Origin: Myxococcota bacterium
GTDB taxonomy: Bacteria; Myxococcota_A; UBA9160; JAFDDA01
Length of the DNA: 64,000 nucleotides
Reading direction: 5' to 3'
NCBI GenBank assembly: GCA_965228475.1
Contig: OZ245817.1
Location: 1 to 64,000, forward strand
This document shows, in pieces, positions 1 through 64,000 of the stretch; positions within the stretch are counted from its first letter, which is position 1, and each line of letters begins with the position of its first letter. The notes beneath the pieces were generated by a model. That model worked only from the letters and a program-made list of their open reading frames with translations. It made no database searches and was not told the DNA's origin. The position numbers and the translations under genes are program-made.

Positions 1-1736
1 ATCCTCAAAGGCTTCTTCGCCGGGACGGCCCTGCTGTTCTCGGCTTCCGTCCTCGCCGCCCCGGTCATCCGGGTCGACCTGCATGCCCCGACCGGCCCGC
101 TCAACACGATCGACAGCGATAGCTCCATCCAGAAGATCTTCGAACGCGACACGGCCATTCCCTACCCGGCGCTCCAGGCCCTGATCGCCGCGGAGGTCGC
201 GAAGGAGGCCGACGCCCGGGGCGACGTCGTGCAGGACTTCAAGGCGGACTACATCGACTACCACATGCAGGTCGACTCCTCGGCGAGCTTCGCCTTCACC
301 GAGACGAACGCGCCGACCCTGACGGTGCTTTCGAAGACCAGAACAAGATCCGCGTGAAGCTCACGACGAAGGCCAAGGTCGACTTCAGCGCCGTGGCCTC
401 CGCCACGACCGAGGATCACCTCATCGCTCCGCCCTTCACCCAGTTCCCGGACTTCGACGGCTCGCTCGCGATCGGCGCGCTGTTCACGGTAAACGCCACG
501 GCGGATCTCGCGCTCTGGCCGACCGTCGTCGCCGAGAACGTTTCGGTGAAGCTCGAGAACGACGTGCCCGAGGTGACGGTCGAAGGGCTCCAGGGCGACA
601 TGCAGGAGTTCGCCGTGGTGGTCGGGACGACGCTCGGCTTCACGCCGGTCGGCGCCCTGCTCGGCGGCCCGCCGGCGATGGGGATCGCGGCCCTGCTCGG
701 CAGCAACGCCGCCTACGACGCGGCCGTGACGGCGATCCGCGACGAGATCGTGAAGGGCCTCGAGGAGGCCGTGAAGGAAGCGAACACCGAGCTGAAGGAT
801 CAGCTCGAGGCCGTGCTCGTGCCGGCGGTCGCCTCGGCCAACGCCGTGAAGGACCAGGCGCTCGCGACGAGCATCCCCGGCCTCGGTGGCAGCGTGAACC
901 AGCTCCAGTCCCAGGCGGGCGTGAGCCTCGACGTCCGGACCGACAGCTACATGGGCGGCGGGACGCGCACCGTGGTCACCGTGCGCTTCGACGGGCAGCC
1001 GCGCTCGGGCCGGATCTCGGGCACCATGCGGCTTCCCAAGAGCAAGTGCAGCAAGACGAACAAGAAGATGGCCGGCATGACGGTCACGACGGGCCTGCTC
1101 GTCCCCCACAACGAAGACCTCTCCCAGGGGATGTCCTGCTCGGCGGTGCTCGGCAGCACGATCGGCAAGGACGTCTTCCTCGGCGGCCGGCCGCCCGGAA
1201 CGTCGCTCGCGAAGTGGAAGAACGCGGGCGGGCAGCTCCTCGGCAAGGGCTCGGTGCAGGACGTCTCGACGGGCGCGAACTCCGGCTACTACGAGTGCGG
1301 CTTCGAGGTGACCGGCCTGCCCAAGGGGGCCCTCTCCTTCGAGAGCACGGGCGCGCTCGCCAACCGCCTCGGGGACTACGCGTTCGTGAACGAACGGCGC
1401 TGGGTGCTGCTCTCGGGCATCGGCCAGCCCTGGGAGCTCGGCGGGGAAGGCGTGTGCGGCGGCGTCGGCGTGAGCGGTGGGCTCACGCCCAACAAGGCCG
1501 AGCGCATGAAGGGCCGCTTCGACCCCGTCTTGAATCCGGCCCAGGAGCGGGGCGGCATCCAGATGCAGCGCAACCCCGCGGCGACCCTCCAGCAGCGCGG
1601 CGCCGGCGCGATCCAGAAGAACCCCGCCGCGACGACACCGGTGCTCGAGAAGGAGGCCGAGGGCGTGATGCAGCGCGGGAAGTCGAAGATGAAGGCGCCG
1701 GCCGGGCTAAAGGAGAACGTCCCCCAGCTCCGCTAG
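1..1736 (+). CDS. Secreted hypothetical protein, 5'-partial, with an apparent 1-nt frameshift near 328-331
   Basis: Frame 1 from base 1 reads ILKGFFAGTALLFSASVLAAP (signal-peptide-like) and stops at 355-357. Frame 3 continues with FEDQNKIRVKLTTKAK into the 354..1736 ORF. Confidence 0.6.
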
Positions 1737-1758
1737 GGCTCGGGGACGGGCGCGCCGG

Positions 1759-2655
1759 CTAGCGCAGGGAGATCGATCCGTTCGAGGTGCGCAGGCGGAT
1801 CGCGACGCCGCCGCGTCCGAGGCGCCCGCGCACGCGGCCGAGCCGGTCGCCCGAGGCGCCTTCGAGATCGCGGTGGTTGCGGATCACGCCGTTGTCGACG
1901 CGCAGGTCCACGTCCGCGTCGACCTTCTCCGGGAGCTCGACGACGATGCGGCCGTTGCTCGTCGCGAGCAGCAGCCCCTCGCTGCCGAGGGCTTCGAGGG
2001 AGGCGTGGATCAGCCCGTTCGAGGTCATCGCGTCGACGGAGCCCGCGTGCTCGCTGATCTCGATCTTCCGGTTGCTCGAGCGGGCGACGAGCCGCCCGTG
2101 CGTTCCGGTGCAGCAGACCTTGCCGTTCGAGGTCTGGACGTCGATGTCGCCTTCCACGTCTTCGATGCAGATCGATCCGTTGCTCGAGCGGCTCGTCACC
2201 GGGGAGCGCAGGCCGCCGATGTGGATCGATCCGTTCGAGGAGAAGACCTCCACCGGGAAGTCGCGCGGGATGCGCACCTCGATGTTCGCGCTGCCGTGCC
2301 GGTTCCAGCGCTTCGGTACGACGACCTCGAGGGAGAGGCGCGGGCCGCTTTCCTCGGCGTCGACGGTGATGGTGTCGACGAGCCGCGCCGCGGCGTCCTC
2401 GGATTCGGCCCGGGCGGACTTCGCGACGACCACCTGAACGTCCGTGCGCTCTTCGCCGATGATCCGCGTCTTGCCGTTCGAGTTTTCGACGCGCAGGCGG
2501 CGGCCGGCCGGCGCGGGAAGGGTCAGGGTCTCCTCGCCCTCCGCGCGGTCGCTCCAGGGCAGGCCCGAGAGGATGCTCCGCAGGAACCCGCCGAGGCCGC
2601 CACCCTCGTGGCCGGACTCGTGGCAGTCTTCGTCGTGTCGTCGGCGAAGGCTCAT
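1759..2655 (-). CDS. DUF4097 family beta-strand repeat protein
   Basis: Repeated (T/S)SNGxI motifs; ATG at 2655 overlaps the cobB stop (ATGA). Confidence 0.8.
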   Translation of the reverse strand: MSLRRRHDEDCHESGHEGGGLGGFLRSILSGLPWSDRAEGEETLTLPAPAGRRLRVENSNGKTRIIGEERTDVQVVVAKSARAESEDAAARLVDTITVDAEESGPRLSLEVVVPKRWNRHGSANIEVRIPRDFPVEVFSSNGSIHIGGLRSPVTSRSSNGSICIEDVEGDIDVQTSNGKVCCTGTHGRLVARSSNRKIEISEHAGSVDAMTSNGLIHASLEALGSEGLLLATSNGRIVVELPEKVDADVDLRVDNGVIRNHRDLEGASGDRLGRVRGRLGRGGVAIRLRTSNGSISLR

Positions 2656-3473
2656 GGGCGGACCTCGGCGCGCACGTGTTCGAGCAGCCGCGGGAGCACC
2701 CCGCCGCCGGTCCCTTCGAGGGTCGTCGTCGCGGCCGGGGTGAGCTCGCTCGGCAGCGGGTTCACCTCGATGACGGCGCCGCCGCTGCGCAGCACCTCCA
2801 TCGGGAAGTCCGCTGCAGGAAAGACCGTGGCCGAGGTGCCGGCGACGATCATCACGTCGCAGCGGGCCACGTTCTCGAAGCAGCGGCGCAGGACGTCCTG
2901 GGGGATCGGCTCGCCGAACTGGACCGTGTCGCCCTTCACGAGACCGCCGCAGCTGGGACAGAGGGGCGGCAGGCTCTCGCGGTCGACCGGGATCTCGTCG
3001 GGGTCGAAGCGGGCCGTGCAGCCGAGGCAGCGCAGCAGCCGGTGGCTGCCGTGGATCTCGAGCACCTCGCGCGAGCCGGCGTCCGAGTGAAGGCCGTCGA
3101 TGTTCTGGGTGATCGTGCAGGCCAGGCGGCCGTCGGTTTCGAGTTCGGCCAGGGCGCGGTGGCCATCGTTCGGCTTGGCGGCGGCGAGGGTGTCGGAGAG
3201 TCCCTGGAGCCAGGGTTCCTTCACCGGGTCGAGCCGCTTGCGCCAGGCCTCGGCCGGGTCCGCCAGGAAGCGCTGGTAGCCGTCCATCGGCGGCTCGCCG
3301 TACTTCGTCCACAGGCCGCCGGGCCCGCGGAAGGGCGGGATCCCGCTTTCGACCGAGAGTCCGGCCCCGGTGAGGGCCACGACGTGCGCCGCGTCGCGAA
3401 CGAGCCGGGCCGCTTCCGCGATGCGCGCATCGAGTTCCGGCGTCAGCTCGAATCGGATGGGAGCTTCGGACAT
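2652..3473 (-). CDS. cobB: NAD-dependent protein deacylase (sirtuin)
   Basis: TGAGLSVESGIPPFRG, ITQNIDGLH, EIHGS, two CxxC zinc motifs, GTSATVFPAA. Confidence 0.92.
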   Translation of the reverse strand: MSEAPIRFELTPELDARIAEAARLVRDAAHVVALTGAGLSVESGIPPFRGPGGLWTKYGEPPMDGYQRFLADPAEAWRKRLDPVKEPWLQGLSDTLAAAKPNDGHRALAELETDGRLACTITQNIDGLHSDAGSREVLEIHGSHRLLRCLGCTARFDPDEIPVDRESLPPLCPSCGGLVKGDTVQFGEPIPQDVLRRCFENVARCDVMIVAGTSATVFPAADFPMEVLRSGGAVIEVNPLPSELTPAATTTLEGTGGGVLPRLLEHVRAEVRP

Positions 3474-3483
3474 GCCTTCCGCC

Positions 3484-4239
3484 TCAGTGCATCCGGTCGC
3501 CGGGGCCGCGGCCCTGGTCGCGCCGGCGCTGCTCTTCCCAGCGGCGGTCGTCGTCGCGCACGGCCTGGAGGTTCCGCCGCATCTTCCAGCGCCGGTAGCG
3601 GTACTTGAGCTTGTTCACGGAGAGCACGCCCTGGGTGCGCCCGTCCCGAGAGAGCAGGATCCATCCGACGATCACGCCGCCCAGGTGGCCGATGTGGCTC
3701 ACGTTGCTCGGGCCCGCGGCGTACTCCATGAAGAGGATGAAGGGGATGAAGTAGATCGCCTTGATCGGGATCGGCGGGAAGATCAGCATGATGTAGCGGT
3801 CGGGCCAGGTCAGCGAGTACGCGAGCAGCACGCCGAAGACCGCGCCCGAAGCGCCGAGGGTCGAGTGGCCGAGGATGTTGCTCGGCTGGATGCCGAGCCC
3901 GACTGCGACGTAGGGCCAGGCCGCGATGATGAAGCCCGCGCCGACGCCGCAGATCAGGTAGAAGCGCAGGAACTTCTTCTCGCCCCAGGCCATCGCGATC
4001 TGCGTGCCGAACATCCACAGGGCGAACATGTTGAAGGCGACGTGCATGAGGCCGCCGTGCAGCCACATGTAGGTGAAGGGCTGCCAGAGCCAGCCTTCCT
4101 GGAAGACCCGGTAGGGGACCACCGCGCCGAAGCTCGTGATGCCGAGCTGGGGCATCACGACCTGGAGCACGAAGACGACGGCGTTCGCGATGATCAGCTG
4201 CTTGATCACCGGGGGGGTGACCGGCGGCCCGAAGGACAT
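3484..4239 (-). CDS. Rhomboid family intramembrane serine protease
   Basis: WQPFTYMWLHGG..HVAFNM, GASG catalytic Ser, HIGHLGG. The start could lie further upstream. Confidence 0.9.
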   Translation of the reverse strand: MSFGPPVTPPVIKQLIIANAVVFVLQVVMPQLGITSFGAVVPYRVFQEGWLWQPFTYMWLHGGLMHVAFNMFALWMFGTQIAMAWGEKKFLRFYLICGVGAGFIIAAWPYVAVGLGIQPSNILGHSTLGASGAVFGVLLAYSLTWPDRYIMLIFPPIPIKAIYFIPFILFMEYAAGPSNVSHIGHLGGVIVGWILLSRDGRTQGVLSVNKLKYRYRRWKMRRNLQAVRDDDRRWEEQRRRDQGRGPGDRMH

Positions 4240-4516
4240 TCCGCCACCGCCGTATCCGTATCCGCGTCCTTGCACCCGTATTCCTGCCTTTCCCGGTCGG
4301 TTCCGTTCACGCACCGGTCGTCCGACCGGCGTCACACGTCAGTGCGTCACCCGGGGGCGGGCTCCGCTGCGTGGTTCCTGGAAAAGCCTAACCGAGGTTG
4401 GCGGGAAGGGCGCAGGTTCCCGCGGGTTCGAATCGAGGCTAAGTCCTCGATTCCTCGGGGTCAACGCCGCCTGAGGGCTCGCCCGCCGCGCGAGGCGGCG
4501 GGGCCGGGGAGGCGCG

Positions 4517-5449
4517 TCATGAGGCCGCCACGGGCGCCAGGGCCTCCATCACCTGCCGGCTCGCTTCCGCCTCGAGTCCCGTCAGATCGAGGATCGGCAG
4601 GTCGATTCCCAGGCCCTCCCGGATCTCGGCGAGGCGGTCCCGGCAGGCAGCGGCCTCGCCGGCGACGAGCCCTTCGCCGAGCTCCTCGGAGGCGATCTCC
4701 GCGAACCAGGGGTTGATCCGGCGGAACTCGGCCTCGAGGGCTGCGTCATTTCGCGTCATGACGATGCGGGTAAAGATCCATTGGCTGCGGCGGACCTCGG
4801 CCGGGTCGCGGCCCTCCGCCTCGCAGGCTTCCGCCAGCCACCCCGCTGCCCCGAGAACGCGGCGCCGGATCGGCGGCCAGTTCACGTCCCAGGAATCGCC
4901 GTGACGCGCGACCACGCCGAGCAGGCGCCGGCCCCGGCCCGCGATCTCGATCGGGATGCGGCCACCCGGCGGGGCCGGCCGGATGCGTGCGTCATCGAGC
5001 GTCACGAAACGCCCCGCCCGCGAGACGCTCTCGCCGCGCCAGAGCGCCCGGACGGCTTCGAGGGTCTCGTCGAGGCGTTCGACGCGCTCGGCGCCGCTGC
5101 CGTAGGGCAGGCCGAAGCGGCGGTCGATGGGCTGGGCGCCAGCCGTGGCACAGAAGCGGAAGCGCCCGCCGAAGATCCGCACCGCGGTCGCGGCGGCCTG
5201 GGCGAGGCGAGCGGCGTTCCAGTGGTGGGGGAGCCGCAGGGAGCCGATCGCGATGCGCGACGTCTCGGCGAGGAGCGCGAGCTGGGTCGTGAAGCCATCG
5301 AGGGTCTCGGCCTCGGTCCGCTTCGCGAGCATGGAGACGTCGCCGTCGACGTGGGCGACCTCGTAGCCGCAATCCTCCGCATGACGCACCAGGGCGAGCA
5401 GGGTCTCGAACGCGTGGGTGTGGGCCCCGAGCGCGACCCCGAGCCTCAC
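4517..5449 (-). CDS. LLM-class flavin/F420-dependent oxidoreductase
   Basis: Luciferase-like pattern (LAETSRIAIGS, ERVERLDETLEAVRALWRG, IPIEIAGRG); GTG start overlaps the NUDIX stop. Confidence 0.8.
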   Translation of the reverse strand: MRLGVALGAHTHAFETLLALVRHAEDCGYEVAHVDGDVSMLAKRTEAETLDGFTTQLALLAETSRIAIGSLRLPHHWNAARLAQAAATAVRIFGGRFRFCATAGAQPIDRRFGLPYGSGAERVERLDETLEAVRALWRGESVSRAGRFVTLDDARIRPAPPGGRIPIEIAGRGRRLLGVVARHGDSWDVNWPPIRRRVLGAAGWLAEACEAEGRDPAEVRRSQWIFTRIVMTRNDAALEAEFRRINPWFAEIASEELGEGLVAGEAAACRDRLAEIREGLGIDLPILDLTGLEAEASRQVMEALAPVAAS

Positions 5450-5973
5450 TTCGGGCCGAGCCTTCCCAGGCGGTGGGCCGCGTGGATCAGCGCCAGGGCC
5501 GACTTGCCGTCGCGGATGCGGCCGTCGAAGACCATGGCGAGGGCTTCGTCGAAGGGAGTCGGGACGACGCGGATCACTTCGTCGGGCTCGAGCCGCTGCT
5601 CGGTGGGCTCGAGGTCGTGGGCGGCGAAGAGGTGGATCACCTCGTCGGTGAAGCCCGGCGTCGTGAAGATCGAGGCCAGGTGCTCGAGCCGGCCGGCCCG
5701 GTAGCCCGCCTCTTCTTCGAGCTCGCGCGCGGCGCAGCGCTCGGGTGCTTCCTTCGCGTCGAGCTTGCCGGCCGGGATCTCCCAGATGTGGCCGTCCGCG
5801 GCCGCCCGGAACTGCTCGATCAAGAGCACTTCGTCCGGGGTGCGGAAGGGGACGATCGCCGAGGCGCCCGGGTGGCGGATGATCTCGAGCTCGACGTTCC
5901 GGCCCCCGGGAAGCGCCACGTCGGCGAGGCCCACCTTCACCACCCGCCCGTCGTAGACGATGCGCTCGCTCAC
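5446..5973 (-). CDS. nudF: NUDIX hydrolase (ADP-ribose pyrophosphatase-like)
   Basis: Nudix box GKLDAKEAPERCAARELEEEAG; HPGASAIVP; TPGFTDE. Confidence 0.85.
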   Translation of the reverse strand: MSERIVYDGRVVKVGLADVALPGGRNVELEIIRHPGASAIVPFRTPDEVLLIEQFRAAADGHIWEIPAGKLDAKEAPERCAARELEEEAGYRAGRLEHLASIFTTPGFTDEVIHLFAAHDLEPTEQRLEPDEVIRVVPTPFDEALAMVFDGRIRDGKSALALIHAAHRLGRLGPK

Positions 5974-6707
5974 GAGCGACGCGCCCCGGTCTTCTTGCGA
6001 ACCGTCTTCGCGCGCGGCGCCTTGCGCACGGCCTTGCCGGTGGCGGCCTTGCGGGCCGCCGGCGAGCCCGGCCAGGGGCACTCCTCGCGCACCGGGCAGC
6101 GCTCGCACTGGGGCTTGCGTGCGTCACAGCACTCGCGCCCGTGGTGGATGACGCGGTGGGAGTACCAGGTCCAGTCCGCCTCCGGGATCAGCTCCATCAG
6201 GTCGCGCTCGATCTTCACCGGGTCGTCCTGGCGCGTCAGGCCGAGGCGGCCGTTGATCCGCTTCATGTGGGTATCGACGGTGAGGCCGGGAACGCCGAAG
6301 GCGTTGCCGAGCACCACGTTCGCGGTCTTGCGCGCGGCGCCGCGCAGGGTGACGAGCTCCTCGAGGGTGCGCGGCACCTCGCCGTCGAACTTCTCGACGA
6401 TGTCCTGCGACGTGTTCAGGAGCGACTTCGCCTTCTGGCGGTAGAAGCCCGTGCGGCGAACCAGCTCCTCGAGGTGGCTGAGCTTCGCCTCGGCCATCGA
6501 GTGCGGGTCCGGGTAGTGGGCGAAGAGATCCTTCGTCACGAGGTTCACCATCTTGTCGGTGCACTGGGCCGAGAGGATGGTCGCGATCAGGAGCTGGAAG
6601 GGCGTCTCGTACTCGAGGGCGCAGTCCGCGTCGGGGTAGGCGCGCTCGAGCTTCCGGTGGATGCGCAGGGCGCGCTTCTTGCGGTCGGCCTGGCTTTCGC
6701 GGGGCAT
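5970..6707 (-). CDS. nth: Endonuclease III
   Basis: LLIATILSAQCTD, HhH region RKTANVVL, VDTH, C-x6-C-x2-C-x5-C 4Fe-4S motif; K/R-rich tail. Confidence 0.95.
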   Translation of the reverse strand: MPRESQADRKKRALRIHRKLERAYPDADCALEYETPFQLLIATILSAQCTDKMVNLVTKDLFAHYPDPHSMAEAKLSHLEELVRRTGFYRQKAKSLLNTSQDIVEKFDGEVPRTLEELVTLRGAARKTANVVLGNAFGVPGLTVDTHMKRINGRLGLTRQDDPVKIERDLMELIPEADWTWYSHRVIHHGRECCDARKPQCERCPVREECPWPGSPAARKAATGKAVRKAPRAKTVRKKTGARRS

Positions 6708-6743
6708 GGCGCGGCCGAGGGTAGCGCGGCAATCTCCTGCGCC

Positions 6744-7376
6744 ATGGGTGTCTCCGAAGAACGCGCCGTCCCGATCCCCGTGCCGGCCACGCCGGGCCTG
6801 GTGCTCGACGGCCTCTACGTCGCCGTCCACGACGCGGAGGCCGCCGGTGCGGTGTTGGCCGCGCCGCATCCGCTCTACGGCGGGAGCATGGACTCCCCGG
6901 TCGTGAACGAGCTGGCCCAGGCCTGCGACGTCTCCGGCATCGCGAGCCTCCGCTTCAACTGGCGGGGCGTGGGCGCGAGCGGCGGGGACCCGAGCGGCGA
7001 GCCCGGCCACGCGGACGCGGATTTCGAGGCCGCCCTCGAGCAGATGGGCGAGACCGTCACCGGGCCGCTCGTCGCCTGCGGCTACTCCTTCGGGGCCGCG
7101 ACGGCGGTGCGCTGCGCCGCCCGGAACGCGCGCGTCATGCGGCGCGTGCTCGTCGCGCCGCCGCCCGCCCTGCTCGACGCGGACCTGCTCGAGAAGTTCC
7201 CCGGCAAGACCCTGATCGTCGGCGGCGAGAACGACGAGCTCGCTCCCGTGGATGCGCTCTCGCAGTGGGCCGCGGAGAACGATCGCATCGACTTCGCGAT
7301 GGTTCCCGAGGCCGATCACTTCTTCGCCTTCGGCCTGGCGGACCTCGGCCGCAGCGTCCGGGCGTTCCTCGGCTAG
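6744..7376 (+). CDS. Alpha/beta hydrolase
   Basis: HPLYGGSMDSPVV, LRFNWRGVG, GYSFG nucleophile elbow, ADHFF. Confidence 0.88.
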   Translation: MGVSEERAVPIPVPATPGLVLDGLYVAVHDAEAAGAVLAAPHPLYGGSMDSPVVNELAQACDVSGIASLRFNWRGVGASGGDPSGEPGHADADFEAALEQMGETVTGPLVACGYSFGAATAVRCAARNARVMRRVLVAPPPALLDADLLEKFPGKTLIVGGENDELAPVDALSQWAAENDRIDFAMVPEADHFFAFGLADLGRSVRAFLG

Positions 7377-8548
7377 CTCGCCCCGGTGCCGCCCGCGAGC
7401 GGCCAGGCGAGGGCCATGCGGGTTCCGCCCTCGCGGCGCGCTTCGGCGCGGATCGTTCCGCCGGAGGCCAGCACCATCCGGCGTGCGATCGCGAGCCCGA
7501 GGCCGCCCGGGCGGTCCGTTTTCGTCGAAAAGAAAGGTTCGAAGATCCGCTCGCGCAGGGCTTCGGGGATGCCGGGCCCGTCATCGTCGCAGGCCACCCG
7601 CGCGGCTCCTTCGGCCGCCACGGCGACGAGCCGGACGACGCCGCCCGGGGGCGTGGCGTCGATGGCGTTCAGGGCCAGGTTCAATACCACCTGGTGAAGC
7701 CCGTCGCGATCCATCGGGACGGGAGCGGCCGCGGCCGCCCGCACCTCGAGGCTCACGCCGCGTTCCTGGGCGCGGTGGCTCAGCAGCCCCGCGACGTCCT
7801 CGAGCACCCGCGCCGGCTCGGTCTCCTGGCCGGCGCCCCCGGGCGCGGGCTGCGCCTGGTCGAGGATCTGGCCGAGCAGTCGCTCGATGCGGCGCACCTC
7901 CTCGCCGACGACCTCGAGGAAGCGGGTCTGGAACTCGGCGTCCCCCGAGCGTTGGGGGAGAAGCTCGAGGAAGGTCTTCACGGAGACGAGCGGGTTGCGG
8001 ATTTCGTGGACGATCTCGGAGACGAGCTCGCCGAGGCCCGCCAGCGAGTCGAGCCGGCGGACGCTCTCGTCGAGGGCGGCGAGCCGCCCCGCAGCGCGCT
8101 GCACGTCGACGGCGCTTCCGAGCCGGGCGGCCTCGGCGTCGAGGGCAGCGAGCGTCTCGGCGCGCACGGCGCCGGCCGGGTCGCGCGGCCCGCCGAGGAC
8201 GAGCACCGGTGCGCCTTCGCCGGCGCGGCCCAGGGCGACGCCGGCGCCGAAGCCCGTCCGAAGCGCCTCGTCCCGTGCGGGCGTCTCGCCGAGGTCGACG
8301 GCCCGCGCCCGGTTCGCGAGTTCGTCGAGCAGGGCCGGGTTGGCCGGGTGCGGCCCGGTGGCCTCCGGGGTGGCGGCGACGATGCGCGCGCCGCCCTCGG
8401 CGTCGCCCTGCCAGACCGCGACGCGCGGGCAGCCCGTGGCCTGCGCGAGCCGCGCGGCCGCCGCCCGGAGGACGGTCGCGACGTCGCGCTCGACGGCCGC
8501 CGGAGCTTGCCCGGGCGCGCCGCTCGTCGGCTGGAAGGTCTCGCTCAC
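7373..8548 (-). CDS. Sensor histidine kinase (GAF-like + HisKA + HATPase)
   Basis: HEIRNPL, QVVLNLALNAIDA, DDGPGIP, FEPFFSTK, GLGL. Confidence 0.9.
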   Translation of the reverse strand: MSETFQPTSGAPGQAPAAVERDVATVLRAAAARLAQATGCPRVAVWQGDAEGGARIVAATPEATGPHPANPALLDELANRARAVDLGETPARDEALRTGFGAGVALGRAGEGAPVLVLGGPRDPAGAVRAETLAALDAEAARLGSAVDVQRAAGRLAALDESVRRLDSLAGLGELVSEIVHEIRNPLVSVKTFLELLPQRSGDAEFQTRFLEVVGEEVRRIERLLGQILDQAQPAPGGAGQETEPARVLEDVAGLLSHRAQERGVSLEVRAAAAAPVPMDRDGLHQVVLNLALNAIDATPPGGVVRLVAVAAEGAARVACDDDGPGIPEALRERIFEPFFSTKTDRPGGLGLAIARRMVLASGGTIRAEARREGGTRMALAWPLAGGTGAS

Positions 8549-8643
8549 GACCGGTTGCTAACCCGTCGCCGGCGCCGCTGTCAATTCGGCGACTGCGTCG
8601 CGCCACCTTGCCAGGGCGTCCGCCCTGTTCGAATCTTCGCGCC

Positions 8644-9300
8644 GTGGAACCCCTCGACGCCCTGCTCTTCGATCTCGACGGCGTGATCGCCGATTCCCGC
8701 TACGCCATCACGCGCTCGATGAACCACGCCCTGCGCGTTCATGGCATTCCGGAGCAGCCCGAGGAGGAGCTCGTCGGCCTGATCGGCCCGCCGCTCCTGC
8801 ACGCCTTCGAGGTCGTGCTCGGGCGCATCGGGGCCGACCTCCGTTTCGCGGAGGGCTGCGTCGGGGCGTACCGCGAGCGCTACGCCGAGGCGTGCCTCGT
8901 CGAGACGCTGCCCTACCCGGGCGTCGACCGGCTGGTCGAGACGCTCGCCGGGCGCATGCCGCTCGTGGTGGCGACGTCGAAGCCCACCCACTTCGCCGAG
9001 CCGATCCTCGAGGAACTCGGCCTGCGCAGCTCGTTCCGGGCGGTGGTCGGGCCGGAGCTCTCGGCCCGCGCGGAGACGAAGAGCGAGACCGTCGCGCGCG
9101 CCGTCGAGACCCTCGGGCGCCCAAAGCGCGCGGCGATCATCGGCGACCGCCACTTCGACGTGAACGCCGGCCGCGAGCACGGCCTCGCCACGATCGGCGT
9201 GACCTGGGGGTTCGGGAGCCGCGAGGAACTCGAAGAAGCCGGCGCGGACCACGTCTTCGATACGCCCGAGGCGCTGCTCGAGAGTCTCGTCGAGTCCTAG
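8644..9300 (+). CDS. HAD hydrolase (phosphoglycolate phosphatase-like)
   Basis: FDLDGVIADS, ATSK, IGDRHFDV, GVTWGFG. Confidence 0.88.
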   Translation: MEPLDALLFDLDGVIADSRYAITRSMNHALRVHGIPEQPEEELVGLIGPPLLHAFEVVLGRIGADLRFAEGCVGAYRERYAEACLVETLPYPGVDRLVETLAGRMPLVVATSKPTHFAEPILEELGLRSSFRAVVGPELSARAETKSETVARAVETLGRPKRAAIIGDRHFDVNAGREHGLATIGVTWGFGSREELEEAGADHVFDTPEALLESLVES

Positions 9301-9332
9301 AGGCGCTCCTCGAGAGTCTCGTCGAGTCCTAG
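9269..9332. repeat. 32-bp tandem duplication at a convergent gene junction
   Basis: aggcgctgctcgagagtctcgtcgagtcctag (9269-9300) vs aggcgctcctcgagagtctcgtcgagtcctag (9301-9332), 1 mismatch. Confidence 0.95.
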
Positions 9333-11863
9333 AACTGGTCGAGCCGCAGGAGACGGCCGCGCTCGGTGCCGCGCGTCGCGGCCTTGGCGGTCTGCGTGGG
9401 TTCGGTGCCCTCGACGAAGCCCTGCAGGTAGGTGTCTTCGCTGCCGGCGTCGGCGAGCATGCCGGTCTCGCGCTCGACCCGGGCGAACACGATGCCCGAG
9501 GGAACCGGGAAGTCCCGCTTCGGGAACCCGGCGAGCGCGGCCTTCATGTAGTCGCGCCAGATCGGGAGCGCCGTGCTGCCGCCCGTCTCGCCCTTGCCGA
9601 GCACCCGCTTCTCGTCGTAGCCGACCCACACGCCGGTCACGACGTCCGGCGAGTAGCCGATGAACCAGACGTCGCCGCCGAAGTTCGTGGTGCCGGTCTT
9701 GCCGCCGACGGGCCGTCCGAGCTCGCGCGCGCCGCGGCCCGTGCCCTGCACGTCGAAGACGGCGGCGCGCAGGAGGTCCGTCGTGAGGTAGGCGAGTTGG
9801 GGCGAGATGATCTGCTTGCGCCGCGTCCCCGGCTCCGCGGCATCGCCGCCCTCGAGGTTCTCGACGATGCGGGCGAGCTCGGCGTCCTCCGGCGACGAAG
9901 GCCGCCACTCCGGCACCTCGGGGATGTTCCCGAGCACCTGGGTGCCGAGGATCTTGTTTCCTTCGCGGTCGAAGACGGCGGTGATGAAGGTCGGCAGGAC
10001 CTGACGCCCGCCCGAGGCGAAGACGGCGTAGGCGCGCGTGTTCTCGAGCAGGGTCACGCCCGAGGAGCCGAGCGCGAGGGAGAGATCCTTCGCCAGCGGC
10101 GATTGGATGCCGAGCCGGCGCGCGTAGTCGATCACGTAGTTCACGCGCAGGTCGCGGAAGAGATGGATCGTCGCGTTGTTCACCGAGCGGGCCAGGGCCT
10201 CGCGCATGGGCAGGCGGCCGAGGAACTTCCGGCTGTAGTTCTGCGGGCGCCAGACGAACCCCGACTCCGGGTCTTCGTAGACCACGGGGCGGTCGACGAG
10301 GATCGACGCCGGGGTGTAGTCCTTGTCGAGGGCGGCGGAGTAGATGATCGGCTTGAAGGAGGAGCCGGCCTGGCGGCGCGCCTGGGTGGCGCGGTCGAAC
10401 TCGCTGCGGCTGTAGTCGTAGCCGCCGACGAGGGCCCGCACGGCGCCCGTCGCCACGTCGAAGGAGAGCAGCGCGCCCTCGACGATCGGCGTCTGGTGGA
10501 TCACCGCCTCGAGCCGGCGGCCCGGGCGCACGAGCCCTTCCTCGTCGCCCTCGGCGGGCTTGATCTGGAACCGGGCGATCTGGCCGGCCTGGAAGATGCT
10601 CTCGATGTGGCGGACGGAGCGCGGCTTCTGCTTCGGGTCCGGTTTGCGCGCCCACTTCACGTCGGCGAGGGAGACGGTGGCCACCTGATCCGGCGCGAAG
10701 GCGACCCGGGCCGTGTCCTTCTTCGGCGAAACCTCGACCACGACGCCCTTCAGCGGCACGTTGTTCCGCAGGCCCGGCGCCTCCGTGGGTTCGCCGTCGT
10801 CGTCGACGCCCGGGACGAGGCCGTTCTCTTCCGCGACCTTGGCGACGGCGACCTCGAGCGCATCCGGCGTGCCCACCTCGATCGGCCCGCGCCAGCCCTG
10901 GCGGCGGTCGAGCTGTTCGAGCCGGCCGCGGATCGAGGCCGTCGCCTCCTTCTGGAGCTCGAGGTCGAGGGTGGTCTCGATGGTCAGACCGCCGCGCAGA
11001 ACGAGCTCGCTCCCGACGGTTTCGTAGAGGCGCCGCCGGACTTCTTCGACGAAGTACGCCCCGACCTGGGCCTTCGTGCGCTCGGAGACCGGGACGAACT
11101 CCGGCTGTTCGTCGAGGGCCGCGCGGAAGGTCTCCTCGTCGATGAACTCTTCGACGCGCATGCGCTGGAGCACGTAGCGCCGGCGCCGCTCGGCGGCCTT
11201 CGGGTTCGACGTCGGCGAATAGGCGCTCGGCCGCTGGGGCAGCCCGGCCAGCAGCGCGGACTCGGAAACGGTGAGCTCCGAGACGTGCTTCCCGTAGTAG
11301 GTGCGCGCGGCCTCGCCGATGCCCCAGGCGCCCTGCCCGAAGTAGATCTGGTTCAGGTAGAGGAAGAGGATGTCTTCCTTCGAGAGTTTCTGTTCGAGGC
11401 GCTGGGCGAGCACCATCTCCTTGATCTTGCGCTGGATCTTGCGCTCGGGGGTGAGCAGCAGGCCCTTCACCGTCTGCTGGGTGATGGTGCTGCCGCCCTG
11501 CTTCACCTCGCCGCCGGCGGCGAGGTTCACCCACGCCGCGCGCAGGATGCCCATGTAGTCGAGGCCCGTGTGCCGGAAGAAGGCCGCGTCCTCGCCGGCG
11601 ACGAAGGCCAGCACCGTGTGCCGGGGCACGGCCTCGTAGGGCACGAGCATGCGGCGCTCGTCGTAGAACTCGCCGATCAGCTCGCCGTTGCGGTCGAGGA
11701 CCCGGCTCGTCACCGGGGGCGCGTACTCGGCGACGCTGTCCATCTCGGGGAGATCGCGCAGCAGCGTGAAATAGATCACGCCGGCGCCGGCGACGGCGCC
11801 CACCACGGAAAGGGCGAGCAGGACGAGGAGGATCCGGACCCCGGAGGATCGCAGGCTGGGCAT
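9329..11863 (-). CDS. mrcA: Penicillin-binding protein 1A
   Basis: Glycosyltransferase motifs EDxxFxxH and GGSTITQQ; transpeptidase SSFK, SVN and GKTGT all intact. Confidence 0.95.
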   Translation of the reverse strand: MPSLRSSGVRILLVLLALSVVGAVAGAGVIYFTLLRDLPEMDSVAEYAPPVTSRVLDRNGELIGEFYDERRMLVPYEAVPRHTVLAFVAGEDAAFFRHTGLDYMGILRAAWVNLAAGGEVKQGGSTITQQTVKGLLLTPERKIQRKIKEMVLAQRLEQKLSKEDILFLYLNQIYFGQGAWGIGEAARTYYGKHVSELTVSESALLAGLPQRPSAYSPTSNPKAAERRRRYVLQRMRVEEFIDEETFRAALDEQPEFVPVSERTKAQVGAYFVEEVRRRLYETVGSELVLRGGLTIETTLDLELQKEATASIRGRLEQLDRRQGWRGPIEVGTPDALEVAVAKVAEENGLVPGVDDDGEPTEAPGLRNNVPLKGVVVEVSPKKDTARVAFAPDQVATVSLADVKWARKPDPKQKPRSVRHIESIFQAGQIARFQIKPAEGDEEGLVRPGRRLEAVIHQTPIVEGALLSFDVATGAVRALVGGYDYSRSEFDRATQARRQAGSSFKPIIYSAALDKDYTPASILVDRPVVYEDPESGFVWRPQNYSRKFLGRLPMREALARSVNNATIHLFRDLRVNYVIDYARRLGIQSPLAKDLSLALGSSGVTLLENTRAYAVFASGGRQVLPTFITAVFDREGNKILGTQVLGNIPEVPEWRPSSPEDAELARIVENLEGGDAAEPGTRRKQIISPQLAYLTTDLLRAAVFDVQGTGRGARELGRPVGGKTGTTNFGGDVWFIGYSPDVVTGVWVGYDEKRVLGKGETGGSTALPIWRDYMKAALAGFPKRDFPVPSGIVFARVERETGMLADAGSEDTYLQGFVEGTEPTQTAKAATRGTERGRLLRLDQF

Positions 11864-11923
11864 GGGCGCTCCGCTGGCCGCGACCGTAGCCGACGGGCCG
11901 CTTCCTGCGCTACCTCGTCGGCG

Positions 11924-12000
11924 CGCCGGGCGGTTCTCTGGATTCCGATCTCCTCGGCCCGCCGGGCGGTTCCCTGAATCCCGCCGCCGGAGGTTCTTCC
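11924..12000. repeat. Degenerate direct repeat (36-bp period) in the mrcA/gshB divergent region
   Basis: cgccgggcggttctctggattccg (11924-11947) vs cgccgggcggttccctgaatcccg (11960-11983), 21/24 identical; partial third copy at 11985. Confidence 0.7.
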
Positions 12001-12015
12001 CATGGCCCGGACCCG

Positions 12016-12978
12016 ATGACGCCGCTGCGCCACGCCTTCGTGATGGACCCGATGGCGGCCATCGACATCGAGAAGGACACGACCTTCCTGTTCATGTGGG
12101 AGGCCCAGCGGCGCGGGCACCGGATCTGGCACGTCGATCCGGCCGATCTGGGCATCGTCGACCGCCGCCCCGCCGCCCGGGCCCACCCGGTGGTGCTCCG
12201 CCGGGACCCGGCCGACCCCTACGATCTCGGCCCCCCGGAGACCCTCCTCCTCGACGACGACGTGGACGTGGCCTGGCAGCGCAAGGATCCGCCCGTCGAC
12301 GCCGAATTCGTCACGGCCACCCAGATCCTGGGCCTGTGCCGCCGCGCCCTCGTCCTGAACCGCCCGGAGGGCATCCTCGCCCACAACGAAAAGCTGTTCG
12401 CCCTCGAGTTCCCGGACTGGATGCCGGAAACGCAGGTGACCCGGAGCATTCCGGAGCTGCTCGATTTCATGGAGAAGGTCGGGGGCGACATGGTCGTGAA
12501 GCCCCTCGACGGCAAGGGCGGCGAGGGCATCTTCCGCGTCACCGCCGACGACCGGAACCTCCACTCCATTCTCGAGACCTCGACGGCCTTCGGCGCCCGC
12601 CGCTGCATGGCCCAGCGCTATCTGCCCGCCGTCCGGGAGGGCGACAAGCGGATCCTGCTCCTCGACGGCGAGCCCCTGGGTGCCCTCCTCCGCGTCCCCG
12701 CCGAGGGGGAGACGCGCAGCAACCTCCACGTGGGCGGCAAACCCCGCGCCGGCGTCCTCGACGAGGGCGACCGCGCCCTCGTCGCCGCCCTCGGGCCGCG
12801 GCTGCGCGCCGAGGGCCTGTTCTTCGTCGGGATCGACGTGATCGGCGGCAAGCTCACCGAGATCAACGTCACCAGCCCGACCGGCGTGCAGGAGATCAAC
12901 GCCATCGAGGGGGTGACCCTCGAAAGTGACGTTCTCGACGCTGCCGAGCGCCTGGCCGCGGCCCGCAGCGACGGCTGA
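12016..12978 (+). CDS. gshB: Glutathione synthetase
   Basis: FVMDP..DTT, RKDPP, NEKLF, KPLDGKGG, GDKRILL, RSNLHVGG, TEINVTSPTG. Confidence 0.96.
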   Translation: MTPLRHAFVMDPMAAIDIEKDTTFLFMWEAQRRGHRIWHVDPADLGIVDRRPAARAHPVVLRRDPADPYDLGPPETLLLDDDVDVAWQRKDPPVDAEFVTATQILGLCRRALVLNRPEGILAHNEKLFALEFPDWMPETQVTRSIPELLDFMEKVGGDMVVKPLDGKGGEGIFRVTADDRNLHSILETSTAFGARRCMAQRYLPAVREGDKRILLLDGEPLGALLRVPAEGETRSNLHVGGKPRAGVLDEGDRALVAALGPRLRAEGLFFVGIDVIGGKLTEINVTSPTGVQEINAIEGVTLESDVLDAAERLAAARSDG

Positions 12979-13038
12979 CGCGCCCACCGAAGGGCCTCCA
13001 CCGACGGGAAACCGCCCTCGGACCGACGCATAAAAGCG

Positions 13039-13067
13039 TTGACACCGACGGGAGAAGGGGAATCTTC
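13039..13067 (+). promoter_or_regulatory. Candidate sigma70-type promoter
   Basis: Perfect TTGACA at 13039-13044 followed by a weak -10 (aatctt), upstream of the basic-protein gene. Confidence 0.4.
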
Positions 13068-13130
13068 GAAACGAGATCGTGGCCTACCCCTCCGCGGTCA
13101 ACTGGCTCCTCCGACGAAAAGGAGACTCCG

Positions 13131-13592
13131 ATGGCAACGGTCGTTGCAAAGACGGGAGTGAAGCGGGAGTCCGGGTGGCTCTACTTCCTCGACAAGAAGG
13201 GCCACGTGAGCCGGACGCGCATGGCGCGCGGCGGTGGCAAGGTCCGCAAGACGAAGCCGCAGGTCGTGGCGAAGGCCGGTGTGAAGCGCGAGGACGGGTT
13301 CCTCTACTTCATCGACAAGAACGGCCACGTGGCCAAGGTGAAGATGGCCCGGCCGGGGAGCCGCAAGCGGAAGAGCGCCGCGAAGCGGAAGACGGCTCGG
13401 CGCAAGACGGCCAAGCGCAAGACGGCGAAGAAGAAGACCGCGAAGCGCAAGACCGCCAAGCGCAAGACGACCAAGCGGAAGACCGCAAAGCGCAAGACGG
13501 CGAAGAAGAAGACCGCCCGCAAGAAGACGGCACGCCGGAAGACCACCGCGAAGCGGAAGACCGCCAAGCGGAAGACGGCACGCCGCCGCTAG
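13131..13592 (+). CDS. Histone H1-like basic protein with a duplicated N-terminal domain
   Basis: Two copies of V(V)AKxGVKRExGxLYF(L/I)DKxGHVxxxxMAR, then KRKTA/KKKTA pentapeptide repeats; aggag RBS. Confidence 0.8.
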   Translation: MATVVAKTGVKRESGWLYFLDKKGHVSRTRMARGGGKVRKTKPQVVAKAGVKREDGFLYFIDKNGHVAKVKMARPGSRKRKSAAKRKTARRKTAKRKTAKKKTAKRKTAKRKTTKRKTAKRKTAKKKTARKKTARRKTTAKRKTAKRKTARRR

Positions 13593-13650
13593 CGTCTTCG
13601 TGCCGGACGGCGGCCCGGGCGCTGGCCCGGGTTCCGTTCGGATCGACGCG

Positions 13651-13697
13651 GAAGGGCCGGTTCTCGCCTCCGGGCGAAGCCGGCCCTTCGTCTTTTC
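13651..13697 (+). terminator. Intrinsic terminator
   Basis: gaagggccgg...ccggcccttc stem followed by gtctttt, downstream of the basic-protein gene. Confidence 0.7.
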
Positions 13698-13718
13698 CAT
13701 CCTGCTAACTTCTCCGGG

Positions 13719-15188
<1,470 letters not shown>

Positions 15189-15283
15189 CGCCGCCCTTCC
15201 GCACCCCACGTTCCGATCGAGATGGCGTTCGACGTCCGATTCCGGCGGGTTCGCGAGGTTCGGAATGTTAGAGTGAAGATCGT

Positions 15284-15811
15284 ATGGAGATCGTACACAC
15301 CGTCACGATGGATTCGGAGATCGGAACCCTGAAGCTCGCTTCCACCGAGAAGGGGCTTTGTTGGGTCGACCTGCCCGGCTTCGGCGGGCGGGGCTTCTCC
15401 GGATGGCTCCGCACCCACGTTCCCGACGCCCAGGTCGTCGAGGAAGCTTCCGAGTTCACGGACTCGGCGCGCGAGCAGCTTCTCGAGTACCTCTCCGGCG
15501 AGCGCATCCACTTCGAGCTGAAGCTCGACCTGCGCGCCACGCCGTTCCAGCAGAGTGTCTACGACGAACTCCTCGCGATTCCCTACGGCGAGACCCGTTC
15601 CTACGCGGAGGTCGCCGCGGCGGTCGGCAAGCCCAAGGCGGTCCGCGCCACCGGCACCGCCAACGGGGCCAACCCGATCCCGCTCGTCGTGCCGTGCCAC
15701 CGCGTGATCGCGAGCGGCGGCGGGCTCGGAGGGTACGGCGGCGGCCTGCCGCTCAAGCGCCGCCTGCTCGCCATGGAGCAGTCACGCGTCCGCGCCGGCG
15801 GGTTGCTCTAG
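15284..15811 (+). CDS. ogt: Methylated-DNA--protein-cysteine methyltransferase
   Basis: IPYGETRSY, NPIPLVVPCHRVI, GGYGGG. Confidence 0.95.
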   Translation: MEIVHTVTMDSEIGTLKLASTEKGLCWVDLPGFGGRGFSGWLRTHVPDAQVVEEASEFTDSAREQLLEYLSGERIHFELKLDLRATPFQQSVYDELLAIPYGETRSYAEVAAAVGKPKAVRATGTANGANPIPLVVPCHRVIASGGGLGGYGGGLPLKRRLLAMEQSRVRAGGLL

Positions 15812-16552
15812 CCGCGCCTTCTCCAGGGCGAGGAAGGTTCCCCACAGGAAGATCGCGCTCGTGCAGTGCCAGACCGCGTGGCCCTGGTAGAGCCAGCCCG
15901 CCGGGTCGCAGCCGATCCGCGCGCGGTCCATCGCGTGCAGTGCGTAGCCGGTGAAGAACACCAGCGGCGGGCCGAACACGAAGACCCAGGGCAAGGCGCC
16001 GGCGCGTGCGCGCCGCACGAGAACCGTCAGCGCGACGAGCCCCTGGGCGGCGAGGATCGGGATCGTCGGCAGCCTCCACTTGAACACGCCGAGGACGACG
16101 TCGAGGAGCAGGAACGCCGGCAGCGAGCGGCGGAAGGCGACCGTTCCGTTCACTTCGAGGGCGAGACCGACGAGCACGTTCAAGCTCGCGTACATCGCGA
16201 CGACGTCGAGCCACTGCCCTTCGCGCGTCATCGACGCGTGGAACCAACCGCTGCCGATGCAGAGAAGGGCCATCGCGGCGCCGAAGGAGAGGCCGGCGGC
16301 ATCGCGGCGCCGGAAGACGACGAGCAACCCGACGAACAGGTAGGCGAGGTTCGAGATCGTGTTGAGCGGCTGCTGGATCGCAGGGCGTTCCGCGTGGTCG
16401 CCGCAGCGATGACTGCCCTCGCAGTACTCGGTGCAGTCGGCGGGTTCGAATCGCTCCCACAAACGCCCGTCGGGTTCGAGGGCGAGGGGAACGAGCGAGA
16501 CGAGCCCGAAGACCAGCGTCACCGCGAAGGCCTTCGCCCGGGTTCCGCTCAC
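15782..16552 (-). CDS. Ceramidase-like (CREST superfamily) membrane protein
   Basis: YCE, QPLNTISNLAY, GSGWFHAS, QWLD, HAVWH; multiple TM helices. Start uncertain. Confidence 0.7.
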   Translation of the reverse strand: MSGTRAKAFAVTLVFGLVSLVPLALEPDGRLWERFEPADCTEYCEGSHRCGDHAERPAIQQPLNTISNLAYLFVGLLVVFRRRDAAGLSFGAAMALLCIGSGWFHASMTREGQWLDVVAMYASLNVLVGLALEVNGTVAFRRSLPAFLLLDVVLGVFKWRLPTIPILAAQGLVALTVLVRRARAGALPWVFVFGPPLVFFTGYALHAMDRARIGCDPAGWLYQGHAVWHCTSAIFLWGTFLALEKARLEQPAGADA

Positions 16553-16580
16553 CGTCCGGTCCCTCGGCAGGGGGTCGCGA

Positions 16581-18842
16581 TCATCGGTGGGCGGGGTGGT
16601 CCACGTAGATCGGGGAAGACCAGGCGCGCGCGTTGCCCGGGGAGAGACAATCGTCGTCCTCGGCGCCTTCGACGAGCCCGGCTTCGCAGCGGTCGACACT
16701 CGTGCAGCGGCCCGACGCGTCGCGCGTGCAGCCGAAGCCCACCGAGTTGATCTGCGGGGTTTCCTCCTGGATGGCGCGCACGTAGTAGACGGCGTCGCGC
16801 CCGGCGCTCCGGAAGTCCGGGTCTTCGAAGGTGACCTCGCAGCCCTCGCCTCCCGCCGGGCAGTCGAGCGTGCGCCAGGGGTCGTCGATCAGCCAGGCGA
16901 CGCGCTCGCCCGCGTGGCGCTGGGGCCGCACGCGAACGACCTCGATGCGCTCGATGGCGTGGCGGACGTCCGAGGGGTTGTGGCACTCGCCGTTGCACAG
17001 CCGCAGGAGCCGCTCGGCGGTGAGGCCACGGTGGGAATCGTCCGGGCAGCCGGGCTGCTGTTCGAAGGCGCCGAGGGCCCGCACCCGGAAGCGCGGCGCG
17101 CGCGCCATCTCGACCTCGCCGCCCATCGGGACGACGGCGTCGTTTCCGCCCGGGTCCACGCCGTTCAGCAGGTCGAACCACAGAAGGATGCGCGGGCCGC
17201 TCGTTCCATAGACCTCGCGCCGGTCGAAGGCGTCCCAGAGCGCGTGGCGGTCGCGCGCCGAGGCGTGGGCCGCGACGAGGCCCCCCGTGTAGTAGTAGGA
17301 CGCGCTGCGGTCGACGTCGCCGCCCGGCAGGATGAGCAGCTCGGAGGTGTCGACGCGAACCGCCCGCCCGCCCGGCTTGCCGGGCTCCGGCTCGATCGTC
17401 GCGCGTCGCTGCGCGGCGAGGGCGCTCCACGCATCCGTCATGCCGATCGGAGAGAACTCCTTGTAGCCGGTGCCGGGCCGCGCGGTGTGGTTGTCGCTCG
17501 AGGCGATGAAGCCGAAGCGGAAGCGGCGCTCCTTGCGGTCGCCCTCGCCCTCGCCGGTGAGCGCCAGGGCGTACTGGCTGGATCCGCCGGTGCGGTAGTC
17601 GAAGGCGGGCTGGAAGCAGTCGGAACACTGGCCCGCCTCGAGCCAGTCGTCCGGCGTGGTGCCCGGGATGGCGTACAGGCCCTCGCCGCGGGGGCCCGCT
17701 TCGACGTAGAGCTGGCGCGCTTCGGCTGCACGCTCGGCACAGGTCTCGGCCTCTTCGCCGAGCTCGAGGCACTGGGCTTCGATGATCTCGCCCGCCCGCT
17801 GGCACGGGGGCTGGAAGCCGGGAACGGGCTCGGGGCACGTGATCGTGCCGTCTTCGGCGACGTCGACGTGCCGCCAATCGCGGAACTCCTCGGAGTTCCC
17901 GTGGCCGGAGTACACCTCGATCAGGGTCTGGCGCTTCGGGTCGTGGTTGCCGTCGGCGAGCTGCTTGTCCCAGGAGATGCCGGCGGGGGTCGTGTGCCCC
18001 CAGGCGTTTCCGTGCGGGATGACCATCGCCGGGAAGCCCCACTGGTCGAGCTTCTCGAAGAGCTCACGCGGCGTGGCGACGGCTTCGGCGCAGTCTTCCG
18101 GGAGATCGCGCACGTCGACGCCGGCTTCGCACAGCGGGAGCGCCCGGAGGCTGCTGCGCTTCTCGGCGAAGTCGTAGTAGATCCGCCGGTTGCCGAAATC
18201 GAGCAGCGTCGCCGCGAGCATCGGGACCCTCGCGCCGCTCTGGCGCATGGCATCGAAGGAGTAGCCCGAAGCGGCGATCGGGCGGGTCGGGACGTCGGCG
18301 TCGGCGGTATCGCGCAGCACGACGTTCTTGTGGCCGTAGTGGTCGTCCGGCCCGTTGCCGATCTGCGTCCACTCCCAGCCGAGGAAGGCGACGAGGTCCG
18401 GGTCTTCGCTGCCGGAGATCTCGTTGCACTGGCGTACGGCCTCTCGCGTCTGGCGCCAGAGGTCCGGCGTGAGCGACTCCGCGTGGTCGTTCAGGGAGAA
18501 GAAGTCGAGGGCGGAGCAGTAGCGGGCGAAGTCGCAGGCGTCGGCGGGCGGGCGGGCGCCCGCGCCGCCGATCAGCGGAAGGCTGCGCAGGCTCGCGTCG
18601 AGCGACCAGGTCGTGTGGACGTGGAAATCGCCGAAGAGGATCTGCTTGTCGGCCTCGGGCGCGATGCGGGCGCGGTCGGCCCGTTGGATCTCGTCGTGCC
18701 CGCGCACGGCTTCGGCGCTCCGCCGCACGGCGCTCGGCTCGCCGTCGCGCTCGAGTTCGCCGAACGCGCCGAACCAGGCGGCCGCCAGGTACGCGATGCC
18801 GCACAGGAGCAAGACGGCCAGGACGGAAAGGATGCGGCGCAC
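16581..18842 (-). CDS. DUF3604 domain protein (exported PHP-like metallohydrolase)
   Basis: FGDFHVHTTWSLDA, LNDHAE, GWEWT, ASSDNH, EVYGTSGPRI, YYVRAIQE, RAWSSPI. Confidence 0.85.
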   Translation of the reverse strand: MRRILSVLAVLLLCGIAYLAAAWFGAFGELERDGEPSAVRRSAEAVRGHDEIQRADRARIAPEADKQILFGDFHVHTTWSLDASLRSLPLIGGAGARPPADACDFARYCSALDFFSLNDHAESLTPDLWRQTREAVRQCNEISGSEDPDLVAFLGWEWTQIGNGPDDHYGHKNVVLRDTADADVPTRPIAASGYSFDAMRQSGARVPMLAATLLDFGNRRIYYDFAEKRSSLRALPLCEAGVDVRDLPEDCAEAVATPRELFEKLDQWGFPAMVIPHGNAWGHTTPAGISWDKQLADGNHDPKRQTLIEVYSGHGNSEEFRDWRHVDVAEDGTITCPEPVPGFQPPCQRAGEIIEAQCLELGEEAETCAERAAEARQLYVEAGPRGEGLYAIPGTTPDDWLEAGQCSDCFQPAFDYRTGGSSQYALALTGEGEGDRKERRFRFGFIASSDNHTARPGTGYKEFSPIGMTDAWSALAAQRRATIEPEPGKPGGRAVRVDTSELLILPGGDVDRSASYYYTGGLVAAHASARDRHALWDAFDRREVYGTSGPRILLWFDLLNGVDPGGNDAVVPMGGEVEMARAPRFRVRALGAFEQQPGCPDDSHRGLTAERLLRLCNGECHNPSDVRHAIERIEVVRVRPQRHAGERVAWLIDDPWRTLDCPAGGEGCEVTFEDPDFRSAGRDAVYYVRAIQEETPQINSVGFGCTRDASGRCTSVDRCEAGLVEGAEDDDCLSPGNARAWSSPIYVDHPAHR

Positions 18843-19073
18843 GGGACCTCCTCGGAGCGGCAGGGCGCCCGCAAGCTACCACCGGAGACGCCAGCCGAGG
18901 CGCCCGACGCCCGCTGGAAAGCGACTTTCCGGCCGTGACGCGAAGCGGCGTTCCCTTGCCGGCGGCTTGCCGCAGAACGAGCCCGGCGCCCGTTCCGGGT
19001 TCGGAGCCCAAGCGCTTGCCCCGGAAGGGTTTTTTCCTGCGGCTGCCGCCCGGCTGCCCGTCCTGTCGGGGGT

Positions 19074-19089
19074 GGGTATGGGGTTTGCA
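19074..19089 (+). promoter_or_regulatory. Candidate sigma54 (-24/-12) promoter
   Basis: gGGtatggggttTGCa, i.e. GG-N10-GC with TTGC, about 35 nt before the PEP-CTERM gene start. Confidence 0.55.
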
Positions 19090-19123
19090 CCTCACCTCTG
19101 CCATGGAGAGGAAGACGAGAACC

Positions 19124-19861
19124 ATGAAGAACCACACCCTACAGAGTCTCTGGATCGCCGCGCTCTTCGCGGCCTTCGCTTCGGCCCCGGGCGCCCAGGC
19201 CGCACCCATCGTGAGCTGGGACCTCGCCGGCGCGACCGGCCAGCAGGCCGCGGTGCTCTTCACCGCCGCCAACGTGACGGCCAGCAGCATCGACGAGGTC
19301 GGTGTGAACGAGTGGACCAGCACGGCCCGCACCGGCCTGGTCGCCGCCCGCGATTGGCCGAGCTCCCTGACCTACGACCCGGGCCGCTACTACCAGTGGA
19401 CGGTGACCGCCGCCGCCGGCTTCCAGGTCGCCTACGACACGATCGACCTGGCGCTCTTCCGCGGCATCTGGGGCGGAGGCCACGGCGCCGACCAGTGGGA
19501 CCTGCGCGCGAGCAACGACGGCTTCGGCGGTGGCTCGAACGTCGGGCTCGGCACCTTCGACATCTCGGCCAGCGGCATCGACGAGCAGACCCAGTTCGTC
19601 GGCCACGACATCAGCGCCCTCGGCGCCCAGACCGGCACCGTGACGTTTCGCCTCTACGGCTACAACCAGACCCAGGCCGGCGACTACTCGGGCCTCGGCA
19701 ACAGCAGCGGCTGGGTGATCACCGGCACGGGCCTCGACCCGGTGATCTCGGGAACCGCCTCGGCCGTGTCCGGGCCCGCCTCCGTTCCGGAGCCGCCGCC
19801 GGGTCTGCTCGCCGCGTTCGGTCTGCTCGGCCTGCTGGCCGGGGGCACGCGCCGCTCGTAG
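19124..19861 (+). CDS. PEP-CTERM-like exported protein
   Basis: Signal peptide ending AQA-API; C-terminal VPEPPPGLLAAFGLLGLLAGGTRRS. Confidence 0.8.
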   Translation: MKNHTLQSLWIAALFAAFASAPGAQAAPIVSWDLAGATGQQAAVLFTAANVTASSIDEVGVNEWTSTARTGLVAARDWPSSLTYDPGRYYQWTVTAAAGFQVAYDTIDLALFRGIWGGGHGADQWDLRASNDGFGGGSNVGLGTFDISASGIDEQTQFVGHDISALGAQTGTVTFRLYGYNQTQAGDYSGLGNSSGWVITGTGLDPVISGTASAVSGPASVPEPPPGLLAAFGLLGLLAGGTRRS

Positions 19862-19998
19862 CGCTCGGGCCCGCTCGTAGCGCATCCATTGCATCCGCGG
19901 AGCCACGGACGGCTCCGCGTTTCCCGCGTTCGGCGCCCGCGGCGCGCGAGCCCCGCTAGTCTCCCTCCCATGCACGACACCCTCGCCGCGGGACCGCG

Positions 19999-21309
19999 AT
20001 GCCCGAGCGCCTGACGCCGGCCGAAGCGGCGGCCCTCGTCCGTCCGCGGGACTGCATCGGCATGCCGCTCGGACCCGGCCAGCCCTCCGCGTTCCTGCAC
20101 GCCCTCGGCGCACGGGACGACTACGAAGACCTCGTCGTCTTCGGCGCGCTCCTCGTCGATCTCTTCCCGGTCTTTACACGCAAGGGCGTCTCCCTGCGCA
20201 GCGGCTTCTTCGGCCCGGTGGAGCGCGGCCTCGCCGGGGCGGGCTACGCCGTCGAGTTCGTGCCCTCGGACTTTCGGCGCTTCGAGGACATCGCGCGCAC
20301 GATGGCGCCGCGCGTGATGACGACCGCCGCGGCCATGCCCTCGAGCGACGGCACCGTGAGCCTCTCCCTCCACGCAGGGGCGACCGTCGACGAGCTCGTG
20401 CGCGCCGGGCGCGACCCGGAGCGGCTCCTCGTCGTGGAGGTGAACCCGGCCCTTCCGCGGACTCTCGGCCTTCCGCCGGAACACCCCCACGCGCTCTCGC
20501 TCGACGAGATCGACGTCCTCGTCGAGAGCGATCGCCCGCCGCTCGTGCTCGCCGATCCGCCGCCGAGCGAAATCGAACGGGCGATCGCCGGGTACGCCCG
20601 CGCCTACGTGCCCGACGGCTCGACGCTCCAGACCGGAATCGGTGCCATCCCGAGCGAGATCGTGGAGCTCCTCGCGTCGGAGCCGGGCGGCGACTACGGC
20701 ATCCACAGCGAGATGTTCACCGACGGCCTGATGAAGCTCCATCTGGCCGGCAAGGTCAGCAACCGCAAGGGCCACTTCGACGGCTACTCGATCACGACCT
20801 TCGCCGCCGGCTCCCAGGAACTCTACGATTGGCTCGACGGCAACGAGGAGGTCCGCTTCCTCCCGGTCGACCGCGTGAATTCCGAAGCCGACATTGCCCG
20901 CAACCGCCAGATGGTCTCGATCAACGGCGCGCTCTCGATCGATCTCACGGGCCAGGTCGCGGCGGACACGATGTCCGGGCGGCAGTACTCGGGCATCGGC
21001 GGACACATGGACTTCACCGCGTCGTCGACGCGGTCGGCAGGCGGGCGCTCGCTCCTCTGTCTGCCCGCGACGGCGGCGCCCGGCGGGCAGGCGGTCTCGC
21101 GCATCGTCGGCCGCATGCCGGAGGACCGCTACGTGACGACGCCTCGGCACGAGGTCGACGTCGTGATCACCGAGCACGGCGCCGCGGAGCTCGCGGGGCG
21201 GACCGTTCGCGAGCGCGCGGAGGCGCTGATCGAAATCGCTGCCCCGGGGTTCCGCGATGCGCTGCGCGAAGAATGGGACCGGATGAACCGGAGGGAGGAA
21301 GCGAAGTGA
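19999..21309 (+). CDS. Acetyl-CoA hydrolase/4-hydroxybutyrate CoA-transferase family
   Basis: LQTGIGAIP, IHSEMFTDG, SINGALSIDLTGQV, SGIGGHMDF, VITEHG. Confidence 0.9.
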   Translation: MPERLTPAEAAALVRPRDCIGMPLGPGQPSAFLHALGARDDYEDLVVFGALLVDLFPVFTRKGVSLRSGFFGPVERGLAGAGYAVEFVPSDFRRFEDIARTMAPRVMTTAAAMPSSDGTVSLSLHAGATVDELVRAGRDPERLLVVEVNPALPRTLGLPPEHPHALSLDEIDVLVESDRPPLVLADPPPSEIERAIAGYARAYVPDGSTLQTGIGAIPSEIVELLASEPGGDYGIHSEMFTDGLMKLHLAGKVSNRKGHFDGYSITTFAAGSQELYDWLDGNEEVRFLPVDRVNSEADIARNRQMVSINGALSIDLTGQVAADTMSGRQYSGIGGHMDFTASSTRSAGGRSLLCLPATAAPGGQAVSRIVGRMPEDRYVTTPRHEVDVVITEHGAAELAGRTVRERAEALIEIAAPGFRDALREEWDRMNRREEAK

Positions 21310-21722
21310 GCGAGCCCGAAGCCCGTTCGGGGCAGGACGCGTACCCCGAGACCGAAGCGCGCATCGTCGAGATGGTCTTCCCGAACCACACGAACAGCCA
21401 GGATCAGCTCTTCGGTGGCTACGCCCTCTCGTTGATGGACAAGCTCGCCTTCATCGTTTCGTCGCGCTTCTCGCGGCTCCCGATGGTGACCGCCTCTTCC
21501 GAGAAGGTCGATTTCCTCTCGCCCGTGATGGAGGGCGATCTCGTCGAGTTCGTCGGGCGCGTGGTTCGCGTGGGGCGGACCTCCGTGCGCATCGGGATCG
21601 AGATGTTCTCCGAGAACCTGAGCACCGGGGAACGGAAGCTCTGCACGCGGGGCGAGTTCGTGATGGTCGCGGTCGACCGCGAAGGCTCGCCGATCCCGGT
21701 GCGGCCCGAAGCGAAGGGCTAG
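21306..21722 (+). CDS. Acyl-CoA thioesterase (hotdog fold)
   Basis: VFPNHTN..LFGG..LSLMD, VGRTS, FVMVAVD; GTGA overlap with the upstream gene. Confidence 0.9.
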   Translation: MSEPEARSGQDAYPETEARIVEMVFPNHTNSQDQLFGGYALSLMDKLAFIVSSRFSRLPMVTASSEKVDFLSPVMEGDLVEFVGRVVRVGRTSVRIGIEMFSENLSTGERKLCTRGEFVMVAVDREGSPIPVRPEAKG

Positions 21723-22285
21723 GTGCCCAGGTCGAGCCCGTTCGAGGCGATGACGCGCTCGAGCCGTGCGAGCCGCGTGCCCTCGGGCCCATCGATCTTC
21801 CGCAGCCAGTCGCGCACGTAGTCCCAGTCGAGCGGATCGTCGCTCGCGTAGACGACGCTCGCGATGTCGTTCCAGTCCTTCGCGCGATCGAAGGTCGCCT
21901 TGTAGGTGACGAGATCTTCCGCGCTCAGGATGTGGATCGGGTCCCCGTAGAAGTCGACGCGCCGCCGCCGCTTCATCGAGCTCTGGTGAAGCGGGTCGTA
22001 GGCGAAGAAGAGATCGATCGGCGTGCCGTCCCAGAGGATGCGCACCTGTTCGTCGCGAGCCACGAGGGTGCGCAGGCCCGGGTCGTGGGTGGCGGCGCCG
22101 AGCCCGGCCAGGACGCCGAACACGCGCTCGGCTTCGTCGGCGGAGAGGAACACGTTCACGTCGATGTCGTGCGTGGCGCGGACGCTCCCGTAATAGGCGA
22201 GCGCCTGGGCTCCGCCGAAGGCGTGCGGGATCCTGGCGCCGACGAAGGCGGCCTCGATCGCGACGATCTGTTCGTCGAGCAGCAT
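21719..22285 (-). CDS. Pol-beta-type nucleotidyltransferase (AbiEii/MNT-like)
   Basis: FGGAQALAYYG, RATHDIDV, EDLVTYK..DRAKDWND. Confidence 0.7.
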   Translation of the reverse strand: MLLDEQIVAIEAAFVGARIPHAFGGAQALAYYGSVRATHDIDVNVFLSADEAERVFGVLAGLGAATHDPGLRTLVARDEQVRILWDGTPIDLFFAYDPLHQSSMKRRRRVDFYGDPIHILSAEDLVTYKATFDRAKDWNDIASVVYASDDPLDWDYVRDWLRKIDGPEGTRLARLERVIASNGLDLGT

Positions 22286-22298
22286 CGTCTCGGTCCGC

Positions 22299-22808
22299 CT
22301 AGGACGCGACGCGCTCGGCGCCTTCCGAGCTGAAGCGCGGGAAGGCCTGCTTCGGGAGCGTTCGCTTCCGGCCGCGCGAGCGGAGGGCGCGGCCGGCGGT
22401 CCGCAGGAGTCCGCGCAGGGCCTTGCCGCGAGCCGCCTCACCGCGCCCGATCCAGTCGACCACGTCGGCGAGATGCTCCGGCACGGGGCGGGTCTCGGCC
22501 CCTGCGAGGGCTTCGCGAAGCAGTCCGGCCAGGCTCGGGTCGAGCCGGTGCCCGGCGCGGAGTTCGGCCAGCAGCTTGCGGGCGGCTGCGCTGCGCCGGT
22601 GCGGCGTGACCGGAATGCCCTGGCGCCGCGCGGCGGCCACGAGCTTCCGGGCGTCGAAGGGGCGCCGGGCCCGGCGGGCGGCCTCGTCCAGGATCTCGGG
22701 CGTCAGGACCCCGCTGAAGCGGGCGAGCGTGAACTGGCGCGGGCCCCGCTCGGTCGAGCGGCACTCGCGGATCTCGGTCTGATCTCCTCGGCGGCGAAGG
22801 GAGGCCAT
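22299..22808 (-). CDS. Hypothetical basic protein, putative partner of the nucleotidyltransferase
   Basis: 170-codon ORF ending 13 nt before the NTase start; AT-richer upstream region. Confidence 0.55.
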   Translation of the reverse strand: MASLRRRGDQTEIRECRSTERGPRQFTLARFSGVLTPEILDEAARRARRPFDARKLVAAARRQGIPVTPHRRSAAARKLLAELRAGHRLDPSLAGLLREALAGAETRPVPEHLADVVDWIGRGEAARGKALRGLLRTAGRALRSRGRKRTLPKQAFPRFSSEGAERVAS

Positions 22809-22896
22809 ATAGTTCCTTTCGTCACTACTCCAGTCCACTTTAGCACTGAGCGGGCCGCTCCGCCGGGTGGATCCCGTAAGTATCCGACCAAAAAGG

Positions 22897-23391
22897 CTAT
22901 TTACCCGGCCCGACGGGGAGCACCATCAGCTGGTAGAGCGACTCCCGGGCCTCGCTCTCGATCACGAAGCCCATTCGTCGGTAGAGCCGGGCCGCGGGAT
23001 TGCTCGGCTCGACGTGGAGCCGAACGGGCAGCCCGGCCTCGCGGGCCTCCTCGACCACCCTCCCGAGCAGCTGGCTCCCGAGGCCCGCGCCGCGATGCTC
23101 CGGGAGCAGCGCCACGTCGATCACGCGGATCTCGTCCGCACGCCGCTCGACGTAGAGCCTCCCGATCGCGCGGCCCTCGAGCTCGACGACGTCGAAGCGC
23201 GCGCCGGCGAACTGCTCCTGGTAGGAGCGGTGCTGCGCTTCGAACTGCATGGAGAGGAACGCGTCCTTCTGCTCCTGGGGCCACGGGACGACCGCGAGCT
23301 CCTCGGTTCGCGTGCTCGCGTAGAGCCTCGCGAGGAACGGACGGTCGCTCTCGCGGATCGGGCGCAACGAGAGGCCCGACGCGTCCGGCAC
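22897..23391 (-). CDS. GNAT N-acetyltransferase
   Basis: FLARLYASTR, QFEAQH, IDVALLPEHRGAGLG, NPAARLYRRMGF. Confidence 0.9.
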   Translation of the reverse strand: MPDASGLSLRPIRESDRPFLARLYASTRTEELAVVPWPQEQKDAFLSMQFEAQHRSYQEQFAGARFDVVELEGRAIGRLYVERRADEIRVIDVALLPEHRGAGLGSQLLGRVVEEAREAGLPVRLHVEPSNPAARLYRRMGFVIESEARESLYQLMVLPVGPGK

Positions 23392-23399
23392 GCTTCGGG

Positions 23400-23915
23400 T
23401 CAGCTGCGCGATGGGAACAGGCCCTGCACCGCGATGATGAAGGTCATCGCCAGATAGGGCTGGAGGTTCGAGTGGGCCTGACTGCCGCCGGTCGAGCCGA
23501 GGGTCTCCGGGTCGAGAGCGGCGAGATCGGTGGCCGGGCCGTACGTATTCGACCCGGGCGTCCCCAGGGCAACGGCATTCGAGGGGGTGCCCGTCGTTGC
23601 CTCCGCGCTGGCCTGCATGGCGTGATCGTGGGAGGGGATCTCCGCAGTGGACAGCACCACGCTGGCGCTGCCCAGCCGCTCGCCGAGCCGGCGCGGCGTC
23701 AGGCCAGCGCCGTTTCCCGGGTGTATCGGGTGCCGGCCCCGGAGGTCCGGCAGCCCGAGGGTCGTTCGCCCATCCCCGCCGTAGGTGGTGCCCAGGATGG
23801 AGAACAAGGCCGTATTCTGGGCAATCGGGAGGGTCTGACCGTCGCAAAGGGCCCAGCCGCGAGGAGCGAAGTTCCCCGCGAAGATCCGGATTTCAGCGAT
23901 GAAGGGTTCGGACAC
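23400..23915 (-). CDS. Phage tail-collar domain protein (microcystin-dependent protein-like), copy 3
   Basis: SEPFIAEIRIFAGNFAPRGWALCDGQ..LGTTYGGDG..LPDLRG; C-terminal HSNLQPYL..FIIA..GLFP. Confidence 0.9.
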   Translation of the reverse strand: MSEPFIAEIRIFAGNFAPRGWALCDGQTLPIAQNTALFSILGTTYGGDGRTTLGLPDLRGRHPIHPGNGAGLTPRRLGERLGSASVVLSTAEIPSHDHAMQASAEATTGTPSNAVALGTPGSNTYGPATDLAALDPETLGSTGGSQAHSNLQPYLAMTFIIAVQGLFPSRS

Positions 23916-23928
23916 GATGGACTCCGTT

Positions 23929-24444
23929 TCAGGTCGACGGGTAGATGCCGACGAGCGCGATGATGAAGTTGACGCCCAGGCTCGGGCCCATGTTCGTGTG
24001 CGGACGGCTGCTGCCCGTGTTCGCGACCGCCGCGTCCGAGAGCGCGACGGCCGGGTCCGGGCCGTAGGGGCTCGCGGCGGCGGCATCGGCCGTCAGGTTC
24101 CCCCCCGGCCCTGCAGCATTGGTCGCGGCATCCGTGGACGCCCGGTGGGCGTGCGTATGGGCCGGAAGCTCACTCACCTGGAGCGCGACGGCCTCGACCC
24201 CGGCTCGCTCACCGAGCCGGACGGTGTCGAGGCCCGGACCCGAGCCCGGGTGGACCGGGATGCGGCCGCGCAGGTCGGGCAAGCCGAACGTCGTGCGGCC
24301 GTCGCCTCCGTAGATCGTGCCGAGCAAGCTGAAGAGCGCGTCGGCAGAGTTGATCGACAAGAGCTGGCCGTCGCAGAGGGCCCAGCCGCGGGGTGCGAAG
24401 TTCCCACCGAACATGCGGATCTCACCGACGAAGGGTTCGGACAT
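23929..24444 (-). CDS. Phage tail-collar domain protein, copy 2
   Basis: MSEPFVGEIRMFGGNFAPRGWALCDGQ..LPDLRGR; HTH motif. Confidence 0.9.
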   Translation of the reverse strand: MSEPFVGEIRMFGGNFAPRGWALCDGQLLSINSADALFSLLGTIYGGDGRTTFGLPDLRGRIPVHPGSGPGLDTVRLGERAGVEAVALQVSELPAHTHAHRASTDAATNAAGPGGNLTADAAAASPYGPDPAVALSDAAVANTGSSRPHTNMGPSLGVNFIIALVGIYPST

Positions 24445-24454
24445 GGCGGTCTCC

Positions 24455-24982
24455 TCAAGATCTCGGGGGAAAGAGGCCCACGAGGGCGATCACGAAGTTC
24501 ACCGCGAGGTAGGGCTGCTGGTTCTGGTGGTCCTGGCCGCCGCCTGTCGTGGTGACGGCGCCGGATTCGAGCGCCGTGAGGTTGTTCGCCTCGGCGTACA
24601 GATCCGGAGCGAAGCGTGGGCGCTTGGCAAGGACGGCATCCGCAGGGTCCGTCTCGATCGCGGGTTCGGTCGATGCAAGCGCGCTGTGCCGGTGCGCGGG
24701 CATCTCGGCAACGCTGAGCGCAACGCGCTGCTCGCCGCCCCGGTTCCCCAGGTTCACCGTATGCGCGCCGGCCACGCCCGCGCCGGCGTGCATCGGAGCG
24801 CGTCCCCGGAGGTCCGGAAGCGCGAAATCGGTTCGCCCGTTTCCGCCGTAGGTGGTTCCGAGCACGGAATAGAGCGACTGGTTCTGGTTGATCGGCAGGA
24901 GCTGGCCGTCACAGAGAGCCCAACCGCGCGGCGCGAAGTTGAAGCCCACGATCCGAACTTCGCCGAGGTACGGTTCCGACAT
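24455..24982 (-). CDS. Phage tail-collar domain protein, copy 1
   Basis: MSEPYLGEVRIVGFNFAPRGWALCDGQ..LPDLRGR; HRH motif. Confidence 0.9.
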   Translation of the reverse strand: MSEPYLGEVRIVGFNFAPRGWALCDGQLLPINQNQSLYSVLGTTYGGNGRTDFALPDLRGRAPMHAGAGVAGAHTVNLGNRGGEQRVALSVAEMPAHRHSALASTEPAIETDPADAVLAKRPRFAPDLYAEANNLTALESGAVTTTGGGQDHQNQQPYLAVNFVIALVGLFPPRS

Positions 24983-24986
24983 TCGT

Positions 24987-25424
24987 CTATCCGATCGAAG
25001 CGCCGGAGCAGCCGGGCGCGCTGAGGACGTTCAAGGCGAAGGCCGCGGCGTAGTAGCTGCCGTCGCCATCCGAACCGGCCGGGGAGAGGTGCAGGTCCAT
25101 GAAGGCGCCGCCCTCCGGCGTGAGCCGGTGGATCGCCTCTTCGAGGCCGGCATCCGGATCGCCGCGGAAGATCAGGGTGAACTGCTCGAGCCCGGCAGCG
25201 ACGGGGCCGTCGGTGATCTCGGCGAGCACCAGGGTGGGGTGCGCGCCGTCGTCCACGTAGAAGCGCTGATCGACGAGCGCTTCGAAGGTGGCCCGGGTGT
25301 AGGCCGGGCCCGCGGCGTGGACCGGACCGCTGAAGAAGGCGATCGGCCCAGCGCCCGCGGCGACGAGGGAGACGGCCGCGCCCTTGAGCACGGTGCGGCG
25401 GTGGATCATCGGGAGCTCCTTCAT
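24987..25424 (-). CDS. DUF6916-like protein with a Tat signal
   Basis: HRRTVLKGAA twin-arginine leader; FTLIFRG..YYAAAF. Confidence 0.7.
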   Translation of the reverse strand: MKELPMIHRRTVLKGAAVSLVAAGAGPIAFFSGPVHAAGPAYTRATFEALVDQRFYVDDGAHPTLVLAEITDGPVAAGLEQFTLIFRGDPDAGLEEAIHRLTPEGGAFMDLHLSPAGSDGDGSYYAAAFALNVLSAPGCSGASIG

Positions 25425-25717
25425 GCGAAGACGGCCTCGTAGCGGCGGCCGTCCGGGTCCGGTGCGATCGGAACGAGGAAGATGTCGAGGCGGCCGACGG
25501 CCGGGTTCTCGAGGGGGTAGGTCCCCTGCGCGAGGGGAGCTTCGTCCGGTCCGCGGAAGACGAGTGCGAAACCCGGACGCGCGGCGCCGGAAGGCCCGCT
25601 CGGGCTCGCCTCGGTCAGCGTGAGCTCGATCTCGTCCGTCCGAAAGGTCTCGCCCACCCGCGGCGCGAAGGTCTCGAGGGTCGCCGCGTGCTCCGGCATG
25701 GATGCGGCGGTGCTCAT
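25421..25717 (-). CDS. DUF6916-like protein
   Basis: FAPRVGETF, FALVFRGP, LAQGTY, IFLVPI, YEAVFA. Confidence 0.75.
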   Translation of the reverse strand: MSTAASMPEHAATLETFAPRVGETFRTDEIELTLTEASPSGPSGAARPGFALVFRGPDEAPLAQGTYPLENPAVGRLDIFLVPIAPDPDGRRYEAVFA

Positions 25718-26271
25718 CGACGCATCCGGGCGCCGAGGGCAGCGAGTGCGAACAGGCAGAGGAACGCGGCTCCGGGTTCCGGGACGGCGGTGGTGAAGTC
25801 CAGGATGATCGTGCCGAAGTCGATGCCGGTCTGGTCGCCGATGAGGGCGTCGTCGATGAAGACCTCGACGCGCACCTTGTTCGAGAGGATGCTGACCCCC
25901 GAGATGTTCTCGTAGGAAGGCGTGAGGGTGTCGATGCCGAGGCCCGTGCCCGCGTAGAGGTCGTTGAAGACGAACCGGGCGTTGTTGGCATAGCCGGTCG
26001 AGCCGCCCGGGAGCCCCTCCTCGATCCGTAGCGTGATCCGGTCGACGGAAAGGTCGATGAACTCCGTCGAGAGCAGGACGCTTCCGATCTCGGAGCCGTC
26101 GCCGGGGGCGATCTCCGGCCCCATCCCGACGACGACGTCGTCCAGGAGCAGGATCCCGTCACCGGGAGAAACGAGCTCGAGCCCGACGGTCGAGCCCGCG
26201 ACCACCGCGCGGGCGGGCCCAGCCGCCAGGAAGGCGGCACCCAGGAGAAACAGCAAGAGGGGGCGCTTCAT
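25714..26271 (-). CDS. PEP-CTERM exported protein
   Basis: Signal peptide MKRPLLLFLLG..ARA; C-terminal VPEPGAAFLCLFALAALGARMRR. Confidence 0.85.
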   Translation of the reverse strand: MKRPLLLFLLGAAFLAAGPARAVVAGSTVGLELVSPGDGILLLDDVVVGMGPEIAPGDGSEIGSVLLSTEFIDLSVDRITLRIEEGLPGGSTGYANNARFVFNDLYAGTGLGIDTLTPSYENISGVSILSNKVRVEVFIDDALIGDQTGIDFGTIILDFTTAVPEPGAAFLCLFALAALGARMRR

Positions 26272-26321
26272 GCGGGTGGGTGGTGACCCGCCCGGACATG
26301 TGGCGAAAGGAACCGGGAAAA

Positions 26322-27503
26322 CTAGGCGTTCAGGGCCTGTTCCAGGTCCGCGATCAGGTCCGCCGGCTCTTCGATCCCCACCGAGAAGCGCACGAGGGAG
26401 TCGGTCATGCCGAGGGCCTGCCGCTCTTCGCTGGTGCGGTCCCAGAAGGACATGATGGCCGGCATCTCGATCAGGGATTCGACCCCGCCGAGGCTCGGCG
26501 CCAGGTACGGGATCTCGCACGCGTCGACGAAGCGCACGGTGCCGTCGAGGTCCGCGTCGAGCTCGAAGGTCACGACGCCGCCGAAGCCCTTCATGGTCCG
26601 GCGCGCCACGTCGTGGTCCGGGTGGCTCTCGAGGCCCGGGTACCAGACGCGCCGGATGCGCGGGTGGGCTTCGAGCCAGCGGGCGATCTCGAGCGCACCG
26701 GCGTTGTGGCGTTCGACGCGCAGGCCGAGGGTCTTCATGCCGCGCAGCAGCAGGTAGGCGGTGTTCGCATCCGTCACGCCGCCGAGGATGCCGACGGCCT
26801 TGCGCAGCTCGTCGATCATGGCCTTCGGGCCCGCGGCCGCGCCGGCGAGCAGGTCGTTGTGGCCGCCCAGGTACTTCGTGGCGCTGTGCAGGACGAGGTC
26901 CGCGCCCGAGGCCAGGGCCTGCTGATTCACCGGCGTCGCGAAGGTCGAATCGATCACCACCTTGGCGCCGCGGGCGTGGGCCACGCGGGCCGCCTCGGCG
27001 ATGTCGATCACCCGCAGGTACGGGTTGGTCGGCGACTCCGTGAAGAAGAGCACGGTGTCGTCGCGCAGGGCATCGGCGAGCTTCTTCGGGTCCGCCGGCT
27101 CGATGACCGTCGTCTCGACGTCCATCTTCACCAGATACTCTTCGATGAACTGCCGCGTGCGGCGGTAGCACTCGCTCGTCACCACGATGTGGCCGCCCTG
27201 CGGAATCATCGAGAAGAATGCCGTCGTCGCGGCGCACATGCCCGAGGCGAAGAGCACCGCATCGTCCGCGCCCTCGAGCTCCGCGAGCTTGCGCTCGGCG
27301 GCGCGCCAGGTCGGGTTGCCGTAGCGCCCGTACTCGTCGCGCGCGAGGCGGCCCTCCTGGTAGGCCTTCAGCTCCTCGCTGTCGCGGAACCAGTAGGTCG
27401 CGGTCTGGTAGATGGGCGTGGTGATGGCATCGCTCTCGGGGGCGCTGCGCTGGCCCGCATGGACCGCGCGCGTCGAATCCCCCTGGTCGGGACGTCTCGC
27501 CAT
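26322..27503 (-). CDS. metB: Cystathionine gamma-synthase family PLP enzyme
   Basis: YGRYGNPT, FASGM, ESPTNP, IDSTFATP, HSATKYLGGHND, SLGGVESL. Confidence 0.85.
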   Translation of the reverse strand: MARRPDQGDSTRAVHAGQRSAPESDAITTPIYQTATYWFRDSEELKAYQEGRLARDEYGRYGNPTWRAAERKLAELEGADDAVLFASGMCAATTAFFSMIPQGGHIVVTSECYRRTRQFIEEYLVKMDVETTVIEPADPKKLADALRDDTVLFFTESPTNPYLRVIDIAEAARVAHARGAKVVIDSTFATPVNQQALASGADLVLHSATKYLGGHNDLLAGAAAGPKAMIDELRKAVGILGGVTDANTAYLLLRGMKTLGLRVERHNAGALEIARWLEAHPRIRRVWYPGLESHPDHDVARRTMKGFGGVVTFELDADLDGTVRFVDACEIPYLAPSLGGVESLIEMPAIMSFWDRTSEERQALGMTDSLVRFSVGIEEPADLIADLEQALNA

Positions 27504-27649
27504 GATGACTCTCTTGTCGGTGGGGCTTAGCAGTGTCGGGTGAGGAACCCTTGGGGAGGTCCCAGGCCTGCAAGCCCCGGAAATCGCCTGATTTTTCGAA
27601 CCCCGAACGCCGTTAGGGTCGCTCGGGTACGGGGGGGCTGTCAACCCGC

Positions 27650-27768
27650 GCCTCGCCGAGGAGGCGGGGGATGGGAGGAGGGCCTGCGGGACCCGCCGTG
27701 GGGCTGTCGGGTGGTTTCGGGGGGTGGGGGGAGTCGGGACGGTCCCGCAGGCCCTCCTCCCATCCCCC
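27650..27768 (-). repeat. REPIN/MITE-like hairpin element, copy A
   Basis: Perfect 28-bp inverted repeat, arms 27666-27693 and 27741-27768. Confidence 0.85.
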
Positions 27769-30700
27769 TACTCGGTGGGTTCGTCGCCGCAGCTCTCGAC
27801 GTAGCCGAGGACTCGCAGTTTCTCGCACTCTTCTCGTGAGACGACGGCGTCGCCGCCGCCTTCTACGGCGTTGCCCTCGGCGAAGAGGGTCCAGCCTTCG
27901 ATGGCGTTGTCGAGGGCGTCGACGATGAGCGGTGCGGCGGTGTCGATCAGGTTCTCGGCCTGGACGCGGTCGTTCTGCATGTCGAAGAGCTCCGCGGGCG
28001 GAAGGCCGCGCGGGTTGCCTTCGTTGGCGCGGATGAGCTTCCAGTCGTCCGTGCGGATCGCCACCAGCACGTTGCCCTCGTGGTCCTCTTCGGCGAAGTG
28101 GACGGCATCGCGCTCGGGGAGTTCGCCGTGGCGCGCGCGGAGGTCGGTGCCCTGCATGCCGGTCGGCGCGTCGACGCCCGCCAGCGCGATCAGCGTCGGC
28201 GCGACGTCGATCAGCCGCGCGATCGGTGAATCGACGATCGGGGCGGCGCGCTCGGCGCCTTCGGGCCACTTCACGAGCAGCGGAACGTGGATCTGCTCTT
28301 CGTACAGGGTGAGGCCGTGCCACCAGCCCTGGTGTTCGTGGAACTCCTCGCCGTGGTCCGAGACCAGCACGATCACGGTGTTCTCGTAGAGGTCGTGCTC
28401 GCGGAGCTTCGCGAGGAGCTTGCCGAAGTTTCCGTCGAGGTACTCGATCTCCTCGAGGTACAGGCGCTTCATCTCGCCGGCGAGGCTCGGCTCCGGGTGC
28501 GGGTTCGAGACGCGCGCGATGCCGTTCCCGTCGTAGGGGTGCTCGAAGTACGGATCGTGCGGATCCATGTAGTGGAGGAAGAGGAAGAAGCGGCTGTCGG
28601 CGTGGCGGTCGAGCCAGTCGAAGGCGACGCCGTTCACCACCTCGGAGTCCTGGTAGAAGTCGCCGAAGCGCAGACCCGGCTTCACGCGGAACCAGACCTG
28701 CCGCGCGAGTTGGTAGAGGATCAGCTTCGAGGAGCTTTCCTCGGCGCCGGCGATGTAGTCGGGGCCCAGGTAGTGGTACTCGTCGTAGCCCTGCTCGAAG
28801 CCGAAGCTCTGGGCGAGGTTGATGTTCGAGACGATGCCGCCCGTCGCGTAGCCGGCGTCTTGCAGCACCTCCGAGACCAGGTCGATGTCCGGCGAGAGCG
28901 TCGAGGGCTTCGACATCGCCTGGTGCGTGCTCGGCACCGTCGACGTGAGCAGGCTCGCGGTGGCGGGCTTGGTCCAGGAGGCGTGGCTGAAGCCCTGGTA
29001 GCGCGTGCCGTCCGCGCCGAGCTGGCAGAGGTTCGGCGTCTTCACCGTCGGGTGGCCGTAGCAGTCGAGGTGGTCCGCGCGCAGGGTGTCGACCATCACG
29101 AGCAGCACGTTCGGCCTGTCCGCCAGGGCGGGCGGAACGGGCGGGGCCTGCGTGAGTTCGACGGGCTCCGGGGTTTCGGCGCGAGCCCAGAGCATGCCGC
29201 CGCCGACGGCGAGGCCGAGCAGGACGAGTGCCGGGATCGGGCGGAAGAGCCGGCCGAGGGCGCCACCGAAGATCACGCGCCCTCCGAAGAAGAAGAGCAG
29301 CGCGATGGCGGCCCAGACGGCGACCGCACCGAGCAGGACGGGGAGCGGCGGCATCTGCTCGTGGTAGACGTCGCGGAAGAGGCGGAAGACCGTCACGAAC
29401 AGGCCGAAGGGCACGAGCGTTCCGACCATGCCGAGGGAGGGCGTCCAGCCGTTGGCCTCTTCGCGGTCCATGGGGAGGACGCCGAGGAAGATCCCGCCGA
29501 GGATCGCGAGCCCGCCGAGCACCGCCGCCCAGGCGAGCGGACCGAACCAGAGCACCTGCGCCTCCGCGCCGAAGCCGCCCGAGCGGATCACGAGCGCCTC
29601 CGCCCAGCCGATCAGGAGGCCCGCGATGATGCCCGTCGCCATGCCGAGCCCGGCGTTGTGGAGCATGCGCGAGGGGAGCGAGGGGAGCTCGCTCGCGCCG
29701 TGGGTGGCTTCGCGCTTCGCCTTCTCTTCTTCGGTCTCGAGGGCGACGGCGGCCTTGGCGGCTTCGTCGTAGTCGACCTGTTCGCCGTTCACGCGGCAGT
29801 AGGCCGGGCGGTAATCGTCGCCGCGGATCATCCAGAAGAGGAAGCCGAAGAGCGTCGGCACCTCACCGACCCAGAAGCCGAGCGTGGCGGAGAGGATGGA
29901 GGCGCCCGGGCCGAGGATGGAACCGAGGAGCAAGAGTTGGGCGGCCTCGCGGACGCCCATGCCGCCGATCGTCGGCCCGATCACCGTGGCGAAGATCTGT
30001 ATCGAAGAGCCGAAGACGATCGGCCAGAAGGCTGCCTTGGCACCGGCGCCGACGGCGATCGCCATGAAGTAGTACATGGCCGCGGTCGTGAAGTGGACTG
30101 CAAAACTCATGAAGAGCATGCCGAGGACGAGCAGCTTCTTGTCCCGGTAGGCAGCGGTGGCACTCGAGAGCCGCAGGACGATGCCTTCGAGTCGGGCTTT
30201 GCCCGGAATCGGCAGCCGTTCGAGGAGCCATTGCACCAACCCCGGGAACCAGAGCACGGCGAGCAGCGCAGTGATGATGCCACCGGCCATCGGGACGGTG
30301 ATCGCTGCCACGGTGTTTGCATTCTCGCCGAAGATCGAGATCCCGAAAGGAAGCGCGACCAGGAACGTGATGAAGATGCCGGTGATGCCGAGCACTTTCT
30401 CGAGCACGGTGCCGGCGGTCACCTCGACCGTCCGTCCGCTGAAGCGGGCGGCGTCGTAGAGCTTGTAGCCGTCGAGGCCGGCCGTGCTGGGCAGGAAGAA
30501 GCCGATCGCGCGTCCGATCAGGAACGCGCCGAAGACGTGCCGGAAGGGAAACTCGATTCCCTGTCCGAGCAGCACGAGATGCCATCGCACCATCGAAGCG
30601 ACCACGCCGAGGAAACGGACGAACGCGCCGATCGCCGCGAAGGTCAGGAAGGTGCCGGCGTCGATGTTGCGGAAGACGTCGAGCACGAGCTGCCAGGCCG

Positions 30701-30872
30701 GGACGATCTCGCCGCCCTCGGTCTTCATCGGCCAGGCGAGGAGCAGCCACACCATCCGCACGGTGAGGTACGCCTTCAGCACGTTGAAGAAGCGGCCTCG
30801 CCACGGCTGCGGCGCGACGCGGCCCATGACGAGAGCGACGATCGCGACGATGAGAATCTCGAGCAGAATCAT
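27768..30872 (-). CDS. Fusion of an LPG-synthase-TM/flippase-like domain and a sulfatase-like hydrolase/transferase
   Basis: N-terminal RWHLVL..FLIGRAIGFFLPS..GGMGVRE with many TMs; C-terminal PNVLLVMVDTLRADHL, SWTKPATAS, HYMDPHDPY, SDHGEEF. Confidence 0.85.
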   Translation of the reverse strand: MILLEILIVAIVALVMGRVAPQPWRGRFFNVLKAYLTVRMVWLLLAWPMKTEGGEIVPAWQLVLDVFRNIDAGTFLTFAAIGAFVRFLGVVASMVRWHLVLLGQGIEFPFRHVFGAFLIGRAIGFFLPSTAGLDGYKLYDAARFSGRTVEVTAGTVLEKVLGITGIFITFLVALPFGISIFGENANTVAAITVPMAGGIITALLAVLWFPGLVQWLLERLPIPGKARLEGIVLRLSSATAAYRDKKLLVLGMLFMSFAVHFTTAAMYYFMAIAVGAGAKAAFWPIVFGSSIQIFATVIGPTIGGMGVREAAQLLLLGSILGPGASILSATLGFWVGEVPTLFGFLFWMIRGDDYRPAYCRVNGEQVDYDEAAKAAVALETEEEKAKREATHGASELPSLPSRMLHNAGLGMATGIIAGLLIGWAEALVIRSGGFGAEAQVLWFGPLAWAAVLGGLAILGGIFLGVLPMDREEANGWTPSLGMVGTLVPFGLFVTVFRLFRDVYHEQMPPLPVLLGAVAVWAAIALLFFFGGRVIFGGALGRLFRPIPALVLLGLAVGGGMLWARAETPEPVELTQAPPVPPALADRPNVLLVMVDTLRADHLDCYGHPTVKTPNLCQLGADGTRYQGFSHASWTKPATASLLTSTVPSTHQAMSKPSTLSPDIDLVSEVLQDAGYATGGIVSNINLAQSFGFEQGYDEYHYLGPDYIAGAEESSSKLILYQLARQVWFRVKPGLRFGDFYQDSEVVNGVAFDWLDRHADSRFFLFLHYMDPHDPYFEHPYDGNGIARVSNPHPEPSLAGEMKRLYLEEIEYLDGNFGKLLAKLREHDLYENTVIVLVSDHGEEFHEHQGWWHGLTLYEEQIHVPLLVKWPEGAERAAPIVDSPIARLIDVAPTLIALAGVDAPTGMQGTDLRARHGELPERDAVHFAEEDHEGNVLVAIRTDDWKLIRANEGNPRGLPPAELFDMQNDRVQAENLIDTAAPLIVDALDNAIEGWTLFAEGNAVEGGGDAVVSREECEKLRVLGYVESCGDEPTE

Positions 30873-30997
30873 GGGCGCCTTTCTCCGCAGCGGGTCCAGC
30901 CTTCATCGGCAGGCACCGGTCTGAGGAAAACGCGAGACCATAGGAAAGGTTCGGGGGATTGGCCGGGTGCGCAGGTCATGCGCAGTGGACTGGCAAC

Positions 30998-31112
30998 GGC
31001 GGGCTGGGGGGAGGGCCTCCGGGACCGTCCCGACTCTCCAATCTCACGATTCCCAGCACCCAGCCCCCCGGCGGGTCCCGGAGGCCCTCCCCCCAGCCCG
31101 CCTCCTCGGCGG
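30998..31112 (+). repeat. REPIN/MITE-like hairpin element, copy B
   Basis: Perfect 29-bp inverted repeat, arms 30998-31026 and 31074-31102; shares gggaccgtcccgactc and ccgcctcctcggcg with copy A, in opposite orientation. Confidence 0.85.
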
Positions 31113-31135
31113 TGCGGGGGGCCTTCGTCCGTGGC

Positions 31136-31969
31136 CTATTCGTCGGGCTCGGAGAGGATCTTGCGGCGTTGGGCCATGTATTCGGCTTCGCCGATGGAGC
31201 CGGCCTGGCGGGCTTCCTCTAGGTCGGCGAGGGCTCGGAGCTTGGCCGGGGAGACCTTGCTGAGGTCGAGGGTGTCTTCGGGGGCGACGGCGGGGGCGAC
31301 CTCTTCCGGCTCTTCCATGAGAACGGTGCGGCGTTCGACGCGGCCGCCGGAGCGGATGCGGATGGCGTCGGCGCGGCGGAAGGAATCCCGCCGCCAATCG
31401 ACCGCGACGACCTGGCGGGCGATCGGCACGATGCCGTTGCTCGGAAGGACCTTGAAGGATTGGAACTCCTTCTTGACGTCGATCTCGCGGACGCGCTCGT
31501 TCGGGTTCTTCGGCACGGCCCAGTCGACGCGCCCGACGTGGATGCGCAGCTGATCGTTCTTCATCGACGCGGCGATGCTCGTCATGCGCTCGGAGGTGAA
31601 GAGCTTGAGTGAGCGCGTGTGGCGGGAGGCGTCGATCACGACGTCCTGGGTCGGGTCGGCCTTGGCCAGCGCCCGCGCGAGCTGCTCGCCGAGCGGGTAG
31701 ATCAGCTCCACCGGAATCGCATGGGTGCGCGCGTTCTTCGTCTCGTTCTCGTCGAAGCGCACGTCGATGCTCGCGAGGATGTGGGCGAGCCGCACGGCGG
31801 AGATCGTCGTCGGGTGCTCGTAGCCCGGGTTCACGTCGGTGCGGGCGCGCAGGACGACGCGGAAGTCGCCCCCTTCGTAGAACGTGTCGCGCGAGTAGCG
31901 CGGCCCGCCGCAGGCGGCGAGGAGGAGCGAGGCGGCACACAGGGCGACGGCGATGCGGGAAGTCTTCAT
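31136..31969 (-). CDS. Lipoprotein with a C-terminal SHOCT-like domain
   Basis: Lipobox LAAC; C-terminal KLRALADLEEARQAGSIGEAEYMAQRRKIL. Confidence 0.75.
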   Translation of the reverse strand: MKTSRIAVALCAASLLLAACGGPRYSRDTFYEGGDFRVVLRARTDVNPGYEHPTTISAVRLAHILASIDVRFDENETKNARTHAIPVELIYPLGEQLARALAKADPTQDVVIDASRHTRSLKLFTSERMTSIAASMKNDQLRIHVGRVDWAVPKNPNERVREIDVKKEFQSFKVLPSNGIVPIARQVVAVDWRRDSFRRADAIRIRSGGRVERRTVLMEEPEEVAPAVAPEDTLDLSKVSPAKLRALADLEEARQAGSIGEAEYMAQRRKILSEPDE

Positions 31970-31991
31970 GGGAGGTTCCTCGGGGGCGAGC

Positions 31992-33890
31992 TTACGCGGG
32001 CGGGCCGGTCGCCGCGAGCACGGCGCGATAGGTCAGGAAGCTCGCGCCGTAGGCCAGGGCGAGCAGGTAGCCGAAGGCGAAGGCCGGCCAGCGCCAGGAG
32101 GCCGTCTCGCGCCGCATGATGGCGAGGGTCGACATGCACTGGAGCGCGAAGACGAAGAACACGAGGAGCGATGCGACCGCCGCGGGCGTGAAGACCTTCT
32201 GGCCGGTCCGCGGGTCGACGTCGGCGCGGATCGCCTCGCGCAGGCTCGCCTCCTCGTCGGTGGCCGCGTAGATCTGGGCCAGCGTCGCGACGATCACCTC
32301 GCGCGCCGCCAGGCTCGCGACGAGCCCGACGCCGATCTTCCAATCGAAGCCGAGCGGCGCGATGGCCGGCTCGATGGCGTGGCCGAGCCGCCCCGCGGCG
32401 CTCTGCTCGAGGGCGTAGCGCGCGGCCTCGGCCTCGCTGGCTCCGGCCGGCGCCTCGACGCGCGGGAAGGTCAGGAGCACCCAGAGCACCATGGTCACGA
32501 GCAGGATGATCGTCCCCGCCCGGCGCAGGAAAGCCCAGGCGCGGTCCCAGACCTGCCAGAGGACGAGCCGGACGGTCGGCACGCGATAGGGCGGGAGCTC
32601 CATGTAGAACGGCAGGCCGTCGCTCGGCGCGACCGTCTTCTTGAGCAGGGCGGCGACGGCGAAGGCCGAGAGCGAGCCGAGCAGGTACAGGCCGAAGAGC
32701 ACCAGCCCCTGGAGTCCGAAGGGCCCGACCTGGCTCGCGGGTACGAAGGCCGCGATCAGCAGCGCGTAGACCGGGAGCCGTGCCGAGCAGGTCATGAGCG
32801 GGGAGACGAGGATCGTGACGAGGCGGTCGCGCGCGGAGGGCACGCTGCGCGTGGCCATGATGCCCGGGATCGCGCAGGCGAACGAGGAGAGCAGCGCCAC
32901 GAAGGAGCGCCCTTCGAGCCCGATGCGTCCCATGGCGCGGTCGACGACGAAGGCGGCGCGCGCCATGTAGCCCAGGTTCTCGAGCGTCGAGAGCAGCACG
33001 AACAGCAGCATGATCTGCGGCAGGAAGATCACGACGCCGCCGACCCCGGCGATCAGGCCGTCGACGAGGAAGTCCCGGAGGAGGCCTTCCGGGAGCGCGC
33101 CGCCGACCGCCTCGCCGAGGCTCCCGACGCCCGCGTCGATGGCGTCCATGGCCGGCGCGGCCCAGGCGAAGATCGCCTGGAAGAAGAGGATCATCACCGC
33201 GATGAACAGGAGCGTCCCGCCGACGGGGTGGAGGACGACGCGGTCGATGGCTTCGGTCAGGGCGTGCTGGCCGGGCCGCTCCTCGAGCACGCTCGCGAGG
33301 ATCGAATCCACCCAGGCCGCGCGCTCCTCGACGCTGCGGGGCGCCGGGACGACCGGGCGCTCCCAGCTCTCGGGCTCCCCGATCCGGGCCCGGAGCGCAT
33401 CGAGGCCGACGCCGCGGTGCCCGACCACGGGCACGACCGGGATGCCGAGGGCGGCTTCGAGCCGCTCGCGGTCGAGGCGGCCGCCCCGGGCCGCGAGCTC
33501 GTCGATCATGGTGAGTACGAGGCAGGTCGGCCGGCCGAGGGCGAGCACCTCGCCGACCAGGAGCAGCGAGCGCTCGAGGGCGCAGGCGTCGGCCACCACC
33601 ATGAGGGCGTCGGGGGCCGGGACGTCCGGGACGTCCCCCGCCAGGGAGGCGGCCACGACGGCCTCGTCGGGGCTTACCGGAGAGAGGCCGTAGGTCCCGG
33701 GGAGATCGACGACGCGGATGCGCCGGCCCCCGGACTCGGTCTCCCCTTCCCGGTGCTCGACGGTCACGCCGGGGTAGTTCCCGACCTTCGCCCGCAGGCC
33801 GGTCAGGGCGTTGAACAGCGTGGTCTTGCCGCAGTTCGGGCTGCCGACCAGCCCGACGCGGATCTCCGCCGCATCCGCCGCCGCAGTCAC
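31992..33890 (-). CDS. feoB: Ferrous iron transporter B
   Basis: GSPNCGKTT, VGNYPGVTVE, DLPGTY, CSARLPVY, AREVIV. Confidence 0.95.
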   Translation of the reverse strand: MTAAADAAEIRVGLVGSPNCGKTTLFNALTGLRAKVGNYPGVTVEHREGETESGGRRIRVVDLPGTYGLSPVSPDEAVVAASLAGDVPDVPAPDALMVVADACALERSLLLVGEVLALGRPTCLVLTMIDELAARGGRLDRERLEAALGIPVVPVVGHRGVGLDALRARIGEPESWERPVVPAPRSVEERAAWVDSILASVLEERPGQHALTEAIDRVVLHPVGGTLLFIAVMILFFQAIFAWAAPAMDAIDAGVGSLGEAVGGALPEGLLRDFLVDGLIAGVGGVVIFLPQIMLLFVLLSTLENLGYMARAAFVVDRAMGRIGLEGRSFVALLSSFACAIPGIMATRSVPSARDRLVTILVSPLMTCSARLPVYALLIAAFVPASQVGPFGLQGLVLFGLYLLGSLSAFAVAALLKKTVAPSDGLPFYMELPPYRVPTVRLVLWQVWDRAWAFLRRAGTIILLVTMVLWVLLTFPRVEAPAGASEAEAARYALEQSAAGRLGHAIEPAIAPLGFDWKIGVGLVASLAAREVIVATLAQIYAATDEEASLREAIRADVDPRTGQKVFTPAAVASLLVFFVFALQCMSTLAIMRRETASWRWPAFAFGYLLALAYGASFLTYRAVLAATGPPA

Positions 33891-34111
33891 GAAGCGTGCA
33901 CCTCGACGAGGCTCGCTTCGCCCCGCCGGAGCGCGATCCGATAGCCCCGCAGCTCGTAGAGGGTCGGGTCGCCGAGCGGCGCCCGCCGCACGACCCGGAC
34001 CTCGGTGCCGGGGCAGAAGCCCAGGTCCGCGAGCCGGGTGGCCAGGGGTTCGGCGGCCGCGATCGCGCGGACGCGCGCGGCAGCGCCGGGCTCGAGCCGG
34101 TCGAGACTCAT
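33887..34111 (-). CDS. feoA: Ferrous iron transport protein A
   Basis: RLADLGFCPGTEV..APLGDP..IALRRGEA. Confidence 0.92.
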   Translation of the reverse strand: MSLDRLEPGAAARVRAIAAAEPLATRLADLGFCPGTEVRVVRRAPLGDPTLYELRGYRIALRRGEASLVEVHAS

Positions 34112-34160
34112 GGCATCGCTCTTCAAGGACGGGGGCCTCCGCGGGCGGGCGGCGGAGCGT

Positions 34161-34180
34161 AATTGAAAATCGTTTTCAAA
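34161..34180. promoter_or_regulatory. Fur-type operator
   Basis: Palindrome TTGAAAA-tcg-TTTTCAA (34163-34179), an AT island directly upstream of feoA. Confidence 0.8.
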
Positions 34181-34250
34181 ACCAGGGGTTCCCGCCTATG
34201 GGAACGCGTTCGCAAACCGCGGCCGGTGGGGCGCAAGTGACCGACGTTGC

Positions 34251-35267
34251 TCACGTTCCGTCGAAGTCGTGCTCCGTGGTCAGCTGCCGTGTCATGAGCA
34301 GGCTGCGCGCCTGCTCCGGCCGGACCTCGCCGTCGAGCAGGGCCCGGACCATCTGGGTGATGGGCATGTCGACGCCGAGCGCATTGGCCAGGCCGCAGGC
34401 GGCGCGGGTCGTGCGGATGCCCTCGGCCACCTCGTTCATGTCCGCGACGATCTCCGCGAGCGATCGGCCGCGGCCGAGCTCGAGCCCGACCTTCCGGTTG
34501 CGGGAGAGGTCGCCGGTGCAGGTGAGGACCAGGTCGCCCATGCCCGAGAGGCCCAGGAAGGTGGTCGGTTTGGCGCCCATCCGGGTGCCGAGGCGGGTGA
34601 TCTCGTTCAAGCCGCGGGTCATCAGCCCGGCCCGCGCGTTCAGTCCGAGTTCGAGGCCGTCGCAGATGCCGACGGCGATGGCGACGACGTTCTTGAGCGC
34701 CCCGCCGAGCTCCACGCCCACCACGTCGTCGTGGGAGTAGCAGCGGAACCAGTCGCAGGAGAGCGTGGTCTGGACCGCGATGGCGTAGGCCTCCTCCTCG
34801 CAGGCCAGGGTCACCGAGGTCGGCTTGCCGTCGGCGATCTCGCGGGCGAAGGACGGCCCGGAGAGGAACACCAGCCGGGCGTGATGCTCCTCGGGCAGGC
34901 AATCGCGCAGGACCTCGTCCATGCGCGCGCCGGTCTCGACCTCGATCCCCTTCACGGTGGAGACGAGGATGGCGTCCTCGGGCAGGAGCGGCGCGGCGCG
35001 CTTCATCAGCTCCCGGACGCCGTGGCTCGGGACGGCGAGGATCACCATCTCGCGGCCCGCGAGGGCCGTGGCGAGATCCGCGGTGGCGCGGACGTTCTCC
35101 GAGAGCGGGACGTCGCTCAGATAGTTCGGGTTGTGACGGTCGCGCTCGATGGCCTCGGCCGTTGCCGGGTCGCGCGCCCAGAGCGTCACGTCGTGCTCGC
35201 GTGCGGCGAGCATCGCCAGGCAGGTGCCGAAACTGCCGGCGCCGAGCACCGCGACGGGAGTGGTCAC
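34251..35267 (-). CDS. gpsA: NAD(P)H-dependent glycerol-3-phosphate dehydrogenase
   Basis: GAGSFGT, SGPSFARE, GGALKNV, GDLVLTC..SRN, AEG. Confidence 0.96.
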   Translation of the reverse strand: MTTPVAVLGAGSFGTCLAMLAAREHDVTLWARDPATAEAIERDRHNPNYLSDVPLSENVRATADLATALAGREMVILAVPSHGVRELMKRAAPLLPEDAILVSTVKGIEVETGARMDEVLRDCLPEEHHARLVFLSGPSFAREIADGKPTSVTLACEEEAYAIAVQTTLSCDWFRCYSHDDVVGVELGGALKNVVAIAVGICDGLELGLNARAGLMTRGLNEITRLGTRMGAKPTTFLGLSGMGDLVLTCTGDLSRNRKVGLELGRGRSLAEIVADMNEVAEGIRTTRAACGLANALGVDMPITQMVRALLDGEVRPEQARSLLMTRQLTTEHDFDGT

Positions 35268-35438
35268 GGCGGGCAGTGTATCAGCCTGGCACGAAGCATC
35301 GGGCCGCTCGTGCCCCCGGGGGCCGCGAATCGGGTGCGGTCGCCCGGCCCGTGGAGGGAGTCAATTCGACGACTGTACGCCCGCGTTGCTCCCGGGGTAG
35401 TCTCAGCAGGCTCGTGCTGAGCTTGGAGCAAGGATGGA

Positions 35439-35636
35439 ATGTTCAGGAGGGTCGTGCAGAACGTCGGCATCATGATCGCGACGGCTGCACTCGTGGCCGG
35501 ATGGGGGCTCCTGGATCGGGAGTCAGGCCTCGAGAGCTGGTTCGAGCTACGCGAGCAAGTGAGAACCGCGACCGAGAATCTCGATCGCTACAAGCTCGAG
35601 GCAAGAAGTCTTGACCGAGAGTCGAGAGGGCCCTGA
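35439..35636 (+). CDS. FtsB/DivIC-like TM + coiled-coil segment, probably the frameshifted N-terminus of the next gene
   Basis: TM helix then DRESGLESWFELREQVRTATENLDRYKLEARSLDRE, an FtsB-like pattern; adding one G near 35621 joins it to DUF4062. Confidence 0.6.
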   Translation: MFRRVVQNVGIMIATAALVAGWGLLDRESGLESWFELREQVRTATENLDRYKLEARSLDRESRGP

Positions 35637-37000
35637 CCCTGGCGCGCAGTTCCCCTTCAGATGCCGCTCGAGTCTTCATCTCTTCCACGTCCGAGGATCT
35701 TCGCGAGGACCGCGCCAGTACGATCCGGATGCTCCGGCAGCTCGGGTGCAATCCTATTGCGATGGAGGATTTTGCGCCGGGTGGTTCGCCCCCACTACAG
35801 CGTTGTGTCCAGGAAGTCCGCGCGTGTGATGCCTACGTCGGGATATTCGCCTGGCGTTACGGCTACGTGCCAGAGGGGCACGAGAAGAGTATCACCGAGC
35901 TCGAGTACGAGGCCGCTCTCGCGGCAGGGCTGGAAGTGTTTATCTTCCTCATCGACGAAGATTCTCATAGCCCAGACGATGAGATCGGCACGCGCTTCGA
36001 GGCTGTTAGAGACCTCCGTGCCAAGCTGATGAAGAATCACGTTGTCGCTTTCTTTCGGGGTGCCAACGACTTGGCGCCCAAGGTAGTTACGTCGGTTGCG
36101 AAGTGGTTGGCCGGGTCCCGGCGCGAAGATCGCTCGCCGAGTGTTCCTGGCCTGCTCCCCTACCTGAGCGACAGAGATCGGCAAGTCCTCGAGGTCTTTA
36201 GGCTCTTGGAGCAGCGCTCAGCGGGTCAACGCCGCCCCACCTTCATCCTGATGCATGGTGGTTTGGAGCAAGCACACGACACGTTCGTGGATCGACTCAT
36301 TCATCAGGAGCTACCACGGCTTCTCAGGCTGGACCCCACGACCGAGCGAGTGACGCACTTGCCATTGCGATGGCGCGGGGGCGGCACGAGAACAGATCGG
36401 CTCGATTCGCTGGAGCTGCAGCTTGCGCAGGCGCTGGCGAGTCCTTCGCTGGAAGTCCAAGCGCCGAGCACCCTCGGATCGGAGTGGCGGGAGATCGCTT
36501 CCGCCGGGTCCGGGGTACTACTGATCACTTCGATGATCGGTAGCCACGAGTGGCACCACGACGAGGAGGATCTCATCGACTCTTGGATGGGACTCTGGCG
36601 AGGCTTCCCCGATTTGGCACCGGCGAGGTACATCGTTGTGATTGTTGGGGTCCAGTACCGTTCCTCCCCCGAATCTGGGTGGTTGTTTCGAAGAAGGAGC
36701 CGTCGTCAACACGCTGAGATTCGTCGCAGCCTTCGGGCCCTGACTGCCCGAGGGATGGATCGACTTGTCGTCGGCCTGCTGCCGGAACTCTCCAGCGTGA
36801 CCGAAGGGGATGTCGAGGAGTGGATGAAGGATCGGGTCCCAGAATTCTGTGAAGCAACTGGGCGTGACCCCGTGTTGATTCGGGAGCATCTGCTTCCCAA
36901 GGTGAGGGATCTGTTTCGTGATACCCGGGCTCCGATCCCGATGGCGACATTGGGCCCGCAGCTTCGTATGTTGCTCGCGGAAGAGGGCAAGAAGATATGA
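35621..37000 (+). CDS. DUF4062 (TIR/NDT-like) + inactive STAND (iSTAND) protein
   Basis: Frame is open from 35615. RVFISSTSEDLREDR..MEDF..YVGIFAWRYG..SITELEYEAA (DUF4062); LPYLSDRDRQ, HGGLEQAHDTFVDRL, LPELSSVTEGDVEEW (iSTAND-like). The first ATG (35729) lies inside the domain. Confidence 0.75.
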   Translation, partial: VERALTLARSSPSDAARVFISSTSEDLREDRASTIRMLRQLGCNPIAMEDFAPGGSPPLQRCVQEVRACDAYVGIFAWRYGYVPEGHEKSITELEYEAALAAGLEVFIFLIDEDSHSPDDEIGTRFEAVRDLRAKLMKNHVVAFFRGANDLAPKVVTSVAKWLAGSRREDRSPSVPGLLPYLSDRDRQVLEVFRLLEQRSAGQRRPTFILMHGGLEQAHDTFVDRLIHQELPRLLRLDPTTERVTHLPLRWRGGGTRTDRLDSLELQLAQALASPSLEVQAPSTLGSEWREIASAGSGVLLITSMIGSHEWHHDEEDLIDSWMGLWRGFPDLAPARYIVVIVGVQYRSSPESGWLFRRRSRRQHAEIRRSLRALTARGMDRLVVGLLPELSSVTEGDVEEWMKDRVPEFCEATGRDPVLIREHLLPKVRDLFRDTRAPIPMATLGPQLRMLLAEEGKKI

Positions 37001-37965
37001 ACAGACGGATCTTCACGACCGCTGACTCGCCGGATGGTTCTTGGGGCTCGTCGATCGATCGTCGACCTCTGGTAGCGCCTGAGGGATACCAAGCTGACGA
37101 TCGACTAAGGGATGCGGTCAGCGTATCCCTTCATCTCGGCCAGCCGCTTCTATTGACCGGAGAACCGGGAACCGGGAAGACGCAGCTGGCCTTCTCACTC
37201 GCTTGGGAGCTTGGCCTTGGGACTCCGCTGGGGTTTGATACGAAATCAACCAGCACGTCACGAGATCTATTCTACTCCTACGATTCTTTGGGTCGCTTTC
37301 ACGCTGCTCAGGCCGGGGGTGGAACCGCGAATCCGATCGACTATCTCCACTTCAACGCCCTCGGTCTCGCTGTCCTTCGCGCGACGCCACCCGAGAGCTA
37401 CTCCGATCTCAAGGATGCCCTGGGCGAGACTGCGCATCGGAAGCGGTCGGTGGTTTTGATCGACGAGATCGATAAGGCGCCCCGTGATTTCTCGAATGAT
37501 CTCCTCGCCGAACTCGAGGAGATGTATTTTAGGATTCCCGAACTGGCGAATCTCGTGGTCGCGGCAGACCCGGAGTATCGCCCCATCGTTGTCGTCACTA
37601 GCAACTCCGAGCGAAATCTTCCGGACGCGTTCCTGCGTCGCTGCGCCTACCACCACATCGAGTTCCCGGATCGAGATCGCATGCAGAGAATCGTCGCAGC
37701 TCGCCTCGGTGAACGAGTCGCTAAGGACCGGGAGTCGCTGGATCTAGCTCTTGATTTCTTTGAGGCCCTACGTGACCCAGCAACGACGCTCGCAAAGAAG
37801 CCCTCGACCGGCGAGTTCCTAGTTTGGTTGCGAATTCTGTCGGACCGAGGCGTTGGGCGAAACCCGCGGGAATGGGGGGCGACCCTGAGCGCCCTCGTGA
37901 AGACATCCGATGATTCGAGGCGGGCTCTGGGCCTTCTAGCCCGTTTCCGCACCCTGTCCGAGTAG
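36997..37965 (+). CDS. moxR: MoxR-family AAA+ ATPase
   Basis: PLLLTGEPGTGKT, VVLIDEIDKAPRDFSNDLL, TSNSERNLPDAFLRRC; ATGA overlap with the iSTAND gene. Confidence 0.92.
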   Translation: MNRRIFTTADSPDGSWGSSIDRRPLVAPEGYQADDRLRDAVSVSLHLGQPLLLTGEPGTGKTQLAFSLAWELGLGTPLGFDTKSTSTSRDLFYSYDSLGRFHAAQAGGGTANPIDYLHFNALGLAVLRATPPESYSDLKDALGETAHRKRSVVLIDEIDKAPRDFSNDLLAELEEMYFRIPELANLVVAADPEYRPIVVVTSNSERNLPDAFLRRCAYHHIEFPDRDRMQRIVAARLGERVAKDRESLDLALDFFEALRDPATTLAKKPSTGEFLVWLRILSDRGVGRNPREWGATLSALVKTSDDSRRALGLLARFRTLSE

Positions 37966-37970
37966 ATTCC

Positions 37971-40900
37971 TTGCTCCCGTCCGAAGAGTCACTCTTCGAC
38001 CTGCTCGACGAGCTGCGCTCCGCGGGACTTGGGATCGGGACAGAACACTACATTCAGGCGCAAGAGCTGCGTGTCTCCTTCGAGCAAGGCGCGCGATCGC
38101 AGAGCGACTTGTTGTCGTGGCTTGCACCTTTGTTGTGCTCGAGCCCTTCCGATCTGGAGACATTCTCAGAGGTTGCGGAATCCTGGAGCTCTCGAAGCGT
38201 CAATCGTGGCCGTCGCGAGTTTCCGTGGAGCCTCGGCCTCGGAAAGCTCCGTCGAGGGTTCTACGGCTGGCTAGGTCGCTGCCTCGGGAGATCGATTGGG
38301 CGTTGGTCGGGTGGCGCCCGCCTACTTACCGAGCTCAGGAAGCCAGACCGTCTTGGGGCCGTCACCGTAGGGTTGGTCGTTGGGGGCCTGGGCGTTCTCT
38401 TCGTCAGGAACGAGATCCTCGATCTCCGCTACGAGCTAGGCGAGATCTCCCAACAGGTCCTGGCGTTGGACGCCGAGGTTCGAAGTGTTCGAGGGCTGAC
38501 GGGCGGGGACGTCGTGCTTGATTCACCAGACCCGAGTTCCGTTTCCGTGACCGGCGTGATTGTCGACGAGGATGGACAGCCACTAGAAGGCGCGCAGGTC
38601 GAGATCCTAGGCGCACTCGGGGAGACTCGGTCTCTCGAACTCCATCTCGGCCCGCCCTTGGGGGTCGGTTTTCAGGGAAGCAACATCGTTGCGGTGGGCT
38701 CCGAAGAGGGGCGCCCGAAGGTGGTTCGCTGGAACCCAGAGCGTGCAGAGCCAGAGACTTGGTACCTGGAAGCTGATGCACCGAGGCATGCGGAGCTCTT
38801 TCCCGACGCCAGCTCGGTCATTCTGTCGTCTGAGCAGGGAGAGATTTCTCTCTTCGACATCGGGTCCAGCCAAAGCCGTTGGCGAAAGGTGATCCGGGGA
38901 CAAGTGCTTCGAGTGGCATCGTCTCCCCTCTCGACCGGCAGAGCATTCCTTGTTGTGTCCTGGAATCGAGGAATTCTCAGTGCCGAATGGTTCACGATCA
39001 ACGGCAACGGAGAGTCAGCGTCCCTCGTACGGACCATCGAGTCGGATCTCCCAAAGCTGATCGAGACCGAAGTATCCGAGGTCGACTTCCGAGTTCTCGC
39101 TTTGGTCGAGAGTTCCTCAGAGGTCATTGCCTTGGGAATGAGCCGGGCGGGTTCAGAACGGTGGTCACTGCCGGTGGTGGGGGCAGTGGACCTGGGAATG
39201 TCGGGTCAACGCTGGGTGGTCGCTCGAGAGGACTCGATCGAGCTCTACTCGCGAGGGTCGTTGGTCTTGGAGCTCGACGAGGTTGCCGGCGTCAGTGACG
39301 TCGACCTGCGCGAGGACGCTCTGGTCATCGAGACGTCCGAAAGGAGCCTAGCAGTCGTTGATCCGGAGTCTGGAACTCTGAACGTGGATTCTCGAGGGCC
39401 CCCGGACGGCCCGGTCGCGTGGCTCATAACCCAAACGACGATGCATGGTGAAGACCCAGTCTTGCGACGATGGGTTCACGGTCGTCCGACAGAAGCGACG
39501 CTTTCGATCAACAGTCAGAGCGGCGGCCCGAGCCCCGGGAGAGACGGTCACGGCGCGCAGTATCAAGTCGCCCCTGTGACCGCGCTGACTTCCGCGGTCC
39601 GACCCGATGGGCTCGGGGTTGCGACTCTCGGCCTTGGCGGGGTCCTTAGATTTCATGGAGTGCCCCTCGTGAGGACGACGAATCCTCTCGGGCGTTTCCG
39701 TGCCAAGTATCGTTCTCTTGGCGCCTTGACGTTGGTGCGAGCCGAGGCTGCGCCGTACGAATCGCGGACACTTCTGCTACCCGTCGAATCGTCGAGGGCA
39801 GACGTTCAGATTTCCCTCGACGTCGCACAGGTCTCCTCCGGGAAGCCGCTGGTAGAGTCGGTCTTCCTCGGTGTAGCTGTTGCGGTTGCAACGACGCTGG
39901 GCGTCTTCCTGTTGGCTCTGGGACGCCCGCGGGCCGTTGCTGAGCGGGCAGACTCTACGGCGCAGGACGATGCTCCTTCGCTCGCCCTGGCTCAGGGCGG
40001 AGAAAGGGAGCTGATCGATCCGCATGTGATCGACCGAATCAGCCAAGTAGGGGGCGTAGGCGGATCGTCGTTGCAGGCTCGCCTGGACGTTGAAGCGACG
40101 GTCAGGGCAACGGCTGAAGCAGCGGGCCACTTCAAGCCCATCCACGAGGAGATCAGTAGCGATGAGAGGTACCTCGCGCTCATAGATGCGCGCGGGGCGG
40201 GAGACCATCAAGCGCTACTGGTCCTCCATCTGCTCGAGACGCTCGCGAGCCGAGGCTTCCAGGCCACGTGTTTCACATTCCACTCCGATCCGAGGGTCTG
40301 TCGATCGGTTGATTCAGAATCGGATCTTTGGTCGTTGAGTCGCCTTGCCGCGAAGTACTCTGAGCATTCGCTGCTGATCTTTTGCAATCCGGAACAGTGC
40401 TGCGATCTCACGGCTGGAGGCTTGCAGCCCTGGGTTAAGGGGCTGGAGAGTTTCCGCTCCCGCGCAATCCTCGATCCACAGCCGGGAATGCTCTCTGGGG
40501 AGCTGGTGGACTCCCTCACCTCCGCGAACATCTCGGTCGTTCCCTCAACGCCGGAGGGCGTCGAGAGGTTGCTAGCAGGGGCTCGGCATCCGGAACGGGA
40601 GCCTCGCGAACCTCACTCCCCCATCCTTCTGGAACGGCCCCTTCGATGGCTCGACGAAGCCCCTCCACCCGAAGCCGATCAGGACCGTCTCTGTGTGGAG
40701 CTCATTGCGAGCCTTGGCTTCGATGACTTCAATCTGCTTGCAGCATGCGCCGTTTACCCGATCCTCGACTGGCCCCTCACGATCCTGCTTCTGAGGGCAC
40801 TCGACGCCTCGAAGCCCCTGGAGGCGCGTTTTGGGCAGCTACTCAGGTTCTCCCGGCTCCCTTGGTTTCGTGTGGGTTGGATGCCGGACTGGTTGCGCAG

Positions 40901-42812
40901 TCGGCTCCTCCGGGAGCTCCCCGTAGAAACGGAGCGGTCGATCCGTTCGGCCCTGCGGCTTCACATTGGAGCTGCAGGCGACGACGCCCTGAGAGCGACG
41001 GTTCGGCCACGAGGATTGCGTTGGCGGGCAGCAGGGTCTGGGGTGAGCCGGGAGATCGGAGAGGACCGGGTCTTTGTCGGTTTCATGATGGGGAGCCGCG
41101 GTCGTGGCCTCGACGTCGAGCTGAGGAGCGCTCCAGTGTTGCGCTTGATGCTAGGAGCGGGCGTCCAGAGGCTATTCGGGATCTGGCGGGTCCTCCGCGG
41201 GAGAGCGGTGCGGCTGATCGACGTCAGGGTAGGTCGCCTGCGCGACAAGGCGCTGGCTCCGGGCATCTCGTTGATGAGCAGCGCAACGGATCGACGAACG
41301 TTGTCCCGGGTGTATGCCCTGGGCCTGCTAGGCGTTGCGATAGCCGCCGTTCTGGGGGGGCGAGCGATCTATCTGGCTCAGCCTCGCCAAGGTCGCGACA
41401 ACGTTCGGGCCTCGACGATAGTTGTACCGCCGGTAAGGGGAGAGATTCTGGATCGCGATGGTCGTCGTCTCGCGGTTTCCGTAGAGGCGCCCTCTGTCTA
41501 CATAGACAGCGGCTTCGAAGAATCATCGATTCTATCGCTTTCTCGGGCGCTCGAGCTGGACGAGGGCTTCGTGCGCGGTCGGTTCGAGTCGATGAAGAAC
41601 TTCAGTTTCATCCAGCGGTGGGCGTCCGAGGAGGCGGCTGAGCGGGTGCAGAGTCTCGGTATCCCTGGTGTTGGGGTTCTGCGGGAGCCGAGGAGAATGT
41701 ACCCGGAAGGGACTCTGGCTGGTTCACTGGTCGGTTTCGCGAACATCGATGGCGATGGAGTTCGTGGTATCGAACAGGCAGAGGACAATTGGCTCAGGGG
41801 CAGAGAAAGACGAGTCCTGTTTGAACGCGACGCTCGAGGCAAAGTCATGGCCGACGAGATGCTCGACCCCCGCCAGTGGGCCGGCGGAGACGTGCAGCTG
41901 ACACTTGACCTCGCGACACAACGCCGCGTGGTCGGCGAGTTGTCCAAGCTTCTCACCTCTACTCGATCCGGCGGGGCGGTCGGTGTGGTCTTGGGCAGTC
42001 GGAGCGAGGTTACGGCACTCGCGCAGGCTCCCTCGTTCGATCCGAACCGCTTCCGATCGACCTCCTTTGCGGATACTCGGGCGAAGCCGTTCCTCGACTC
42101 TCACCAACCGGGGATGTCGCTTCTCCCGGTATTCCTGGCGATTGGACTGGAGAAGGGCGTGCTAGGCATCGATGCCTTGGAATCGTTCGACCCGGAGGAT
42201 CCGAGAACCCGCAGCACTGCGAGAGTATTGGCGAGAAGGCTCGGTCCGCGCGGGACTTCCGAAGGCCTTCGTGAGGCCGGGTTCGGGCGGGTGTCAGGAA
42301 GCGGCTTCCCTGGTGAGTCCGCGGGAATTCTGCGGCCCTGGGAACAGTGGCGTCCGATCGACCTCGACGCGATCTCGGCTGGATTCGGGATCAACGTGAC
42401 TCCGATCCAGCTCGCATCCGCGCTCTCGGCCCTTGTGGGCGGCGGAGTCCAGAGGTCGCCCGAACTCGTGCTCACACGCCGAAGGCCTGGAGGGCAATGG
42501 CAGGCCCTTCCTCAATCAGATTCTCGACGCGTCGTCTCTGAGGGTACGTCTCAAGCGATCACCCGCTGGTTCGAGTCGCGCTCCATTGAGCTGATCGGAG
42601 GACGATATTCGAGCTTCGAGGTCCGGGCCGAAGCGTTGAGTTCCAGTACGGGCGAGTTCGACGATCAGATCTTCTGGAGCCTCGGCGTGGTATTTGGGCC
42701 GAGTCCTACCGTGATCGTTCTCCAAGTAACGGACCCAGGTACCGGCGTAGAAGACGCTCTCGGAGCGGCCTTCCGGGGAGTCGCCTCTAGGATCCTCGAG
42801 TCTTCTCCATGA
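37971..42812 (+). CDS. MoxR-associated vWA-type protein fused to an FtsL-like helix, carboxypeptidase-regulatory/beta-propeller region and an inactive FtsI-like PBP domain
   Basis: LRSAGLGIG..LAPLLCSS N-domain; LDVEATVRAT..YLALID..DHQA..AACAVYP..RLPWFRVGWMPDWLR (vWA component); RGEILDRDGRRLAVS, RRMYPEG, GIEQ, TLD, VTPIQLA (class B PBP). Confidence 0.8.
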   Translation: MLPSEESLFDLLDELRSAGLGIGTEHYIQAQELRVSFEQGARSQSDLLSWLAPLLCSSPSDLETFSEVAESWSSRSVNRGRREFPWSLGLGKLRRGFYGWLGRCLGRSIGRWSGGARLLTELRKPDRLGAVTVGLVVGGLGVLFVRNEILDLRYELGEISQQVLALDAEVRSVRGLTGGDVVLDSPDPSSVSVTGVIVDEDGQPLEGAQVEILGALGETRSLELHLGPPLGVGFQGSNIVAVGSEEGRPKVVRWNPERAEPETWYLEADAPRHAELFPDASSVILSSEQGEISLFDIGSSQSRWRKVIRGQVLRVASSPLSTGRAFLVVSWNRGILSAEWFTINGNGESASLVRTIESDLPKLIETEVSEVDFRVLALVESSSEVIALGMSRAGSERWSLPVVGAVDLGMSGQRWVVAREDSIELYSRGSLVLELDEVAGVSDVDLREDALVIETSERSLAVVDPESGTLNVDSRGPPDGPVAWLITQTTMHGEDPVLRRWVHGRPTEATLSINSQSGGPSPGRDGHGAQYQVAPVTALTSAVRPDGLGVATLGLGGVLRFHGVPLVRTTNPLGRFRAKYRSLGALTLVRAEAAPYESRTLLLPVESSRADVQISLDVAQVSSGKPLVESVFLGVAVAVATTLGVFLLALGRPRAVAERADSTAQDDAPSLALAQGGERELIDPHVIDRISQVGGVGGSSLQARLDVEATVRATAEAAGHFKPIHEEISSDERYLALIDARGAGDHQALLVLHLLETLASRGFQATCFTFHSDPRVCRSVDSESDLWSLSRLAAKYSEHSLLIFCNPEQCCDLTAGGLQPWVKGLESFRSRAILDPQPGMLSGELVDSLTSANISVVPSTPEGVERLLAGARHPEREPREPHSPILLERPLRWLDEAPPPEADQDRLCVELIASLGFDDFNLLAACAVYPILDWPLTILLLRALDASKPLEARFGQLLRFSRLPWFRVGWMPDWLRSRLLRELPVETERSIRSALRLHIGAAGDDALRATVRPRGLRWRAAGSGVSREIGEDRVFVGFMMGSRGRGLDVELRSAPVLRLMLGAGVQRLFGIWRVLRGRAVRLIDVRVGRLRDKALAPGISLMSSATDRRTLSRVYALGLLGVAIAAVLGGRAIYLAQPRQGRDNVRASTIVVPPVRGEILDRDGRRLAVSVEAPSVYIDSGFEESSILSLSRALELDEGFVRGRFESMKNFSFIQRWASEEAAERVQSLGIPGVGVLREPRRMYPEGTLAGSLVGFANIDGDGVRGIEQAEDNWLRGRERRVLFERDARGKVMADEMLDPRQWAGGDVQLTLDLATQRRVVGELSKLLTSTRSGGAVGVVLGSRSEVTALAQAPSFDPNRFRSTSFADTRAKPFLDSHQPGMSLLPVFLAIGLEKGVLGIDALESFDPEDPRTRSTARVLARRLGPRGTSEGLREAGFGRVSGSGFPGESAGILRPWEQWRPIDLDAISAGFGINVTPIQLASALSALVGGGVQRSPELVLTRRRPGGQWQALPQSDSRRVVSEGTSQAITRWFESRSIELIGGRYSSFEVRAEALSSSTGEFDDQIFWSLGVVFGPSPTVIVLQVTDPGTGVEDALGAAFRGVASRILESSP

Positions 42813-43885
42813 GGAACTCCGCACCCATCGCTCCGTGCCTATTGCTGTCTGGTCTCGGCATCTTGATGGCATATAGCCTCGGCGCTCCACACGGCGTTGA
42901 AAGAGAGCGGTTGCTCGCGCAGCTAGCGGGAGTCGTGGCGGGTGCCATCGCGGGTTTCTTGGTGTACAGGGTGCCGATACGTCTCCTGCACGACGCCAGC
43001 CCGCTCCTGCTCGTAGTGAGCATCTCTCTTACCATCGCAGGGCTGTTGTTTGGCCGTGAGGTGAACGGTGCCAACCTCTATCTCCATCTGTACGTGTCAG
43101 ACCTCGGATTCGGAATCCGGCACGGGTACCTCAGTGTCCTCCTTGCAATGGTATGGATTGCTAGGAGCGTTCGTGACGCTCGCACAGGCCCCGGGATTCC
43201 GTGGCCCCTCTTGCTCGTCCTCTTCCCGGGAGGAGCAATGCTCGCTGCTGGGGACCGAGTGTCGTTTGTACTCCTCACTACGATCGTGGTTCTCGCCCTG
43301 TTCGTGACCGGAGTTCGGATTCGTTGGCTCGTAGGGGCAATGACGATCTCGCTCTCGGTGATGGCTCTCTGGTTGGCGAACAACCCCTATCTTTGGACCC
43401 GCTTTGCTGGGTTTCTTGCACCGTGGGATCGTCGAGAGTACGAGGCCTACTCCCTGGTGCAATCGTTCGTTGCATTCGAGCGTGGAGGCCTCTTGGGGGT
43501 TGGCTTGGGAGACAGTCGCCAGAAACTGTTCTATCTCCCCGAAGCCCACTCTGATTTCGTGCTGGCTGTCTTGGCCGAGGAGCTAGGTGCGGTGGCCGTC
43601 TTGGTGGTGATCCTCTGTTTCGTGTGGATCGGGAGGTATGGATGGCAGGCAGCGATCCGATCGCACACGCTTTTTTCGAGGGCTCTTGCCACAATCACCA
43701 CCGCTTTCCTCGTGGTCCCTGTCACGTTGCACGCCGCGTCCGTTATGGGATTGATCCCGACGTCGACTTTTCCTTTGCCACTGGTCTCCTACGGCCGCAA
43801 CCATCTGCTTGTCTTTGGCGCCGCCATGGGAGTCCTTTGCCGCATCGACAGAGAATCGGCCCGAATGGACGGAATGGACGAGTAG
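42809..43885 (+). CDS. ftsW: Divergent FtsW-like SEDS membrane protein
   Basis: QSFVAFERGGLLGVGLGDSRQKLFYLPEAHSDFVLAVLAEELG, LPLVSYG; about 10 TMs; ATGA overlap. Confidence 0.82.
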   Translation: MRNSAPIAPCLLLSGLGILMAYSLGAPHGVERERLLAQLAGVVAGAIAGFLVYRVPIRLLHDASPLLLVVSISLTIAGLLFGREVNGANLYLHLYVSDLGFGIRHGYLSVLLAMVWIARSVRDARTGPGIPWPLLLVLFPGGAMLAAGDRVSFVLLTTIVVLALFVTGVRIRWLVGAMTISLSVMALWLANNPYLWTRFAGFLAPWDRREYEAYSLVQSFVAFERGGLLGVGLGDSRQKLFYLPEAHSDFVLAVLAEELGAVAVLVVILCFVWIGRYGWQAAIRSHTLFSRALATITTAFLVVPVTLHAASVMGLIPTSTFPLPLVSYGRNHLLVFGAAMGVLCRIDRESARMDGMDE

Positions 43886-44091
43886 GGTCCTATGTGCCCT
43901 GCGCAATAAGCCGTCTTCGTGTCGCAGCGGCTTGCCTACTGGGCGGCTCGATGCGTTGACGGGCATTTTGCTCGCGGCTAGCTTCCCCGAGATCCCTAGA
44001 TCTATCGCGGAGTTCCGCCACAGTCCGCACACCAGTCCGCACGCGTCTTGGCGCGCCTTCGCCGCCCGCCAGAAGCTGGAGGGGCTCCTCG

Positions 44092-44445
44092 ATGCTGGCC
44101 GAGTTCACCGGCGTGCTGCTGATGCTTGGGGTCGCCCTGGCCGTGGCCGGCGGCATGCTGCTCGTGCAGCAGCTCCTCTCGCCCCGCCGCGAATTCCCCG
44201 AGAAGCAGGAACCCTTCGAGTGCGGCGAGAGCCCCGTCGTCTCCCCCCGCCAGCGCTTCAGCGTGAAGTTCTATCTCGTCGCGATGCTCTTCCTCGTGTT
44301 CGATCTCGAGGCGGTGTTCTTCTACCCCTGGGCCGCGCTCTTCACGGACCTCGGCTGGTACGGCTACGGGATCATGACGGTCTTCGCCGTGCCGCTGGTC
44401 GTGGGCCTCGCCTACGAGTGGATGAAGGGCGCGCTCGAGTGGTGA
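44092..44445 (+). CDS. nuoA: NADH-quinone oxidoreductase subunit A
   Basis: PFECG, KFYLVAMLFLVFDLE, YEWMKGALEW. Confidence 0.95.
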   Translation: MLAEFTGVLLMLGVALAVAGGMLLVQQLLSPRREFPEKQEPFECGESPVVSPRQRFSVKFYLVAMLFLVFDLEAVFFYPWAALFTDLGWYGYGIMTVFAVPLVVGLAYEWMKGALEW

Positions 44446-44906
44446 TCTCCGAGGCCACCCGCTCGGCCATCGACGCACAGGTCGCGCGCTACCCGAGGCC
44501 GCGCGGCGCGCTGCTGCCGGCCCTGCACCTCGTCCAGAAGGAGCACGGCCACGTCTCGCCCGACGCGGCGCGCGAGCTCGCGGAGATCTTCGCGCTCGAG
44601 CCCATCGAAGTGTTCGAGGTGATCTCCTTCTACAACATGTTCCGCAGCCGGCCCGAGGGCCGCCACCACGTCTACGTCTGCACGAATCTGCCCTGCTCCC
44701 TGCGCGGCGCGCGGGGCCTGCTCGGCCAGCTCGAGGCACACCTCGGCATCCGGGCCGGGGAGACCACGGAGGACGGACGCATCACCCTCGGCCACGAGGA
44801 ATGCCTCGGCGCCTGCGGCTACGCCTCGATGCTGCGCGTCGACGAGACCTATCACGAAGACCTCGACCCGGCCCGCGCCAAGGAGATCCTCGACGCCCTC
44901 GAATAG
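44442..44906 (+). CDS. nuoE: NADH-quinone oxidoreductase subunit E
   Basis: SFYNMF, VCTNLPC, ECLGAC 2Fe-2S ligands. Confidence 0.93.
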   Translation: MISEATRSAIDAQVARYPRPRGALLPALHLVQKEHGHVSPDAARELAEIFALEPIEVFEVISFYNMFRSRPEGRHHVYVCTNLPCSLRGARGLLGQLEAHLGIRAGETTEDGRITLGHEECLGACGYASMLRVDETYHEDLDPARAKEILDALE

Positions 44907-44921
44907 GGCGCCCACGCTCGC

Positions 44922-46220
<1,299 letters not shown>

Positions 46221-46228
46221 GCGGGGCG

Positions 46229-47698
46229 ATGGCGAAGATCACCGTCGACGGCACCGTGTACGAGGTGAAGGCAGGCCGGACGATCCTCCAGGCGCTCGAC
46301 GAACTCGGCGTGCTCGGCCGGGACGTCGAGGTTCCCCACTACTGCTGGCACCCGAAGCTCTCGATCGACGGCTCGTGCCGGCTGTGCCAGGTCGAGGTCG
46401 AGGGTTTTCCGAAGCTCCAGATCGCGTGCAACACCCCGGTGAAGGACGGGATGGAGATCCGCACCCGGACGGAGGCGGTGCAGAGTGCGCGCGAGGGCGT
46501 GATGGAGCTCCTGCTCGTGAACCATCCGCTCGACTGCCCGATCTGCGACCAGGCCGGTGAGTGCAAGCTCCAGGACTACGCCTTCGAGTACGGCGTCGAA
46601 CACGCGCGGACGCGCGAGCCGCGCCGGGCCGCCAAGAAGAACGTGAGCCTCGGCCCGACCATCGTCTTCGACCAGGAGCGCTGCATCCTGTGCCGGCGCT
46701 GCGTCCGCTTCTGCCGGGAAGTACCCGGCACCGGGGAGCTCGGCGTCGTCGGCCGCGGCGATCACTCCCTGATCGAGACCTTTCCCGGCATGGAGCTCGA
46801 CAACCCGTACTCGATGAACGTCGCCGACATCTGTCCCGTCGGCGCGCTCACGACGAAGGACTTCCGCTTCAAGATCCGCGTCTGGTTCCTCGAGGACGTG
46901 CCCGGCGTCTGCACCGGTTGCGCCAAGGGCTGCAACGTCTGGATGGGGACGTCGAAGGGAGAGGTCCATCGCTACACGCCCCGCCGCAACGACGAGGTGA
47001 ACGAGACCTGGCTCTGCGACGCCGGGCGCATGACGTACAAGGAGATCGGCTCGCCCGCGCGGCTCGGGCATGCGCTCGTGCGCGGCGAGCTCGGCGTTCC
47101 GGAGACGGCGCCGACGAAGACCGCGCTCGCCGCGGCCGCCGAGCGCCTGACCGCCCTCGCTGCGGCCAAGGGCCCCGGGGTGATCGGCGCGGTCGCCTCC
47201 GGCCACGGGACCAACGAGGACCTCGCGGCCTTCGCGCGCTGGCTCGATGCCGCGGGGATCGAGAACCGCGGGCTGGCCACCGCCGCGGGCGAGAGCGACG
47301 ACCTGCTCGTCCAGGCCGAGAAGGCGGCCAACGGAGAGGGCGCGCGCCAGGCGGGCTTCGGCCCGGTCGCGCCGCTGCTCGACCGCCTGCGCGGCGGCGG
47401 GCTCGAGGCGCTCGTCGTCTGGGGCCACGATCTGCTCGCGCCCGAGCATCTCGGAGGCATCGAGCCGCTCGCGGGTCTCGAGACGCTCGTCGTCTTCGAC
47501 ACGCATCACTCGGCCCTCGAACGGCTGGCCCACGTCGTCGTCCCGACGCGCCACCTCGCCGAGAAATCCGGCCACGTCACCAACCACGAGGGCATCGTCC
47601 AGGCGGTCTCGCGCGCCGTGCCGGCGCCGGGCGATGCCATCGACGACGCCGAAGCCTTCGACGCGCTCGCCGCCGCGATGCGGAGCGAAGCGCCGTGA
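46229..47698 (+). CDS. nuoG: NADH-quinone oxidoreductase subunit G (short form)
   Basis: HYCWHP..CRLC, NHPLDCPICDQAGEC, RCILCRRCVRFC, CPVGAL. Confidence 0.92.
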   Translation: MAKITVDGTVYEVKAGRTILQALDELGVLGRDVEVPHYCWHPKLSIDGSCRLCQVEVEGFPKLQIACNTPVKDGMEIRTRTEAVQSAREGVMELLLVNHPLDCPICDQAGECKLQDYAFEYGVEHARTREPRRAAKKNVSLGPTIVFDQERCILCRRCVRFCREVPGTGELGVVGRGDHSLIETFPGMELDNPYSMNVADICPVGALTTKDFRFKIRVWFLEDVPGVCTGCAKGCNVWMGTSKGEVHRYTPRRNDEVNETWLCDAGRMTYKEIGSPARLGHALVRGELGVPETAPTKTALAAAAERLTALAAAKGPGVIGAVASGHGTNEDLAAFARWLDAAGIENRGLATAAGESDDLLVQAEKAANGEGARQAGFGPVAPLLDRLRGGGLEALVVWGHDLLAPEHLGGIEPLAGLETLVVFDTHHSALERLAHVVVPTRHLAEKSGHVTNHEGIVQAVSRAVPAPGDAIDDAEAFDALAAAMRSEAP

Positions 47699-48855
47699 CC
47701 TTCGAGGTCGTCGCGAAGGCGCTCTTCATCCTGCTCGTCGTGATGGCGGGTTTCCTCCCGATCATCACGTGGATCGAGCGCAAGCAGTCGGCCGTGATGC
47801 AGGACCGCATCGGGGCGAACCGCGCCGACATCGCCGGCATCACCGTGCTCGGCCTGCTCCATCCGCTGACCGACGTGCTGAAGCTCTTCGCCAAGGAGGA
47901 CTTCGTCCCCGAAGGCGCGAACCGGTTCATGCACCTGCTCGCGCCGGTGATCTCGCTCGTACCCGCGATCATGATGCTCGCGGTCGTCCCCTTCGGCGGC
48001 GTCTACGACTTCGGCGGCGAGCGTCCGCTCTCCCTCGTCGTGGCGGACATCGATTGGGGCATGCTCTTCGTCTTCGCCGTCGGCTCAATCGCGGCCTATG
48101 GCTCGGTCATCTCCGGCTGGGCGAGCAACAACAACTGGGCGTTGCTCGGGAGCCTGCGCGCCTCGGCCCAGATCATCTCCTACGAAGTCACGATGGGGCT
48201 CTCCATCGCGGGCATCTTCATGTGCTTCCAGACGCTCTCGCTCCAGGAGATGGCCCTCGCCCAGGACCAGAGCTTCCGCGTGTTCGGGTTCCTCGAACAC
48301 CTGGGCCTCGTCGCCACGCTGCCCGCGGCCCTCGCCTGGGTGAAGCTCCCTCTCTGGGGGATCTTCCTGCAGCCGCTCGGCTTCGTGCTCTTCCTCACCT
48401 GCATCATGGCCGAGAACAAGCGCCCGCCCTTCGGCCTGCCCGAAGGCGAGACCGAGATCGTCGCCGGCTACCACCTCGAGTACTCGGGCATGCGCTGGGG
48501 CCTCTTCTACACTGCCGAGTTTCTCGAAGTTCCGGTGATCGGCTGCATCGTCACCGCCGCCTTCCTCGGCGGCTGGACGATCCCGTTCCTCGACACCCAG
48601 ACGCTCGTCGGCGCGGTCGCGCCCTTCTTCGGCGAAGGCTTCGCGAACGGCGTCGCCATGGTGGCGCAAGTGACGGCCTTCTTCGCCAAGGTCGTCTTCA
48701 TGATCTGGCTCCAGATGCTGATCCGCTGGAGCCTTCCGCAGTTCCGCTACGACCAGGTCATGGACCTGTGCTGGAAGATCATGCTCCCGCTCTCGCTCGC
48801 GAACATCTTCGTGACGGGGCTCGTGATCCTCTGGCTGAAGGACCTCGGCGTATGA
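47695..48855 (+). CDS. nuoH: NADH-quinone oxidoreductase subunit H
   Basis: ERK..QDRIG, LRASAQIISYE, AENKRPPF, EYSG, RYDQVM. Confidence 0.95.
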   Translation: MTFEVVAKALFILLVVMAGFLPIITWIERKQSAVMQDRIGANRADIAGITVLGLLHPLTDVLKLFAKEDFVPEGANRFMHLLAPVISLVPAIMMLAVVPFGGVYDFGGERPLSLVVADIDWGMLFVFAVGSIAAYGSVISGWASNNNWALLGSLRASAQIISYEVTMGLSIAGIFMCFQTLSLQEMALAQDQSFRVFGFLEHLGLVATLPAALAWVKLPLWGIFLQPLGFVLFLTCIMAENKRPPFGLPEGETEIVAGYHLEYSGMRWGLFYTAEFLEVPVIGCIVTAAFLGGWTIPFLDTQTLVGAVAPFFGEGFANGVAMVAQVTAFFAKVVFMIWLQMLIRWSLPQFRYDQVMDLCWKIMLPLSLANIFVTGLVILWLKDLGV

Positions 48856-48874
48856 GACTCCGGGACCTCGACGT

Positions 48875-49381
48875 ATGAGCGCCGAACTCGTCCTCTTCTA
48901 CGTGTTCGCAGCGCTCACGGGTGGCTCCGCGCTGGCGATGGTGCTCTCGGCGCGCAACACCGTCGCCGCAGCGATGTTCCTCGTGGTGACGATGGTCTCG
49001 CTGGCGGCGATCTACGTCCTGCTCGAGGCCTACCTGATCGCGGTGCTGCAGATCATGGTGTACGGCGGCGCGATCGTCGTGCTGTTCGTCTTCGTCGTGA
49101 TGCTCCTGAACCTGCGTCAGGACGAGTTCCCGCCCGCGAAGCAGTGGCTCGCCAAGGGCGCCGGAATCCTGCTGGCCGGATTCGCCCTGGTGAAGTTCGT
49201 GATGGTGCTCCCCGCAGCCCTGCCCGAAGCGGCGGCGACCCTGCCCGAGGGGTTCGGGGGCTACCGCCAGGTCGGAACGGCGCTCTTCACGCGCTACGTG
49301 CTCGCCTTCGAGGCGACGTCGCTCGTGCTGCTCGCGGCGCTCGTCGGCGCCGTGGTCCTCGCCAAGCGGAGGATCGACTGA
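48875..49381 (+). CDS. nuoJ: NADH-quinone oxidoreductase subunit J
   Basis: [25 protein letters not shown]. Confidence 0.95.
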
Positions 49382-49403
49382 TGCCGGCCCGGGGGATCGT
49401 CTG

Positions 49404-49712
49404 ATGTCCGCCATCCCGATCGACCTGGTGATCGCCCTTTCGGCGTTCCTGTTCGCCGTCGGCGTCGTCGGGGCGCTCGTGCGCCGGAACATCATCGTGA
49501 TCCTGATGTCGATCGAGCTGATGCTGAACGCCGTGAACCTGGCCTTCGTCGGCTTCGCCCGGCTGCACGGCAACACGGATGGGCACGTCTTCGCCCTGAT
49601 GGTCACCACGGTCGCCGCGGCCGAGGTGGCCGTCGGCCTCGGGATCGTGATCGCCCTGTTCCGCAACCGCGACACCGTGAACATCGACGACGTGAGCCTG
49701 CTGAAATGGTGA
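49404..49712 (+). CDS. nuoK: NADH-quinone oxidoreductase subunit K
   Basis: [23 protein letters not shown]. Confidence 0.96.
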
Positions 49713-49731
49713 GCGGCGAGGCGGGCGCGCG

Positions 49732-51756
49732 ATGCTGAACGGCGACGGACAGTCGAGCGAGCTGCTGCGCTGGATCCCGGCCCTGCCGCTGCTGGGTGCG
49801 CTGGTCCACGGCGTCTCCCTCGCCGTGCTGCGGCGCCCGCTCCCGCGCGCGGGAGTGATCGGCGTCTCCTGCGGCGTCGTGCTGCTCTCCTTCCTGGCCT
49901 CGGTGCTGGCCGTGGCCGAGCTGCTCGCCCATCCGGCCGAGAGCCGCGTTCTCACGGACGGCCTCTTCACCTGGATCGGCGCGGGCCGCTTCCATGCGGA
50001 AGCCGCGCTGCTCCTCGACCCCCTCTCGGCGACGATGATCCTCATCGTCACCGGCGTCGGCTTCCTGATCCACGTCTACTCGATCGGGTACATGGACGAG
50101 GACCATCGCGACGACGCCGGCTTCCAGCGCTTCTTCGCCTACCTGAACCTGTTCACCTTCTCGATGCTCGTGCTGGTGCTCGGCGACAACCTGCTCCTGC
50201 TCTTCCTCGGCTGGGAAGGCGTGGGCCTCTGTTCCTACCTGTTGATCGGGTTCTGGTACGCCGACCGCTACAACGCCTACTGCGGGAGCAAGGCCTTCCT
50301 CGTGAACCGCGTGGGCGACTTCGGCTTCCTCGTCGGGATCTTCCTGCTGTTCGCGTCGCTCGCGGAGGCCGGCCAGGCGACGGTGGCCTTCCGCGACATC
50401 GGCGCCCAGATCGGCCTGCTCGCGGACCGCACCGTCGCCGTCCCCTTCTTCGGGGAGTGGAAGCTCCTGACGGTGATCGGCCTGTGCTTCTTCGTCGGCG
50501 CGATGGGCAAGAGCGCCCAGCTCCCGCTCTACGTCTGGCTGCCCGACGCGATGGCGGGCCCGACGCCCGTCTCGGCCCTCATCCACGCCGCGACGATGGT
50601 GACCGCCGGCGTCTACATGATCTGCCGGATGAGCTTCCTCTACGCCGAGGCGCCGGGCGCCTCCGCGGTGATCGCCTGGACGGGAGCGCTGACGGCGCTG
50701 TTCGCGGCGACGATCGCCGTGGTCCAGACCGACATCAAGAAGGTCCTCGCCTACTCGACGGTGAGCCAGCTCGGGTACATGTTCCTCGCGGCCGGCTGCG
50801 GCGGCTACGCGGCCGCGGTCTTCCACCTCGGGACCCACGCCTTCTTCAAGGCGCTGCTCTTCCTCGGCGCCGGCGCCGTGATCCTCGCCCTGCACCACGA
50901 GCAGGACACGGACAAGATGGGCGGTCTGAAGAGCTACCTGCCGAGGACCCAGGCCCTGTTCGGCGTCGGCGTGCTCGCGATCGCGGGGTTCCCGTTCCTT
51001 TCGGGCTTCTTCTCGAAGGACGAGGTCCTGCTCTCGGTGTTCGCCGCCGAGCACATTCCGGGCCACGGTGTGCTCTACGGCATCGGCCTCGGCACCGCCG
51101 TTCTGACCGCCTTCTACATGTTCCGGCTCCACCTGCGAACGTTCTACGGGCGGTGCCGCGCGAGCTACGAGGTCCGTTCGAAGATCGAGGAGCCCGGCGA
51201 GACCGTGCTCTACCCGCTCTACGTGCTGGCCTTCCTGTCCCTCGTGGCGGGAGCGCTCTCCCCGCCGCAGCTCTGGGGCGACCTGCTCGGCGTCGAGAAC
51301 TCGAACAGCCTGCACCACTTCCTCGAGCCCGTCCTCGCCCACGCCCCGGCCCACGCGGTGAGCCACGCGACCGAGTGGCTGCTCGTCCTGGCCGCCGTCA
51401 CGGCCTTCGCGCTCGGCGCCGGCGCCGCCGTCCACCTCTACCACCAGCATCCCGAGCGGCCGGCCCGCATCCGCGCCCGCCTCGCCGGGCTCCACCGCCT
51501 CGTCGTGAACAAGTACTGGGTGGACGAGCTCTACGACGCGGTGCTCGTGCGCCCGCTCGTCGCCGTCTCGGACCGCGTGCTCTTCCGCATCGTCGACGTG
51601 CGCGGCATCGACGGCCTCGCGAACGGCAGCGCCGCCTTCCTGCGCGGGCTCGCCGCACGCGGCTTGAAGCACGCCCAGGGCGGCTTTGCCCAGGGCTACC
51701 TCTTCCTCATGATCGCGGGCACGCTCGCGGTCCTCGGCTACCTGGCGGGCTCCTGA
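49732..51756 (+). CDS. nuoL: NADH-quinone oxidoreductase subunit L
   Basis: GWEGVGLCSY, KSAQLPLYVWLPDAMAGPTPVSALIHAATM, HAFFKA. Confidence 0.96.
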   Translation: MLNGDGQSSELLRWIPALPLLGALVHGVSLAVLRRPLPRAGVIGVSCGVVLLSFLASVLAVAELLAHPAESRVLTDGLFTWIGAGRFHAEAALLLDPLSATMILIVTGVGFLIHVYSIGYMDEDHRDDAGFQRFFAYLNLFTFSMLVLVLGDNLLLLFLGWEGVGLCSYLLIGFWYADRYNAYCGSKAFLVNRVGDFGFLVGIFLLFASLAEAGQATVAFRDIGAQIGLLADRTVAVPFFGEWKLLTVIGLCFFVGAMGKSAQLPLYVWLPDAMAGPTPVSALIHAATMVTAGVYMICRMSFLYAEAPGASAVIAWTGALTALFAATIAVVQTDIKKVLAYSTVSQLGYMFLAAGCGGYAAAVFHLGTHAFFKALLFLGAGAVILALHHEQDTDKMGGLKSYLPRTQALFGVGVLAIAGFPFLSGFFSKDEVLLSVFAAEHIPGHGVLYGIGLGTAVLTAFYMFRLHLRTFYGRCRASYEVRSKIEEPGETVLYPLYVLAFLSLVAGALSPPQLWGDLLGVENSNSLHHFLEPVLAHAPAHAVSHATEWLLVLAAVTAFALGAGAAVHLYHQHPERPARIRARLAGLHRLVVNKYWVDELYDAVLVRPLVAVSDRVLFRIVDVRGIDGLANGSAAFLRGLAARGLKHAQGGFAQGYLFLMIAGTLAVLGYLAGS

Positions 51757-53432
51757 TGCATCTCGACGCCCACCTGCTCGCCCTCGTGACCTTCCTGCCC
51801 CTCGGCGTCGGGCTCGCGATGATGGCGCTCTCGGCGTTCCTGCACGTGCCGGCGGAGCTCTGGCGCGCGGCGGGCCTCTCGGTGACCGTGCTCGTCTTCC
51901 TGCTCTCGCTCCGCCTCTGGGTGCTCTTCGATCCCACCGAGACGGGCTACCAGTTCGTCGAGTACTTCCCGTGGCTCCCGGATCTCGGCATCCACTACTT
52001 CGTCGGGCTCGATGGGATCAGCCTGCTGCTGGTCCTGCTGACGACCTTCCTGATGCCGATCGTCCTGCTCGCCTCCTGGAACGACGTCCAGAAGTCGACT
52101 CCGGCCTTCGTCTTCCACAACCTGTTCCTGCAGACCGGGATGATCGGCGCCTTCGTCTCGCTGAACCTCTTCCAGTTCTATCTGTTCTGGGAGCTGATGC
52201 TCGTCCCGATGTACTTCATCATCGGCGTGTGGGGCGGCCCGCGGCGCGTCTACGCGGCCGTGAAGTTCTTCCTCTTCACCATGGCGGGCTCGCTCTTGAT
52301 GCTCGTGGCGGCGCTGGTGCTCTACGCGCTCCACGCCGAGCAGTTCGGCAGCCCGAACCTCGACCTCGTCGCAATCCCGGGGGTGAACGACGGCGTTCCG
52401 GGCCTGCTCGACGTCGCGGTGCCCCTGGCCGGCGAGGCCGTCTGGTGGAAGACCCAGCCCTGGCTGTTCGGCGCCTTCGCCCTGGCCTTCGCGGTGAAGG
52501 TGCCGATCTGGCCGTTCCATACCTGGCTGCCCGATGCCCACGTCGAAGCGCCGACGGCCGGCTCGGCGATCCTCGCCGGCGTTCTCCTCAAGATGGGGAT
52601 CTACGGGTTCCTGCGTTTCGCCCTGCCGCTCTTCCCGGTGGCGGCGGTCTCCTTCGTTCCGGTGTTCTTCGCCCTCGCGATCGTCGGCGTCGTCTACGGC
52701 TCGCTCGTGGCGATGGTGCAGCAAGACGTGAAGAAGCTCGTCGCCTACTCCTCGGTGGCCCATCTCGGCTTCGTCGTGCTCGGGACCTTCGCGCTGAACC
52801 TCGAGGGTCTCGAGGGCGCGGTGCTCCAGATGGTGAACCACGGGCTCTCGACCGGCGCCCTCTTCCTGCTGATCGGGATGCTCTACGAGCGCCGGCACAC
52901 GCGGCAGATCGCGGACTTCGGCGGACTCACCCAGGTGATGCCGGTCTTCGCCGCGGCCTTCGTGCTGGTGACGATGTCGAGCATCGGCCTGCCGATGCTG
53001 AACGGGTTCGTCGGCGAGTTCCTGATCCTGCTCGGCGTCTTCCTCGCCGACCCGTGGGTCGCCGTGGTGGCCGCGAGCGGCGTCGTGCTCGCGGCGGCCT
53101 ACATGCTCTGGATGGTTCGCCGGGTCTTCTTCGGTCCGCTCGAGAATCCGGAGAACCGGGCGCTCTCGGACCTCAGCCTGCGCGAGAGCTTCATCGCCCT
53201 CGCGCTCATCGTTCCGATCGTGTGGATCGGCGTCCAGCCGGGTCCGTTCCTGCGGCGCCTCGACGCCTCGGTGATCGAGCTCGTGCGCACGATGGAGGTG
53301 CGTGGCGCAGACCTGGCCTCGCGCAACGGCGGCTTCAGCGCGCTCCGCCCGGCCGGGGACGGCGCCGAGGAAAGCCCCGCCCCTCTGCCTTCCTCGCCTG
53401 CGGTGCGCCTGGCCGCGGAGCCGCCGCGATGA
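51756..53432 (+). CDS. nuoM: NADH-quinone oxidoreductase subunit M
   Basis: FWELMLVP, PFHTWLPDAHVEAP, AYSSVAH, QMVNHG. Confidence 0.96.
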   Translation: MHLDAHLLALVTFLPLGVGLAMMALSAFLHVPAELWRAAGLSVTVLVFLLSLRLWVLFDPTETGYQFVEYFPWLPDLGIHYFVGLDGISLLLVLLTTFLMPIVLLASWNDVQKSTPAFVFHNLFLQTGMIGAFVSLNLFQFYLFWELMLVPMYFIIGVWGGPRRVYAAVKFFLFTMAGSLLMLVAALVLYALHAEQFGSPNLDLVAIPGVNDGVPGLLDVAVPLAGEAVWWKTQPWLFGAFALAFAVKVPIWPFHTWLPDAHVEAPTAGSAILAGVLLKMGIYGFLRFALPLFPVAAVSFVPVFFALAIVGVVYGSLVAMVQQDVKKLVAYSSVAHLGFVVLGTFALNLEGLEGAVLQMVNHGLSTGALFLLIGMLYERRHTRQIADFGGLTQVMPVFAAAFVLVTMSSIGLPMLNGFVGEFLILLGVFLADPWVAVVAASGVVLAAAYMLWMVRRVFFGPLENPENRALSDLSLRESFIALALIVPIVWIGVQPGPFLRRLDASVIELVRTMEVRGADLASRNGGFSALRPAGDGAEESPAPLPSSPAVRLAAEPPR

Positions 53433-54937
53433 TCGAAGCCCCGAACCTGCGGCTCGACGCCCTCGCTCCGCTGGCCTTCATCGGCTTCGGAGCCCTGGCC
53501 GTGCTCATCGGAGAGGTCCTCCTCACCCGCGCGAAGTCCGTGCGCGAGCGCTCCTCGCCGGAGGTCTTCGTCGGCACGATGCTCTCCCTCGGAGCGGCGG
53601 CGACCCTGGCCTTGACCCTCGTCGTCGCGGCCCAGGCGTTCATGTCGAACACCGCGTGGTCCTTCAACCTCGACCACCCCATGCTCCAGTTCGACCGCTT
53701 CGCGAACTTCGGCATCGGGCTCCTCGCCATGGCCGGCATCCTGATCTGTTCGATCTCCGCGGACTACCTGAACGGCCTCCGCATCCACCACGGCGAGTAC
53801 TATGCCTTCCTGCTGATCGCCCTGGCCGGGATGGTGATCATGATCGCGGCCGTCGATCTGATGACCGTCTTCCTCGGCCTCGAGATCATGAGCCTGCCCG
53901 TCTACGTGCTCGCCGGCTTCGACCGCCGAAAGCTCCGCAGCAACGAGTCTTCGCTCAAGTACTTCGTGATCGGCGCCTTCGCCTCGGGCCTCTTGCTGTA
54001 CGGGATGGCGCTGCTCTACGGCGCGACGGGCAGCACCCAGTTCGATCTGATCCGCGCCCGCTTCGATCCGGAGAGCCCCCTGGCCATGGCGGGGCTCGGT
54101 CTCCTGGTGGTGGGCTTCGCCTTCAAGATCGCCTCGGTCCCGTTCCACCAGTGGGCGCCCGACGTCTACGAAGGCGCGCCCACCTCGGTGACGGCGTTCA
54201 TGGCCGTGGCCGTGAAGGTGGCCGCGTTCATGACGCTCACGCGCATGCTGCTCACGGCCTTCGAGTCCGTCGCGGGGCTCGAGAACGTGCTCCTGGCGAT
54301 GGCGGCCGCGAGCATGATCGTCGGGAACCTGATGGCGGTGATCCAGGAGAACGTGAAGCGGATGCTCGCCTACTCGAGCGTCGCCCACACCGGATACCTG
54401 CTGATCGGCTTCGTCGCGGCGACGACCGAGGCCCACGCCGCGCTCCTCTTCTACCTCTTCGTCTACGTCTTCATGACGCTCGGCGCCTTCACCGCGATCA
54501 TCGTGCTGGCCCAGCGCGGCCGGGAGGCCGAGACCTTCGACGACTTCGCCGGCCTGGCCCAGCAGCGGCCGGCGCTCGCCTGGGCCATGGTGCTCTTCAT
54601 GCTCTCCCTGGCGGGAATCCCGGGGACGGCCGGGTTCATGGCGAAGTTCAGCCTCTTCAGCGCGGCGGCCGCCGCGGGCCAGGTGCCCCTCGTCCTGCTG
54701 GCGGTCTTCGCGAGCCTCGTCTCGGTCTTCTACTACCTGCGCCTGCCGGTGGTGATGTTCATGCGCGAGCCCGCCGAGGAGCCGCGCCAGTCGACCGCGA
54801 GCGGCGAGGGGTTCGCCCTCTTCGTGTGCGTCGCGCTGGTTCTGGTGCTCGGCTTCTTCCCGAGCGGCGGACCCTTCTGGCTCGAGCATCTGCGCGTCCT
54901 CGACTGGGCGCGCGAGTCGGTGGCTTTCCTGCCCTAG
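53429..54937 (+). CDS. nuoN: NADH-quinone oxidoreductase subunit N
   Basis: LEIMSL, FKIASVPFHQWAPDVYEGAP, KRMLAYSS, SLAGIP. Confidence 0.96.
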   Translation: MIEAPNLRLDALAPLAFIGFGALAVLIGEVLLTRAKSVRERSSPEVFVGTMLSLGAAATLALTLVVAAQAFMSNTAWSFNLDHPMLQFDRFANFGIGLLAMAGILICSISADYLNGLRIHHGEYYAFLLIALAGMVIMIAAVDLMTVFLGLEIMSLPVYVLAGFDRRKLRSNESSLKYFVIGAFASGLLLYGMALLYGATGSTQFDLIRARFDPESPLAMAGLGLLVVGFAFKIASVPFHQWAPDVYEGAPTSVTAFMAVAVKVAAFMTLTRMLLTAFESVAGLENVLLAMAAASMIVGNLMAVIQENVKRMLAYSSVAHTGYLLIGFVAATTEAHAALLFYLFVYVFMTLGAFTAIIVLAQRGREAETFDDFAGLAQQRPALAWAMVLFMLSLAGIPGTAGFMAKFSLFSAAAAAGQVPLVLLAVFASLVSVFYYLRLPVVMFMREPAEEPRQSTASGEGFALFVCVALVLVLGFFPSGGPFWLEHLRVLDWARESVAFLP

Positions 54938-56139
54938 GGCGCGGAGGTGTCGAACTCTTCCGCCGGCACGGCCTCGACCGCGACGCCGTCCTCGACCCGA
55001 TCCGAGGGGAAGACCACCACTTCTTCGCCCGCTTCCGCCCCGCCGAGAAGCTCCGCCCGCTCGGCACCGCAGGCACCGATCTCGACCCGCGCGAGCCGGG
55101 CGGCGCCGTCCCGCACGACGAAGCTCGACCAGCCCGGGCCGCGCCGGAAGAGCGCACTCGTCGGGATCGTCAGAACGTCCTCGCTCCGCCAGACGACGAT
55201 CGCGACCTCGACGCGGAATTCGGCGCCGAGCGAGGGCGGCGGGTCGGCGAGGTCGATGATCACGTTCACGCGCTGCTCTTCCACGCCCAGGGCCGAGAGC
55301 TCGGTGAAGCCCTTGGGCTCGACGTGGCGCACCGTGCCCTCGAGTTCGACGCCGCCGCCCCAGCCCGTGATGCGCACGCGGTCTCCGGAGGAGACGCGGA
55401 CCGCCTGCTCGGTGACGAGATCCGCGACGATCTCGAGCCCCGCGGAATCGCTCAGCTCGAACAGCGGCGTGCCGGCCGGAACCACGCGCTCGCTCTCTTC
55501 GAAGACCGAGAGCACCGTGCCCGAGGCCGGCGCGCGGACGGGCTCCTCGCGCCCGGAGCCCTCCGCCCCGGCGCCGCTCTCGGACAGGCGCGCCGCGACC
55601 CGTTCGATCTCGGCCTGGGCCGCGCGCACCGAGGCGCGCACGGCGCCGAGGTGGGCGCTCGCCGCTCGGGCGGCCTGCTCGTAGCGCTCGAGCGTTTCCG
55701 TGCTGACCGCTCCGCGCTCGAACAGTTCGCGCCTCCGCTCGGCTTCCCGCTTCGCCCGGGCGTTCGCGCTGCGTGCCTCGCCGAGCGTCGCCTCGGCTTC
55801 CTTCTCGCGCGCTTCGGCCACGGCGAGCTCGGCGCGTAGCGAGGCGAGCTCGCGCGGATCCACCGGGGGCGGGAGCATCATCGCGAGGACGTCTCCGGCC
55901 GAAACGCGGTGCCCTTCCTCCACTCCGGTGCGCAGGAGCCGCCCCGTGATCGGTGCGGCGACGACGAAGCGCTCGCGGGCCCGGGTCCGGCCCTGCTCCT
56001 CCACCGTCACTTCGAGCGCCTGGCGGCGCACCGGCGCGGTCTCCACGGGCACGCGTTCGGGCCGAAGCGCCTGGAACACGAAGGCCGCGAGCACGAGGAG
56101 CCCGATGGCGATGAACACACGTCGTCTGCCTTGGCCCAC
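54934..56139 (-). CDS. Efflux periplasmic adaptor (HlyD/MFP)
   Basis: N-terminal TM, APITGRL, coiled hairpin, VRAPASG, SALGVEEQRV. Confidence 0.88.
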   Translation of the reverse strand: MGQGRRRVFIAIGLLVLAAFVFQALRPERVPVETAPVRRQALEVTVEEQGRTRARERFVVAAPITGRLLRTGVEEGHRVSAGDVLAMMLPPPVDPRELASLRAELAVAEAREKEAEATLGEARSANARAKREAERRRELFERGAVSTETLERYEQAARAASAHLGAVRASVRAAQAEIERVAARLSESGAGAEGSGREEPVRAPASGTVLSVFEESERVVPAGTPLFELSDSAGLEIVADLVTEQAVRVSSGDRVRITGWGGGVELEGTVRHVEPKGFTELSALGVEEQRVNVIIDLADPPPSLGAEFRVEVAIVVWRSEDVLTIPTSALFRRGPGWSSFVVRDGAARLARVEIGACGAERAELLGGAEAGEEVVVFPSDRVEDGVAVEAVPAEEFDTSAP

Positions 56140-56145
56140 GGCGTT

Positions 56146-58509
56146 TCACTCCCGCGTCTTCAAGACCGCGATCAGGTCGAGGTGGTCGATGCGGCGGCGC
56201 ACGATCCAGGCGCTCGCTGCGGCAGCGACCACGATCGCCGCTGCGGAGAACGCATAGGTCCGCCCGCTCACCAGGAGCGGCACGCGGAAGGCTTCCGTCG
56301 CCATGGCCTCGACGACCGCGAAGGAAAGGGCATAGCCGATGAGCCAGCCGAGCGGAATCGCCGCGAGGGTCACGACGGCCTGCTCGCCGAGCAGTAGCGC
56401 GGAGACCTCGCTCCTCCGGAAGCCGATCACGCGCAGGCTCGCGAGCTCCCGGCCGCGCTCCGAGAGGGCGATCCGCGCCCCGTTGTAGACCACCGCCACG
56501 GCGATCACCCCCGCAAAGCCGAGCAGGAAGGCGACGGAGACGAACAGGCTCTCGGCCATCTGCTTCTCGAAGGTCGCGAGCATCGATGCGGGGGCGGCCA
56601 CCGACGCGACGGCCGGGACTTCCTTCAGCGAATGGCTGAGGGCCGCCCTTCGTTCGTCTTCGACGAGCAGGTGTGCGCCCGTGACGCGGCCGGGCTCGCG
56701 GGAGAGGCGTTCGAGCGCGTCCCGGTTCATCGTGGCGGAGAGCCCCATGAAGTCGTCGACGGTTCCGGCCACCCGGACCGTGCCGTGTTCGCGGCGGCCC
56801 TCGAGCAGCTCGACGATCAGCTCGTCGCCCGGCCCGACGGCGAGCTTCTCCGCGAGGTAACTCGAGAGCACGACGCCCTCGCTCGGGAGCGGGTGCACGC
56901 GGCGGTCCAGGGAAACGATCCGGCGCAGGCGGCCCTCCGGCTCACGGCCCTCGAGGCCGACCTCGCGCTCGCGGTGCCCGGAGCGGAGCCGCGCCGGAAT
57001 CACGCGGAACGTCTCGACCCGCGTCACGCCCTCCATGCGCCGCAGGTCGTTGTGGACGCGCGAGGGCCGGTCCTGCTCGAAGGTCACGGTCATGTCTTCC
57101 CGTTGGATCTCGTTGAACTGGAGATCCATCATGTAGGCCACGCCGTCGAACATGAAGAACCCGATCAGCAGGATGGCGACGGAGAAGGCCACGCCCACCG
57201 AGGAAAGGATGGCGCGCACCGGACGCCGCTCGAAGTTCCGCAGGGTCATGCGGCTCGCGGGGGAGAGCCAGCCGCCGGCGCCGAGGCGCTCGAGCGGGCC
57301 GGCGTGGAAGCGGGCCGGGGGTTCCGGGCGCATGGCTTCGGCCGGCGGCAGGTTCACGGCCTTGCGGACCGCGCCGAGCGCCCCGCCCACCGCCGCGAGC
57401 AGGCTGACCGCGGTGGCCCCCGCCAGGAGCGAAGGGCTCAGCCGGTACACGAGGCTCGGGAAGTCGAAGTACTGGCCGTAGAAGCCGAGGTAGCCGCGGC
57501 CGAGCCACGCGCCTCCGGCCGCGCCGAGCACCACGCCCGCGACGACGGCCACCAGGGCGAAGCTCAGGTAGTGGAAGCCGACCTGTCGGTCCGTGTACCC
57601 GAACGCCTTCAGCACGGCGATCTCCGAACGCTGGGTTGCGATCAAACGGCCGAGCACGAGGTTCAGGAGGAAGGCCGCGATCCCGAGGAACACGGCGGGG
57701 ATCACGCTTCCCGTCACGCGGTTCTGATCGAGTTCGCCTTCGAGGATGCGGTGGGAGGGCTGGTCCGCGCGGTCGTAGGCGCCGAGCCCGCCGTAGGGCG
57801 CGAGCAGATCGTCGACGCGATCGATCACGGCGTTCGGGTCCGCGCCGGGGCTGATCCGCAGGAGCGCTTCGTTGAAGGCGCCGTCCATGTCGTAGGCCGG
57901 GCCGAGGTCCGCGCGGCTCATCCACAGCACGCCGTAGCGGTCGTCCTCCGGGAGGAGCCCGCCGGGCGGGGTGGCGTAGGCGTGCTCCGGCGAGAGGGCG
58001 ATCCCCACGATGGAAAGCTCCCGGGCACGGCCGTTGATCACGGCGCGGACCGTATCTCCGGGTTCGTAGCCCCGGGCGTCGGCGAACTTCTTGCTCACGA
58101 GGACTTCGTCGCGCGCGCCCGGCGCGAGGTAGCGTCCGCGGGAGACGTGGACGTCGTTCAGGACGGCGCGCCCGCGCTCCGGCAGCGAGACGAACTGGCC
58201 CTGGGCGGGGACGTCGAGCCCCGGCAGGTCGAGCGTCGCGAGCAGCGTCACGCGCGTGTCGACCGCGGCGACGCCCGGCAGCCGGGCCAGCTTCTCGCGC
58301 ACGGATTCCGGCGCGCGCTTGAGCGGCGCCCACACGTCCGCGAAGCGCATGTCCCGGTAGTAGGCCTGCTGCGTCTCGACCAGACACTCGTAGCTGCCGC
58401 GCATGGTGGCGACGGTCATGATGCCGCTCGCCACCACGAGCCCGATCGAGATCATCTGGCTGCGCAGCCGCCAGAGCTCGCGGAAGAGCTTCCGGTCTAG
58501 CGCCCGCAC
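56146..58509 (-). CDS. ABC transporter permease (FtsX/MacB-like, duplicated)
   Basis: [38 protein letters not shown]. Confidence 0.88.
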
Positions 58510-58528
58510 GCCGTCCGCCCGGTTCGGC

Positions 58529-59260
58529 TCACCACGCGATCTCCTCGATGCCGGCGCGGCGTTCGTTGCGGGTGCGTTCGGCGATCTCACCGCTTCGCAT
58601 GCGCAGGACCGAGTCTCCGAGCCCGGCGATGGCGGCGTTGTGGGTGATGATCGCGGTGGTGGTTCCCGTTTCCCGGTTCACGCGCTCGAGCACGGAGAGG
58701 ACGAGCTTTCCGGTCTCGGCGTCGAGCGCCCCGGTGGGCTCGTCGCACAGCAGGACGTCGGGCTGCTTCGCCACGGCGCGAGCGATGGCGACGCGCTGCT
58801 GCTCGCCGCCCGAGAGCTGCGCGGGGAAATGGTTCAGACGCTCTTCGAGGCCGACCATGGCGAGCGCTTCTTCGGGCGGCATCGGCCGCGGGGCGACGTC
58901 GGTCACCAGGGCGACGTTCTCCCGGGCCGTGAGGCTCGGGATCAGGTTGTAGAACTGGAAGACGAAGCCCACGTGCTGGCGGCGGTACTCGGTCAAGCCG
59001 TCGTCGTCGAGGGCGGAGAGTTCTTCGTCGCGGTAGTGGAGGGTGCCGCTCGTCGGGAGGTCGAGGCCGCCGAGGATGTTCAGCAGGGTCGACTTGCCGC
59101 TCCCGGAGGCGCCGAGCAGGACGAGGAGTTCGCCGGCGAAGAGGTCGACGTCGACGGAGCGCAGGGCGTGCACCGTGACTTCGCCCATTTCGTAGATCTT
59201 CGAGACGCCGCGCGCCCGGAGGACGGACGGGCCGGACGGCTCTCGGCTCGGCTCGGACAT
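58529..59260 (-). CDS. ABC transporter ATP-binding protein (LolD/MacB-like)
   Basis: [27 protein letters not shown]. Confidence 0.93.
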
Positions 59261-59303
59261 CGTCACACCGGGAAGGTACCGAAAGGGGTCTGCGCGCGTC
59301 GGG

Positions 59304-61223
59304 TCAGGGCTTGCGCAGGACGCGCACGTCGCCGCGCCGCGCGGTCAGCTTCTCTTCGTCGAAGAGTTCCATCAGCGGGACGACGTGCTTGCGGGTCGCC
59401 CCGATCAGGCCCTTGTAGGTGGCGGTGTCGATCTCGCCCGTCTCGGCGAGATGGGCCCGCACGCGGTCGCGCAGGCCGTCGACGGCGCCGGCATGGAAGA
59501 AGAGGTCCCCGGGCGCGCGCACGATCTCGCCCGTGCGTTCGAGCCAGGCCAGGAGGTCGCGCAGGCGCGGTTCCGCGATGCCGAGCTGCTCGCACCAATC
59601 CCGGAGGGTCGGCGGAGTGAGCGCCGTCGCCTCCATCTGCTGGCGAAGTGTGGCAACGAGTCCCTCGTCTTCGGTCGAGAGCTGCGGCTCGTGGGAGGCG
59701 AGCCGAACGAGCTTGCCTTCGAGACGAACCCGATCGGCTTCGGCGAGCCGGGCGAGCGCCGCGTCGGCGACCTCCGGTGGGACGTTCTCGGGGAGCGCGC
59801 CGCGCAGCGAAGCGAGCGGCATGCCGGGGAGCAGCGGCTCTGCTTCGTGAAAGCGCGCGAGCACCGACTCGAGGATCGGCGCGAGCTTCTCGGGGACGCT
59901 CTCCGAGAGCCAAAGGGCACCGCGCGTGCGCGTGGCACCGGGGAGGGTCTCGAGTTCGGCTTCGACCGTCTTGGCGTCGAGCCCGGTCCGGTGCGCGAGG
60001 GTCTCGGCGGCGACCCCCGCGAGGCCGGCGCGTTCGACCTGGAGCCGAAGCGTCTCCGCGGGAATTCCCTTCCTGAGGATGGCGAGCTCTTCCGCGAGCC
60101 GCGGCGAGGAGAGCCGGCGGTGGGGCGGTGCGACGTCGAGCACCTCGCCGCCGCCGAGCGTGCGCCCGCCGTCGGCGCCGGGCGAGAAGCCCCGAAGGAC
60201 GAAGCGGTCGCCCGGCAGGAGCGGAAGCCCGGTGTGCTCGAGATGGATCCGGACGAAGCCGTCGCCGCCCGCGGCGATCCCGCCGCCGACCGGGGCGATG
60301 CGGGCGGCGCGTTCCGCCGTTCCGGCGAGGAAGAGCACGGAGGTCGGCCCGTCGAGCGCGGGCGCCTCCCGCAGCCAGGCGACGTGGGCGTCGATCACCC
60401 GGGTCACGCCGACGCGGCCGGACGGTGCGACGGTGGCGCCGCGCGGCGCATCGGCGAGCTCGATGCCCTGGAGGTTCAGCGCGCAGCGCACGCCCGGCTC
60501 CGTGCGCGCGACGGATTCGCTGTGACACTCGATGCCGCGGATACGGCCGCGGGCTCCCCCCGGCAGGACCTCGACGGCGTCGCCCTCGGCGACCGCGCCC
60601 CCGACGAGGGTCCCCGTCACGACCGTGCCGAAGCCCTTCATGACGAAGCTCCGGTCGATGGCGAGGCGTGGCGTTCCGCTGCGGACCGTTCGCGCGGGCG
60701 CCGCGTCCACCGCGGCGAGGAGCTCGGCGCGAAGCGCGTCGATCCCGAGCCCGGACGTCGAGGACGTGTGGACGATCGGCGCGTCGGCGAGCGCGCTGCC
60801 GGCCAGGAGGTCGCGGGCCTCTTCCTCGGCGAGCTCGGCGGTTTCCTCGTCCGCGGCGTCGCACTTGGTGAGGGCGACCACGCCCGAGGTGATGCCGAGC
60901 AGCCGCGCGATGGCGGCGTGCTCGCGGGTCTGGGGCATCACGCCTTCGTCGGCCGCGACCACGAGCAGGAGCACGTCGATCCCCATGGCGCCCGCGACCA
61001 TGGTGCGCACGAGCCCTTCGTGGCCCGGGACGTCGATCACCGAGAGCCGGGTGCCGTCCCCGAGGTCGAGCGGTGCGAAGCCGAGCTCGACCGTGATCCC
61101 GCGCTCCTTCTCCTCGGGCAGGCGATCGCAGTCGATCCCGGTGAGCGCGCGCACGAGCGCGGTCTTCCCGTGGTCGATGTGGCCGGCGGTGCCGAGGATT
61201 CGGTGGCGATGGGGGGCGGGCAT
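59304..61223 (-). CDS. selB: Selenocysteine-specific elongation factor
   Basis: [35 protein letters not shown]-terminal winged helix [13 protein letters not shown]. Confidence 0.95.
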
Positions 61224-61233
61224 GCCGCGGCCG

Positions 61234-62514
61234 CTAGCGGAGCGGTTCGAACGCCTCGCGTCCGACGTAGGGCTGGAGGGCCTTCGGCACGGCGATGCTG
61301 CCGTCGGCGCGCTGGTGGTTCTCGAGCAGCGCGATCAGCCCGCGGGAGTTCGCGACGGCGGTCCCGTTCAGCATGTGGACGATCTCGTTCTTCCCGTTGT
61401 CGCTTCGGCGGTAGCGCACGCGCAGGCGGCGGGCCTGGTAGTCCGTGCAGTTCGAGGCGCTCGTCACCTCGCCCCACTCGCCGCCATCGCCGCGCCCGGG
61501 CATCCAGGCTTCGATGTCGAACTTGCGGTACGCCGGCGCGCCGAGGTCGCCCGAGGCCACGTCGATCACGCGGTAGGGAATCTCGAGCCCCTGGAAGATC
61601 TTCTCTTCGATGCCAAGCAGGTGCTCGTGCATGGCGTCCGATTCGTCGGGCCGCACGAGCGCGAACATCTCGACCTTCGTGAATTGATGCACGCGGTAGA
61701 GGCCCTTGCTCTCGCGTCCGTGAGAACCGGCCTCGGTCCGGAAGCAGTGGGAGATGCCGGCGAGTTTCAGCGGGAGCTCTTCCTCGGGGATGATCTGGTC
61801 TGCGTAGAGACCGCCGAGCGTGATCTCGGCGGTGCCGACGAGGCACAGGTCCGCGTTCGCGATCGAGTAGATCTGGGTCTCCGGGCCGCGGGGCGCGTAG
61901 CCGAGGCCGGCGACGATCTCCGGCCGCGCGACGTCCGGCGTGATGAAGGGCGTGAAGCCGTCGGCGAGCAGGACGTCGAGGGCGTAGCGCTGGAGTCCGA
62001 GCTCGAGCAGCACCGCGGCGTTCTTCAGGTAGTAGAACTTCTGGCCGGCCACGCGCGCGCCCGCTTCGAAGTCGATGCAGTCGTGGCGCTCGGCCAGGCC
62101 GAGGTGGTCGAGGGCGTCGAAGCCGAACTGCGCCGGCTCGCCGACGCGCCGGATCTCGCGGAAGTCCTCCTCGCCGCCGACGGGAACCTCCGGGTGGATG
62201 AAGTTCGGCAGGCCGTCCATGCGTTCTTCGAGCTCGGCGCGGGCCGTGTCGAGCGCGGCTTCGAGCCGCGCCACCTCGTCCTTCAGGCGGCGACCCTCGG
62301 CGGTGTGGGCCTCGCGCTCTTCGGGCTCCATCTTCCGCTTGCCACCCTTCTGGTGGTCGTTGCGGGCGCGGTTGGCCTCGTTCACCGCGGTCTGGGCGCT
62401 GGCCAGCGCCTCCTGGGCGGCGATCGCCGCATCGACGTCGGCATCGACGCCGCGGCGGCGGCAGCTCTCGAGGATGTCCTCGCGGCGTTCCTTCAGATGG
62501 CGGGCGTCGAGCAT
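61234..62514 (-). CDS. serS: Serine--tRNA ligase
   Basis: [41 protein letters not shown]. Confidence 0.97.
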
Positions 62515-62585
62515 GGGGCGCCAAGCATAGCGGGCCGTTCCGCGCCCGGGGCGGGCTCCGGCGGCACCCGGGCGGCCCAGCCGGG

Positions 62586-63644
62586 CTAGCGCCCGACCAG
62601 CCCCCGGCCCGTGATCATGGGCAGGTCGAGCGCCGTCAGGAACCCGGGCCCGGCCTCGCACACCGCCGGGATCGCGTTCACGATCTTCGTCGCGGTGAGC
62701 AGCACGCCGCCGACGGCGTGGTCGCCGTGTTCGTCCGCCATGTCGAGGGACACCTCGAGCTGGGGGACGCCCTTCATGATGACCTTGTAGCCGCCCTCGC
62801 TCTGGGGCCAGTCCGGCGCGATGTCGTCGTGGAGCCGGGTCACGTGCTCGACCACGATGCGGGCCACGCCGTCGACCCTACCGCGCACCTCGAAGCGCAG
62901 GCCGGCCATGGTGCCCTCGGGCACGTGGCCGATCGGCACGTCGAAGGCCTTCTCGGCGGGCCGGCGCTCGTGCCAGGCCTCGATGCCGTCGAGCTCCAGG
63001 CCGAGACCTTCGGCGATCAGCCGGACCGATCCGCCCCAGGCCATCTCGAGGATGCCGGGGGTCAGCAGCATGGGCGTCGTATCGAGCGGCTTGCCGAAGC
63101 CCATGGTTTCGAAGACCACTTCGGGTTGGTTGTACGTGGCGTAGTTCACGATCTCCTGGACGCGGATCTCGTCGCAGCGTTCGGCGAGGCCCGAGAGCAC
63201 GAGCGGCAGCACGTCGTTCGCGAAGCCCGGGTCGATCCCGTTGGTGAGGAAGGAGGCGTCGCCCTCGCGGCAGGCGTCTTCGATCTTGCGACGGATCTCC
63301 GGCCCCATCCCGTCCGGGTGGACGAGGCTCACGATCGAGGAGGCCACGACGTTCTTGCCCGCGCGCAGGATGCGGCAGACGTCCTCGATCGCCTCCATGA
63401 TGCGGAGGTCCGCGGTGGCCGTGTAGACGACGCAGTCGGCGTCGCTCGCGAGGAGGGCGTCCGCATCGTTCGTCGCGGCGACGCCGCAGGGCTCGAGCCC
63501 GGCCAGCTCGCCGGCATCGCGCCCGGCCTTCTTCTCCGAGTGGACCCAGAGCCCCGCGAGCTCGAGCTCGGGGTGTCCGAGAATGCAGCGAAGGGCGTAG
63601 TGCCCGACGTTTCCGGTACTCCACTGAATCACACGAAGCGGCAC
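62586..63644 (-). CDS. DapB-like / NAD(P)H-dependent amine dehydrogenase family
   Basis: [32 protein letters not shown]. Confidence 0.8.
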
Positions 63645-63802
63645 GAGTTCTCCTGTCCCATCGGGGGGTAGGGGTTCGGGCAACAAGGTGGCACGCAGCC
63701 GCCAGGTGACAAGGAGTGCCGCCCAGGGCGGCCGTCACGCCCCGCCTTCGCGCGCAAAACGCCCGCGGCCTTAGGGTAGAATGGCCGCCACGAGGAGACC
63801 CC

Positions 63803-64000
63803 ATGGCCATCGACTTCAGCTTCACCCCGGAAATCGAGCAGGTCCGCCACCAGGTCCAGCGCTTCTGCGCCGAGGTGGTGCGGCCGGCCGAGGCCGCCAT
63901 CGCCGAGAAGGAAGGCGACCGCGAGACGCTGGTGGAGCAGGTGATCAAGATGCGAAAGGCCGCGCTCGAGTGGGGGCTCTGGCTGCCGCACATGCCCGAG
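63803..64000 (+). CDS. Acyl-CoA dehydrogenase, 3'-partial
   Basis: MAIDFSFTPE..RFCAEVVRP..GLWLPHMPE after an aggag RBS; runs off the window. Confidence 0.75.
   Translation, partial: MAIDFSFTPEIEQVRHQVQRFCAEVVRPAEAAIAEKEGDRETLVEQVIKMRKAALEWGLWLPHMPE

Follow-up and report, generated by a model that had tools for sequence, protein, structure and literature searches.

An 8.8-kb segment of lower GC content, inserted between gpsA and nuoA in a Myxococcota genome, carries five tightly coupled genes whose profile matches identify it as an iSTAND-type MoxR–vWA ternary conflict system; its predicted output enzyme is a TIR-like NADase, the DUF4062 domain of the iSTAND protein (Table 1; the window is the whole stretch analysed, 64,000 nucleotides, GCA_965228475.1 OZ245817.1:1-64000). 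By the same kind of evidence, the membrane and periplasmic parts of this putative system are non-catalytic paralogues of the septal synthase core (FtsB, FtsL, FtsI and FtsW). The functional reading that we tentatively prefer, and consider quite possible, is that these parts form a self-contained FtsBLWI-like bundle acting as a membrane anchor and as an envelope sensor or scaffold that feeds the NADase. An initial annotation had recognized both the iSTAND–MoxR–vWA identity of the operon and the spread of four mutually interacting divisome subunits over its genes; both stand, the latter on Pfam together with order-level profiles.

Table 1. Features of the inserted segment, in window coordinates
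Feature	Position	Strand	Basis or remark
Left insertion border, including sequence upstream of the operon	35283..35438	.	Similarity to same-genus genome G001 stops ~15 bp beyond the gpsA start
FtsB-like gene (65 aa), TM helix and coiled coil	35439..35636	+	Order-level FtsB HMM, E 1.7e-8
DUF4062 (TIR-like NADase domain) fused to iSTAND	35633..37000	+	Start probably CTG, sharing bases with the FtsB-like stop; first ATG 35729
MoxR-type AAA+ ATPase	36997..37965	+	AAA E 1e-10, AAA_5 E 2.1e-10
vWA component, 1613 aa in a single uninterrupted ORF, with three TM helices	37971..42812	+	Predicted topology in-out-in-out
N-terminal helical domain, vWA-protein residues 4-72	37980..38186	+	In 146/151 family representatives
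FtsL-like TM helix and coiled coil, residues 106-174	38286..38492	+	Order-level FtsL HMM, E 1.4e-5
Periplasmic beta-rich loop, residues 175-625	38493..39845	+	Weak Pfam matches: CarboxypepD_reg E 5e-4, PQQ_2 E 9e-4
Conserved cytoplasmic core, residues 704-1056, vWA-like alpha/beta and helical domain	40080..41138	+	2688 representatives at E <= 0.001
FtsI-like TM helix and pedestal (PBP_dimer), residues 1110-1375	41298..42095	+	PBP_dimer E 5e-10 (Pfam)
Transpeptidase domain, predicted dead, residues 1376-1613	42096..42812	+	Transpeptidase E 4.6e-16 (Pfam)
FtsW-like SEDS protein (358 aa), strongly diverged	42809..43885	+	FTSW_RODA_SPOVE PF01098, 177.9 bits, E 3.7e-52
Right border of the inserted segment	43886..44075	.	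G001 similarity back from ~44076, just before nuoA

Re-deriving the ORFs returned every coordinate of the initial annotation, including ATGA overlaps at 36997–37000 and 42809–42812 and a 5-nt gap ahead of 37971 (all genes lie on the + strand; counted from its first ATG, the second spans 35729–37000). The lower GC and the missing dcw neighbours that it described are likewise confirmed: the island has a GC content of 0.59–0.65 against about 0.70–0.745 in the flanks, its genes have a GC3 of 0.65–0.74 (about 0.68) against 0.94–0.95 in the flanking gpsA, nuoA and nuoF-like genes, and gpsA and nuoA are what flank it. In 4/4 relatives checked, gpsA and nuoA are neighbours, ~200 bp apart. This adjacency and the GC3 contrast mark the island as a horizontal acquisition, foreign to its host. 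An assembly chimera, named at the outset as a possible source of the arrangement, is not borne out by contigs from runs of two studies, which are identical over 9 kb, with no difference. AAGGA precedes the ATG at 35439, and a search of the upstream region (35283–35438) for a sigma-70-like site found none. No tRNA was detected between 30000 and 50000, flanking repeats of the island were not convincing, terminator-like sites in the region were no commoner than in shuffles, and PADLOC gave no system-specific match on the locus.

The predicted output enzyme has an unusual start. Its frame opens at 35615 and contains no ATG, GTG or TTG before 35729; translation from that ATG covers only positions 22–82 of the Pfam DUF4062 profile (E 3.5e-15), against 1–82 of 82 (E 1e-24, 86.9 bits) from a CTG that overlaps the TGA stop of the FtsB-like ORF (CTGA, 35633–35636). 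Because no canonical start lies upstream of 35729, expression of the whole NADase domain rests on this CTG. A frameshift at 35661–35672 had been considered as the explanation of the missing DUF4062 start and was dropped in favour of the CTG/TGA overlap, since contigs of three runs carry the same letters. The CTG-initiated translation also matches iSTAND (E 1.4e-8; Pfam PF19995 scores 35.9 bits, cut-off 24), with no Walker A found in the iSTAND protein. The DUF4062 domain aligns to the solved DUF4062 of KpSwz (Swarozyc; E 4.2e-8) and conserves the Glu of 'TE', which pairs with position 82 of the KpSwz chain, that is, with catalytic E97 if the deposited chain starts at residue 16; the E97A mutant of KpSwz is reported to be inactive (10.64898/2026.05.01.722283). 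Judged by this alignment, the NADase domain looks intact and active. KpSwz is described as depleting NAD+ in abortive infection and, unlike the island enzyme, as a stand-alone protein activated by phage portal (10.64898/2026.05.01.722283); the island domain sits on the iSTAND protein, under predicted MoxR–vWA control. Two further preprints also deal with DUF4062 (10.64898/2026.06.25.731849, 10.64898/2026.09.04.749371).

The MoxR ATPase has both a Walker A (GEPGTGKT) and a Walker B (VVLIDE) motif and on that basis looks active; its only matches among PDB sequences are to midasin, a likeness to Rea1/MDN1. In the vWA component encoded behind it, the predicted topology exposes the FtsL-like coil, beta-rich loop and FtsI-like module on the outer side of the membrane and keeps the N-domain and the vWA domain on the inner side. 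The loop is probably a CarboxypepD_reg-like sandwich together with a beta-propeller, and relatives carry CarboxypepD_reg, WD40 or PASTA at its position; an Atlas search with it returned leads only (score 0.83) and its single-sequence AF2 model was unusable (pLDDT 32.7). For the conserved cytoplasmic core, an AF2 model made with 41 sequences (pLDDT 77.8) gave the NorD vWA domain in NorQD as best Foldseek match (prob 1.0, E 4e-3), and VIA gave Z-scores of 8.6, 8.3 and 8.2 to Rea1 and MDN1 MIDAS domains and NorD vWA, with CheY- and TIR-like folds within 1 Z of these top matches. The core has no Pfam VWA match and no canonical DxSxS MIDAS motif by eye, and its assignment to the vWA fold is moderately supported.

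A best structural match in the NorQD chaperone complex would suit a non-immune role, in which the MoxR–vWA pair assembles or regulates a specialised third SEDS–bPBP machine for envelope remodelling in the way that NorQD/CoxDE serve enzyme maturation, and some bacteria do possess extra special-purpose SEDS–bPBP pairs, such as SpoVE/SpoVD. We regard such a role as highly improbable: the transpeptidase is predicted to be dead, the island is of foreign origin and was found in none of the relatives searched, and iSTAND and a DUF4062 NADase are hallmarks of conflict systems (PMC7159879; 10.64898/2026.05.01.722283). NorQ–NorD and Rea1/MDN1, the best structural matches of the core, also differ from the island in being enzyme-maturation or ribosome-assembly machines, and the island's MIDAS motif is non-canonical.

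Pfam and NCBIfam profiles gave no match for the FtsB- or FtsL-like segments (PF04977 gave none on the FtsB-like ORF); PF04999 misses the host's true FtsL too and is therefore uninformative here. Order-level profiles, built from 29 FtsB and 27 FtsL orthologues of relatives of the host and searched against 44,966 own-genome ORFs, place both segments second, each directly behind its true counterpart; the next FtsB match is at E 0.027, and the FtsL profile finds nothing else under E 10. A phmmer search with the FtsB-like sequence had true FtsB as its sole non-self match (E 0.0062), and the FtsL-like segment shares an R-N-x-I-L-x-L-R-Y-x-L motif with host FtsL. Profile similarity of the two segments, on which the initial annotation was said to depend, is thus borne out at the level of the host order, though Pfam is silent; that annotation's joining of the FtsB-like segment to DUF4062–iSTAND is not, the former being a distinct gene of 65 aa that lies in a different frame.

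Both matches are truncated, spanning positions 4–63 of 103 (FtsB) and 24–87 of 126 (FtsL) of the profiles. In real FtsB and FtsL the C-terminal parts bind FtsQ, and it is these that the FtsB-like protein and the FtsL-like segment lack. From its profile coverage, the FtsB-like ORF is best described as a homologous fragment rather than a full FtsB/DivIC member. We rejected the idea that it is host ftsB cut by the insertion: true ftsB lies at ~1.66 Mb, the genes on either side of the island are gpsA and nuoA, and the ORF itself has a GC3 of 0.74. No FtsQ or POTRA domain was found by Pfam in residues 121–643 of the vWA protein. Prediction of a complex between the FtsB-like protein and vWA-protein residues 95–200 (score 0.02, mark 0.34) gave no informative model either way.

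The vWA protein ends in a TM helix (residues 1110–1137) followed by the FtsI-like module, which is 37–45% identical to real FtsI. Its pedestal shares 45% identity with 10 FtsI sequences, which are 56% identical to one another (ratio 0.82); for the transpeptidase domain the ratio is 0.63. The SXXK motif reads G-M-S-L-L, SXN is lost within a deletion of ~28 residues, and KTG reads S-F-E, whereas all three motifs are kept in 11/11 genuine bPBPs of the alignment; the PRK15105 equivalog score (NCBIfam) is 120.3, below the cut-off of 737. With SXXK, SXN and KTG lost, the module is predicted to be catalytically dead, a pattern that suggests retention of interaction parts and loss of catalysis.

The FtsW-like protein is eroded to a lesser extent. 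Its TIGR02614 score (213.9) lies under the 337.5 cut-off, and among 109 columns at least 90% conserved it keeps 76 and differs in 33. The losses include W91Y, Q104R, E107Y, N308H and G320T, and the QPxE motif is gone; positions W91, Q104 and E107 are each 100% conserved in 118 homologues. The RodA literature identifies the invariant Trp and QPxE as relevant to catalysis, and their loss makes polymerase activity of the FtsW-like protein doubtful; the catalytic Asp of H-[ST]-D-F is retained. The eroded catalytic motifs of the initial annotation are therefore fully seen in the FtsI-like module and only partly in the FtsW-like protein. The latter is 36–41% identical to real FtsW, and its closest non-self relative at no less than 78% coverage is 44% identical. 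A quick FtsW tree, which includes three badly extracted fragments (rel_L183, rel_L190 and rel_L194), sets the island copy apart from host FtsW on a branch of 2.26 against a median of 0.24, about 9 times as long; we use it for these two points only.

These details bear on whether the divisome-like modules could themselves be the weapon, arresting division or lysing the cell once activated. The candidate routes are poisoning of the host divisome through pairing with its FtsB, FtsL, FtsW or FtsI, sequestration of lipid II, or futile polymerization of uncrosslinked glycan. That only order-level profiles pick up the FtsB- and FtsL-like segments shows their resemblance to the proteins of the host order, so that mixed pairs are conceivable; their missing C-terminal parts are dominant-negative-like, and the catalytic Asp persists in the FtsW-like protein. 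We nevertheless find a weapon rather unlikely, given the loss of the Trp and QPxE from that protein, the arrival of all four mutual partners with the island, which points to a self-contained complex, and the presence in the system of an intact-looking NADase already. As to the direction of signalling, the results are compatible with the modules as sensor or as effector.

The initial annotation had put forward a decoy, an adaptor and a divisome poison as possible functions. Retained interaction surfaces and lost catalysis are also what an integrated decoy would display, that is, a pseudo-divisome that mimics FtsBLWI and, when bound by divisome-attacking proteins of phages or competitors, triggers the NADase. 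An interaction of this general kind is reported for phage SP01 gp56, with DivIC/FtsL (bioRxiv 10.1101/2020.02.06.938217). The low identity of the FtsI- and FtsW-like modules to the real proteins and the long FtsW branch, however, make for poor mimicry of the present host's proteins, and the island is foreign to that host, which leaves a decoy quite improbable. We would give just as little weight to a guard-type receptor, a dead FtsBLWI replica wired through vWA–MoxR to the iSTAND NADase for which attack on, or disturbance of, the divisome or lipid II is the immune signal. The results give 'decoy' no advantage over a plain role as sensor or scaffold.

A dcw set with FtsL, FtsI and FtsW is present elsewhere in the host genome, as are a native FtsB and a RodA/PBP2 pair. 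The island modules are extra copies and not the genome's only ftsI and ftsW, as a search for a dcw set elsewhere, suggested with the initial annotation, established. Among 80 related loci the vWA core is found in all 80, iSTAND in 54 and MoxR in 70, where its gene adjoins that of the vWA protein; both loci from the phylum carry all three components (the MoxR match in G150 has E 4.7e-99). The divisome modules did not recur: an FtsI-like region is present in 0/151 family representatives and any of the four modules in 0/82 related loci, so the search for further MoxR–iSTAND operons with divisome domains yielded no second example. The island divisome set was absent from 60 relatives, two metagenome scans, with the vWA/FtsI junction and the FtsW-like protein as queries, turned up no relative, and literature searches found nothing linking iSTAND with penicillin-binding proteins or MoxR–vWA with FtsW.

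The operon is thus a singleton, known from a single genome lineage, which counts against our preferred sensor or scaffold reading. It would fit a relic or neutral chimera, a recent and possibly non-functional fusion whose eroded motifs reflect decay, as would the loss of periplasmic catalytic motifs and the non-canonical start of the DUF4062–iSTAND gene. We judge a relic unlikely all the same: five intact ORFs totalling ~2,800 codons stay open in DNA of 62% GC, their starts and stops overlapping; base composition by codon position (GC1, GC2 and GC3) is even and coding-like throughout the 1613-aa ORF; and loss has been selective, sparing the pedestal, the motifs of MoxR and the Glu of the NADase.

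Comparison with known systems lends the sensor reading its context. In iSTAND systems the vWA component is described as having a 4-helical CoxE-type N-domain and TM segments followed by peptidoglycan modules such as PEGA, OmpA, PASTA and Sel1 (Kaur et al. eLife 2020, PMC7159879), and the relatives of the island system carry PASTA, SLT, PG_binding_1 and PEGA. The island shares with those ternary systems the three core genes in the same order, here translationally coupled, a nucleotide-directed enzyme domain at the N-terminus of the iSTAND protein, and a putative vWA protein with helical N-domain, TM segments, a variable post-TM C-terminus and a cell-wall-module theme (PMC7159879). It differs in co-opting a whole four-subunit complex, with two subunits as separate genes; the main text of PMC7159879 names no PBP, SEDS, FtsB or FtsL module. 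Of the undescribed architecture initially claimed, the divisome set, without a second example in these searches, holds up, whereas the core is of a kind already known (Kaur et al. 2020, PMC7159879); as iSTAND systems with envelope modules are known, the island is a variant of that kind.

The other half of the comparison is the FtsQLB–FtsWI synthase, with solved FtsW/FtsI entries from P. aeruginosa such as 8bh1. Homology extends to FtsW (8bh1_A, E 1.5e-32) and FtsI (a group including 8bh1, E 1.5e-35), and the FtsB- and FtsL-like TM and coil segments have the same membrane topology. Unlike that complex, the island has no FtsQ and no FtsQ-binding tails, lacks the transpeptidase motifs, has lost SEDS invariants, joins its FtsL- and FtsI-like modules covalently through the vWA protein, and lies outside a dcw locus.

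In the sensor or scaffold model that we prefer, the four modules would assemble with one another into an FtsBLWI-like bundle independent of FtsQ, which would tether the vWA protein to the membrane and serve as its envelope-facing sensor. In sister systems this role falls to PASTA, PG_binding or PEGA modules, and the placing of peptidoglycan-binding modules at the same positions there counts in favour of a sensor (Kaur et al. 2020, PMC7159879), as does the predicted topology of the vWA protein. If lipid II, peptidoglycan or the envelope were disturbed during infection, the conformation of the bundle would shift; the iSTAND protein would next be released or assembled by the MoxR ATPase and the vWA domain, and its NADase would deplete NAD+, so that the cell stops growing or dies.

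What is new here is that a whole interacting set of division proteins has been taken over and, by the residues that it retains, catalytically stripped, where sister iSTAND systems carry single peptidoglycan-binding domains. If the set assembles, it would represent a minimal FtsBLWI complex of natural origin that does without FtsQ, useful for studying communication from FtsL/FtsB to FtsI/FtsW, and a concrete test case for envelope sensing by membrane-proximal ternary conflict systems. It would also link cell-wall synthesis machinery to NAD+-depleting immunity.

The genome is one contig of 5.0 Mb, and the stretch analysed here is its opening 64 kb. Within it, five ORFs of the plus strand run end to end from 35439 to 43885, leaving no space for separate regulation. 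Their GC is 0.59–0.65 against about 0.70–0.745 on either side, and their GC3 0.65–0.74 against 0.94–0.95 in the flanking genes; together with the ORF coordinates, these values bear out the tightly coupled, lower-GC layout (two ATGA overlaps and a five-base gap) reported in the initial annotation. Five relatives were probed with NuoA, giving matches in four (one from the same genus, one from the same family and two from the same order), and each of the four has gpsA and nuoA in head-to-head orientation with about 200 bp between them; similarity to the genome from the same genus breaks off near 35282 and restarts near 44076. This adjacency, the break in similarity and the contrast in composition identify about 8.8 kb as inserted DNA of foreign composition. 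A search around the island turned up neither a tRNA or integrase gene nor convincing flanking repeats. On its right side come nuoA, a nuoF-like gene (44922–46220) and then nuoJ-, nuoK- and nuoL-like genes (48875–51756). A separate 1034-aa protein (27768–30872, minus strand) is a fusion of an LPG_synthase_TM region and a sulfatase domain.

Logan contigs (contigs, not raw reads) from three runs in two studies contain the island stretch, one run being possibly the source of the assembly. A single contig in each of two runs (32,574 and 16,120 bases, depth 45 and 253) spans 35200–44200 with 0 differences and 0 gaps, and the third, shallow run covers the stretch piecewise, again with 0 differences. 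In the contigs of these two studies the island is not an assembly chimera, and neither the fusion junction, nor the lack of a stop ahead of the FtsI-like part, nor the unusual beginning of the iSTAND gene is confined to a single assembly.

Features of the island, its flanks and the host's own divisome genes
Feature	Position	Strand	Detail
gpsA	34251–35267	-	left flank of island
FtsB-like stop / probable DUF4062-iSTAND start overlap	35633–35636	+	CTGA; layout as both ATGA overlaps, rare start codon
iSTAND stop / MoxR start overlap	36997–37000	+	ATGA
Gap from MoxR stop to TTG start of 1613-aa ORF	before 37971	+	five bases
TM before FtsI-like module	residues 1110–1137 of 1613-aa protein	+	TM prediction
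PBP_dimer and Transpeptidase	residues 1152–1535 of 1613-aa protein	+	Pfam
1613-aa ORF stop / FtsW-like start overlap	42809–42812	+	ATGA
nuoA	44092–44445		right flank of island
True FtsB	about 1.66 Mb		
dcw SEDS/PBP_dimer pair	3.11–3.12 Mb		MraZ-like and RsmH/MraW-like ORFs (by eye from translations); FtsL just upstream of FtsI
RodA/PBP2 pair	4.30–4.31 Mb		
Third SEDS/PBP_dimer pair			the island pair

The core of the operon is of a known kind. Its second gene encodes DUF4062 and iSTAND domains and its third an AAA/AAA_5 protein (Pfam), and the first 1100 residues of the 1613-aa component (37971–42812) fall in a large family (2688 cluster representatives at E ≤ 0.001, 460 at E ≤ 1e-30), with a conserved family core at residues 704–1056 and an N-terminal helical domain common to 146 of 151 representatives examined (among the best 150 of 2688). 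Of 173 genome loci confirmed, the best 80 belong largely to cyanobacteria, Acidobacteriota and Beggiatoa-like bacteria; the core is present in all 80, accompanied within 10 kb by an ATPase homolog in 70 and an iSTAND-protein homolog in 54. Within the host's phylum the core occurs in 2 of 400 other sampled genomes, both with the order iSTAND, MoxR, vWA. The closer of these relatives, L204 (G150:C1:46000-65999, about 7942–15406, minus strand), encodes a CHAT-iSTAND protein, a MoxR homolog (E 4.7e-99 to that of the island) and a vWA component of 1587 aa bearing WD40 and PAN domains, and carries no divisome module. An AF2 model of residues 640–1100 (41 sequences, pLDDT 77.8) is matched best in Foldseek by the vWA domain of NorD in NorQD (probability 1.0, E 4e-3), and its best VIA matches are Rea1 MIDAS, MDN1 MIDAS and NorD (Z 8.6, 8.3 and 8.2); as CheY- and TIR-like folds follow less than one Z unit behind, the vWA assignment is plausible, not proven. 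Domains and gene order thus uphold the iSTAND/MoxR/vWA core first proposed, and it matches the iSTAND ternary systems of Kaur et al. 2020 (PMC7159879). Their vWA component combines a 4-helical N-domain with a variable C-terminal region and contains TM segments in about 28% of cases; FGS is the commonest effector domain, and PEGA, OmpA, PASTA and Sel1 modules, which associate with peptidoglycan, are found following a TM. Among the 41 closest family representatives, 25 have a Pfam match at E ≤ 1e-5: PASTA, CarboxypepD_reg and WD40 are found in the periplasmic loop, and the C-termini include LemA, MFS, M50 peptidase, SLT with TPR, CHASE2, trypsin, PASTA with PKD, EAD8, IcmF-related, PG_binding_1, TIR and kinase domains.

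The cytoplasmic enzymes, ATPase and DUF4062, look intact, judging from their motifs. The MoxR-type ATPase has Walker A and Walker B, and DUF4062 is complete only if translation begins at CTG 35633; a start at the first ATG, 35729, would lose its first strand (profile positions 22–82 only). The domain aligns to that of KpSwz (Swarozyc), a solved stand-alone DUF4062 defence protein (E 4.2e-8), with the Glu of a 'TE' opposite chain position 82. Going by the construct name, the deposited chain would begin at residue 16; position 82 would then be E97, a residue whose replacement by alanine inactivates KpSwz. The KpSwz study reports NAD+ hydrolysis by DUF4062 domains and abortive infection by KpSwz (10.64898/2026.05.01.722283). 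That the operon encodes a non-immune assembly factor seems highly improbable.

The divisome modules of the island are additional copies: in total the genome carries three SEDS genes and three PBP_dimer genes, and the dcw cluster and the RodA/PBP2 pair lie elsewhere, which disposes of the possibility that these are its only ftsI and ftsW; the island itself, as had been noted, has no dcw neighbours, only gpsA and nuoA. General profiles match neither the FtsB-like nor the FtsL-like segment. On the host's real proteins, PF04999 misses FtsL and PF04977 gives FtsB only 28.4 bits. Because the general profiles fail, we built profiles from relatives' orthologs (host-type FtsB in 40 of 41 genomes, FtsL in 36), using 29 FtsB and 27 FtsL sequences of the order with the host's own genes excluded, and ran them against all 44,966 ORFs of the genome, read from stop to stop with a minimum of 50 aa. 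In the FtsB search, true FtsB comes first (E 1.4e-32) and the island ORF second (E 1.7e-8, positions 4–63 of 103), with the next best at E 0.027; in the FtsL search, true FtsL leads (E 5.6e-28), followed by the 1613-aa ORF (E 1.4e-5, positions 24–87 of 126 at residues 106–174), with no third match under E 10. The FtsB alignment shares D-x-E-S-G-L-x-x-W-x-x-L-R with the island ORF and the FtsL alignment L-R-x-x-x-L-x-L-R-Y-x-L with the island segment. In single-sequence phmmer searches, true FtsB is the sole non-self match of the FtsB-like ORF (E 0.0062) and true FtsL the second of the FtsL-like segment (E 0.33). Both segments end after the coiled coil and lack the C-terminal parts, which in real FtsB and FtsL bind FtsQ. 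Just upstream of the FtsI-like start, R-L-I-D-V-R-V-G-R-L-R-D (41211–41246, residues 1081–1092) aligns to FtsL profile positions 84–95, the part missing from the N-terminal segment, without significance (−4.2 bits, conditional E 1.5). The stretch may be noise, or what is left of an ftsL 3' end beside ftsI, as in dcw clusters.

Erosion of catalytic motifs, noted at the outset, is complete in the FtsI-like module and partial in the FtsW-like protein. When the FtsI-like part is aligned with 10 genuine FtsI sequences and the PBP2 of the host, all of these carry P-G-S-x-x-K, S-S-N (S-C-D in PBP2) and K-T-G, whereas the FtsI-like part has P-G-M-S-L-L for the first, S-F-E for the last and a deletion of ~28 residues across SXN; comparison with N. 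gonorrhoeae PBP2 (3equ) likewise shows SXXK lost and the stretch at the SXN site shortened. The pedestal is 45% identical to that of real FtsI proteins, which share 56% with one another (ratio 0.82); for the transpeptidase domain the corresponding values are 37% and 58% (ratio 0.63). The FtsW-like protein matches PF01098 (177.9 bits) and P. aeruginosa FtsW of 8bh1 (E 1.5e-32). Of the 109 columns with ≥90% conservation across 118 homologs it keeps 76; it also keeps the Asp of H-[ST]-D-F, and is altered at 100% conserved columns (W91Y, Q104R, E107Y, G213A, Q215S, T248S, L261A, G263A, N308H and G320T). In the RodA literature, both the Trp and the Glu of QPxE are important for polymerisation by SEDS proteins. 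A search of 5.8 billion proteins gives as the nearest relatives of the FtsW-like protein ordinary FtsW, some labelled Myxococcota, at up to 44% identity over at least 78% of its length, and in a quick tree (including three poorly extracted fragment rows) it does not group with host FtsW, its branch being 2.26 against a median of 0.24. Periplasmic catalysis is lost while the pedestal, coils, ATPase motifs and NADase Glu are retained, which argues for a working system whose divisome-like parts would have a non-catalytic role; that the island is a decaying or neutral chimera is unlikely.

Four subunits of one complex on one 8.4 kb operon, each with the right membrane topology, are not there by chance. 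None of the 151 family representatives examined (best 150 of 2688) has an FtsI-like region, and no SEDS, bPBP, FtsB- or FtsL-like ORF was found in the best 80 of 173 loci or the two phylum loci. Among long proteins (887–2823 aa), a word-based search, which can overlook diverged fusions, matched the FtsI-like part only to itself and to an unrelated protein, P0010 from a public collection (965 aa), a natural FtsI-MurE fusion (PF03717, PF00905, PF08245 and PF01225). All 60 relatives match the 1613-aa protein solely in its FtsI-like part, through their own FtsI, and two metagenome scans, one with the vWA/FtsI junction and one with the FtsW-like protein, came back empty. Text searches of the literature, including the main text of Kaur et al. 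2020, found no paper joining iSTAND/MoxR-vWA with FtsW or penicillin-binding proteins. The initial annotation thus stands in its observations (coordinates, domains and, through order-level profiles, the FtsB- and FtsL-like segments) and in part of its interpretation, the core operon and the four modules; its claim of an undescribed architecture fails for the core, as far as the systems set out in Kaur et al. go, and holds for the divisome set in the loci compared. The island is a variant on a known system, with a striking architecture known from a single lineage.

Since the island is foreign, supplies all four partners and lacks the FtsQ-binding tails, its divisome-like parts would bind one another rather than the host divisome. 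An effector role for them, as divisome poison or lipid II sink, is fairly unlikely, and an integrated decoy for division inhibitors, as first suggested, quite unlikely. At the corresponding positions, sister systems have modules that bind peptidoglycan, and on that analogy we tentatively suggest, with somewhat less than even confidence, that an abortive-infection system built on an NADase may use the divisome-like bundle as its envelope-facing sensor or anchor.

Follow-up and report, generated by a model that had tools for sequence, protein, structure and literature searches.

The closest described systems to the locus studied here are the iSTAND ternary systems, which combine a MoxR protein, a vWA-type protein and an inactive-STAND protein, as set out by Kaur, Burroughs, Iyer and Aravind (eLife 2020, PMC7159879). 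A second set comprises the DUF4062 or "NIR" TIR-like NADase defence proteins, for which three preprints give Swarozyc, Vulcan, Vesta, Avs2 variants and Evangelion (10.64898/2026.05.01.722283, 10.64898/2026.09.04.749371, 10.64898/2026.06.25.731849; bioRxiv 2026).

By gene order, the DUF4062-iSTAND/MoxR set analyzed here would belong to the ternary type, whose order is already described in PMC7159879: an iSTAND protein, a MoxR and a large third protein, an arrangement common to eight related loci. The paper also describes an iSTAND domain with an N-terminal TIR-type effector and, for a subset, a third protein with transmembrane (TM) segments and a cell-wall-related C-terminal module, both of which occur here. 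The locus differs in that its iSTAND gene is cut from its start, Pfam detects no vWA domain in its third protein (no match in the 1613-aa ORF at E<=1), and its cell-wall module is an FtsI-like penicillin-binding protein (PBP) without catalytic motifs, followed by a SEDS gene. The main text of PMC7159879 contains neither "penicillin" nor "transpeptidase". Only here does an FtsB-like ORF stand ahead of the set; none of 79 DUF4062 loci has a counterpart of it.

With the DUF4062 or "NIR" proteins, the locus shares a full-length Pfam DUF4062 domain, a putative catalytic Glu (E97), the placing of an N-terminal effector before a STAND-type module, and fold matches to TIR-NLR RPP1 and TIR-STING. In place of the sensors studied in those preprints, the effector here is coupled to an inactive STAND and a MoxR ATPase, and its gene is without a usable canonical start. 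Neither "iSTAND" nor "MoxR" was found in our searches of 10.64898/2026.05.01.722283 and 10.64898/2026.09.04.749371. PADLOC contains no family for the DUF4062-iSTAND protein, the third protein, the SEDS protein or the small ORF, and gives only generic AAA matches for MoxR; NCBIfam has nothing for the DUF4062-iSTAND protein or the small ORF.

We analyzed a window of 64,000 nucleotides of a Myxococcota bacterium (contig OZ245817.1, positions 1 to 64,000). The genes lie in an insert of about 8.7 kb (Table 1) with a GC content of 0.59-0.65, compared to about 0.70 in the flanks, and a GC3 of 0.63-0.74, compared to 0.95 in gpsA. Host homology stops at 35282 and is back by 44076; a stretch that looks promoter-like by eye begins at about 43950. 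The gap between gpsA and nuoA measures about 300 bp in one genome of the same genus and one of the same family, and the island is absent from both. A search of 40 other genomes of the order with the DUF4062-iSTAND protein as query found matches in three, all partial and none from the same genus or family. The best explanation is that the island was horizontally acquired and encodes an iSTAND/MoxR "ternary" conflict system.

Table 1. Features of the island and of the junction between its first two genes (window coordinates)
Feature	Position	Strand	Basis
Low-GC insert, about 8.7 kb, between gpsA and nuoA	35283..43950		Composition and synteny
Small FtsB-like ORF	35439..35636	+	Frame 0, 65 aa, stop TGA 35634-36
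TGA in frame 2, upstream limit of the open DUF4062 frame	35612..35614	+	Within the 3' end of the small ORF
GAGAGGG (core GAGG 35626-29), then CTG 35633 and CTG 35639, frame 2	35624..35641	+	Sequence reading
Putative relic start ATG of the DUF4062-iSTAND gene; lies in frame 0, whereas the gene body is in frame 2	35661..35663	+	Homolog alignment
Likeliest frame-break site, CC between ATG and GCT CGA GTC (Ala-Arg-Val)	35664..35665	+	Homolog starts
DUF4062 (TIR-like NADase)-iSTAND gene body	35666..37000	+	Frame 2, without internal stop; Pfam
Internal ATG, start of the database gene call (423 aa, to 37000)	35729..35731	+	ORF listing
MoxR-like AAA+ ATPase	36997..37965	+	Pfam AAA, AAA_5; start overlaps previous stop (ATGA)
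Third component, 1613 aa: conserved middle, TM-like segments, C-terminal FtsI-like class B PBP module	37971..42812	+	Pfam, locus comparison
SEDS protein, nearer FtsW than RodA, extra copy	42809..43885	+	Pfam FTSW_RODA_SPOVE, E 3.7e-52

The DUF4062-iSTAND gene body appears complete. In the frame that opens at 35615, residues 19-101 match the whole of Pfam DUF4062 (PF13271; positions 1-82 of 82), with 86.9 bits against a cutoff of 24.7 (E 1.1e-24). The iSTAND profile (PF19995) is matched over model positions 1-143 of 163, at 35.6 bits where 24 are required. No stop interrupts the frame for 461 codons, and it keeps all positions that are invariant in our homolog alignment. E97 is the same in all 85 aligned sequences, and we infer that it corresponds to the catalytic Glu mutated in the 2026 preprints. 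An AlphaFold model has a mean pLDDT of 90.3, with residues 2-13 unstructured (pLDDT below 50). The top three Foldseek matches in the PDB are chains of the TIR-NLR RPP1 (E about 1e-6, probability 1.00), and TIR-STING is found at rank 18; since the query was the complete model with both domains, the TM-scores are low. There is no sign of decay in the gene body outside the start region.

The start region is where the gene departs from its relatives. The small ORF is read in frame 0 and its 65-aa product ends in ...EARSLDRESRGP, the tail ...DRESRGP preceding the stop. Frame 2 is open from 35615 to 37000 and reads PRVERALTLARSSPSDAARVFISST... A first-pass annotation had described both frames in this way, and translation and a script reading agree with it on every point. 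It had also stated that no ATG or GTG precedes the first strand of DUF4062, and a scan of the start-like codons in 35600-35740 bears this out: the first ATG, GTG or TTG in frame 2 after 35615 is the ATG at 35729. This codon (residue 39) occupies a column that is Ala in 63 of 84 aligned homologs, and a protein starting there would drop the first 20 positions of the DUF4062 domain. In the AlphaFold model the lost part consists of residues 19-24, which form strand 1, and most of residues 27-42, which form helix 1. It includes S23 and S24, invariant in 84 of 84 sequences, and D28, L29 and R33, each conserved in all but one of the 84. The database call is wrong, and it hides both the first strand and the putative lesion; the first-pass annotation had already noted that it truncates the domain.

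DUF4062-iSTAND homologs have starts of their own. The protein libraries contain 11,711 matches at E<=1e-3; among the best of these (149 homologs, self match left out) strand 1 starts at residue 3-7 in 128 cases, 102 of which have it at residue 4, and 60 have the N-terminus M-A-[KR]-[IVL]-[FY]. In other genomes, each of the nine full-length loci begins at an ATG of its own (eight as MA[KR], one as MLR), with an in-frame stop 0-27 codons upstream. A canonical start 2-6 residues before strand 1, which is typical of these proteins, is absent in frame from the window.

It is present one frame away. In the alignment the start Met of 56 of 84 homologs falls on window residue 17 (codon 35663-65), no more than 13 of 84 have anything in the columns of residues 1-16, and most of the best 150 matches place homolog positions 2-3 opposite query positions 18-19. 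Homolog genes open with ATG GCN (AAA/CGN) (ATY/GTN), and the window has ATG CC GCT CGA GTC. The chance of finding an ATG at one of two to four such offsets is about 0.02-0.04, given 78 ATG per 8668 island positions. No Shine-Dalgarno-like motif was found before the ATG at 35661, and several homologs are likewise without an obvious one. A scan of 35200-35800 for promoters and terminators found nothing, and a search for repeats that might account for the lesion or for a phase switch turned up only short ones at chance level.

We conclude that these are probably two separate genes, the second of which lost its own start through a real frameshift behind the ATG at 35661 and was most likely recently inactivated. 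The DUF4062-iSTAND gene would once have started at this ATG, and the loss of one base or the gain of two directly behind it would have moved the whole gene body into another frame; if a base was lost, the start would have read ATG-GCC. The ancestral state is drawn from distant homologs, the closest in the searched libraries being 41% identical. The change would be in the DNA rather than in the assembly. Ribosomes starting at 35661 would now read a 122-codon out-of-frame ORF, and a product from 35729 would lack the first strand of the NADase domain and the greater part of its first helix. Since its own ATG is out of frame and the start at 35729 shortens the domain, the gene would most likely be a recently inactivated, at best weakly expressed, component, and the system would be disabled or blunted. 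Our analysis shows the frames, the reality of the sequence, the independent starts of the homologs, the island and the FtsB-like character of the small ORF; from these we infer where the lesion lies, that it is recent and that expression was lost. The first-pass annotation had listed recent inactivation among its options; this is the best remaining reading, with the lesion placed just after the ATG at 35661, about 43 nt downstream of the position 35621 it had favored. The gene should be annotated as frameshifted at its start, and not as a shortened protein or a fusion. The other island genes are intact by Pfam and locus comparison, and the locus would illustrate in a simple way how a very small mutation can silence a costly effector of abortive infection, here a TIR-like NADase, and leave the remaining operon intact, in an island that the two related genomes do not carry.

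A sequencing or assembly indel would give the same picture, with a true genome that has an intact start or an intact fusion, and was the first option offered by the first-pass annotation. The genome is a single 5.0-Mb contig, a form that often comes from long reads, and long reads are prone to indel errors. However, Logan contigs of three runs, from three samples and two studies, have no other letters and no gaps relative to the window. Run X2 covers 34900-37100 in one piece at a k-mer depth of 45.5, X3 is also in one piece at 253.3, and X4 has a piece covering 34941-35725 at a depth of about 9. This check rests on contigs rather than raw reads, and one of the runs may be the genome's own source; a further run, X1, with a small share of the words, covers only gpsA (34928-35175) and not the junction. 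The suspected site is moreover a 2-base run, not a long homopolymer, and the other island genes are intact. As the contigs of the three runs match the window exactly, an assembly slip is unlikely, and we give hardly any credence to an indel error of either kind.

Alternatively, the split may be functional: the gene lost its ATG and the protein is still made from the CTG at 35633, which overlaps the stop of the small ORF as CTGA, or from the CTG at 35639, with initiation aided by the GAGG or by re-initiation after the small ORF and an N-terminal extension of 9-13 residues. These two codons are the sole start-like, if non-canonical, codons in frame 2 upstream of strand 1, and the GAGG lies 3 nt before the first and 9 nt before the second. 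Short extensions seem to be tolerated, in that 13 of 84 homologs have residues ahead of the consensus Met column, and residues 2-13 of the model are unstructured. The gene body keeps all invariant residues and is intact, but one would expect the same if a frameshift had occurred only recently. We attach no weight to the CTGA overlap: any TGA stop forms some NTG with the base before it, and of the four bases only C makes this a non-canonical start. CTG is a very rare and weak start codon in bacteria. Weak initiation at 35633 or 35639 may occur, but a working gene that depends on it is unlikely.

The small ORF is the N-terminal part, a membrane helix and a coiled coil, of an FtsB/DivIC-like protein. 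We built an HMM from 24 FtsB-like ORFs found in genomes of the same order, and it gives the small ORF 38 bits over positions 7-65 of 105. The best relative of the ORF, in genome G029, is 39% identical (E 1.1e-7) and itself matches Pfam DivIC at 1.1e-9. AAGGA/GGAG lies upstream of its ATG and its codon-position GC pattern fits coding in frame 0. Like FtsB/DivIC (PF04977), it has an N-terminal membrane helix, a D-x-E-S-G-L motif and then a coiled coil. It differs in covering only positions 7-65 of the model, in lacking the C-terminal motif (DPFA-ERAIRE-LGLARPGE type in this order), which was not found in any frame, and in giving no Pfam DivIC match; the 65-aa sequence matches no Pfam family at E<=10. 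By our count its coiled coil is about one heptad shorter than that of the G029 protein. The label "FtsB-like" given in the first-pass annotation holds for the N-terminal part and not for the missing C-terminal motif. A word-based search for near relatives returned only the ORF itself, which is a weak negative. Elsewhere the genome carries a full-length FtsB-like gene of its own (1660633-1660944). We also considered whether the small ORF could be left over from a host gene that once lay here and rejected this, given that nothing homologous lies between gpsA and nuoA in the same-genus and same-family genomes and that the composition is that of the island.

The first-pass annotation preferred a lost fusion, in which the FtsB-like segment once ran into DUF4062-iSTAND and was broken by the loss of one base near 35621 (within 35616-35625). 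In another form of this reading, the fusion protein would still be made today by a -1 ribosomal frameshift there. As it had noted, a single base joins the frames; one base added anywhere in 35615-35633 does so. By eye, an ERA-L ... LAR pattern in frame 2 recalls the FtsB C-terminal motif, a pattern picked post hoc that occurs 20 times in 9.59 million six-frame residues. However, three tests, the last of them unbiased, go against the claim that the heptads and motif of FtsB continue in frame 2, and we reject it. Reading through the junction gives FtsB HMM scores of 37.8 or 37.3 bits against 38.2, so there is no rise; an HMM of the C-terminus only gives -0.1 to 0.6 bits, and the fragment is absent from the 8466 six-frame matches. 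Aligned to 24 FtsB C-termini, the 19-residue frame-2 fragment is equalled or beaten by 1812 of 6000 random fragments (30%) by maximum score and by 977 of 6000 (16%) by mean score.

Homologs also argue against a fusion. No fused or membrane-anchored form was found among the 149 listed homologs and the nine loci: none of the 149 has an N-terminal extension that reaches the 19-mer hydropathy of the small ORF (1.52; maximum 1.31), and no small membrane ORF lies upstream in any of the nine. The small ORF is unmatched in the 79 DUF4062 loci, and none of 178 candidate longer proteins matches it at E<=1, although this search was word-based and is a weak negative. The homologs are instead separate genes with independent starts. 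Together with the identical contigs of three runs, these starts are what the first-pass annotation itself had named as speaking against its reading. FtsB topology, which we take to be N-in and C-out, would place a fused NAD-cleaving domain outside the cytoplasm and away from MoxR, a difficulty that the first-pass annotation had itself pointed out. We regard a fusion, past or present, as very improbable.

A programmed -1 frameshift is likewise rejected. There is no X XXY YYZ heptamer in 35613-35636, the downstream RNA is less structured than its shuffles (z +1.86), no Rfam family matches, and the layout is found in none of the nine loci and none of the 149 listed homologs. The programmed frameshift genes prfB and dnaX resemble the junction in having two overlapping frames one base apart, with CCC_TGA, a +1 shift-prone pattern, ending the upstream ORF. 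Here the CCC_TGA at 35631-36 would lead by a +1 shift into frame 1 and not frame 2; going from frame 0 to frame 2 takes a -1 shift, and neither a slippery heptamer nor a stimulatory structure is present.

The FtsB-like ORF ends at its own stop. If the second gene lost its start behind the ATG at 35661, the distance of one base from a fusion would follow simply from the frame that the small ORF and the relic ATG have in common. Such a near-fusion is not surprising by chance: the small ORF has only to be in the frame of the relic ATG, which happens about 1 in 3 times, and 16 upstream frame-2 codons have to be free of stops (about 0.6, our own estimate at local base composition rather than a value computed by a tool).

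The junction is ordinary, and the whole island is the more interesting object. It unites an iSTAND/MoxR system with diverged copies of FtsB, of which only the N-terminal part is present, of FtsI, in which no catalytic motifs were found, and of FtsW. A MoxR gene follows DUF4062-iSTAND in nine related loci, with 46-66% identity to the one here, and a third gene resembling the 1613-aa protein comes next in eight of the nine, and is also present in locus L013; residues about 800-1080 of the 1613-aa protein match the third gene of nine related loci. This protein has TM-like stretches and PBP_dimer and Transpeptidase matches in Pfam, together with NCBIfam matches of FtsI/PBP2/SpoVD type, all below cutoff, and its residues 1151-1613 contain none of the motifs SxxK, SxN and K[TS]G. 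On a further reading, the FtsB-like peptide is a working part of the island that wires the iSTAND/MoxR NADase system to a copy of the division machinery, so that the system sits at or monitors the septal cell-wall synthase, and DUF4062-iSTAND is made at a low, controlled level by CTG re-initiation after the FtsB-like ORF. The copy would consist of the FtsB-like coiled coil, the FtsI-like PBP module without catalytic motifs fused to the third component, and the extra FtsW-like SEDS protein. We consider this wiring improbable. The SEDS protein scores 213.9 bits with the NCBIfam ftsW model and 152.7 with rodA, and is 38% and 31% identical to two other copies in the genome.

The small FtsB-like ORF has 65 codons in frame 0, from ATG 35439 to TGA 35634-36, and ends ...EARSLDRESRGP (script reading, ORF list and translations agree). 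Frame 2, which carries the body of the DUF4062-iSTAND gene, has a TGA at 35612-14 and no further stop until 37000. The earliest ATG, GTG or TTG of this open frame is ATG 35729, and the remaining start-like codons in frame 2 between 35600 and 35740 are CTG 35633, CTG 35639, ATC 35678, and ATC 35723 only. Counting residues from 35615, where the frame opens, Pfam places DUF4062 on residues 19-101 (positions 1-82 of 82, E 1.1e-24) and iSTAND on residues 182-330. The annotated start at 35729 is residue 39, so 20 DUF4062 positions are lost. The same three sources, together with Pfam, bear out every detail that the first-pass annotation gave of the small ORF's end, the open frame 2, and the domain-cutting start.

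Three public sequencing runs (X2, X3, and X4; three samples, two studies) contain the stretch. Their Logan contigs have 0 differing letters and 0 gaps against window positions 34900-37100, in a comparison of contigs, not raw reads; the run records give no library type, and the genome itself may have been assembled from one of these runs. X2 and X3 each have one contig across the entire interval (depths 45.5 and 253.3) and X4 has one contig at 34941-35725 (depth about 9); contigs of a fourth run, X1, include part of gpsA only. An assembly slip is unlikely because the base count is equal in three assemblies and the suspected site is only a two-base run. With the contigs identical to the window, a sequencing error behind the frame break, one of the options first proposed, is unlikely. 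The same 2.2-kb stretch occurs in runs under two organism labels from two studies (X2 and X4, organism A; X3, organism B); the cultures may have this strain in common, or one of the labels may stand for a mixed sample.

At E<=1e-3, a full HMMER search against 1.84 billion representatives found 11,711 proteins. The best 150 of these are mostly DUF4062-iSTAND proteins of 420-460 residues, in which positions 2-3 pair with query positions 18-19. Among the 149 listed homologs (self removed), the first-strand motif starts at residue 3-7 in 128, including residue 4 in 102, starts later in 19, and is absent in 2. The most hydrophobic 19-residue stretch among the longer N-termini in this list scores 1.31, below the 1.52 of the small ORF's helix; in several of them a Met further in falls at the consensus start position, so they look like over-extended gene calls. 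In an alignment of the window frame with 84 homologs, 77 have a residue in the column of window residue 17 (codon 35663-65), and in 56 it is Met. At most 13 extend into any column of residues 1-16, and 63 have Ala in the column of annotated Met 39. All nine full-length loci of other genomes have their own ATG (M-A-K/R in eight, M-L-R in one) and an in-frame stop 0-27 codons before it; a small membrane ORF precedes DUF4062-iSTAND in none of the nine.

The homologous genes start with ATG GCN (AAA or CGN) (ATY or GTN), and 60 of the 149 listed homologs open with M-A-[KR]-[IVL]-[FY]. The window has ATG at 35661-63, then CC, then GCT CGA GTC TTC; these codons give the family's Ala-Arg-Val-Phe, and the ATG before them is two bases off register. 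With 78 ATGs in the 8668 positions of the island, chance would put an ATG at any of the two to four fitting out-of-frame offsets with a probability of about 0.02-0.04. This frame-0 ATG now opens a 122-codon ORF (35661-36029) that is contrary to the region's codon-position GC pattern. The simplest history would be one small indel at 35664-65 that uncoupled the start codon of a standalone gene from its body, by a gain of two bases or loss of one G from an ATG-GCC start. Our best reading is a standalone DUF4062-iSTAND gene with a frameshift close to its start, lying next to an independent, truncated FtsB-like ORF on an iSTAND/MoxR island gained by horizontal transfer. It retains the recent inactivation suggested by the first-pass annotation, with the site at 35664-65, not near 35621, and a date that is probably recent.

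That annotation had also described the small ORF as one base away from fusion with DUF4062-iSTAND. The small ORF and the relic ATG at 35661-63 are both in frame 0, with the small ORF's stop between them. Frame 2 is stop-free for 16 codons before the relic ATG, back to a stop within the small ORF's last codons, so any one base added in 35615-33 joins the frames. The proximity to fusion is incidental: a shared frame, expected one time in three, and 16 codons without a stop are all it takes. A lost fusion is not supported, and the outcome is the one that the first-pass annotation itself had named as refuting it: the contigs confirm the sequence, the homologs are separate genes with an independent start (nine of nine loci), and profile, alignment, and slippage tests are negative. 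The small ORF has no match in 79 DUF4062 loci, and a word-based search (weak evidence) found no relatives of it among longer proteins. The FtsB profile scores the small ORF no higher when the break is read through. The frame-2 stretch resembles an FtsB C-terminal motif by eye, and the pattern, chosen post hoc, is rare; a C-terminal FtsB profile gives the stretch about 0 bits, and in an unbiased alignment test it is equalled by 30% (maximum score) or 16% (mean score) of 6000 random fragments. The junction has no -1 slippery heptamer, no stable RNA structure downstream (z +1.86), and no Rfam family. FtsB is oriented N-in, C-out, so a fused NAD-cleaving domain would sit outside the cytoplasm, as was pointed out at first. 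The small ORF ends in CCC TGA (35631-35636), an ending on which E. coli ribosomes are liable to shift by +1; such a shift enters frame 1, not the DUF4062 frame, and so does not account for the finding.

Of 40 same-order genomes, 33 have an FtsB-like ORF that matches the small ORF at E<=1, mostly weakly. The best match (E 1.1e-7, 39% identity) is an ORF of one such genome, G029, that itself matches Pfam DivIC at 1.1e-9; the 65-residue ORF has no Pfam match. Against a profile from 24 of the FtsB-like ORFs it scores 38 bits, aligned to model positions 7-65 of 105. This span holds the membrane helix, D-x-E-S-G-L motif, and coiled coil; the conserved C-terminal third is missing from the small ORF. 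The genome has its own full-length gene of this type (see table), so the copy in the island is extra and shortened. Upstream of the small ORF lies a Shine-Dalgarno-like AAGGA/GGAG, and its GC pattern is of the coding type; it is either a functional short protein or what is left of a truncated gene.

Features of the low-GC island, and the FtsB/DivIC-like gene elsewhere in the same genome (G000)
Feature	Location	Extent or context	Remarks
Low-GC insert	window 35283-43950	8.7 kb between gpsA and nuoA	contains small ORF
1613-codon ORF	window 37971-42812	follows MoxR	TTG start 37971, no obvious ribosome-binding site
Extra SEDS gene	window 42809-43885		nearer FtsW than RodA: NCBIfam 213.9 vs 152.7 bits, both below cutoff
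Own full-length FtsB/DivIC-like gene	G000:C1:1660633-1660944	103 codons from GTG	Pfam DivIC E 1.3e-6, just under cutoff

GC is 0.59-0.65 in the stretch from about 35400 to about 43900, down from about 0.70, and GC3 is 0.95 in gpsA vs 0.63-0.74 in the five ORFs of this stretch. In a genome of the same genus (G001) and one of the same family (G002), gpsA and nuoA are adjacent, about 300 bp apart, and the insert is absent. An informal look at the insert showed no integrase, transposase, or flanking repeat. The insert encodes the FtsB-like ORF, DUF4062-iSTAND, a MoxR-type AAA+ ATPase, the 1613-codon ORF, and a SEDS protein, in this order; the MoxR ATG overlaps the DUF4062-iSTAND stop and the SEDS ATG overlaps the stop of the 1613-codon ORF. 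MoxR follows DUF4062-iSTAND in nine related loci (46-66% identity), and in eight of these, plus a further compared locus (L013), another gene matches the 1613-codon ORF over its residues about 800-1080. The PBP, the SEDS protein, and the small ORF are present in none of the nine. The gene order of the related loci is that outlined for iSTAND ternary systems, in which TIR-type effectors are N-terminal on the iSTAND protein and a subset has a third protein with membrane-proximal, cell-wall-associated C-terminal modules (Kaur et al. 2020, PMC7159879).

The 1613-codon ORF has TM-like stretches at 127-145, 631-649, 922-940, and 1111-1135, and no vWA domain by Pfam. At its C-terminus is a class B PBP of the FtsI type that shares 43-44% identity with the FtsI encoded elsewhere in this genome (3109757-3111316); a pattern search of this part for SxxK, SxN, and K[TS]G turned up none of the three. 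From its sequence, the ORF appears to join a catalytically dead PBP module to a component of a conflict system. The island SEDS gene has 38% identity to the genome copy at 3116932. Three division proteins have diverged copies in the island (FtsB-like ORF, FtsI-like module, and FtsW-like SEDS). The junction itself is ordinary; the more unusual feature is that an iSTAND system is paired in the island with parts that resemble FtsB, FtsI, and FtsW and have diverged.

DUF4062 is described as a TIR-like NADase that depletes NAD+ in abortive-infection defence and requires a conserved glutamate (10.64898/2026.05.01.722283; 10.64898/2026.09.04.749371; 10.64898/2026.06.25.731849). All 85 aligned sequences share the glutamate E97 of the window's protein. 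The structure model is confident (mean pLDDT 90.3) and has strand 1 at residues 19-24, helix 1 at 27-42, and residues 2-13 unstructured; TIR-NLR RPP1 chains are its best matches among solved structures, with TIR-STING, ZAR1, and Avs4 ranked lower. In the intact product, an inactive STAND scaffold would carry a TIR-like NADase, with MoxR and the third protein in control. Lacking a usable start, the DUF4062-iSTAND protein is most likely not made; weak initiation is possible at CTG 35639, which lies nine bases past a GAGG. The missing start would fit a recent loss of a costly effector from an operon that is otherwise still whole.

Follow-up and report, generated by a model that had tools for sequence, protein, structure and literature searches.

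A predicted FtsL-derived membrane helix and coil within the vWA-like component of an iSTAND-type island in a Myxococcota genome

Why would a membrane-spanning vWA-like protein carry a segment resembling FtsL, a subunit of the septal peptidoglycan synthase, and does the resemblance reflect common descent? The question is raised by a locus within the first 64,000 nucleotides of a Myxococcota contig (OZ245817.1; this whole stretch is referred to as the window), where an earlier note had placed an FtsL-like transmembrane (TM) helix and coiled coil at 38343..38500, inside a vWA protein. The peptide it quoted was found within that interval, at residues 129-173 (38355-38489) of a forward-strand open reading frame (ORF) encoding 1613 amino acids (37971-42812), and residues 127-173 (38349-38489) comprise a TM helix and the coil that follows it. 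The helix (TM1; 38349..38405, + strand; residues 127-145; Kyte-Doolittle 1.99) aligns to the TM part of an FtsL hidden Markov model (HMM) and runs uninterrupted into a 25-residue heptad coil (membrane-proximal coiled coil at 38406..38489, + strand, residues 146-173). Eight heptad core positions are occupied by hydrophobic residues (149, 152, 156, 159, 163, 166, 170, and 173), an unbroken 3-4-3-4 pattern, and the LRYELG stretch of the coil agrees with the consensus in the HMM alignment. Four Arg/Lys residues lie before TM1, in an Arg/Lys-rich stretch just ahead of it, and a net acidic stretch lies after it; residues 127-159 form a single helix in a low-confidence AlphaFold2 (AF2) model. Residues 127-173 are therefore predicted to present the bitopic helix, N-terminus inside and C-terminus outside, continuing into a periplasmic heptad coil, that is characteristic of FtsL. 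After the coil come a Gly linker and a CarboxypepD_reg-like strand. FtsL is usually a small protein of its own, with its gene ahead of ftsI in the dcw cluster; the segment here belongs instead to a 1613-aa protein encoded in an island far from the dcw cluster (3.11 Mb), and its linkage to an FtsI-type domain is kept only as membership of one chain.

An HMM built from 30 FtsL sequences of the host's order was searched against 52,823 six-frame ORFs of the genome (at least 40 aa). Apart from the host FtsL itself (E 8.7e-33), the 1613-aa ORF was the sole significant match (E 1.3e-4, 23.0 bits), with the next at E 0.7. The alignment pairs HMM positions 23-73 of 114 with residues 123-173 and leaves positions 74-114 unmatched, such that the C-terminal region of FtsL is missing, with the LRDP...GF..P stretch that in the host's order joins FtsB, FtsQ, and FtsI. 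Scored in isolation the segment reached 28.2 bits, a value attained by none of 500 versions with the coil shuffled (maximum 11.5 bits) and none of 500 with the TM helix shuffled (maximum 26.9 bits). By hhalign, the segment matched an FtsL alignment with a probability of 95.5 (P 1.4e-8, score 47.9) and an FtsB alignment with a probability of 1.2, and the TM1 segments of 144 sister proteins, aligned to FtsL as a control, scored at most 23.1 (probability ≤19%). The best score against the FtsL HMM among 149 family members was 7.4 bits, which marks the coil as specifically acquired here and not as common to the family. About 28 residues carry much of the FtsL signal. Second FtsL-like matches in three other genomes (11–13 bits) were dropped as Arg-rich TM matches without a coil.

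An improbable alternative is that the likeness is convergence or chance, the ordinary first TM helix of the family simply leading into a generic dimerising heptad stalk that holds the periplasmic domain away from the membrane. TM1 does sit at the family's usual place (about residues 115-130), short heptad coils easily look alike, the separate parts score low against the FtsL HMM (coil alone, 15.0 bits; TM side alone, 4.7 bits), and pairwise BLASTP of the coil against host FtsL was not significant (E 1.9). The Pfam models for FtsL (PF04999) and DivIC (PF04977) gave no match on the segment at E up to 10 and none in whole-genome scans, where PF04999 misses even the host's own FtsL, and a NCBIfam scan of the segment likewise returned no FtsL or DivIC match. 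Such a stalk would nevertheless have to be the lone significant non-self match in the genome, outscore every shuffle and double the hhalign score of any sister TM1 segment, with specificity for FtsL over FtsB, and the independent FtsB, FtsI, and FtsW paralogs described below, in the same operon, strongly raise the prior for an FtsL copy. The similarity to FtsL that had been claimed is borne out by the order-level HMM, the shuffles, and hhalign, and we put the probability that residues 127-173 are homologous to FtsL at about 0.85. As judged by sequence comparison, the segment is an FtsL-derived module, consisting of a membrane helix and membrane-proximal coil, built into a membrane-spanning vWA component.

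The protein that houses this module has three strong hydrophobic segments in Kyte-Doolittle windows (residues 127-145, 631-649, and 1117-1135, beginning at nucleotides 38349, 39861, and 41319), matching those proposed at ~38355, ~39860, and ~41310. A fourth hydrophobic stretch (residues 922-940) is probably not a membrane span, since the AlphaFold model places it within a helical domain that is folded with confidence (model residues 273-291, pLDDT >90). The in-out-in-out topology put forward earlier obeys the positive-inside rule at both TM1 and TM2 and agrees with the usual compartments of the homologous domains. The predicted cytoplasmic N-terminal domain (37971..38348, + strand; residues 1-126) has a helical part (about residues 4-75) common to the family, with BLASTP matches in 138 of the 149 members, and fits the 4-helical N-domain that section 20 of Kaur et al. 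reports for iSTAND vWA proteins (PMC7159879). Beyond the coil, a periplasmic beta-rich region (38490..39860, + strand; residues 174-630) begins with a CarboxypepD_reg-like part (residues 192-213) and may continue as a BamB/PQQ-like propeller. Its Pfam matches fall below the cut-off (CarboxypepD_reg, E 0.0054; PQQ_2, E 0.0079) and its atlas feature matches (≤0.82) are leads only. A single-sequence AF2 model of residues 122-650 consists mostly of strands with a mean pLDDT of 34, too low for a claim on the fold, and the propeller named in the earlier note is at most a weak lead. No homologs of the region were found by a word-based search of shorter proteins (residues 176-628) or among the family members.

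A second helix (TM2; 39861..39917, + strand; residues 631-649; Kyte-Doolittle 2.46), with three Arg on its C-terminal side, leads to a conserved cytoplasmic core (39918..41318, + strand) made up of a vWA-like alpha/beta domain (about residues 725-869) and a helical domain (about residues 884-1010). The core matches 2687 library representatives at E ≤1e-3, and the family shares a layout of N-domain, TM, variable periplasmic loop, TM, conserved core, and variable C-terminus (including PASTA, PEGA, and SLT domains), in agreement with the account in section 20 of PMC7159879. In the AF2 model of the core (pLDDT 80, pTM 0.76), the top three Foldseek matches are the NorD VWA domains of MoxR-type NorQD complexes (best E 2.4e-3, probability 1.00), none of which reaches E 1e-3. 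A VIA comparison gave Z 8.7 to the Rea1 MIDAS and Z 8.0 to NorD amid many generic alpha/beta folds, with Z near 8 also for CheY-like and TIR folds. Pfam VWA has no match on the core, and the stretch at the usual position of the MIDAS motif (D-x-S-x-S), as assigned by inspection, reads D-A-R-G-A-G-D, against a family consensus of D-R-x-S-x-x-D. The middle domain, previously called vWA outright, is probably vWA-like, an assignment that is weak by structure.

The third helix (TM3; 41319..41375, + strand; residues 1117-1135; Kyte-Doolittle 1.91) aligns with the TM of host FtsI and is the predicted equivalent of the FtsI membrane anchor. Behind it lies a periplasmic FtsI-type class B penicillin-binding protein (PBP) with pedestal and transpeptidase fold (41376..42812, + strand; Pfam PBP_dimer, E 5e-10; Transpeptidase, E 4.6e-16). 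The module shares 39.6% identity with host FtsI, about 43% in both halves, which fits a retained scaffold, and is 68 residues shorter; it matches FtsI/PBP2 chains in the PDB at E 7e-42 to 1e-35, and its NCBIfam matches are partial. Aligned to host FtsI, host MrdA, and one solved PBP2, its motifs are changed from SxxK to MSLL, from SSN to RTR, and from KTG to STG, and with all three transpeptidase motifs destroyed this copy is apparently catalytically dead. The single-chain mimic of FtsL and FtsI suggested in the earlier note holds insofar as an FtsL-like segment and an FtsI-type class B PBP occupy one polypeptide; the loss of the catalytic motifs had no place in that account, nor had the SEDS signatures missing from the FtsW copy, the truncation of both coil proteins, or the iSTAND-type nature of the whole unit with its DUF4062 NADase head, all described below.

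The gene that follows encodes an FtsW-like SEDS protein (42809..43885, + strand; FTSW_RODA_SPOVE, PF01098, E 3.7e-52, 177.9 bits), the ATG of which overlaps the stop codon of the large gene. Its fold is the ten-TM one of FTSW_RODA_SPOVE, and in alignments with solved FtsW chains and 13 housekeeping copies it retains the Asp of the PEAH[ST]DF stretch (PEAHSDF here), which we take to be catalytic. The invariant Trp of the first periplasmic loop is changed to Tyr and the Q-x-x-[ED]-x-x-[KR] motif is lost, while all 13 of the 13 housekeeping SEDS sequences retain both signatures; in the literature on RodA these Trp and Q-x-x-[ED]-x-x-[KR] residues are essential. The branch of the copy is about five times the median length in the tree (2.7 vs. 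0.48). Residual polymerase activity is conceivable, given the retained Asp; E. coli D297 is described as the putative catalytic residue in PMC10390529.

Upstream of the large gene, a 65-aa ORF (35439..35636, + strand) encodes a TM helix (about residues 9-25), a short DRESG linker, and a heptad coil (core positions 34-58). The peptide had been called FtsB-like, and it is by these comparisons a genuine FtsB paralog: an order-level FtsB HMM searched against the genome ORFs matched it at E 1.8e-8 (35.7 bits; HMM positions 3-60 of 100), with the next match at 0.01, a BLASTP alignment to host FtsB covers 52 residues at 37% identity (E 3e-7), and hhalign gave a probability of 96.6 for FtsB and 0.9 for FtsL. 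The last 40 HMM positions are absent, such that the ORF lacks the C-terminal 40% of FtsB; Pfam DivIC had no match on it in either the peptide scan or the whole-genome scan, and NCBIfam likewise gave no FtsL or DivIC match. The ORF is therefore classified from its sequence as a truncated FtsB paralog, short of a full FtsB/DivIC member, and its GC3 (0.74) is island-like, unlike the host. Each of the two coils, FtsL-like and FtsB-like, has eight heptad core positions, a match in length that would be compatible with their pairing, and both proteins keep only the TM helix and proximal coil of their models (FtsL HMM, 23-73/114; FtsB HMM, 3-60/100); the missing C-terminal region of the two copies is presumably the region that docks to FtsQ.

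Between these genes lie the components that identify the unit. The CTG at which the next gene probably starts overlaps the TGA stop of the FtsB-like ORF (CTGA, 35633-35636), and this gene (35633..37000, + strand; first ATG at 35729) encodes a fusion of DUF4062, a TIR-like NADase family, with iSTAND. DUF4062 (PF13271) has a full-length match at 35669-35917 (89.9 bits, no stops) and iSTAND (PF19995) a match at E 1.2e-8 (35.9 bits vs. a cut-off of 24); one report describes DUF4062 as a TIR-like NADase (10.64898/2026.05.01.722283). A MoxR-like AAA+ ATPase follows (36997..37965, + strand; AAA, E 1e-10, 42.6 bits; AAA_5, E 2.1e-10, 41.2 bits), with further ATGA overlaps at 36997 (MoxR start and iSTAND stop) and 42809 (FtsW-like start and large-gene stop). 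Its translation contains stretches that we take to be Walker A and Walker B motifs. MoxR-type NCBIfam models (MadB_ATPase and GvpN) match the gene in part, and from these matches and the context it probably belongs to the MoxR-like subfamily; the literature on ‘MadB’ offered no explanation for the NCBIfam name MadB_ATPase. GC3 is 0.65–0.76 in all five island genes and 0.94–0.95 in the flanking host genes, and the island was not found in one genome of the same genus or in one of the same family. From composition, overlaps, and distribution, the five genes are interpreted as a foreign, horizontally acquired, translationally coupled island. With an iSTAND protein bearing an N-terminal head and a MoxR-type AAA+ in the same operon, the unit is assigned by its domains to the iSTAND-type MoxR-vWA ternary conflict systems, with a DUF4062 NADase head. 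PADLOC returned generic AAA+ matches only, the island borders had no flanking direct repeats and no tRNA, and no sigma-70-type site emerged from a scan for promoters, nor were terminator-like sites any commoner than in shuffles. The stretch occurs in three sequencing runs from two studies, with no RNA run listed among them.

Compared with the iSTAND ternary systems (vWA-MoxR subsystem 2) of Kaur, Burroughs, Iyer, and Aravind (eLife 2020, PMC7159879), the island shares the MoxR AAA+ gene, an iSTAND protein whose N-terminal head is TIR-like, and a vWA-like protein in which a helical N-domain and TM segments are combined with a variable C-terminal region behind a TM. Peptidoglycan-associated domains such as PASTA and PEGA are also frequent in the family. 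The variable parts differ in that here they are septal-synthase paralogs (an FtsL coil and dead FtsI in the vWA protein, and separate FtsB-like and FtsW-like genes), and five genes are coupled instead of three. A PBP or FtsL-like coil occurs in none of the 149 closest family members, and no mention of septal-synthase parts in an iSTAND system was found in the passages of Kaur et al. (PMC7159879) covered or in the wider literature searched. Profile, BLAST, and word-based searches returned no sibling with the PBP, the coil, or the FtsW copy. Word-based searches returned the query alone for residues 1-660, and the query with one unrelated FtsI-MurE fusion for residues 1100-1613 against long proteins; such blanks, that for residues 176-628 among them, carry little weight, since the method missed N-domain relatives seen by HMMER and BLAST. 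As the locus is a singleton, conservation and covariation are unable to support assembly of its parts. The core resembles NorQ-NorD and other MoxR-vWA pairs (9qhe, 9qhf, and 9qh8) in that a NorD VWA bound to a MoxR-type ATPase is its best structural match, but the similarity is weak (best E 2.4e-3), the residues at the MIDAS position are degenerate, and the domain lies between two TM helices of a 1613-aa envelope protein.

From these comparisons every membrane-core subunit of the septal peptidoglycan synthase (FtsB, FtsL, FtsI, and FtsW) is read as having a look-alike encoded in the island. As in the FtsQLBWI core (e.g., PDB 8bh1 and 8p1u, and the model in PMC10390529), each is recognisable with its expected topology, the FtsL-type helix passing straight from membrane to coil and the FtsB-type helix having a short polar linker before its coil. 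The island differs from that core in encoding no FtsQ partner, in having FtsB and FtsL without the C-terminal parts that form the ‘Truss’ strands of the model paper (PMC10390529), and in joining FtsL and FtsI in one chain with a cytoplasmic vWA-like core between them, with the transpeptidase motifs and two SEDS signatures lost. Extra FtsW/FtsI-type paralogs outside the dcw cluster are also known from alternative SEDS-bPBP pairs (SpoVE/SpoVD and PBP3SAL), though those are active enzymes for a specialised wall-synthesis task, whereas the island pair lacks catalytic signatures and is wired to MoxR, vWA, iSTAND, and NADase components. BlaR1/MecR1 and the PASTA-domain kinases likewise link an extracytoplasmic module, penicillin-binding-type or PBP-associated, across the membrane to a signalling domain in the cytoplasm; in BlaR1, sensing works through covalent acylation of an active-site Ser. 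The island PBP has no active-site Ser, and its cytoplasmic partner is a vWA/MoxR pair and not a protease or kinase.

We moderately favor the four parts acting together as one pseudo-complex. The FtsB, FtsL, FtsI, and FtsW copies would come together as an FtsBLIW-like pseudo-complex, non-catalytic and independent of FtsQ, located in the inner membrane and periplasm, and this would form the sensing or bait surface of the conflict system. That this pseudo-complex is a periplasmic sensor or bait, and not the output, is advanced tentatively, at slightly less than even odds. Candidate signals are an inhibitor or ligand whose normal target is the septal synthase or lipid II, its substrate, or else a molecule caught by the adjacent beta-rich domain. 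Binding would shift the TM1, TM2, and TM3 helices, and the shift would be read by the cytoplasmic vWA-like domain and MoxR ATPase, which would license the DUF4062 NADase on the iSTAND protein and bring about NAD+ depletion and growth arrest. Dore et al. propose that variable domains on vWA proteins are sensors (PMC10907252), while Kaur et al. read the variable C-terminal domains as effectors and not sensors (PMC7159879). The model paper (PMC10390529) describes a ‘Lid’ interface where the FtsI anchor loop lies over ECL4 of FtsW, placed there by FtsL together with FtsB; the retained proximal part of FtsL would correspond to this interface in overall position. A more specific and doubtful version of the sensor reading is an ‘integrated decoy’, in which the inert FtsB-FtsL-FtsI-FtsW replica, wired via vWA/MoxR to the NADase, would bind and so detect factors that phages or competitors direct against FtsWI-FtsLB or lipid II; by analogy, this would be the bacterial counterpart of the decoy domains integrated in plant immune receptors.

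It is unlikely that the pseudo-synthase is instead the output, with MoxR/vWA triggered from the cytoplasm (e.g., via iSTAND) and septal wall synthesis poisoned, which could occur through titration of lipid II or displacement of host FtsWI/FtsLB and end in division stop or lysis of the infected cell. Kaur et al., in section 20 of PMC7159879, call the variable C-terminal domains effectors and list peptidoglycan-associated domains behind the TM, and it is by coils of the FtsL type, acting at the Hub and Lid regions, that FtsWI is naturally switched (PMC10390529). The Asp kept in the FtsW copy makes an uncrosslinking polymerase paired with a dead transpeptidase conceivable, but the same copy lacks the Trp and Q-x-x-[ED]-x-x-[KR] signatures; the FtsB and FtsL copies lack the parts that join FtsQ, a loss that speaks against their entering the host divisome; and the periplasmic beta-rich domain, with its large size, has the look of a binding module. 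A dedicated killing head is, moreover, already present in the DUF4062 NADase (10.64898/2026.05.01.722283). That the locus encodes a working machine for specialised wall synthesis (SpoVD/SpoVE-like or another SEDS-bPBP pair) with MoxR-vWA as assembly chaperone and no conflict role, as might be suggested by SEDS and class B PBP genes that adjoin as in genuine synthase pairs and by MoxR-vWA pairs that are maturation chaperones for enzymes (e.g., NorQD, from the titles of the top Foldseek matches), is highly improbable in view of the loss of all three transpeptidase motifs and of the SEDS signatures, the DUF4062-iSTAND gene translationally coupled in the operon, and the foreign composition of an island not found in the two nearest genomes.

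If the sensor or bait reading of the pseudo-complex is true, the island would be the first bacterial conflict system, in the literature searched, to copy the whole membrane core of the division-site wall synthase, stripped of catalysis, and would offer a concrete, testable case, located at the bacterial envelope, of target mimicry by guard or decoy logic. A further hint would be that inhibitors of FtsWI-FtsLB occur in nature often enough to be guarded against. The natural minimal FtsL/FtsB pair, each with a TM helix and about 25 coil residues, may define the part sufficient for binding FtsWI and would be useful for the question of how FtsLB switches FtsWI on. For the MoxR-vWA ternary systems as a family, the locus bears on whether the variable domains of the vWA proteins are sensors or effectors.

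The large protein encoded on the forward strand at positions 37971-42812 (1613 aa) lies in a genome assembled as a single 5.0 Mb contig of ~70% GC, of which the window is the first 64 kb. A 19-residue Kyte-Doolittle scan recovers three strong hydrophobic segments (residues 127-145, 631-649, and 1117-1135; TM1 to TM3) at the places named in the earlier note, and three weaker stretches that all fall within folded domains, one inside a helical domain (residues 922-940; model pLDDT >90) and two within a PBP fold (residues 1382-1400 and 1566-1584). Four Arg/Lys lie ahead of TM1 and a net acidic stretch comes after it, and three Arg flank TM2 at its C-terminal end; from these charges an in-out-in-out order is predicted to follow, making the MoxR-facing core cytoplasmic and the PBP, like that of FtsI, periplasmic, in agreement with the topology that the note had proposed for the vWA core and the FtsI part. 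The peptide that had been likened to FtsL corresponds to residues 129-173 (nt 38355-38489), and past TM1 the hydrophobic residues 149, 152, 156, 159, 163, 166, 170, and 173 form a clean eight-position heptad core.

Curated-model scans (Pfam and NCBIfam) return no match for this FtsL-like segment (residues 127-173), and pairwise BLASTP against the host FtsL is not significant over the coil, the part after TM1 (E 1.9). The host dcw cluster was found via its PBP and SEDS paralogs, with ftsL sitting between rsmH and ftsI. This housekeeping FtsL (G000:C1:3109368-3109727 in the host genome) is itself missed by Pfam PF04999, the best genome-wide matches to which (13 bits) lie at other loci, so FtsL in this order would escape Pfam-based annotation. 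FtsL matches occur in 90 of the 121 genomes of the class, and an HMM was built from the best-scoring 30 of 93 listed matches, those with loci given and the host FtsL included. Against all six-frame ORFs of at least 40 aa in the host genome (n = 52,823), it returned the host FtsL (8.7e-33) and the large ORF (1.3e-4, 23.0 bits), with the rest at 0.7 or worse. HMM positions 23-73 (of 114) align with residues 123-173 of the large protein, and the LRYELG stretch of the coil aligns with the matching consensus stretch.

The FtsL signal is carried mostly by the coil, as the isolated segment scores 28.2 bits, the coil alone 15.0, and the TM side alone 4.7. Shuffling the coil while keeping the TM gave a mean of 3.5 and a maximum of 11.5 (n = 500), shuffling the TM side gave a mean of 16.1 (n = 500), and no sequence in either set attained the native score; the same segment scores 3.6 against an FtsB HMM. 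Profile comparison with hhalign assigned the segment a probability of 95.5 against the FtsL alignment (P 1.4e-8, score 47.9, residues 128-172) and of 1.2 against the FtsB alignment, while the TM1-plus-40-residue segments of sister proteins (n = 144; 149 family members minus five without a detectable TM1) reached a maximum score of 23.1 (mean 15.1). The resemblance to FtsL proposed in the earlier note is thus upheld by the order-level HMM, the shuffle controls, and a profile-level match, and based on these sequence comparisons we place the probability of real homology at roughly 85%.

The partner suggested for the coil, an FtsB-like peptide encoded at 35439-35636 (65 aa), was likewise correctly recognized, but it is a truncated FtsB paralog. 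A short polar linker joins its TM to a coil whose core positions span residues 34-58 and number eight, as in the FtsL-like coil. BLASTP against the host FtsB gave E 3e-7 (37% identity over 52 residues), and an order-level FtsB HMM from 30 sequences, with matches in 59 of 61 genomes, ranked the ORF (1.8e-8) behind the host FtsB (5.5e-35) and ahead of the next match (0.01), with hhalign probabilities of 96.6 against FtsB and 0.9 against FtsL. Only positions 3-60 of the 100 in the FtsB HMM are covered and the conserved C-terminal part is missing; the FtsL-like coil likewise ends at position 73 of 114 in its HMM, so each copy is reduced to its TM and the membrane-proximal portion of the coil. Both copies specifically resemble the FtsL and FtsB of this order.

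The C-terminal 500 residues of the large protein constitute a class B PBP closest to FtsI (39.6% identity to the host FtsI, 27.7% to MrdA) and 68 residues short of the host FtsI. Aligned with the host FtsI, the host MrdA, and one solved PBP2, all three active-site motifs are altered (SxxK to MSLL, SSN to RTR, and KTG to STG). The pedestal and the transpeptidase fold have equal identity (43% each), which argues that the fold was kept as a scaffold. The gene directly following (42809-43885) encodes an FtsW-type SEDS protein, based on its family match. Its Asp within PEAHSDF is conserved, Tyr replaces an invariant Trp, and the Q-x-x-[ED]-x-x-[KR] motif is gone; all 13 housekeeping SEDS sequences compared (host FtsW, host RodA, and 11 FtsW of the order) have both that Trp and the motif. 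The RodA literature describes the lost residues as essential. Phylogenetically, this FtsW copy clusters with FtsW and not RodA, its exact position is not resolved, and its branch is long (2.7 vs a median of 0.48).

An exhaustive HMMER search of the library with residues 1-1110 identified 2687 representatives at E 1e-3 or better, and within the top 150 every one matches the cytoplasmic core (~650-1050) and most also the N-domain (138 of the 149 best family members, compared with 149 of 149 for the core). The family layout comprises a TM at about residue 120, a variable periplasmic loop (CarboxypepD_reg, PASTA, PEGA, WD40, or low-complexity sequence), a second TM, the core, and a variable C-terminal region (LemA, TPR, SLT, TIR, caspase, FGE-sulfatase, or IcmF-like domains). 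The layout agrees with that of the iSTAND ternary systems (Kaur et al. 2020; PMC7159879), whose vWA protein is described as having a 4-helical N-domain, TM segments, and peptidoglycan-associated domains placed after a TM. The N-domain (37971-38195) and the ~400-aa core (39918-41100) have no Pfam or NCBIfam match in the large protein or in 15 scanned members, and the core, common to at least 2687 representatives, is that of a very large family without a curated model. In a core model from 56 sequences (pLDDT 80, pTM 0.76), a helical domain comes after an alpha/beta domain. The earlier identification as vWA stands in part: Foldseek ranks three NorD VWA chains of MoxR-type NorQD complexes first, none of them reaching E 1e-3, and the presumed MIDAS stretch looks degenerate. 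An independent aligner gave Z 8.7 for the Rea1 MIDAS (169 aligned residues) and 8.0 for NorD VWA (144), and many CheY-like and TIR folds score at the same level. Due to the weak NorD matches and the generic folds at equal Z, the modelled core can be termed ‘vWA-like’ only, which is reasonable but not proven.

Upstream of the large protein are a MoxR-like AAA+ gene, assigned by AAA+ family matches, and, before it, a DUF4062-iSTAND gene (iSTAND PF19995, 35.9 bits), with ATGA start/stop overlaps at 36997 and 42809. The full-length DUF4062 match (35669-35917) begins 5' of the first ATG (35729), so an upstream start is needed, and the open frame ahead of that ATG contains no ATG, GTG, or TTG, leaving CTG codons as the sole candidates. 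The first CTG (35633) shares bases with the stop codon of the FtsB-like ORF (C-TGA), which suggests a non-canonical, translationally coupled start; annotation from 35729 would remove the first strand of the NADase domain. As read from the sequence, the five genes of this island (FtsB-like ORF to FtsW copy) are tightly coupled. Elsewhere in the host, a distant second MoxR-like gene (G000:C1:2458230-2459084) has 26% identity to that of the island. A perfect 18-nt inverted repeat, with arms 3.8 kb apart in the iSTAND gene (36470-36487) and in the conserved HSDPRV stretch of the vWA-like core (40280-40297), could represent long-range mRNA pairing or coincidence; a rough estimate makes a perfect chance match of 18 nt improbable within 9.4 kb.

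The island sits between gpsA and the nuo operon with sharp compositional borders (window 35600-44000: GC 58-64% vs 70-72% in the flanks, GC3 about 0.7 vs 0.95), and no tRNA, integrase, or flanking repeat occurs within the stretch examined. GC3 is 0.65-0.76 in all five genes, compared with 0.94-0.95 in flanking host gpsA and nuoF, which marks them as a foreign and compositionally uniform set and not as recent copies of dcw genes of the host. Searches of one genome of the same genus (89% complete) and one of the same family (81% complete) did not recover the island. In public sequencing runs, it (35300-43950) is nearly complete in three from two studies (word shares 1.00, 1.00, and 0.91), and two more runs of one of those studies contain next to no island sequence. 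No RNA run is listed for the island.

None of the 149 best family members possesses a PBP-type region or a match to residues 146-625, and their maximum against the FtsL HMM is 7.4 bits. At a cut-off of E 1e-40, none of 400 other genomes of the phylum has more than one FtsW-like gene, and the best identity among them to the island FtsW copy is 43%; the matches are concentrated in the host's order, which makes recruitment of the module within that lineage probable. A literature search found no report of FtsL, FtsB, FtsW, or FtsI paralogs in MoxR-vWA or anti-phage systems, and the available text of PMC7159879 mentions neither PBP nor SEDS domains, with zero occurrences of ‘penicillin’. The locus is a singleton so far, so conservation cannot back a pseudo-complex model.

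From the homologies, motif losses, coupling, and topology, we infer how the system may act. In the E. coli complex as modelled in PMC10390529, FtsL and FtsB keep the FtsI anchor loop positioned above FtsW ECL4 (the ‘Lid’), the regulatory ‘Hub’ starts in the same membrane-proximal region, and the C-termini of both proteins form ‘Truss’ strands with FtsQ. By region-level comparison, the island copies retain the part corresponding to the Lid and the start of the Hub, but the C-termini that form the Truss are missing. This truncation pattern would fit a self-contained, FtsQ-independent FtsBLIW-like assembly which, with its catalytic signatures gone, would be a binding scaffold instead of a synthase. 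Kaur et al. take vWA-linked variable domains for effectors, and by that reading the envelope module would be a division poison; this is unlikely, as the module appears catalytically stripped and a killing head is already present on the iSTAND protein, DUF4062 having been reported to be a TIR-like NADase in which a Glu is the catalytic residue (10.64898/2026.05.01.722283). According to Dore et al., variable domains are instead sensors that signal via MoxR to the enzymatic head of a third protein (PMC10907252). The same two features favor, tentatively, the possibility that the envelope module of this bacterium serves as a sensor or bait.

Follow-up and report, generated by a model that had tools for sequence, protein, structure and literature searches.

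We found that a four-gene island in a Myxococcota bacterium encodes an FtsI-like protein, apparently without transpeptidase activity, fused to the membrane subunit of a predicted iSTAND/MoxR/vWA conflict system and followed by a gene for an FtsW-like SEDS protein of its own. Because the dead FtsI copy is joined to a membrane subunit and has its own FtsW-like partner gene, the arrangement suggests that binding, and not catalysis, links a conflict system to the cell-wall division machinery. All coordinates (Table 1) are those of the window, the whole 64,000-nucleotide stretch of DNA that was analysed.

Table 1 Features of the island and of the proteins that it encodes.
Feature	Position	Strand	Evidence
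DUF4062 (TIR-like NADase domain) and iSTAND protein	35729..37000	+	PF13271, PF19995
AAA+ ATPase, MoxR-like	36997..37965	+	PF00004, PF07728
Membrane subunit, vWA-like component with FtsI-like module, 1613 aa	37971..42812	+	Single open frame
N-terminal helical domain, cytoplasmic, residues ~1-80	37971..38210	+	phmmer; A4 consensus with same motif
TM1, residues 127-145	38349..38405	+	Kyte-Doolittle peak 1.99
Periplasmic insert, residues 146-630, beta-sandwich and propeller-like	38406..39860	+	Weak sub-threshold Pfam matches CarboxypepD_reg, PQQ_2
TM2, residues 631-649	39861..39917	+	Kyte-Doolittle peak 2.46; positively charged stretch after
Cytoplasmic conserved core, alpha/beta (vWA-like) and helical domain	39918..41270	+	Model pLDDT 79
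TM3, residues 1111-1135, bPBP membrane anchor	41301..41375	+	Helix 6-36 of model; predicted SEDS contact
FtsI-type pedestal (non-catalytic N-module), well conserved	41376..41966	+	PF03717
Degenerate transpeptidase-fold domain	41967..42809	+	51/105 conserved columns; AF2/Foldseek
Motif 1 remnant QPGMSLLP for EPGSxxKP	42105..42128	+	Alignment to homologues and gonococcal PBP2
In-frame deletion site, SxN removed (26 alignment columns)	42225..42230	+	HMM match splits at residues 1418/1419
Motif 3 strand remnant GGRYSSFEV, FEV in KTG columns	42597..42623	+	Alignment
FtsW-like SEDS partner gene	42809..43885	+	PF01098; 4-nt ATGA overlap with upstream stop

The FtsI/PBP3 fold makes up the last 513 residues of the 1,613-residue open reading frame (41271-42809). 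The PBP_dimer profile (PF03717) matched it with 40.5 bits (cut-off 24.4) and the Transpeptidase profile (PF00905) with 59.3 bits (cut-off 22.1), the latter over profile positions 110-216 of 299 only, and solved FtsI/PBP2 chains were matched at E 7e-42. An AF2 model of the whole module had a pLDDT of 90.9, which active homologues in the alignment may have inflated, and a Foldseek search with this model returned P. aeruginosa PBP3 (6i1e; TM 0.75, E 6e-36). Scores against the NCBIfam models fell far short of their cut-offs (FtsI, 160.9 versus 1105; PBP2, 146.6 versus 688; SpoVD, 120.3 versus 737).

The initial annotation of this DNA had proposed that all three transpeptidase motifs are lost from the module. 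Alignment to homologues and to FtsI structures bore this out, with no intact SxxK/SxN/KTG site. EPGSAIKP of gonococcal PBP2 aligns with QPGMSLLP, so that Met282 and Leu285 (domain numbering) stand in place of the motif 1 Ser and Lys, exactly as had been read from the sequence, and the proposed deletion of the SxN region corresponds to a 26-column gap that removes the stretch holding SSN. KTG is gone as claimed, but its columns are occupied by F449-E450-V451 of the module, just after the GGRYSS that had been named as the replacement. Both motif 1 residues are kept in 112/112 aligned homologues, as is SSN (112/112), and KTG in 111/112, the single exception being a truncated sequence. A regular-expression scan of the 513 residues found no S..K, S.N, [KH][ST]G or Y.N anywhere. 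PBP1A, encoded in the same window (9329-11863, minus strand) and cited in the annotation as a control, has Transgly and Transpeptidase domains with SSFK501, SVN560 and KTG722 intact. Because all three motifs are gone, we conclude from the sequence that the module is not a transpeptidase; it would be able neither to cross-link peptidoglycan nor to be acylated by beta-lactams.

The losses are unevenly distributed. The half comprising the TM segment and pedestal keeps 54 of 62 family-conserved columns and the transpeptidase half 51 of 105, whereas 112 leave-one-out homologues used as controls kept a mean of 97% in both halves (minima 86% and 74%). Of the two, the half that contacts SEDS has been preserved markedly better than the catalytic one. 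The TM and pedestal strings quoted in the initial annotation lie in columns that are invariant or nearly so, and its description of a maintained frame (1,613 open codons) with a conserved FtsW/FtsL-contacting half and a destroyed active site held up.

A captured FtsI–FtsW pair that is decaying and contributes nothing, only the iSTAND/MoxR/vWA core and the NADase being of consequence, could explain why both proteins have lost many family-conserved positions, why the pair is a singleton among the proteins searched and the 80 related loci, and why no canonical start is found for the full domain of the iSTAND gene. We regard this as improbable. Although divergence from every homologue is about 60%, the 513 + 358 codons contain neither a stop nor a frameshift; the two deletions preserve the frame, and conservation is patterned and not uniform, both between the halves of the module and in the SEDS protein, where 41 of 48 conserved columns are kept in the ECL4 region. 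The confidently predicted fold also speaks against decay, with the reservation about active homologues given above. In a drift simulation limited to substitutions, with indels not counted, the probability of no stop was 0.16 at 19% of residues changed and 0.015 at 39%. Simple decay of the module is thus unlikely: 281 of its codons have diverged strongly with no stop arising in the frame, an outcome of low simulated probability.

The three TM segments of the fusion protein give an N-in, C-out topology, which is normal for a bPBP. Its N-terminal domain is common to 144 of 149 relatives (phmmer with query residues 1-110, matches at N-termini). Relatives carry CarboxypepD_reg, PASTA, PEGA or WD40 domains at the position of the periplasmic insert. 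The core (residues ~650-1050) has 2,688 relatives at E<=0.001. The best Foldseek match of the core model was weak (vWA domain of NorD, from the NorQD complex; E 1.8e-3), and a VIA fold search gave generic Z values of 8.0-8.8, the MIDAS match (Rea1; Z 8.5, rmsd 4.0, 166 aligned residues) being on a par with TIR, REC and further Rossmann-like folds. The canonical DxSxS MIDAS is absent, with LIDARGAGDHQ here and LIDRxSxxDHQ in the family consensus. The vWA label for the part outside the FtsI-like module is therefore a published family assignment, to which our own fold evidence adds little, and the fold is not firm.

The internal ATG at 41274 might have allowed the module to be translated separately, but no Shine-Dalgarno-like sequence precedes it, and we therefore treat the fusion as real. 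Three public runs, which belong to two studies, have contigs with an identical sequence, and an assembly error is therefore unlikely; the best of these runs may be the source of this DNA. No RNA is listed among the public runs with the stretch.

Upstream of the fusion lie the genes for the DUF4062-iSTAND and AAA+ proteins. Translated from its first ATG, the former matched PF13271 with 56.4 bits (profile positions 22-82 only) and the iSTAND profile PF19995, which is matched by one protein only in the whole genome, with 35.9 bits (cut-off 24). The stop-to-stop frame from 35615 contains the full DUF4062 profile (1-82 of 82, 86.9 bits), which requires a start upstream of the first ATG. Translation probably begins at about 35633-35639; upstream of the first ATG there is no in-frame ATG, GTG or TTG, and CTG codons follow a GAGAGGG. 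The AAA+ protein matched PF00004 with 42.6 bits and AAA_5 (PF07728) with 41.2 bits (cut-off 22), and its best solved match was Midasin, in the P-loop region only (E 4.9e-8). Of 80 loci at which the core has a relative, an iSTAND homologue was present in 54 and a MoxR homologue in 70 (phmmer E<=1e-5). PADLOC returned no match for the iSTAND, 1,613-residue and SEDS proteins and only weak P-loop matches for the AAA+ protein. On its gene content, the operon is a predicted iSTAND/MoxR/vWA ternary conflict system, with a putative immune role. The vWA component of such systems has a CoxE-type four-helix N-domain, and its C-terminal domains are read as effectors, not sensors, in the available text of Kaur et al. 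2020 (PMC7159879). Among 37 relatives scanned, the C-terminal modules were variable; they include sensor or ligand-binding types (CHASE2, PASTA, WD40, TPR, PG_binding_1 and jacalin) and, in the same place, enzymes (trypsin, SLT and peptidase M50). DUF4062 is described as a TIR-like NADase whose role in defence needs an auxiliary sensing domain, according to the accessible part of a preprint (bioRxiv 10.64898/2026.05.01.722283), and Pfam profiles found no other candidate sensor domain in the iSTAND or AAA+ protein.

Together the four genes span about 8.6 kb and make up an island whose GC3 is 0.65-0.70, compared with 0.94-0.95 in the flanking genes. The gap between gpsA and nuoF is 9.66 kb here and about 1.0 kb in two relatives, the same-genus and same-family genomes, in which the island is missing. 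These features indicate that the island was horizontally acquired as a unit. None of the 80 related loci contains a SEDS or bPBP gene, and no search yielded a second fused form: among proteins of 887-2823 aa the only matches were the protein itself and an unrelated Mur-ligase fusion. The best standalone homologues of the module are 35-45% identical, the N-terminal 1,100 residues occur in 0 of 60 related genomes, and a metagenome scan gave matches of 25-35% only. The fused architecture is seen in one genome, as a variant on known iSTAND ternary systems.

The SEDS gene is translationally coupled to the 1,613-residue frame through the overlap at its stop. Its product matched PF01098 with 177.9 bits (cut-off 26.4) over profile positions 7-354 of 356, which takes in the ten-TM body, and its NCBIfam FtsW score of 213.9 is short of the 337.5 cut-off. 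D249, within LPEAHSDF, aligns with LPEAHTDF of 25hr_A and is equivalent to D275 of PaFtsW, the catalytic ECL4 Asp that is D297 in EcFtsW and D255 in TtRodA (role of residue: PMC10764723). The protein keeps 80 of 114 FtsW-conserved columns, compared with 108 in host FtsW and at least 92% in 56 FtsW controls. As a sign of inactivity this loss had to be tempered, because the host RodA-like paralogue keeps only 68 of 114, and we therefore narrowed the test to SEDS-wide columns, common to the 56 FtsW proteins, host FtsW and the host RodA-like protein. Of these 66 columns, 43 are kept and 23 changed. The TM3-TM5 motifs are lost, with W91Y in (R/G)W, Q104R and Y107 at the acidic position in QPxE, and Q147A in QxD; N308H and G320T are further changed positions. 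In RodA the W and E/K positions (W105, E114, K117) are said to be essential, reportedly from work by Meeske in 2016 and Sjodt in 2018. The SEDS protein is best conserved in the ECL4 region (the 41 of 48 columns, versus 17 of 35 and 22 of 31 elsewhere).

Were the SEDS protein an active polymerase switched on by the TP-dead module, it would flood the periplasm with uncross-linked glycan and drain lipid II, an effect like that of a beta-lactam but built into the system. A futile cycle of glycan synthesis under TP inhibition was reportedly described by Cho, Uehara and Bernhardt in 2014. The retained D249 and ECL4 columns are consistent with such activity, as is the finding, in the available portion of a study of FtsW (bioRxiv 10.1101/358663), that the polymerase requires its cognate bPBP along with that protein's TM helix, not the TP active site. 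We nonetheless think futile synthesis hardly probable, given the changes at 23 of 66 SEDS-wide columns, the six named positions among them, and the far better retention of FtsW-conserved columns in the controls and host FtsW.

Complex prediction for the module and the SEDS protein scored 0.72, and the best of three controls 0.00; the 0.72 mark is attained by 116 of 157 solved complexes, compared with 2 of 215 mismatched pairs. Prediction runs shared at least 67% of contacts with a partner pLDDT of at least 79, and the predicted interface is formed by the bPBP TM helix (module residues 1-39) and SEDS residues 256-315. Like complexes have already been solved (6PL5, 8BH1), and the pass may reflect that likeness only. 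We infer from the prediction that the module pairs with its own SEDS protein through the membrane helix and pedestal. Because the cognate SEDS gene overlaps the stop and its product is predicted to bind the TM helix, the kept pedestal is explained at least as well by this partner as by host FtsW/FtsL. The SEDS protein is 36% identical to host FtsW and the module 40% identical to host FtsI; to its nearest FtsW the SEDS protein is diverged to the same degree as the module (about 40%).

The initial annotation had interpreted the module as a decoy or dominant-negative, not an enzyme or a pseudogene. That it is not a transpeptidase and is unlikely to be decaying agrees with our results; host FtsW/FtsL as the target does not follow, since the module's own SEDS gene adjoins it. 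Titration of host FtsW or FtsL by the bPBP-like module alone, with the neighbouring SEDS gene incidental, would account for the conserved TM helix and pedestal. It is very unlikely in our estimation, as the SEDS gene overlaps the frame's stop, has the same island GC3 and the same divergence, and encodes a protein predicted to bind the module, which is itself only 40% identical to host FtsI. Neither the cognate SEDS gene nor the conflict-system context had entered the annotation's reasoning. Given the iSTAND/MoxR/vWA operon with its DUF4062 NADase on a foreign island, a sensor or integrated-decoy role is as likely as an inhibitory one.

The explanation that we tentatively prefer, while thinking it somewhat likelier to be wrong than right, is that the module is a binding-only FtsW/FtsI mimic that provides an acquired NADase iSTAND/MoxR/vWA system with its sensor or decoy module towards the envelope. 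The FtsI-like region would be the variable C-terminal, periplasm-facing module of the vWA-like membrane subunit, and the pseudo-transpeptidase would pair with the co-acquired SEDS protein via its membrane helix and pedestal. As the module could not cross-link, binding would be the mode of action of the pair, which would imitate the septal FtsW-FtsI synthase without catalysis. We favour placing this mimic on the input side, as a docking or sensor module and possibly an integrated decoy. It would signal an event at the division or cell-wall apparatus through the membrane to vWA, MoxR and iSTAND in the cytoplasm, and these parts would then release the NADase; the direction of signalling and its trigger are conjectural. 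In an integrated-decoy version, which we consider unlikely, phage or competitor proteins that attack the septal synthase would bind the dead FtsW-FtsI pair and trip the DUF4062 NADase. Several points count against the preferred reading. The SEDS protein, with its catalytic Asp and LPEAHSDF, may still polymerise glycan; with the transpeptidase half and SEDS cavity positions degenerate, it is not obvious where peptidoglycan could bind as a sensed ligand; the N-terminal periplasmic insert of 485 residues could be the sensor instead; Kaur et al. (PMC7159879), in the text available, favour effectors for C-terminal domains, and relatives have enzymes there; and the vWA fold of the core is not firm, in a family without the canonical DxSxS MIDAS.

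The effector assignment would suit a dead pair that, once activated by MoxR/vWA, competes with the host synthase for FtsQLB, FtsN or lipid II. Division or septal wall synthesis would be blocked, giving a dominant-negative growth arrest, and the idea of the initial annotation would thereby extend to the pair. Growth of S. aureus and P. aeruginosa is inhibited when inactive FtsW variants are overproduced, as reported in the accessible part of bioRxiv 10.1101/358663; PaFtsW D275A is dominant-negative, and the pedestal and ECL4, the best kept parts here, make FtsL contacts in the solved divisome (PMC10764723). We find interference doubtful. Identity to host FtsI and FtsW is only 40% and 36%, and cognate specificity is tight (SaFtsW works only with its own bPBP in the available text of 10.1101/358663); the dominant-negative effect comes from loss of the catalytic Asp, a residue that is still present here; and the system already has a predicted NADase effector.

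The module resembles FtsI/PBP3 class B PBPs (P. aeruginosa PBP3, 6i1e, 8bh1) in its TM anchor, pedestal, transpeptidase fold and SEDS pairing, and is about 40% identical to Myxococcota FtsI proteins and the host dcw FtsI (at 3.11 Mb). It differs from them in lacking SxxK, SxN and KTG, in its 26-column and 9-column in-frame deletions and in being fused behind 1,100 residues of a conflict-system protein; many of its nearest FtsI homologues also have a PASTA tail that it lacks. Engineered TP-dead bPBPs offer a functional likeness: S. thermophilus PBP2x* and C. difficile PBP3 S299A activate or support their partner synthase and require the TM helix, and TP-dead PBP3 still acts in C. difficile, in the accessible part of the literature (PMC12539705 for the latter). 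They are housekeeping enzymes with single point mutations made in the laboratory, whereas here the losses are natural, affect three motifs with deletions, and sit on an accessory island.

The operon matches iSTAND ternary systems, as far as the available text of PMC7159879 describes them, in its iSTAND, AAA+ and vWA-like components, the last with a helical N-domain, TMs and a variable C-module after the TM. That computational description includes cell-wall-associated modules (PEGA, OmpA, PASTA, Sel1) and enrichment in multicellular bacteria, including deltaproteobacteria-type lineages. The fourth gene, SEDS, is a difference from the systems described; penicillin, transpeptidase and FtsW have no mention in the available text of PMC7159879, its readable supplements or the 2021 follow-up. 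DUF4062 NADase defence proteins such as Swarozyc, as presented in the accessible parts of 2026 preprints, likewise have an N-terminal DUF4062 with an auxiliary regulatory part; they work by NAD+ depletion (bioRxiv 10.64898/2026.05.01.722283), and the catalytic Glu of KpSwz is E97. Unlike in Swarozyc, DUF4062 is here fused to iSTAND inside a MoxR/vWA operon and its NADase activity is predicted; the available text of that preprint has no mention of iSTAND or MoxR.

If the preferred reading is true, SEDS-bPBP pairs have been recruited beyond growth and division as non-catalytic conflict-system modules, and the computationally predicted iSTAND ternary systems gain a concrete, testable envelope link. 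The single example would be a candidate for the coupling of a cytoplasmic NADase to an event outside the membrane, and a natural separation-of-function allele in which the kept pedestal, TM helix and ECL4, with catalysis lost, mark the surfaces used for pairing. In plants, the integrated decoys of NLR proteins are copies of a host target that have lost its activity but still have its binding surfaces, and that are joined to an immune machine. The likeness is an analogy, in which binding of an invader's protein to the module is hypothetical; were the integrated-decoy reading true, prokaryotes would have in this fusion an equivalent of the NLR integrated decoys, standing guard over cell-wall synthesis.

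The C-terminal 513 residues of the large membrane protein encoded in the island, a four-gene operon between gpsA and nuoE/F/G, form an FtsI/PBP3-like module that matches the PBP_dimer family and, in part only, the Transpeptidase family; solved FtsI/PBP2 chains also match it (E 7e-42). The initial annotation held that all three transpeptidase motifs are lost from this module and kept by a PBP1A in the same window, and pairwise and multiple alignments bear this out. Motif 1 reads QPGMSLLP in place of EPGSxxKP, the SSN-holding stretch falls inside a 26-column gap, and the KTG columns hold FEV, directly after the GGRYSS to which this loss had been assigned; the PBP1A has SSFK, SVN and KTG intact. 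Scanning the entire module for S..K, S.N and [KH][ST]G returned zero occurrences. Among the 112 aligned homologues, SxxK and SSN are retained in 112 and KTG in 111. An AlphaFold2 model built on the homologue alignment (mean pLDDT 90.9) has P. aeruginosa PBP3 structures as its top Foldseek matches (TM ~0.75) and places Met282 at the predicted start of the helix where the catalytic Ser normally stands. An identical 8.2 kb occurs in contigs from three public runs of two studies; the DNA analysed here may derive from the best holders among them. We conclude from motifs and alignments that the module is enzymatically dead. Many of the closest FtsI homologues, from Myxococcota and relatives, end in a PASTA domain that is missing from the island copy.

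We compared the two halves of the module at conserved columns, defined by at least 90% agreement among the 112 homologues. The half comprising the TM helix and pedestal keeps 54 of 62 such columns (leave-one-out controls, n = 112: mean 97%, minimum 86%), whereas the transpeptidase half keeps 51 of 105 (same controls: mean 97%, minimum 74%), which argues that the catalytic half has been freed from family constraint far more than the SEDS-contacting half. Against the homologues, the pedestal half averages 41% identity and the transpeptidase half 37%; homologues paired at random are 52% and 58% identical over the respective halves. We conclude that, as judged by column retention, the pairing half has been selectively kept. 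The motif losses could also be those of a relic, a reading that we consider unlikely. In a drift simulation over 281 codons, the probability of encountering no stop was 0.16 with 19% of residues changed and 0.015 with 39%, which is only a rough argument against plain decay, as substitutions alone were simulated and indels were ignored.

All four genes run head to tail in the + orientation, inside a stretch at 36–44 kb with a G+C content of 60–63%, compared with ~70% over the window, and the start codon of the island SEDS gene overlaps the stop codon of the large ORF in an ATGA. The operon, adjoined by gpsA and the nuoE/F/G genes, is a ~8.6 kb insertion (within window 35300–44900): gpsA and nuoF are 9.66 kb apart here and ~1.0 kb apart, on one contig, in same-genus and same-family genomes, which lack the operon at the junction between gpsA and nuoE/nuoF. 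GC3 is 0.65–0.70 in every island segment, the FtsI-like part and SEDS gene among them, and 0.94–0.95 in gpsA and nuoF; this gap argues that the unit was acquired as a whole from a donor of lower GC and did not arise by duplication of host genes. We detected no tRNA in the window and no integrase among the ORFs scanned.

Coordinates of the island genes and associated features (window positions)
Feature	Position	Strand	Basis
PBP1A	9329-11863	-	motifs
gpsA	34251-35267	-	
DUF4062 + iSTAND gene	35729-37000	+	domain matches
AAA+ ATPase (AAA and AAA_5)	36997-37965	+	domain matches
1613-residue ORF, C-terminal FtsI-like module	37971-42812	+	open frame
Insert between first and second membrane segments	38406-39860		hydropathy
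Core of the large protein	39918-41270		
QPGMSLLP (motif 1)	42105-42128		alignments
SEDS, FtsW/RodA family	42809-43885	+	PF01098, 177.9 bits
NuoE-holding ORF	43809-44906		

At the 5′ end of the operon, the DUF4062 domain begins upstream of the first ATG/GTG/TTG (window 35615–35729). The stop-to-stop frame of this gene encodes RVFISSTSEDLREDR upstream and matches the full Pfam DUF4062 profile (86.9 versus 56.4 bits), with two in-frame CTG codons (35633 and 35639) downstream of GAGAGGG; the gene would either use a non-canonical start or encode an N-terminally truncated NADase domain. At the 3′ end, the NuoE-holding ORF (domain at residues 222–364) has 220 extra upstream codons that overlap the end of the SEDS gene. 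nuoE itself probably begins close to 44.4 kb, and the long form looks like a high-GC artefact.

Elsewhere, the host genome encodes a dcw FtsI and FtsW of its own as well as a PBP2/RodA-like pair; counting the island pair, it has three SEDS–bPBP pairs. The host pairs are at about 3.11 Mb and 4.30 Mb, with dcw FtsI and FtsW ~7 kb apart and the PBP2/RodA-like genes adjacent. Identity to the island module is 40% for host dcw FtsI and 28% for the host PBP2-like protein; identity to the island SEDS is 36% for host FtsW and 26% for the host RodA-like protein. Host FtsW might be titrated by the module alone, a reading to which we give little credence; the island SEDS gene was co-transferred with the large ORF and is coupled to it.

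The island SEDS is FtsW-like (TIGR02614, 213.9 bits, under the cut-off of 337.5), its best solved match being P. aeruginosa FtsW (PaFtsW) and its closest proteins Myxococcota FtsW (35–44% identity). It keeps LPEAHSDF, in which D249 aligns with PaFtsW D275. This Asp is the putative catalytic residue, and losing it abolishes activity and has a dominant-negative effect (PMC10764723). FtsW-conserved columns are kept at 80 of 114 positions, compared with 108 of 114 in host FtsW and a mean of 97% (minimum 92%) in 56 controls. Since the host RodA-like paralogue keeps only 68 of 114, this count includes FtsW-specific positions, and we narrowed the test to the 66 SEDS-wide columns that both host paralogues have in common with the FtsW set. 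Of these 66, the island SEDS retains 43, with losses including W91Y, Q104R, Q147A, N308H and G320T. Trp and QPxE/K positions are reportedly essential in RodA (Meeske 2016; Sjodt 2018). By region, 17 of 35 columns are kept in residues 1–195, 41 of 48 in residues 196–265 (ECL4) and 22 of 31 in residues 266–358. The island SEDS may still polymerize glycan; as an account of what the pair does, an active polymerase producing uncross-linked glycan would suit the retained Asp and is improbable given these column counts.

When the island SEDS and the 513-residue module were modelled as a complex, the prediction scored 0.72, and the best of its three controls reached 0.00; 116 of 157 solved complexes attain this mark, as do 2 of 215 mismatched pairs. 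Runs had at least 67% of contacts in common, with a partner pLDDT of at least 79. The predicted interface sets the module TM helix (residues 1–39) against SEDS residues 256–315. The solved RodA–PBP2 and FtsWI complexes have this interface, and the high score may therefore reflect nothing more than likeness to them.

Searching 1.84 billion representative proteins with residues 1–1100 of the large protein gave 2688 relatives at E ≤ 0.001, all matching via the core (about residues 650–1050). The N-terminal 80 residues are common to 144 of the 149 relatives listed, and a bPBP domain is in none of the 149. At 80 loci of other species with a core relative, we found an iSTAND homologue in 54, a MoxR homologue in 70 and, within the flanks fetched, a SEDS or bPBP gene in none. 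The core may be a vWA domain: its top Foldseek match is the NorD vWA domain of the NorQD complex, at a weak E of 1.8e-3, its VIA fold matches are generic (Z ~8), and it has a Pfam match in 0 of 37 relatives scanned. At the MIDAS-like position the family reads LIDRxSxxDHQ and this protein LIDARGAGDHQ, the canonical DxSxS being absent from the family. Hydropathy places membrane segments at residues 127–145, 631–649 and 1111–1135, a layout in which the N-domain and core would be cytoplasmic and the FtsI-like module periplasmic in normal orientation. The 485-residue insert, also periplasmic, has only faint CarboxypepD_reg and PQQ/propeller-like matches; it is an alternative candidate sensor. Inserts and C-terminal modules are very varied in the 37 relatives scanned, and include PASTA, PEGA, CarboxypepD_reg, WD40, LemA, Yip1, MFS, peptidase M50, SLT with TPR, CHASE2, trypsin, IcmF-related, EAD8, PG_binding_1 and jacalin.

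SEDS proteins require the cognate bPBP and its TM helix, not its transpeptidase site (10.1101/358663), and non-catalytic roles can persist in bPBPs with a dead site (PMC12539705). We infer that the module and the island SEDS may form a binding-only FtsW–FtsI mimic, which would connect the cytoplasmic parts of the system with the apparatus of division or wall synthesis. We tentatively favour an input role for the pair, as a docking element, sensor or integrated decoy, because the NADase would already provide killing activity, the other subunits have no sensor-type domain and relatives often have ligand-binding domains at the equivalent position. Dominant-negative interference by the pair, which would be an output role, seems somewhat less probable.

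The operon, the only iSTAND locus in the genome, corresponds to the 'iSTAND ternary system' that Kaur et al. 2020 (PMC7159879) described, and carries a putative NADase domain. As outlined there, three proteins make up such systems: a MoxR AAA+ protein; a vWA component, in which an N-terminal helical domain of CoxE type is combined with TM segments and a C terminus that varies, sometimes with peptidoglycan-associated domains after a TM; and an inactive STAND protein joined to domains of TIR or other type. Three 2026 preprints (including 10.64898/2026.05.01.722283) report that DUF4062 acts in anti-phage defence as a TIR-like NADase. A SEDS/bPBP pair as the variable module has no mention in the running text of the Kaur et al. 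study or its 2021 follow-up, is absent from all relatives examined (149 listed; 80 loci) and is known from a single genome. The kind of system is already known from computational description. Besides the nearest FtsI homologues, several proteins related to the vWA-like component contain PASTA as a module.
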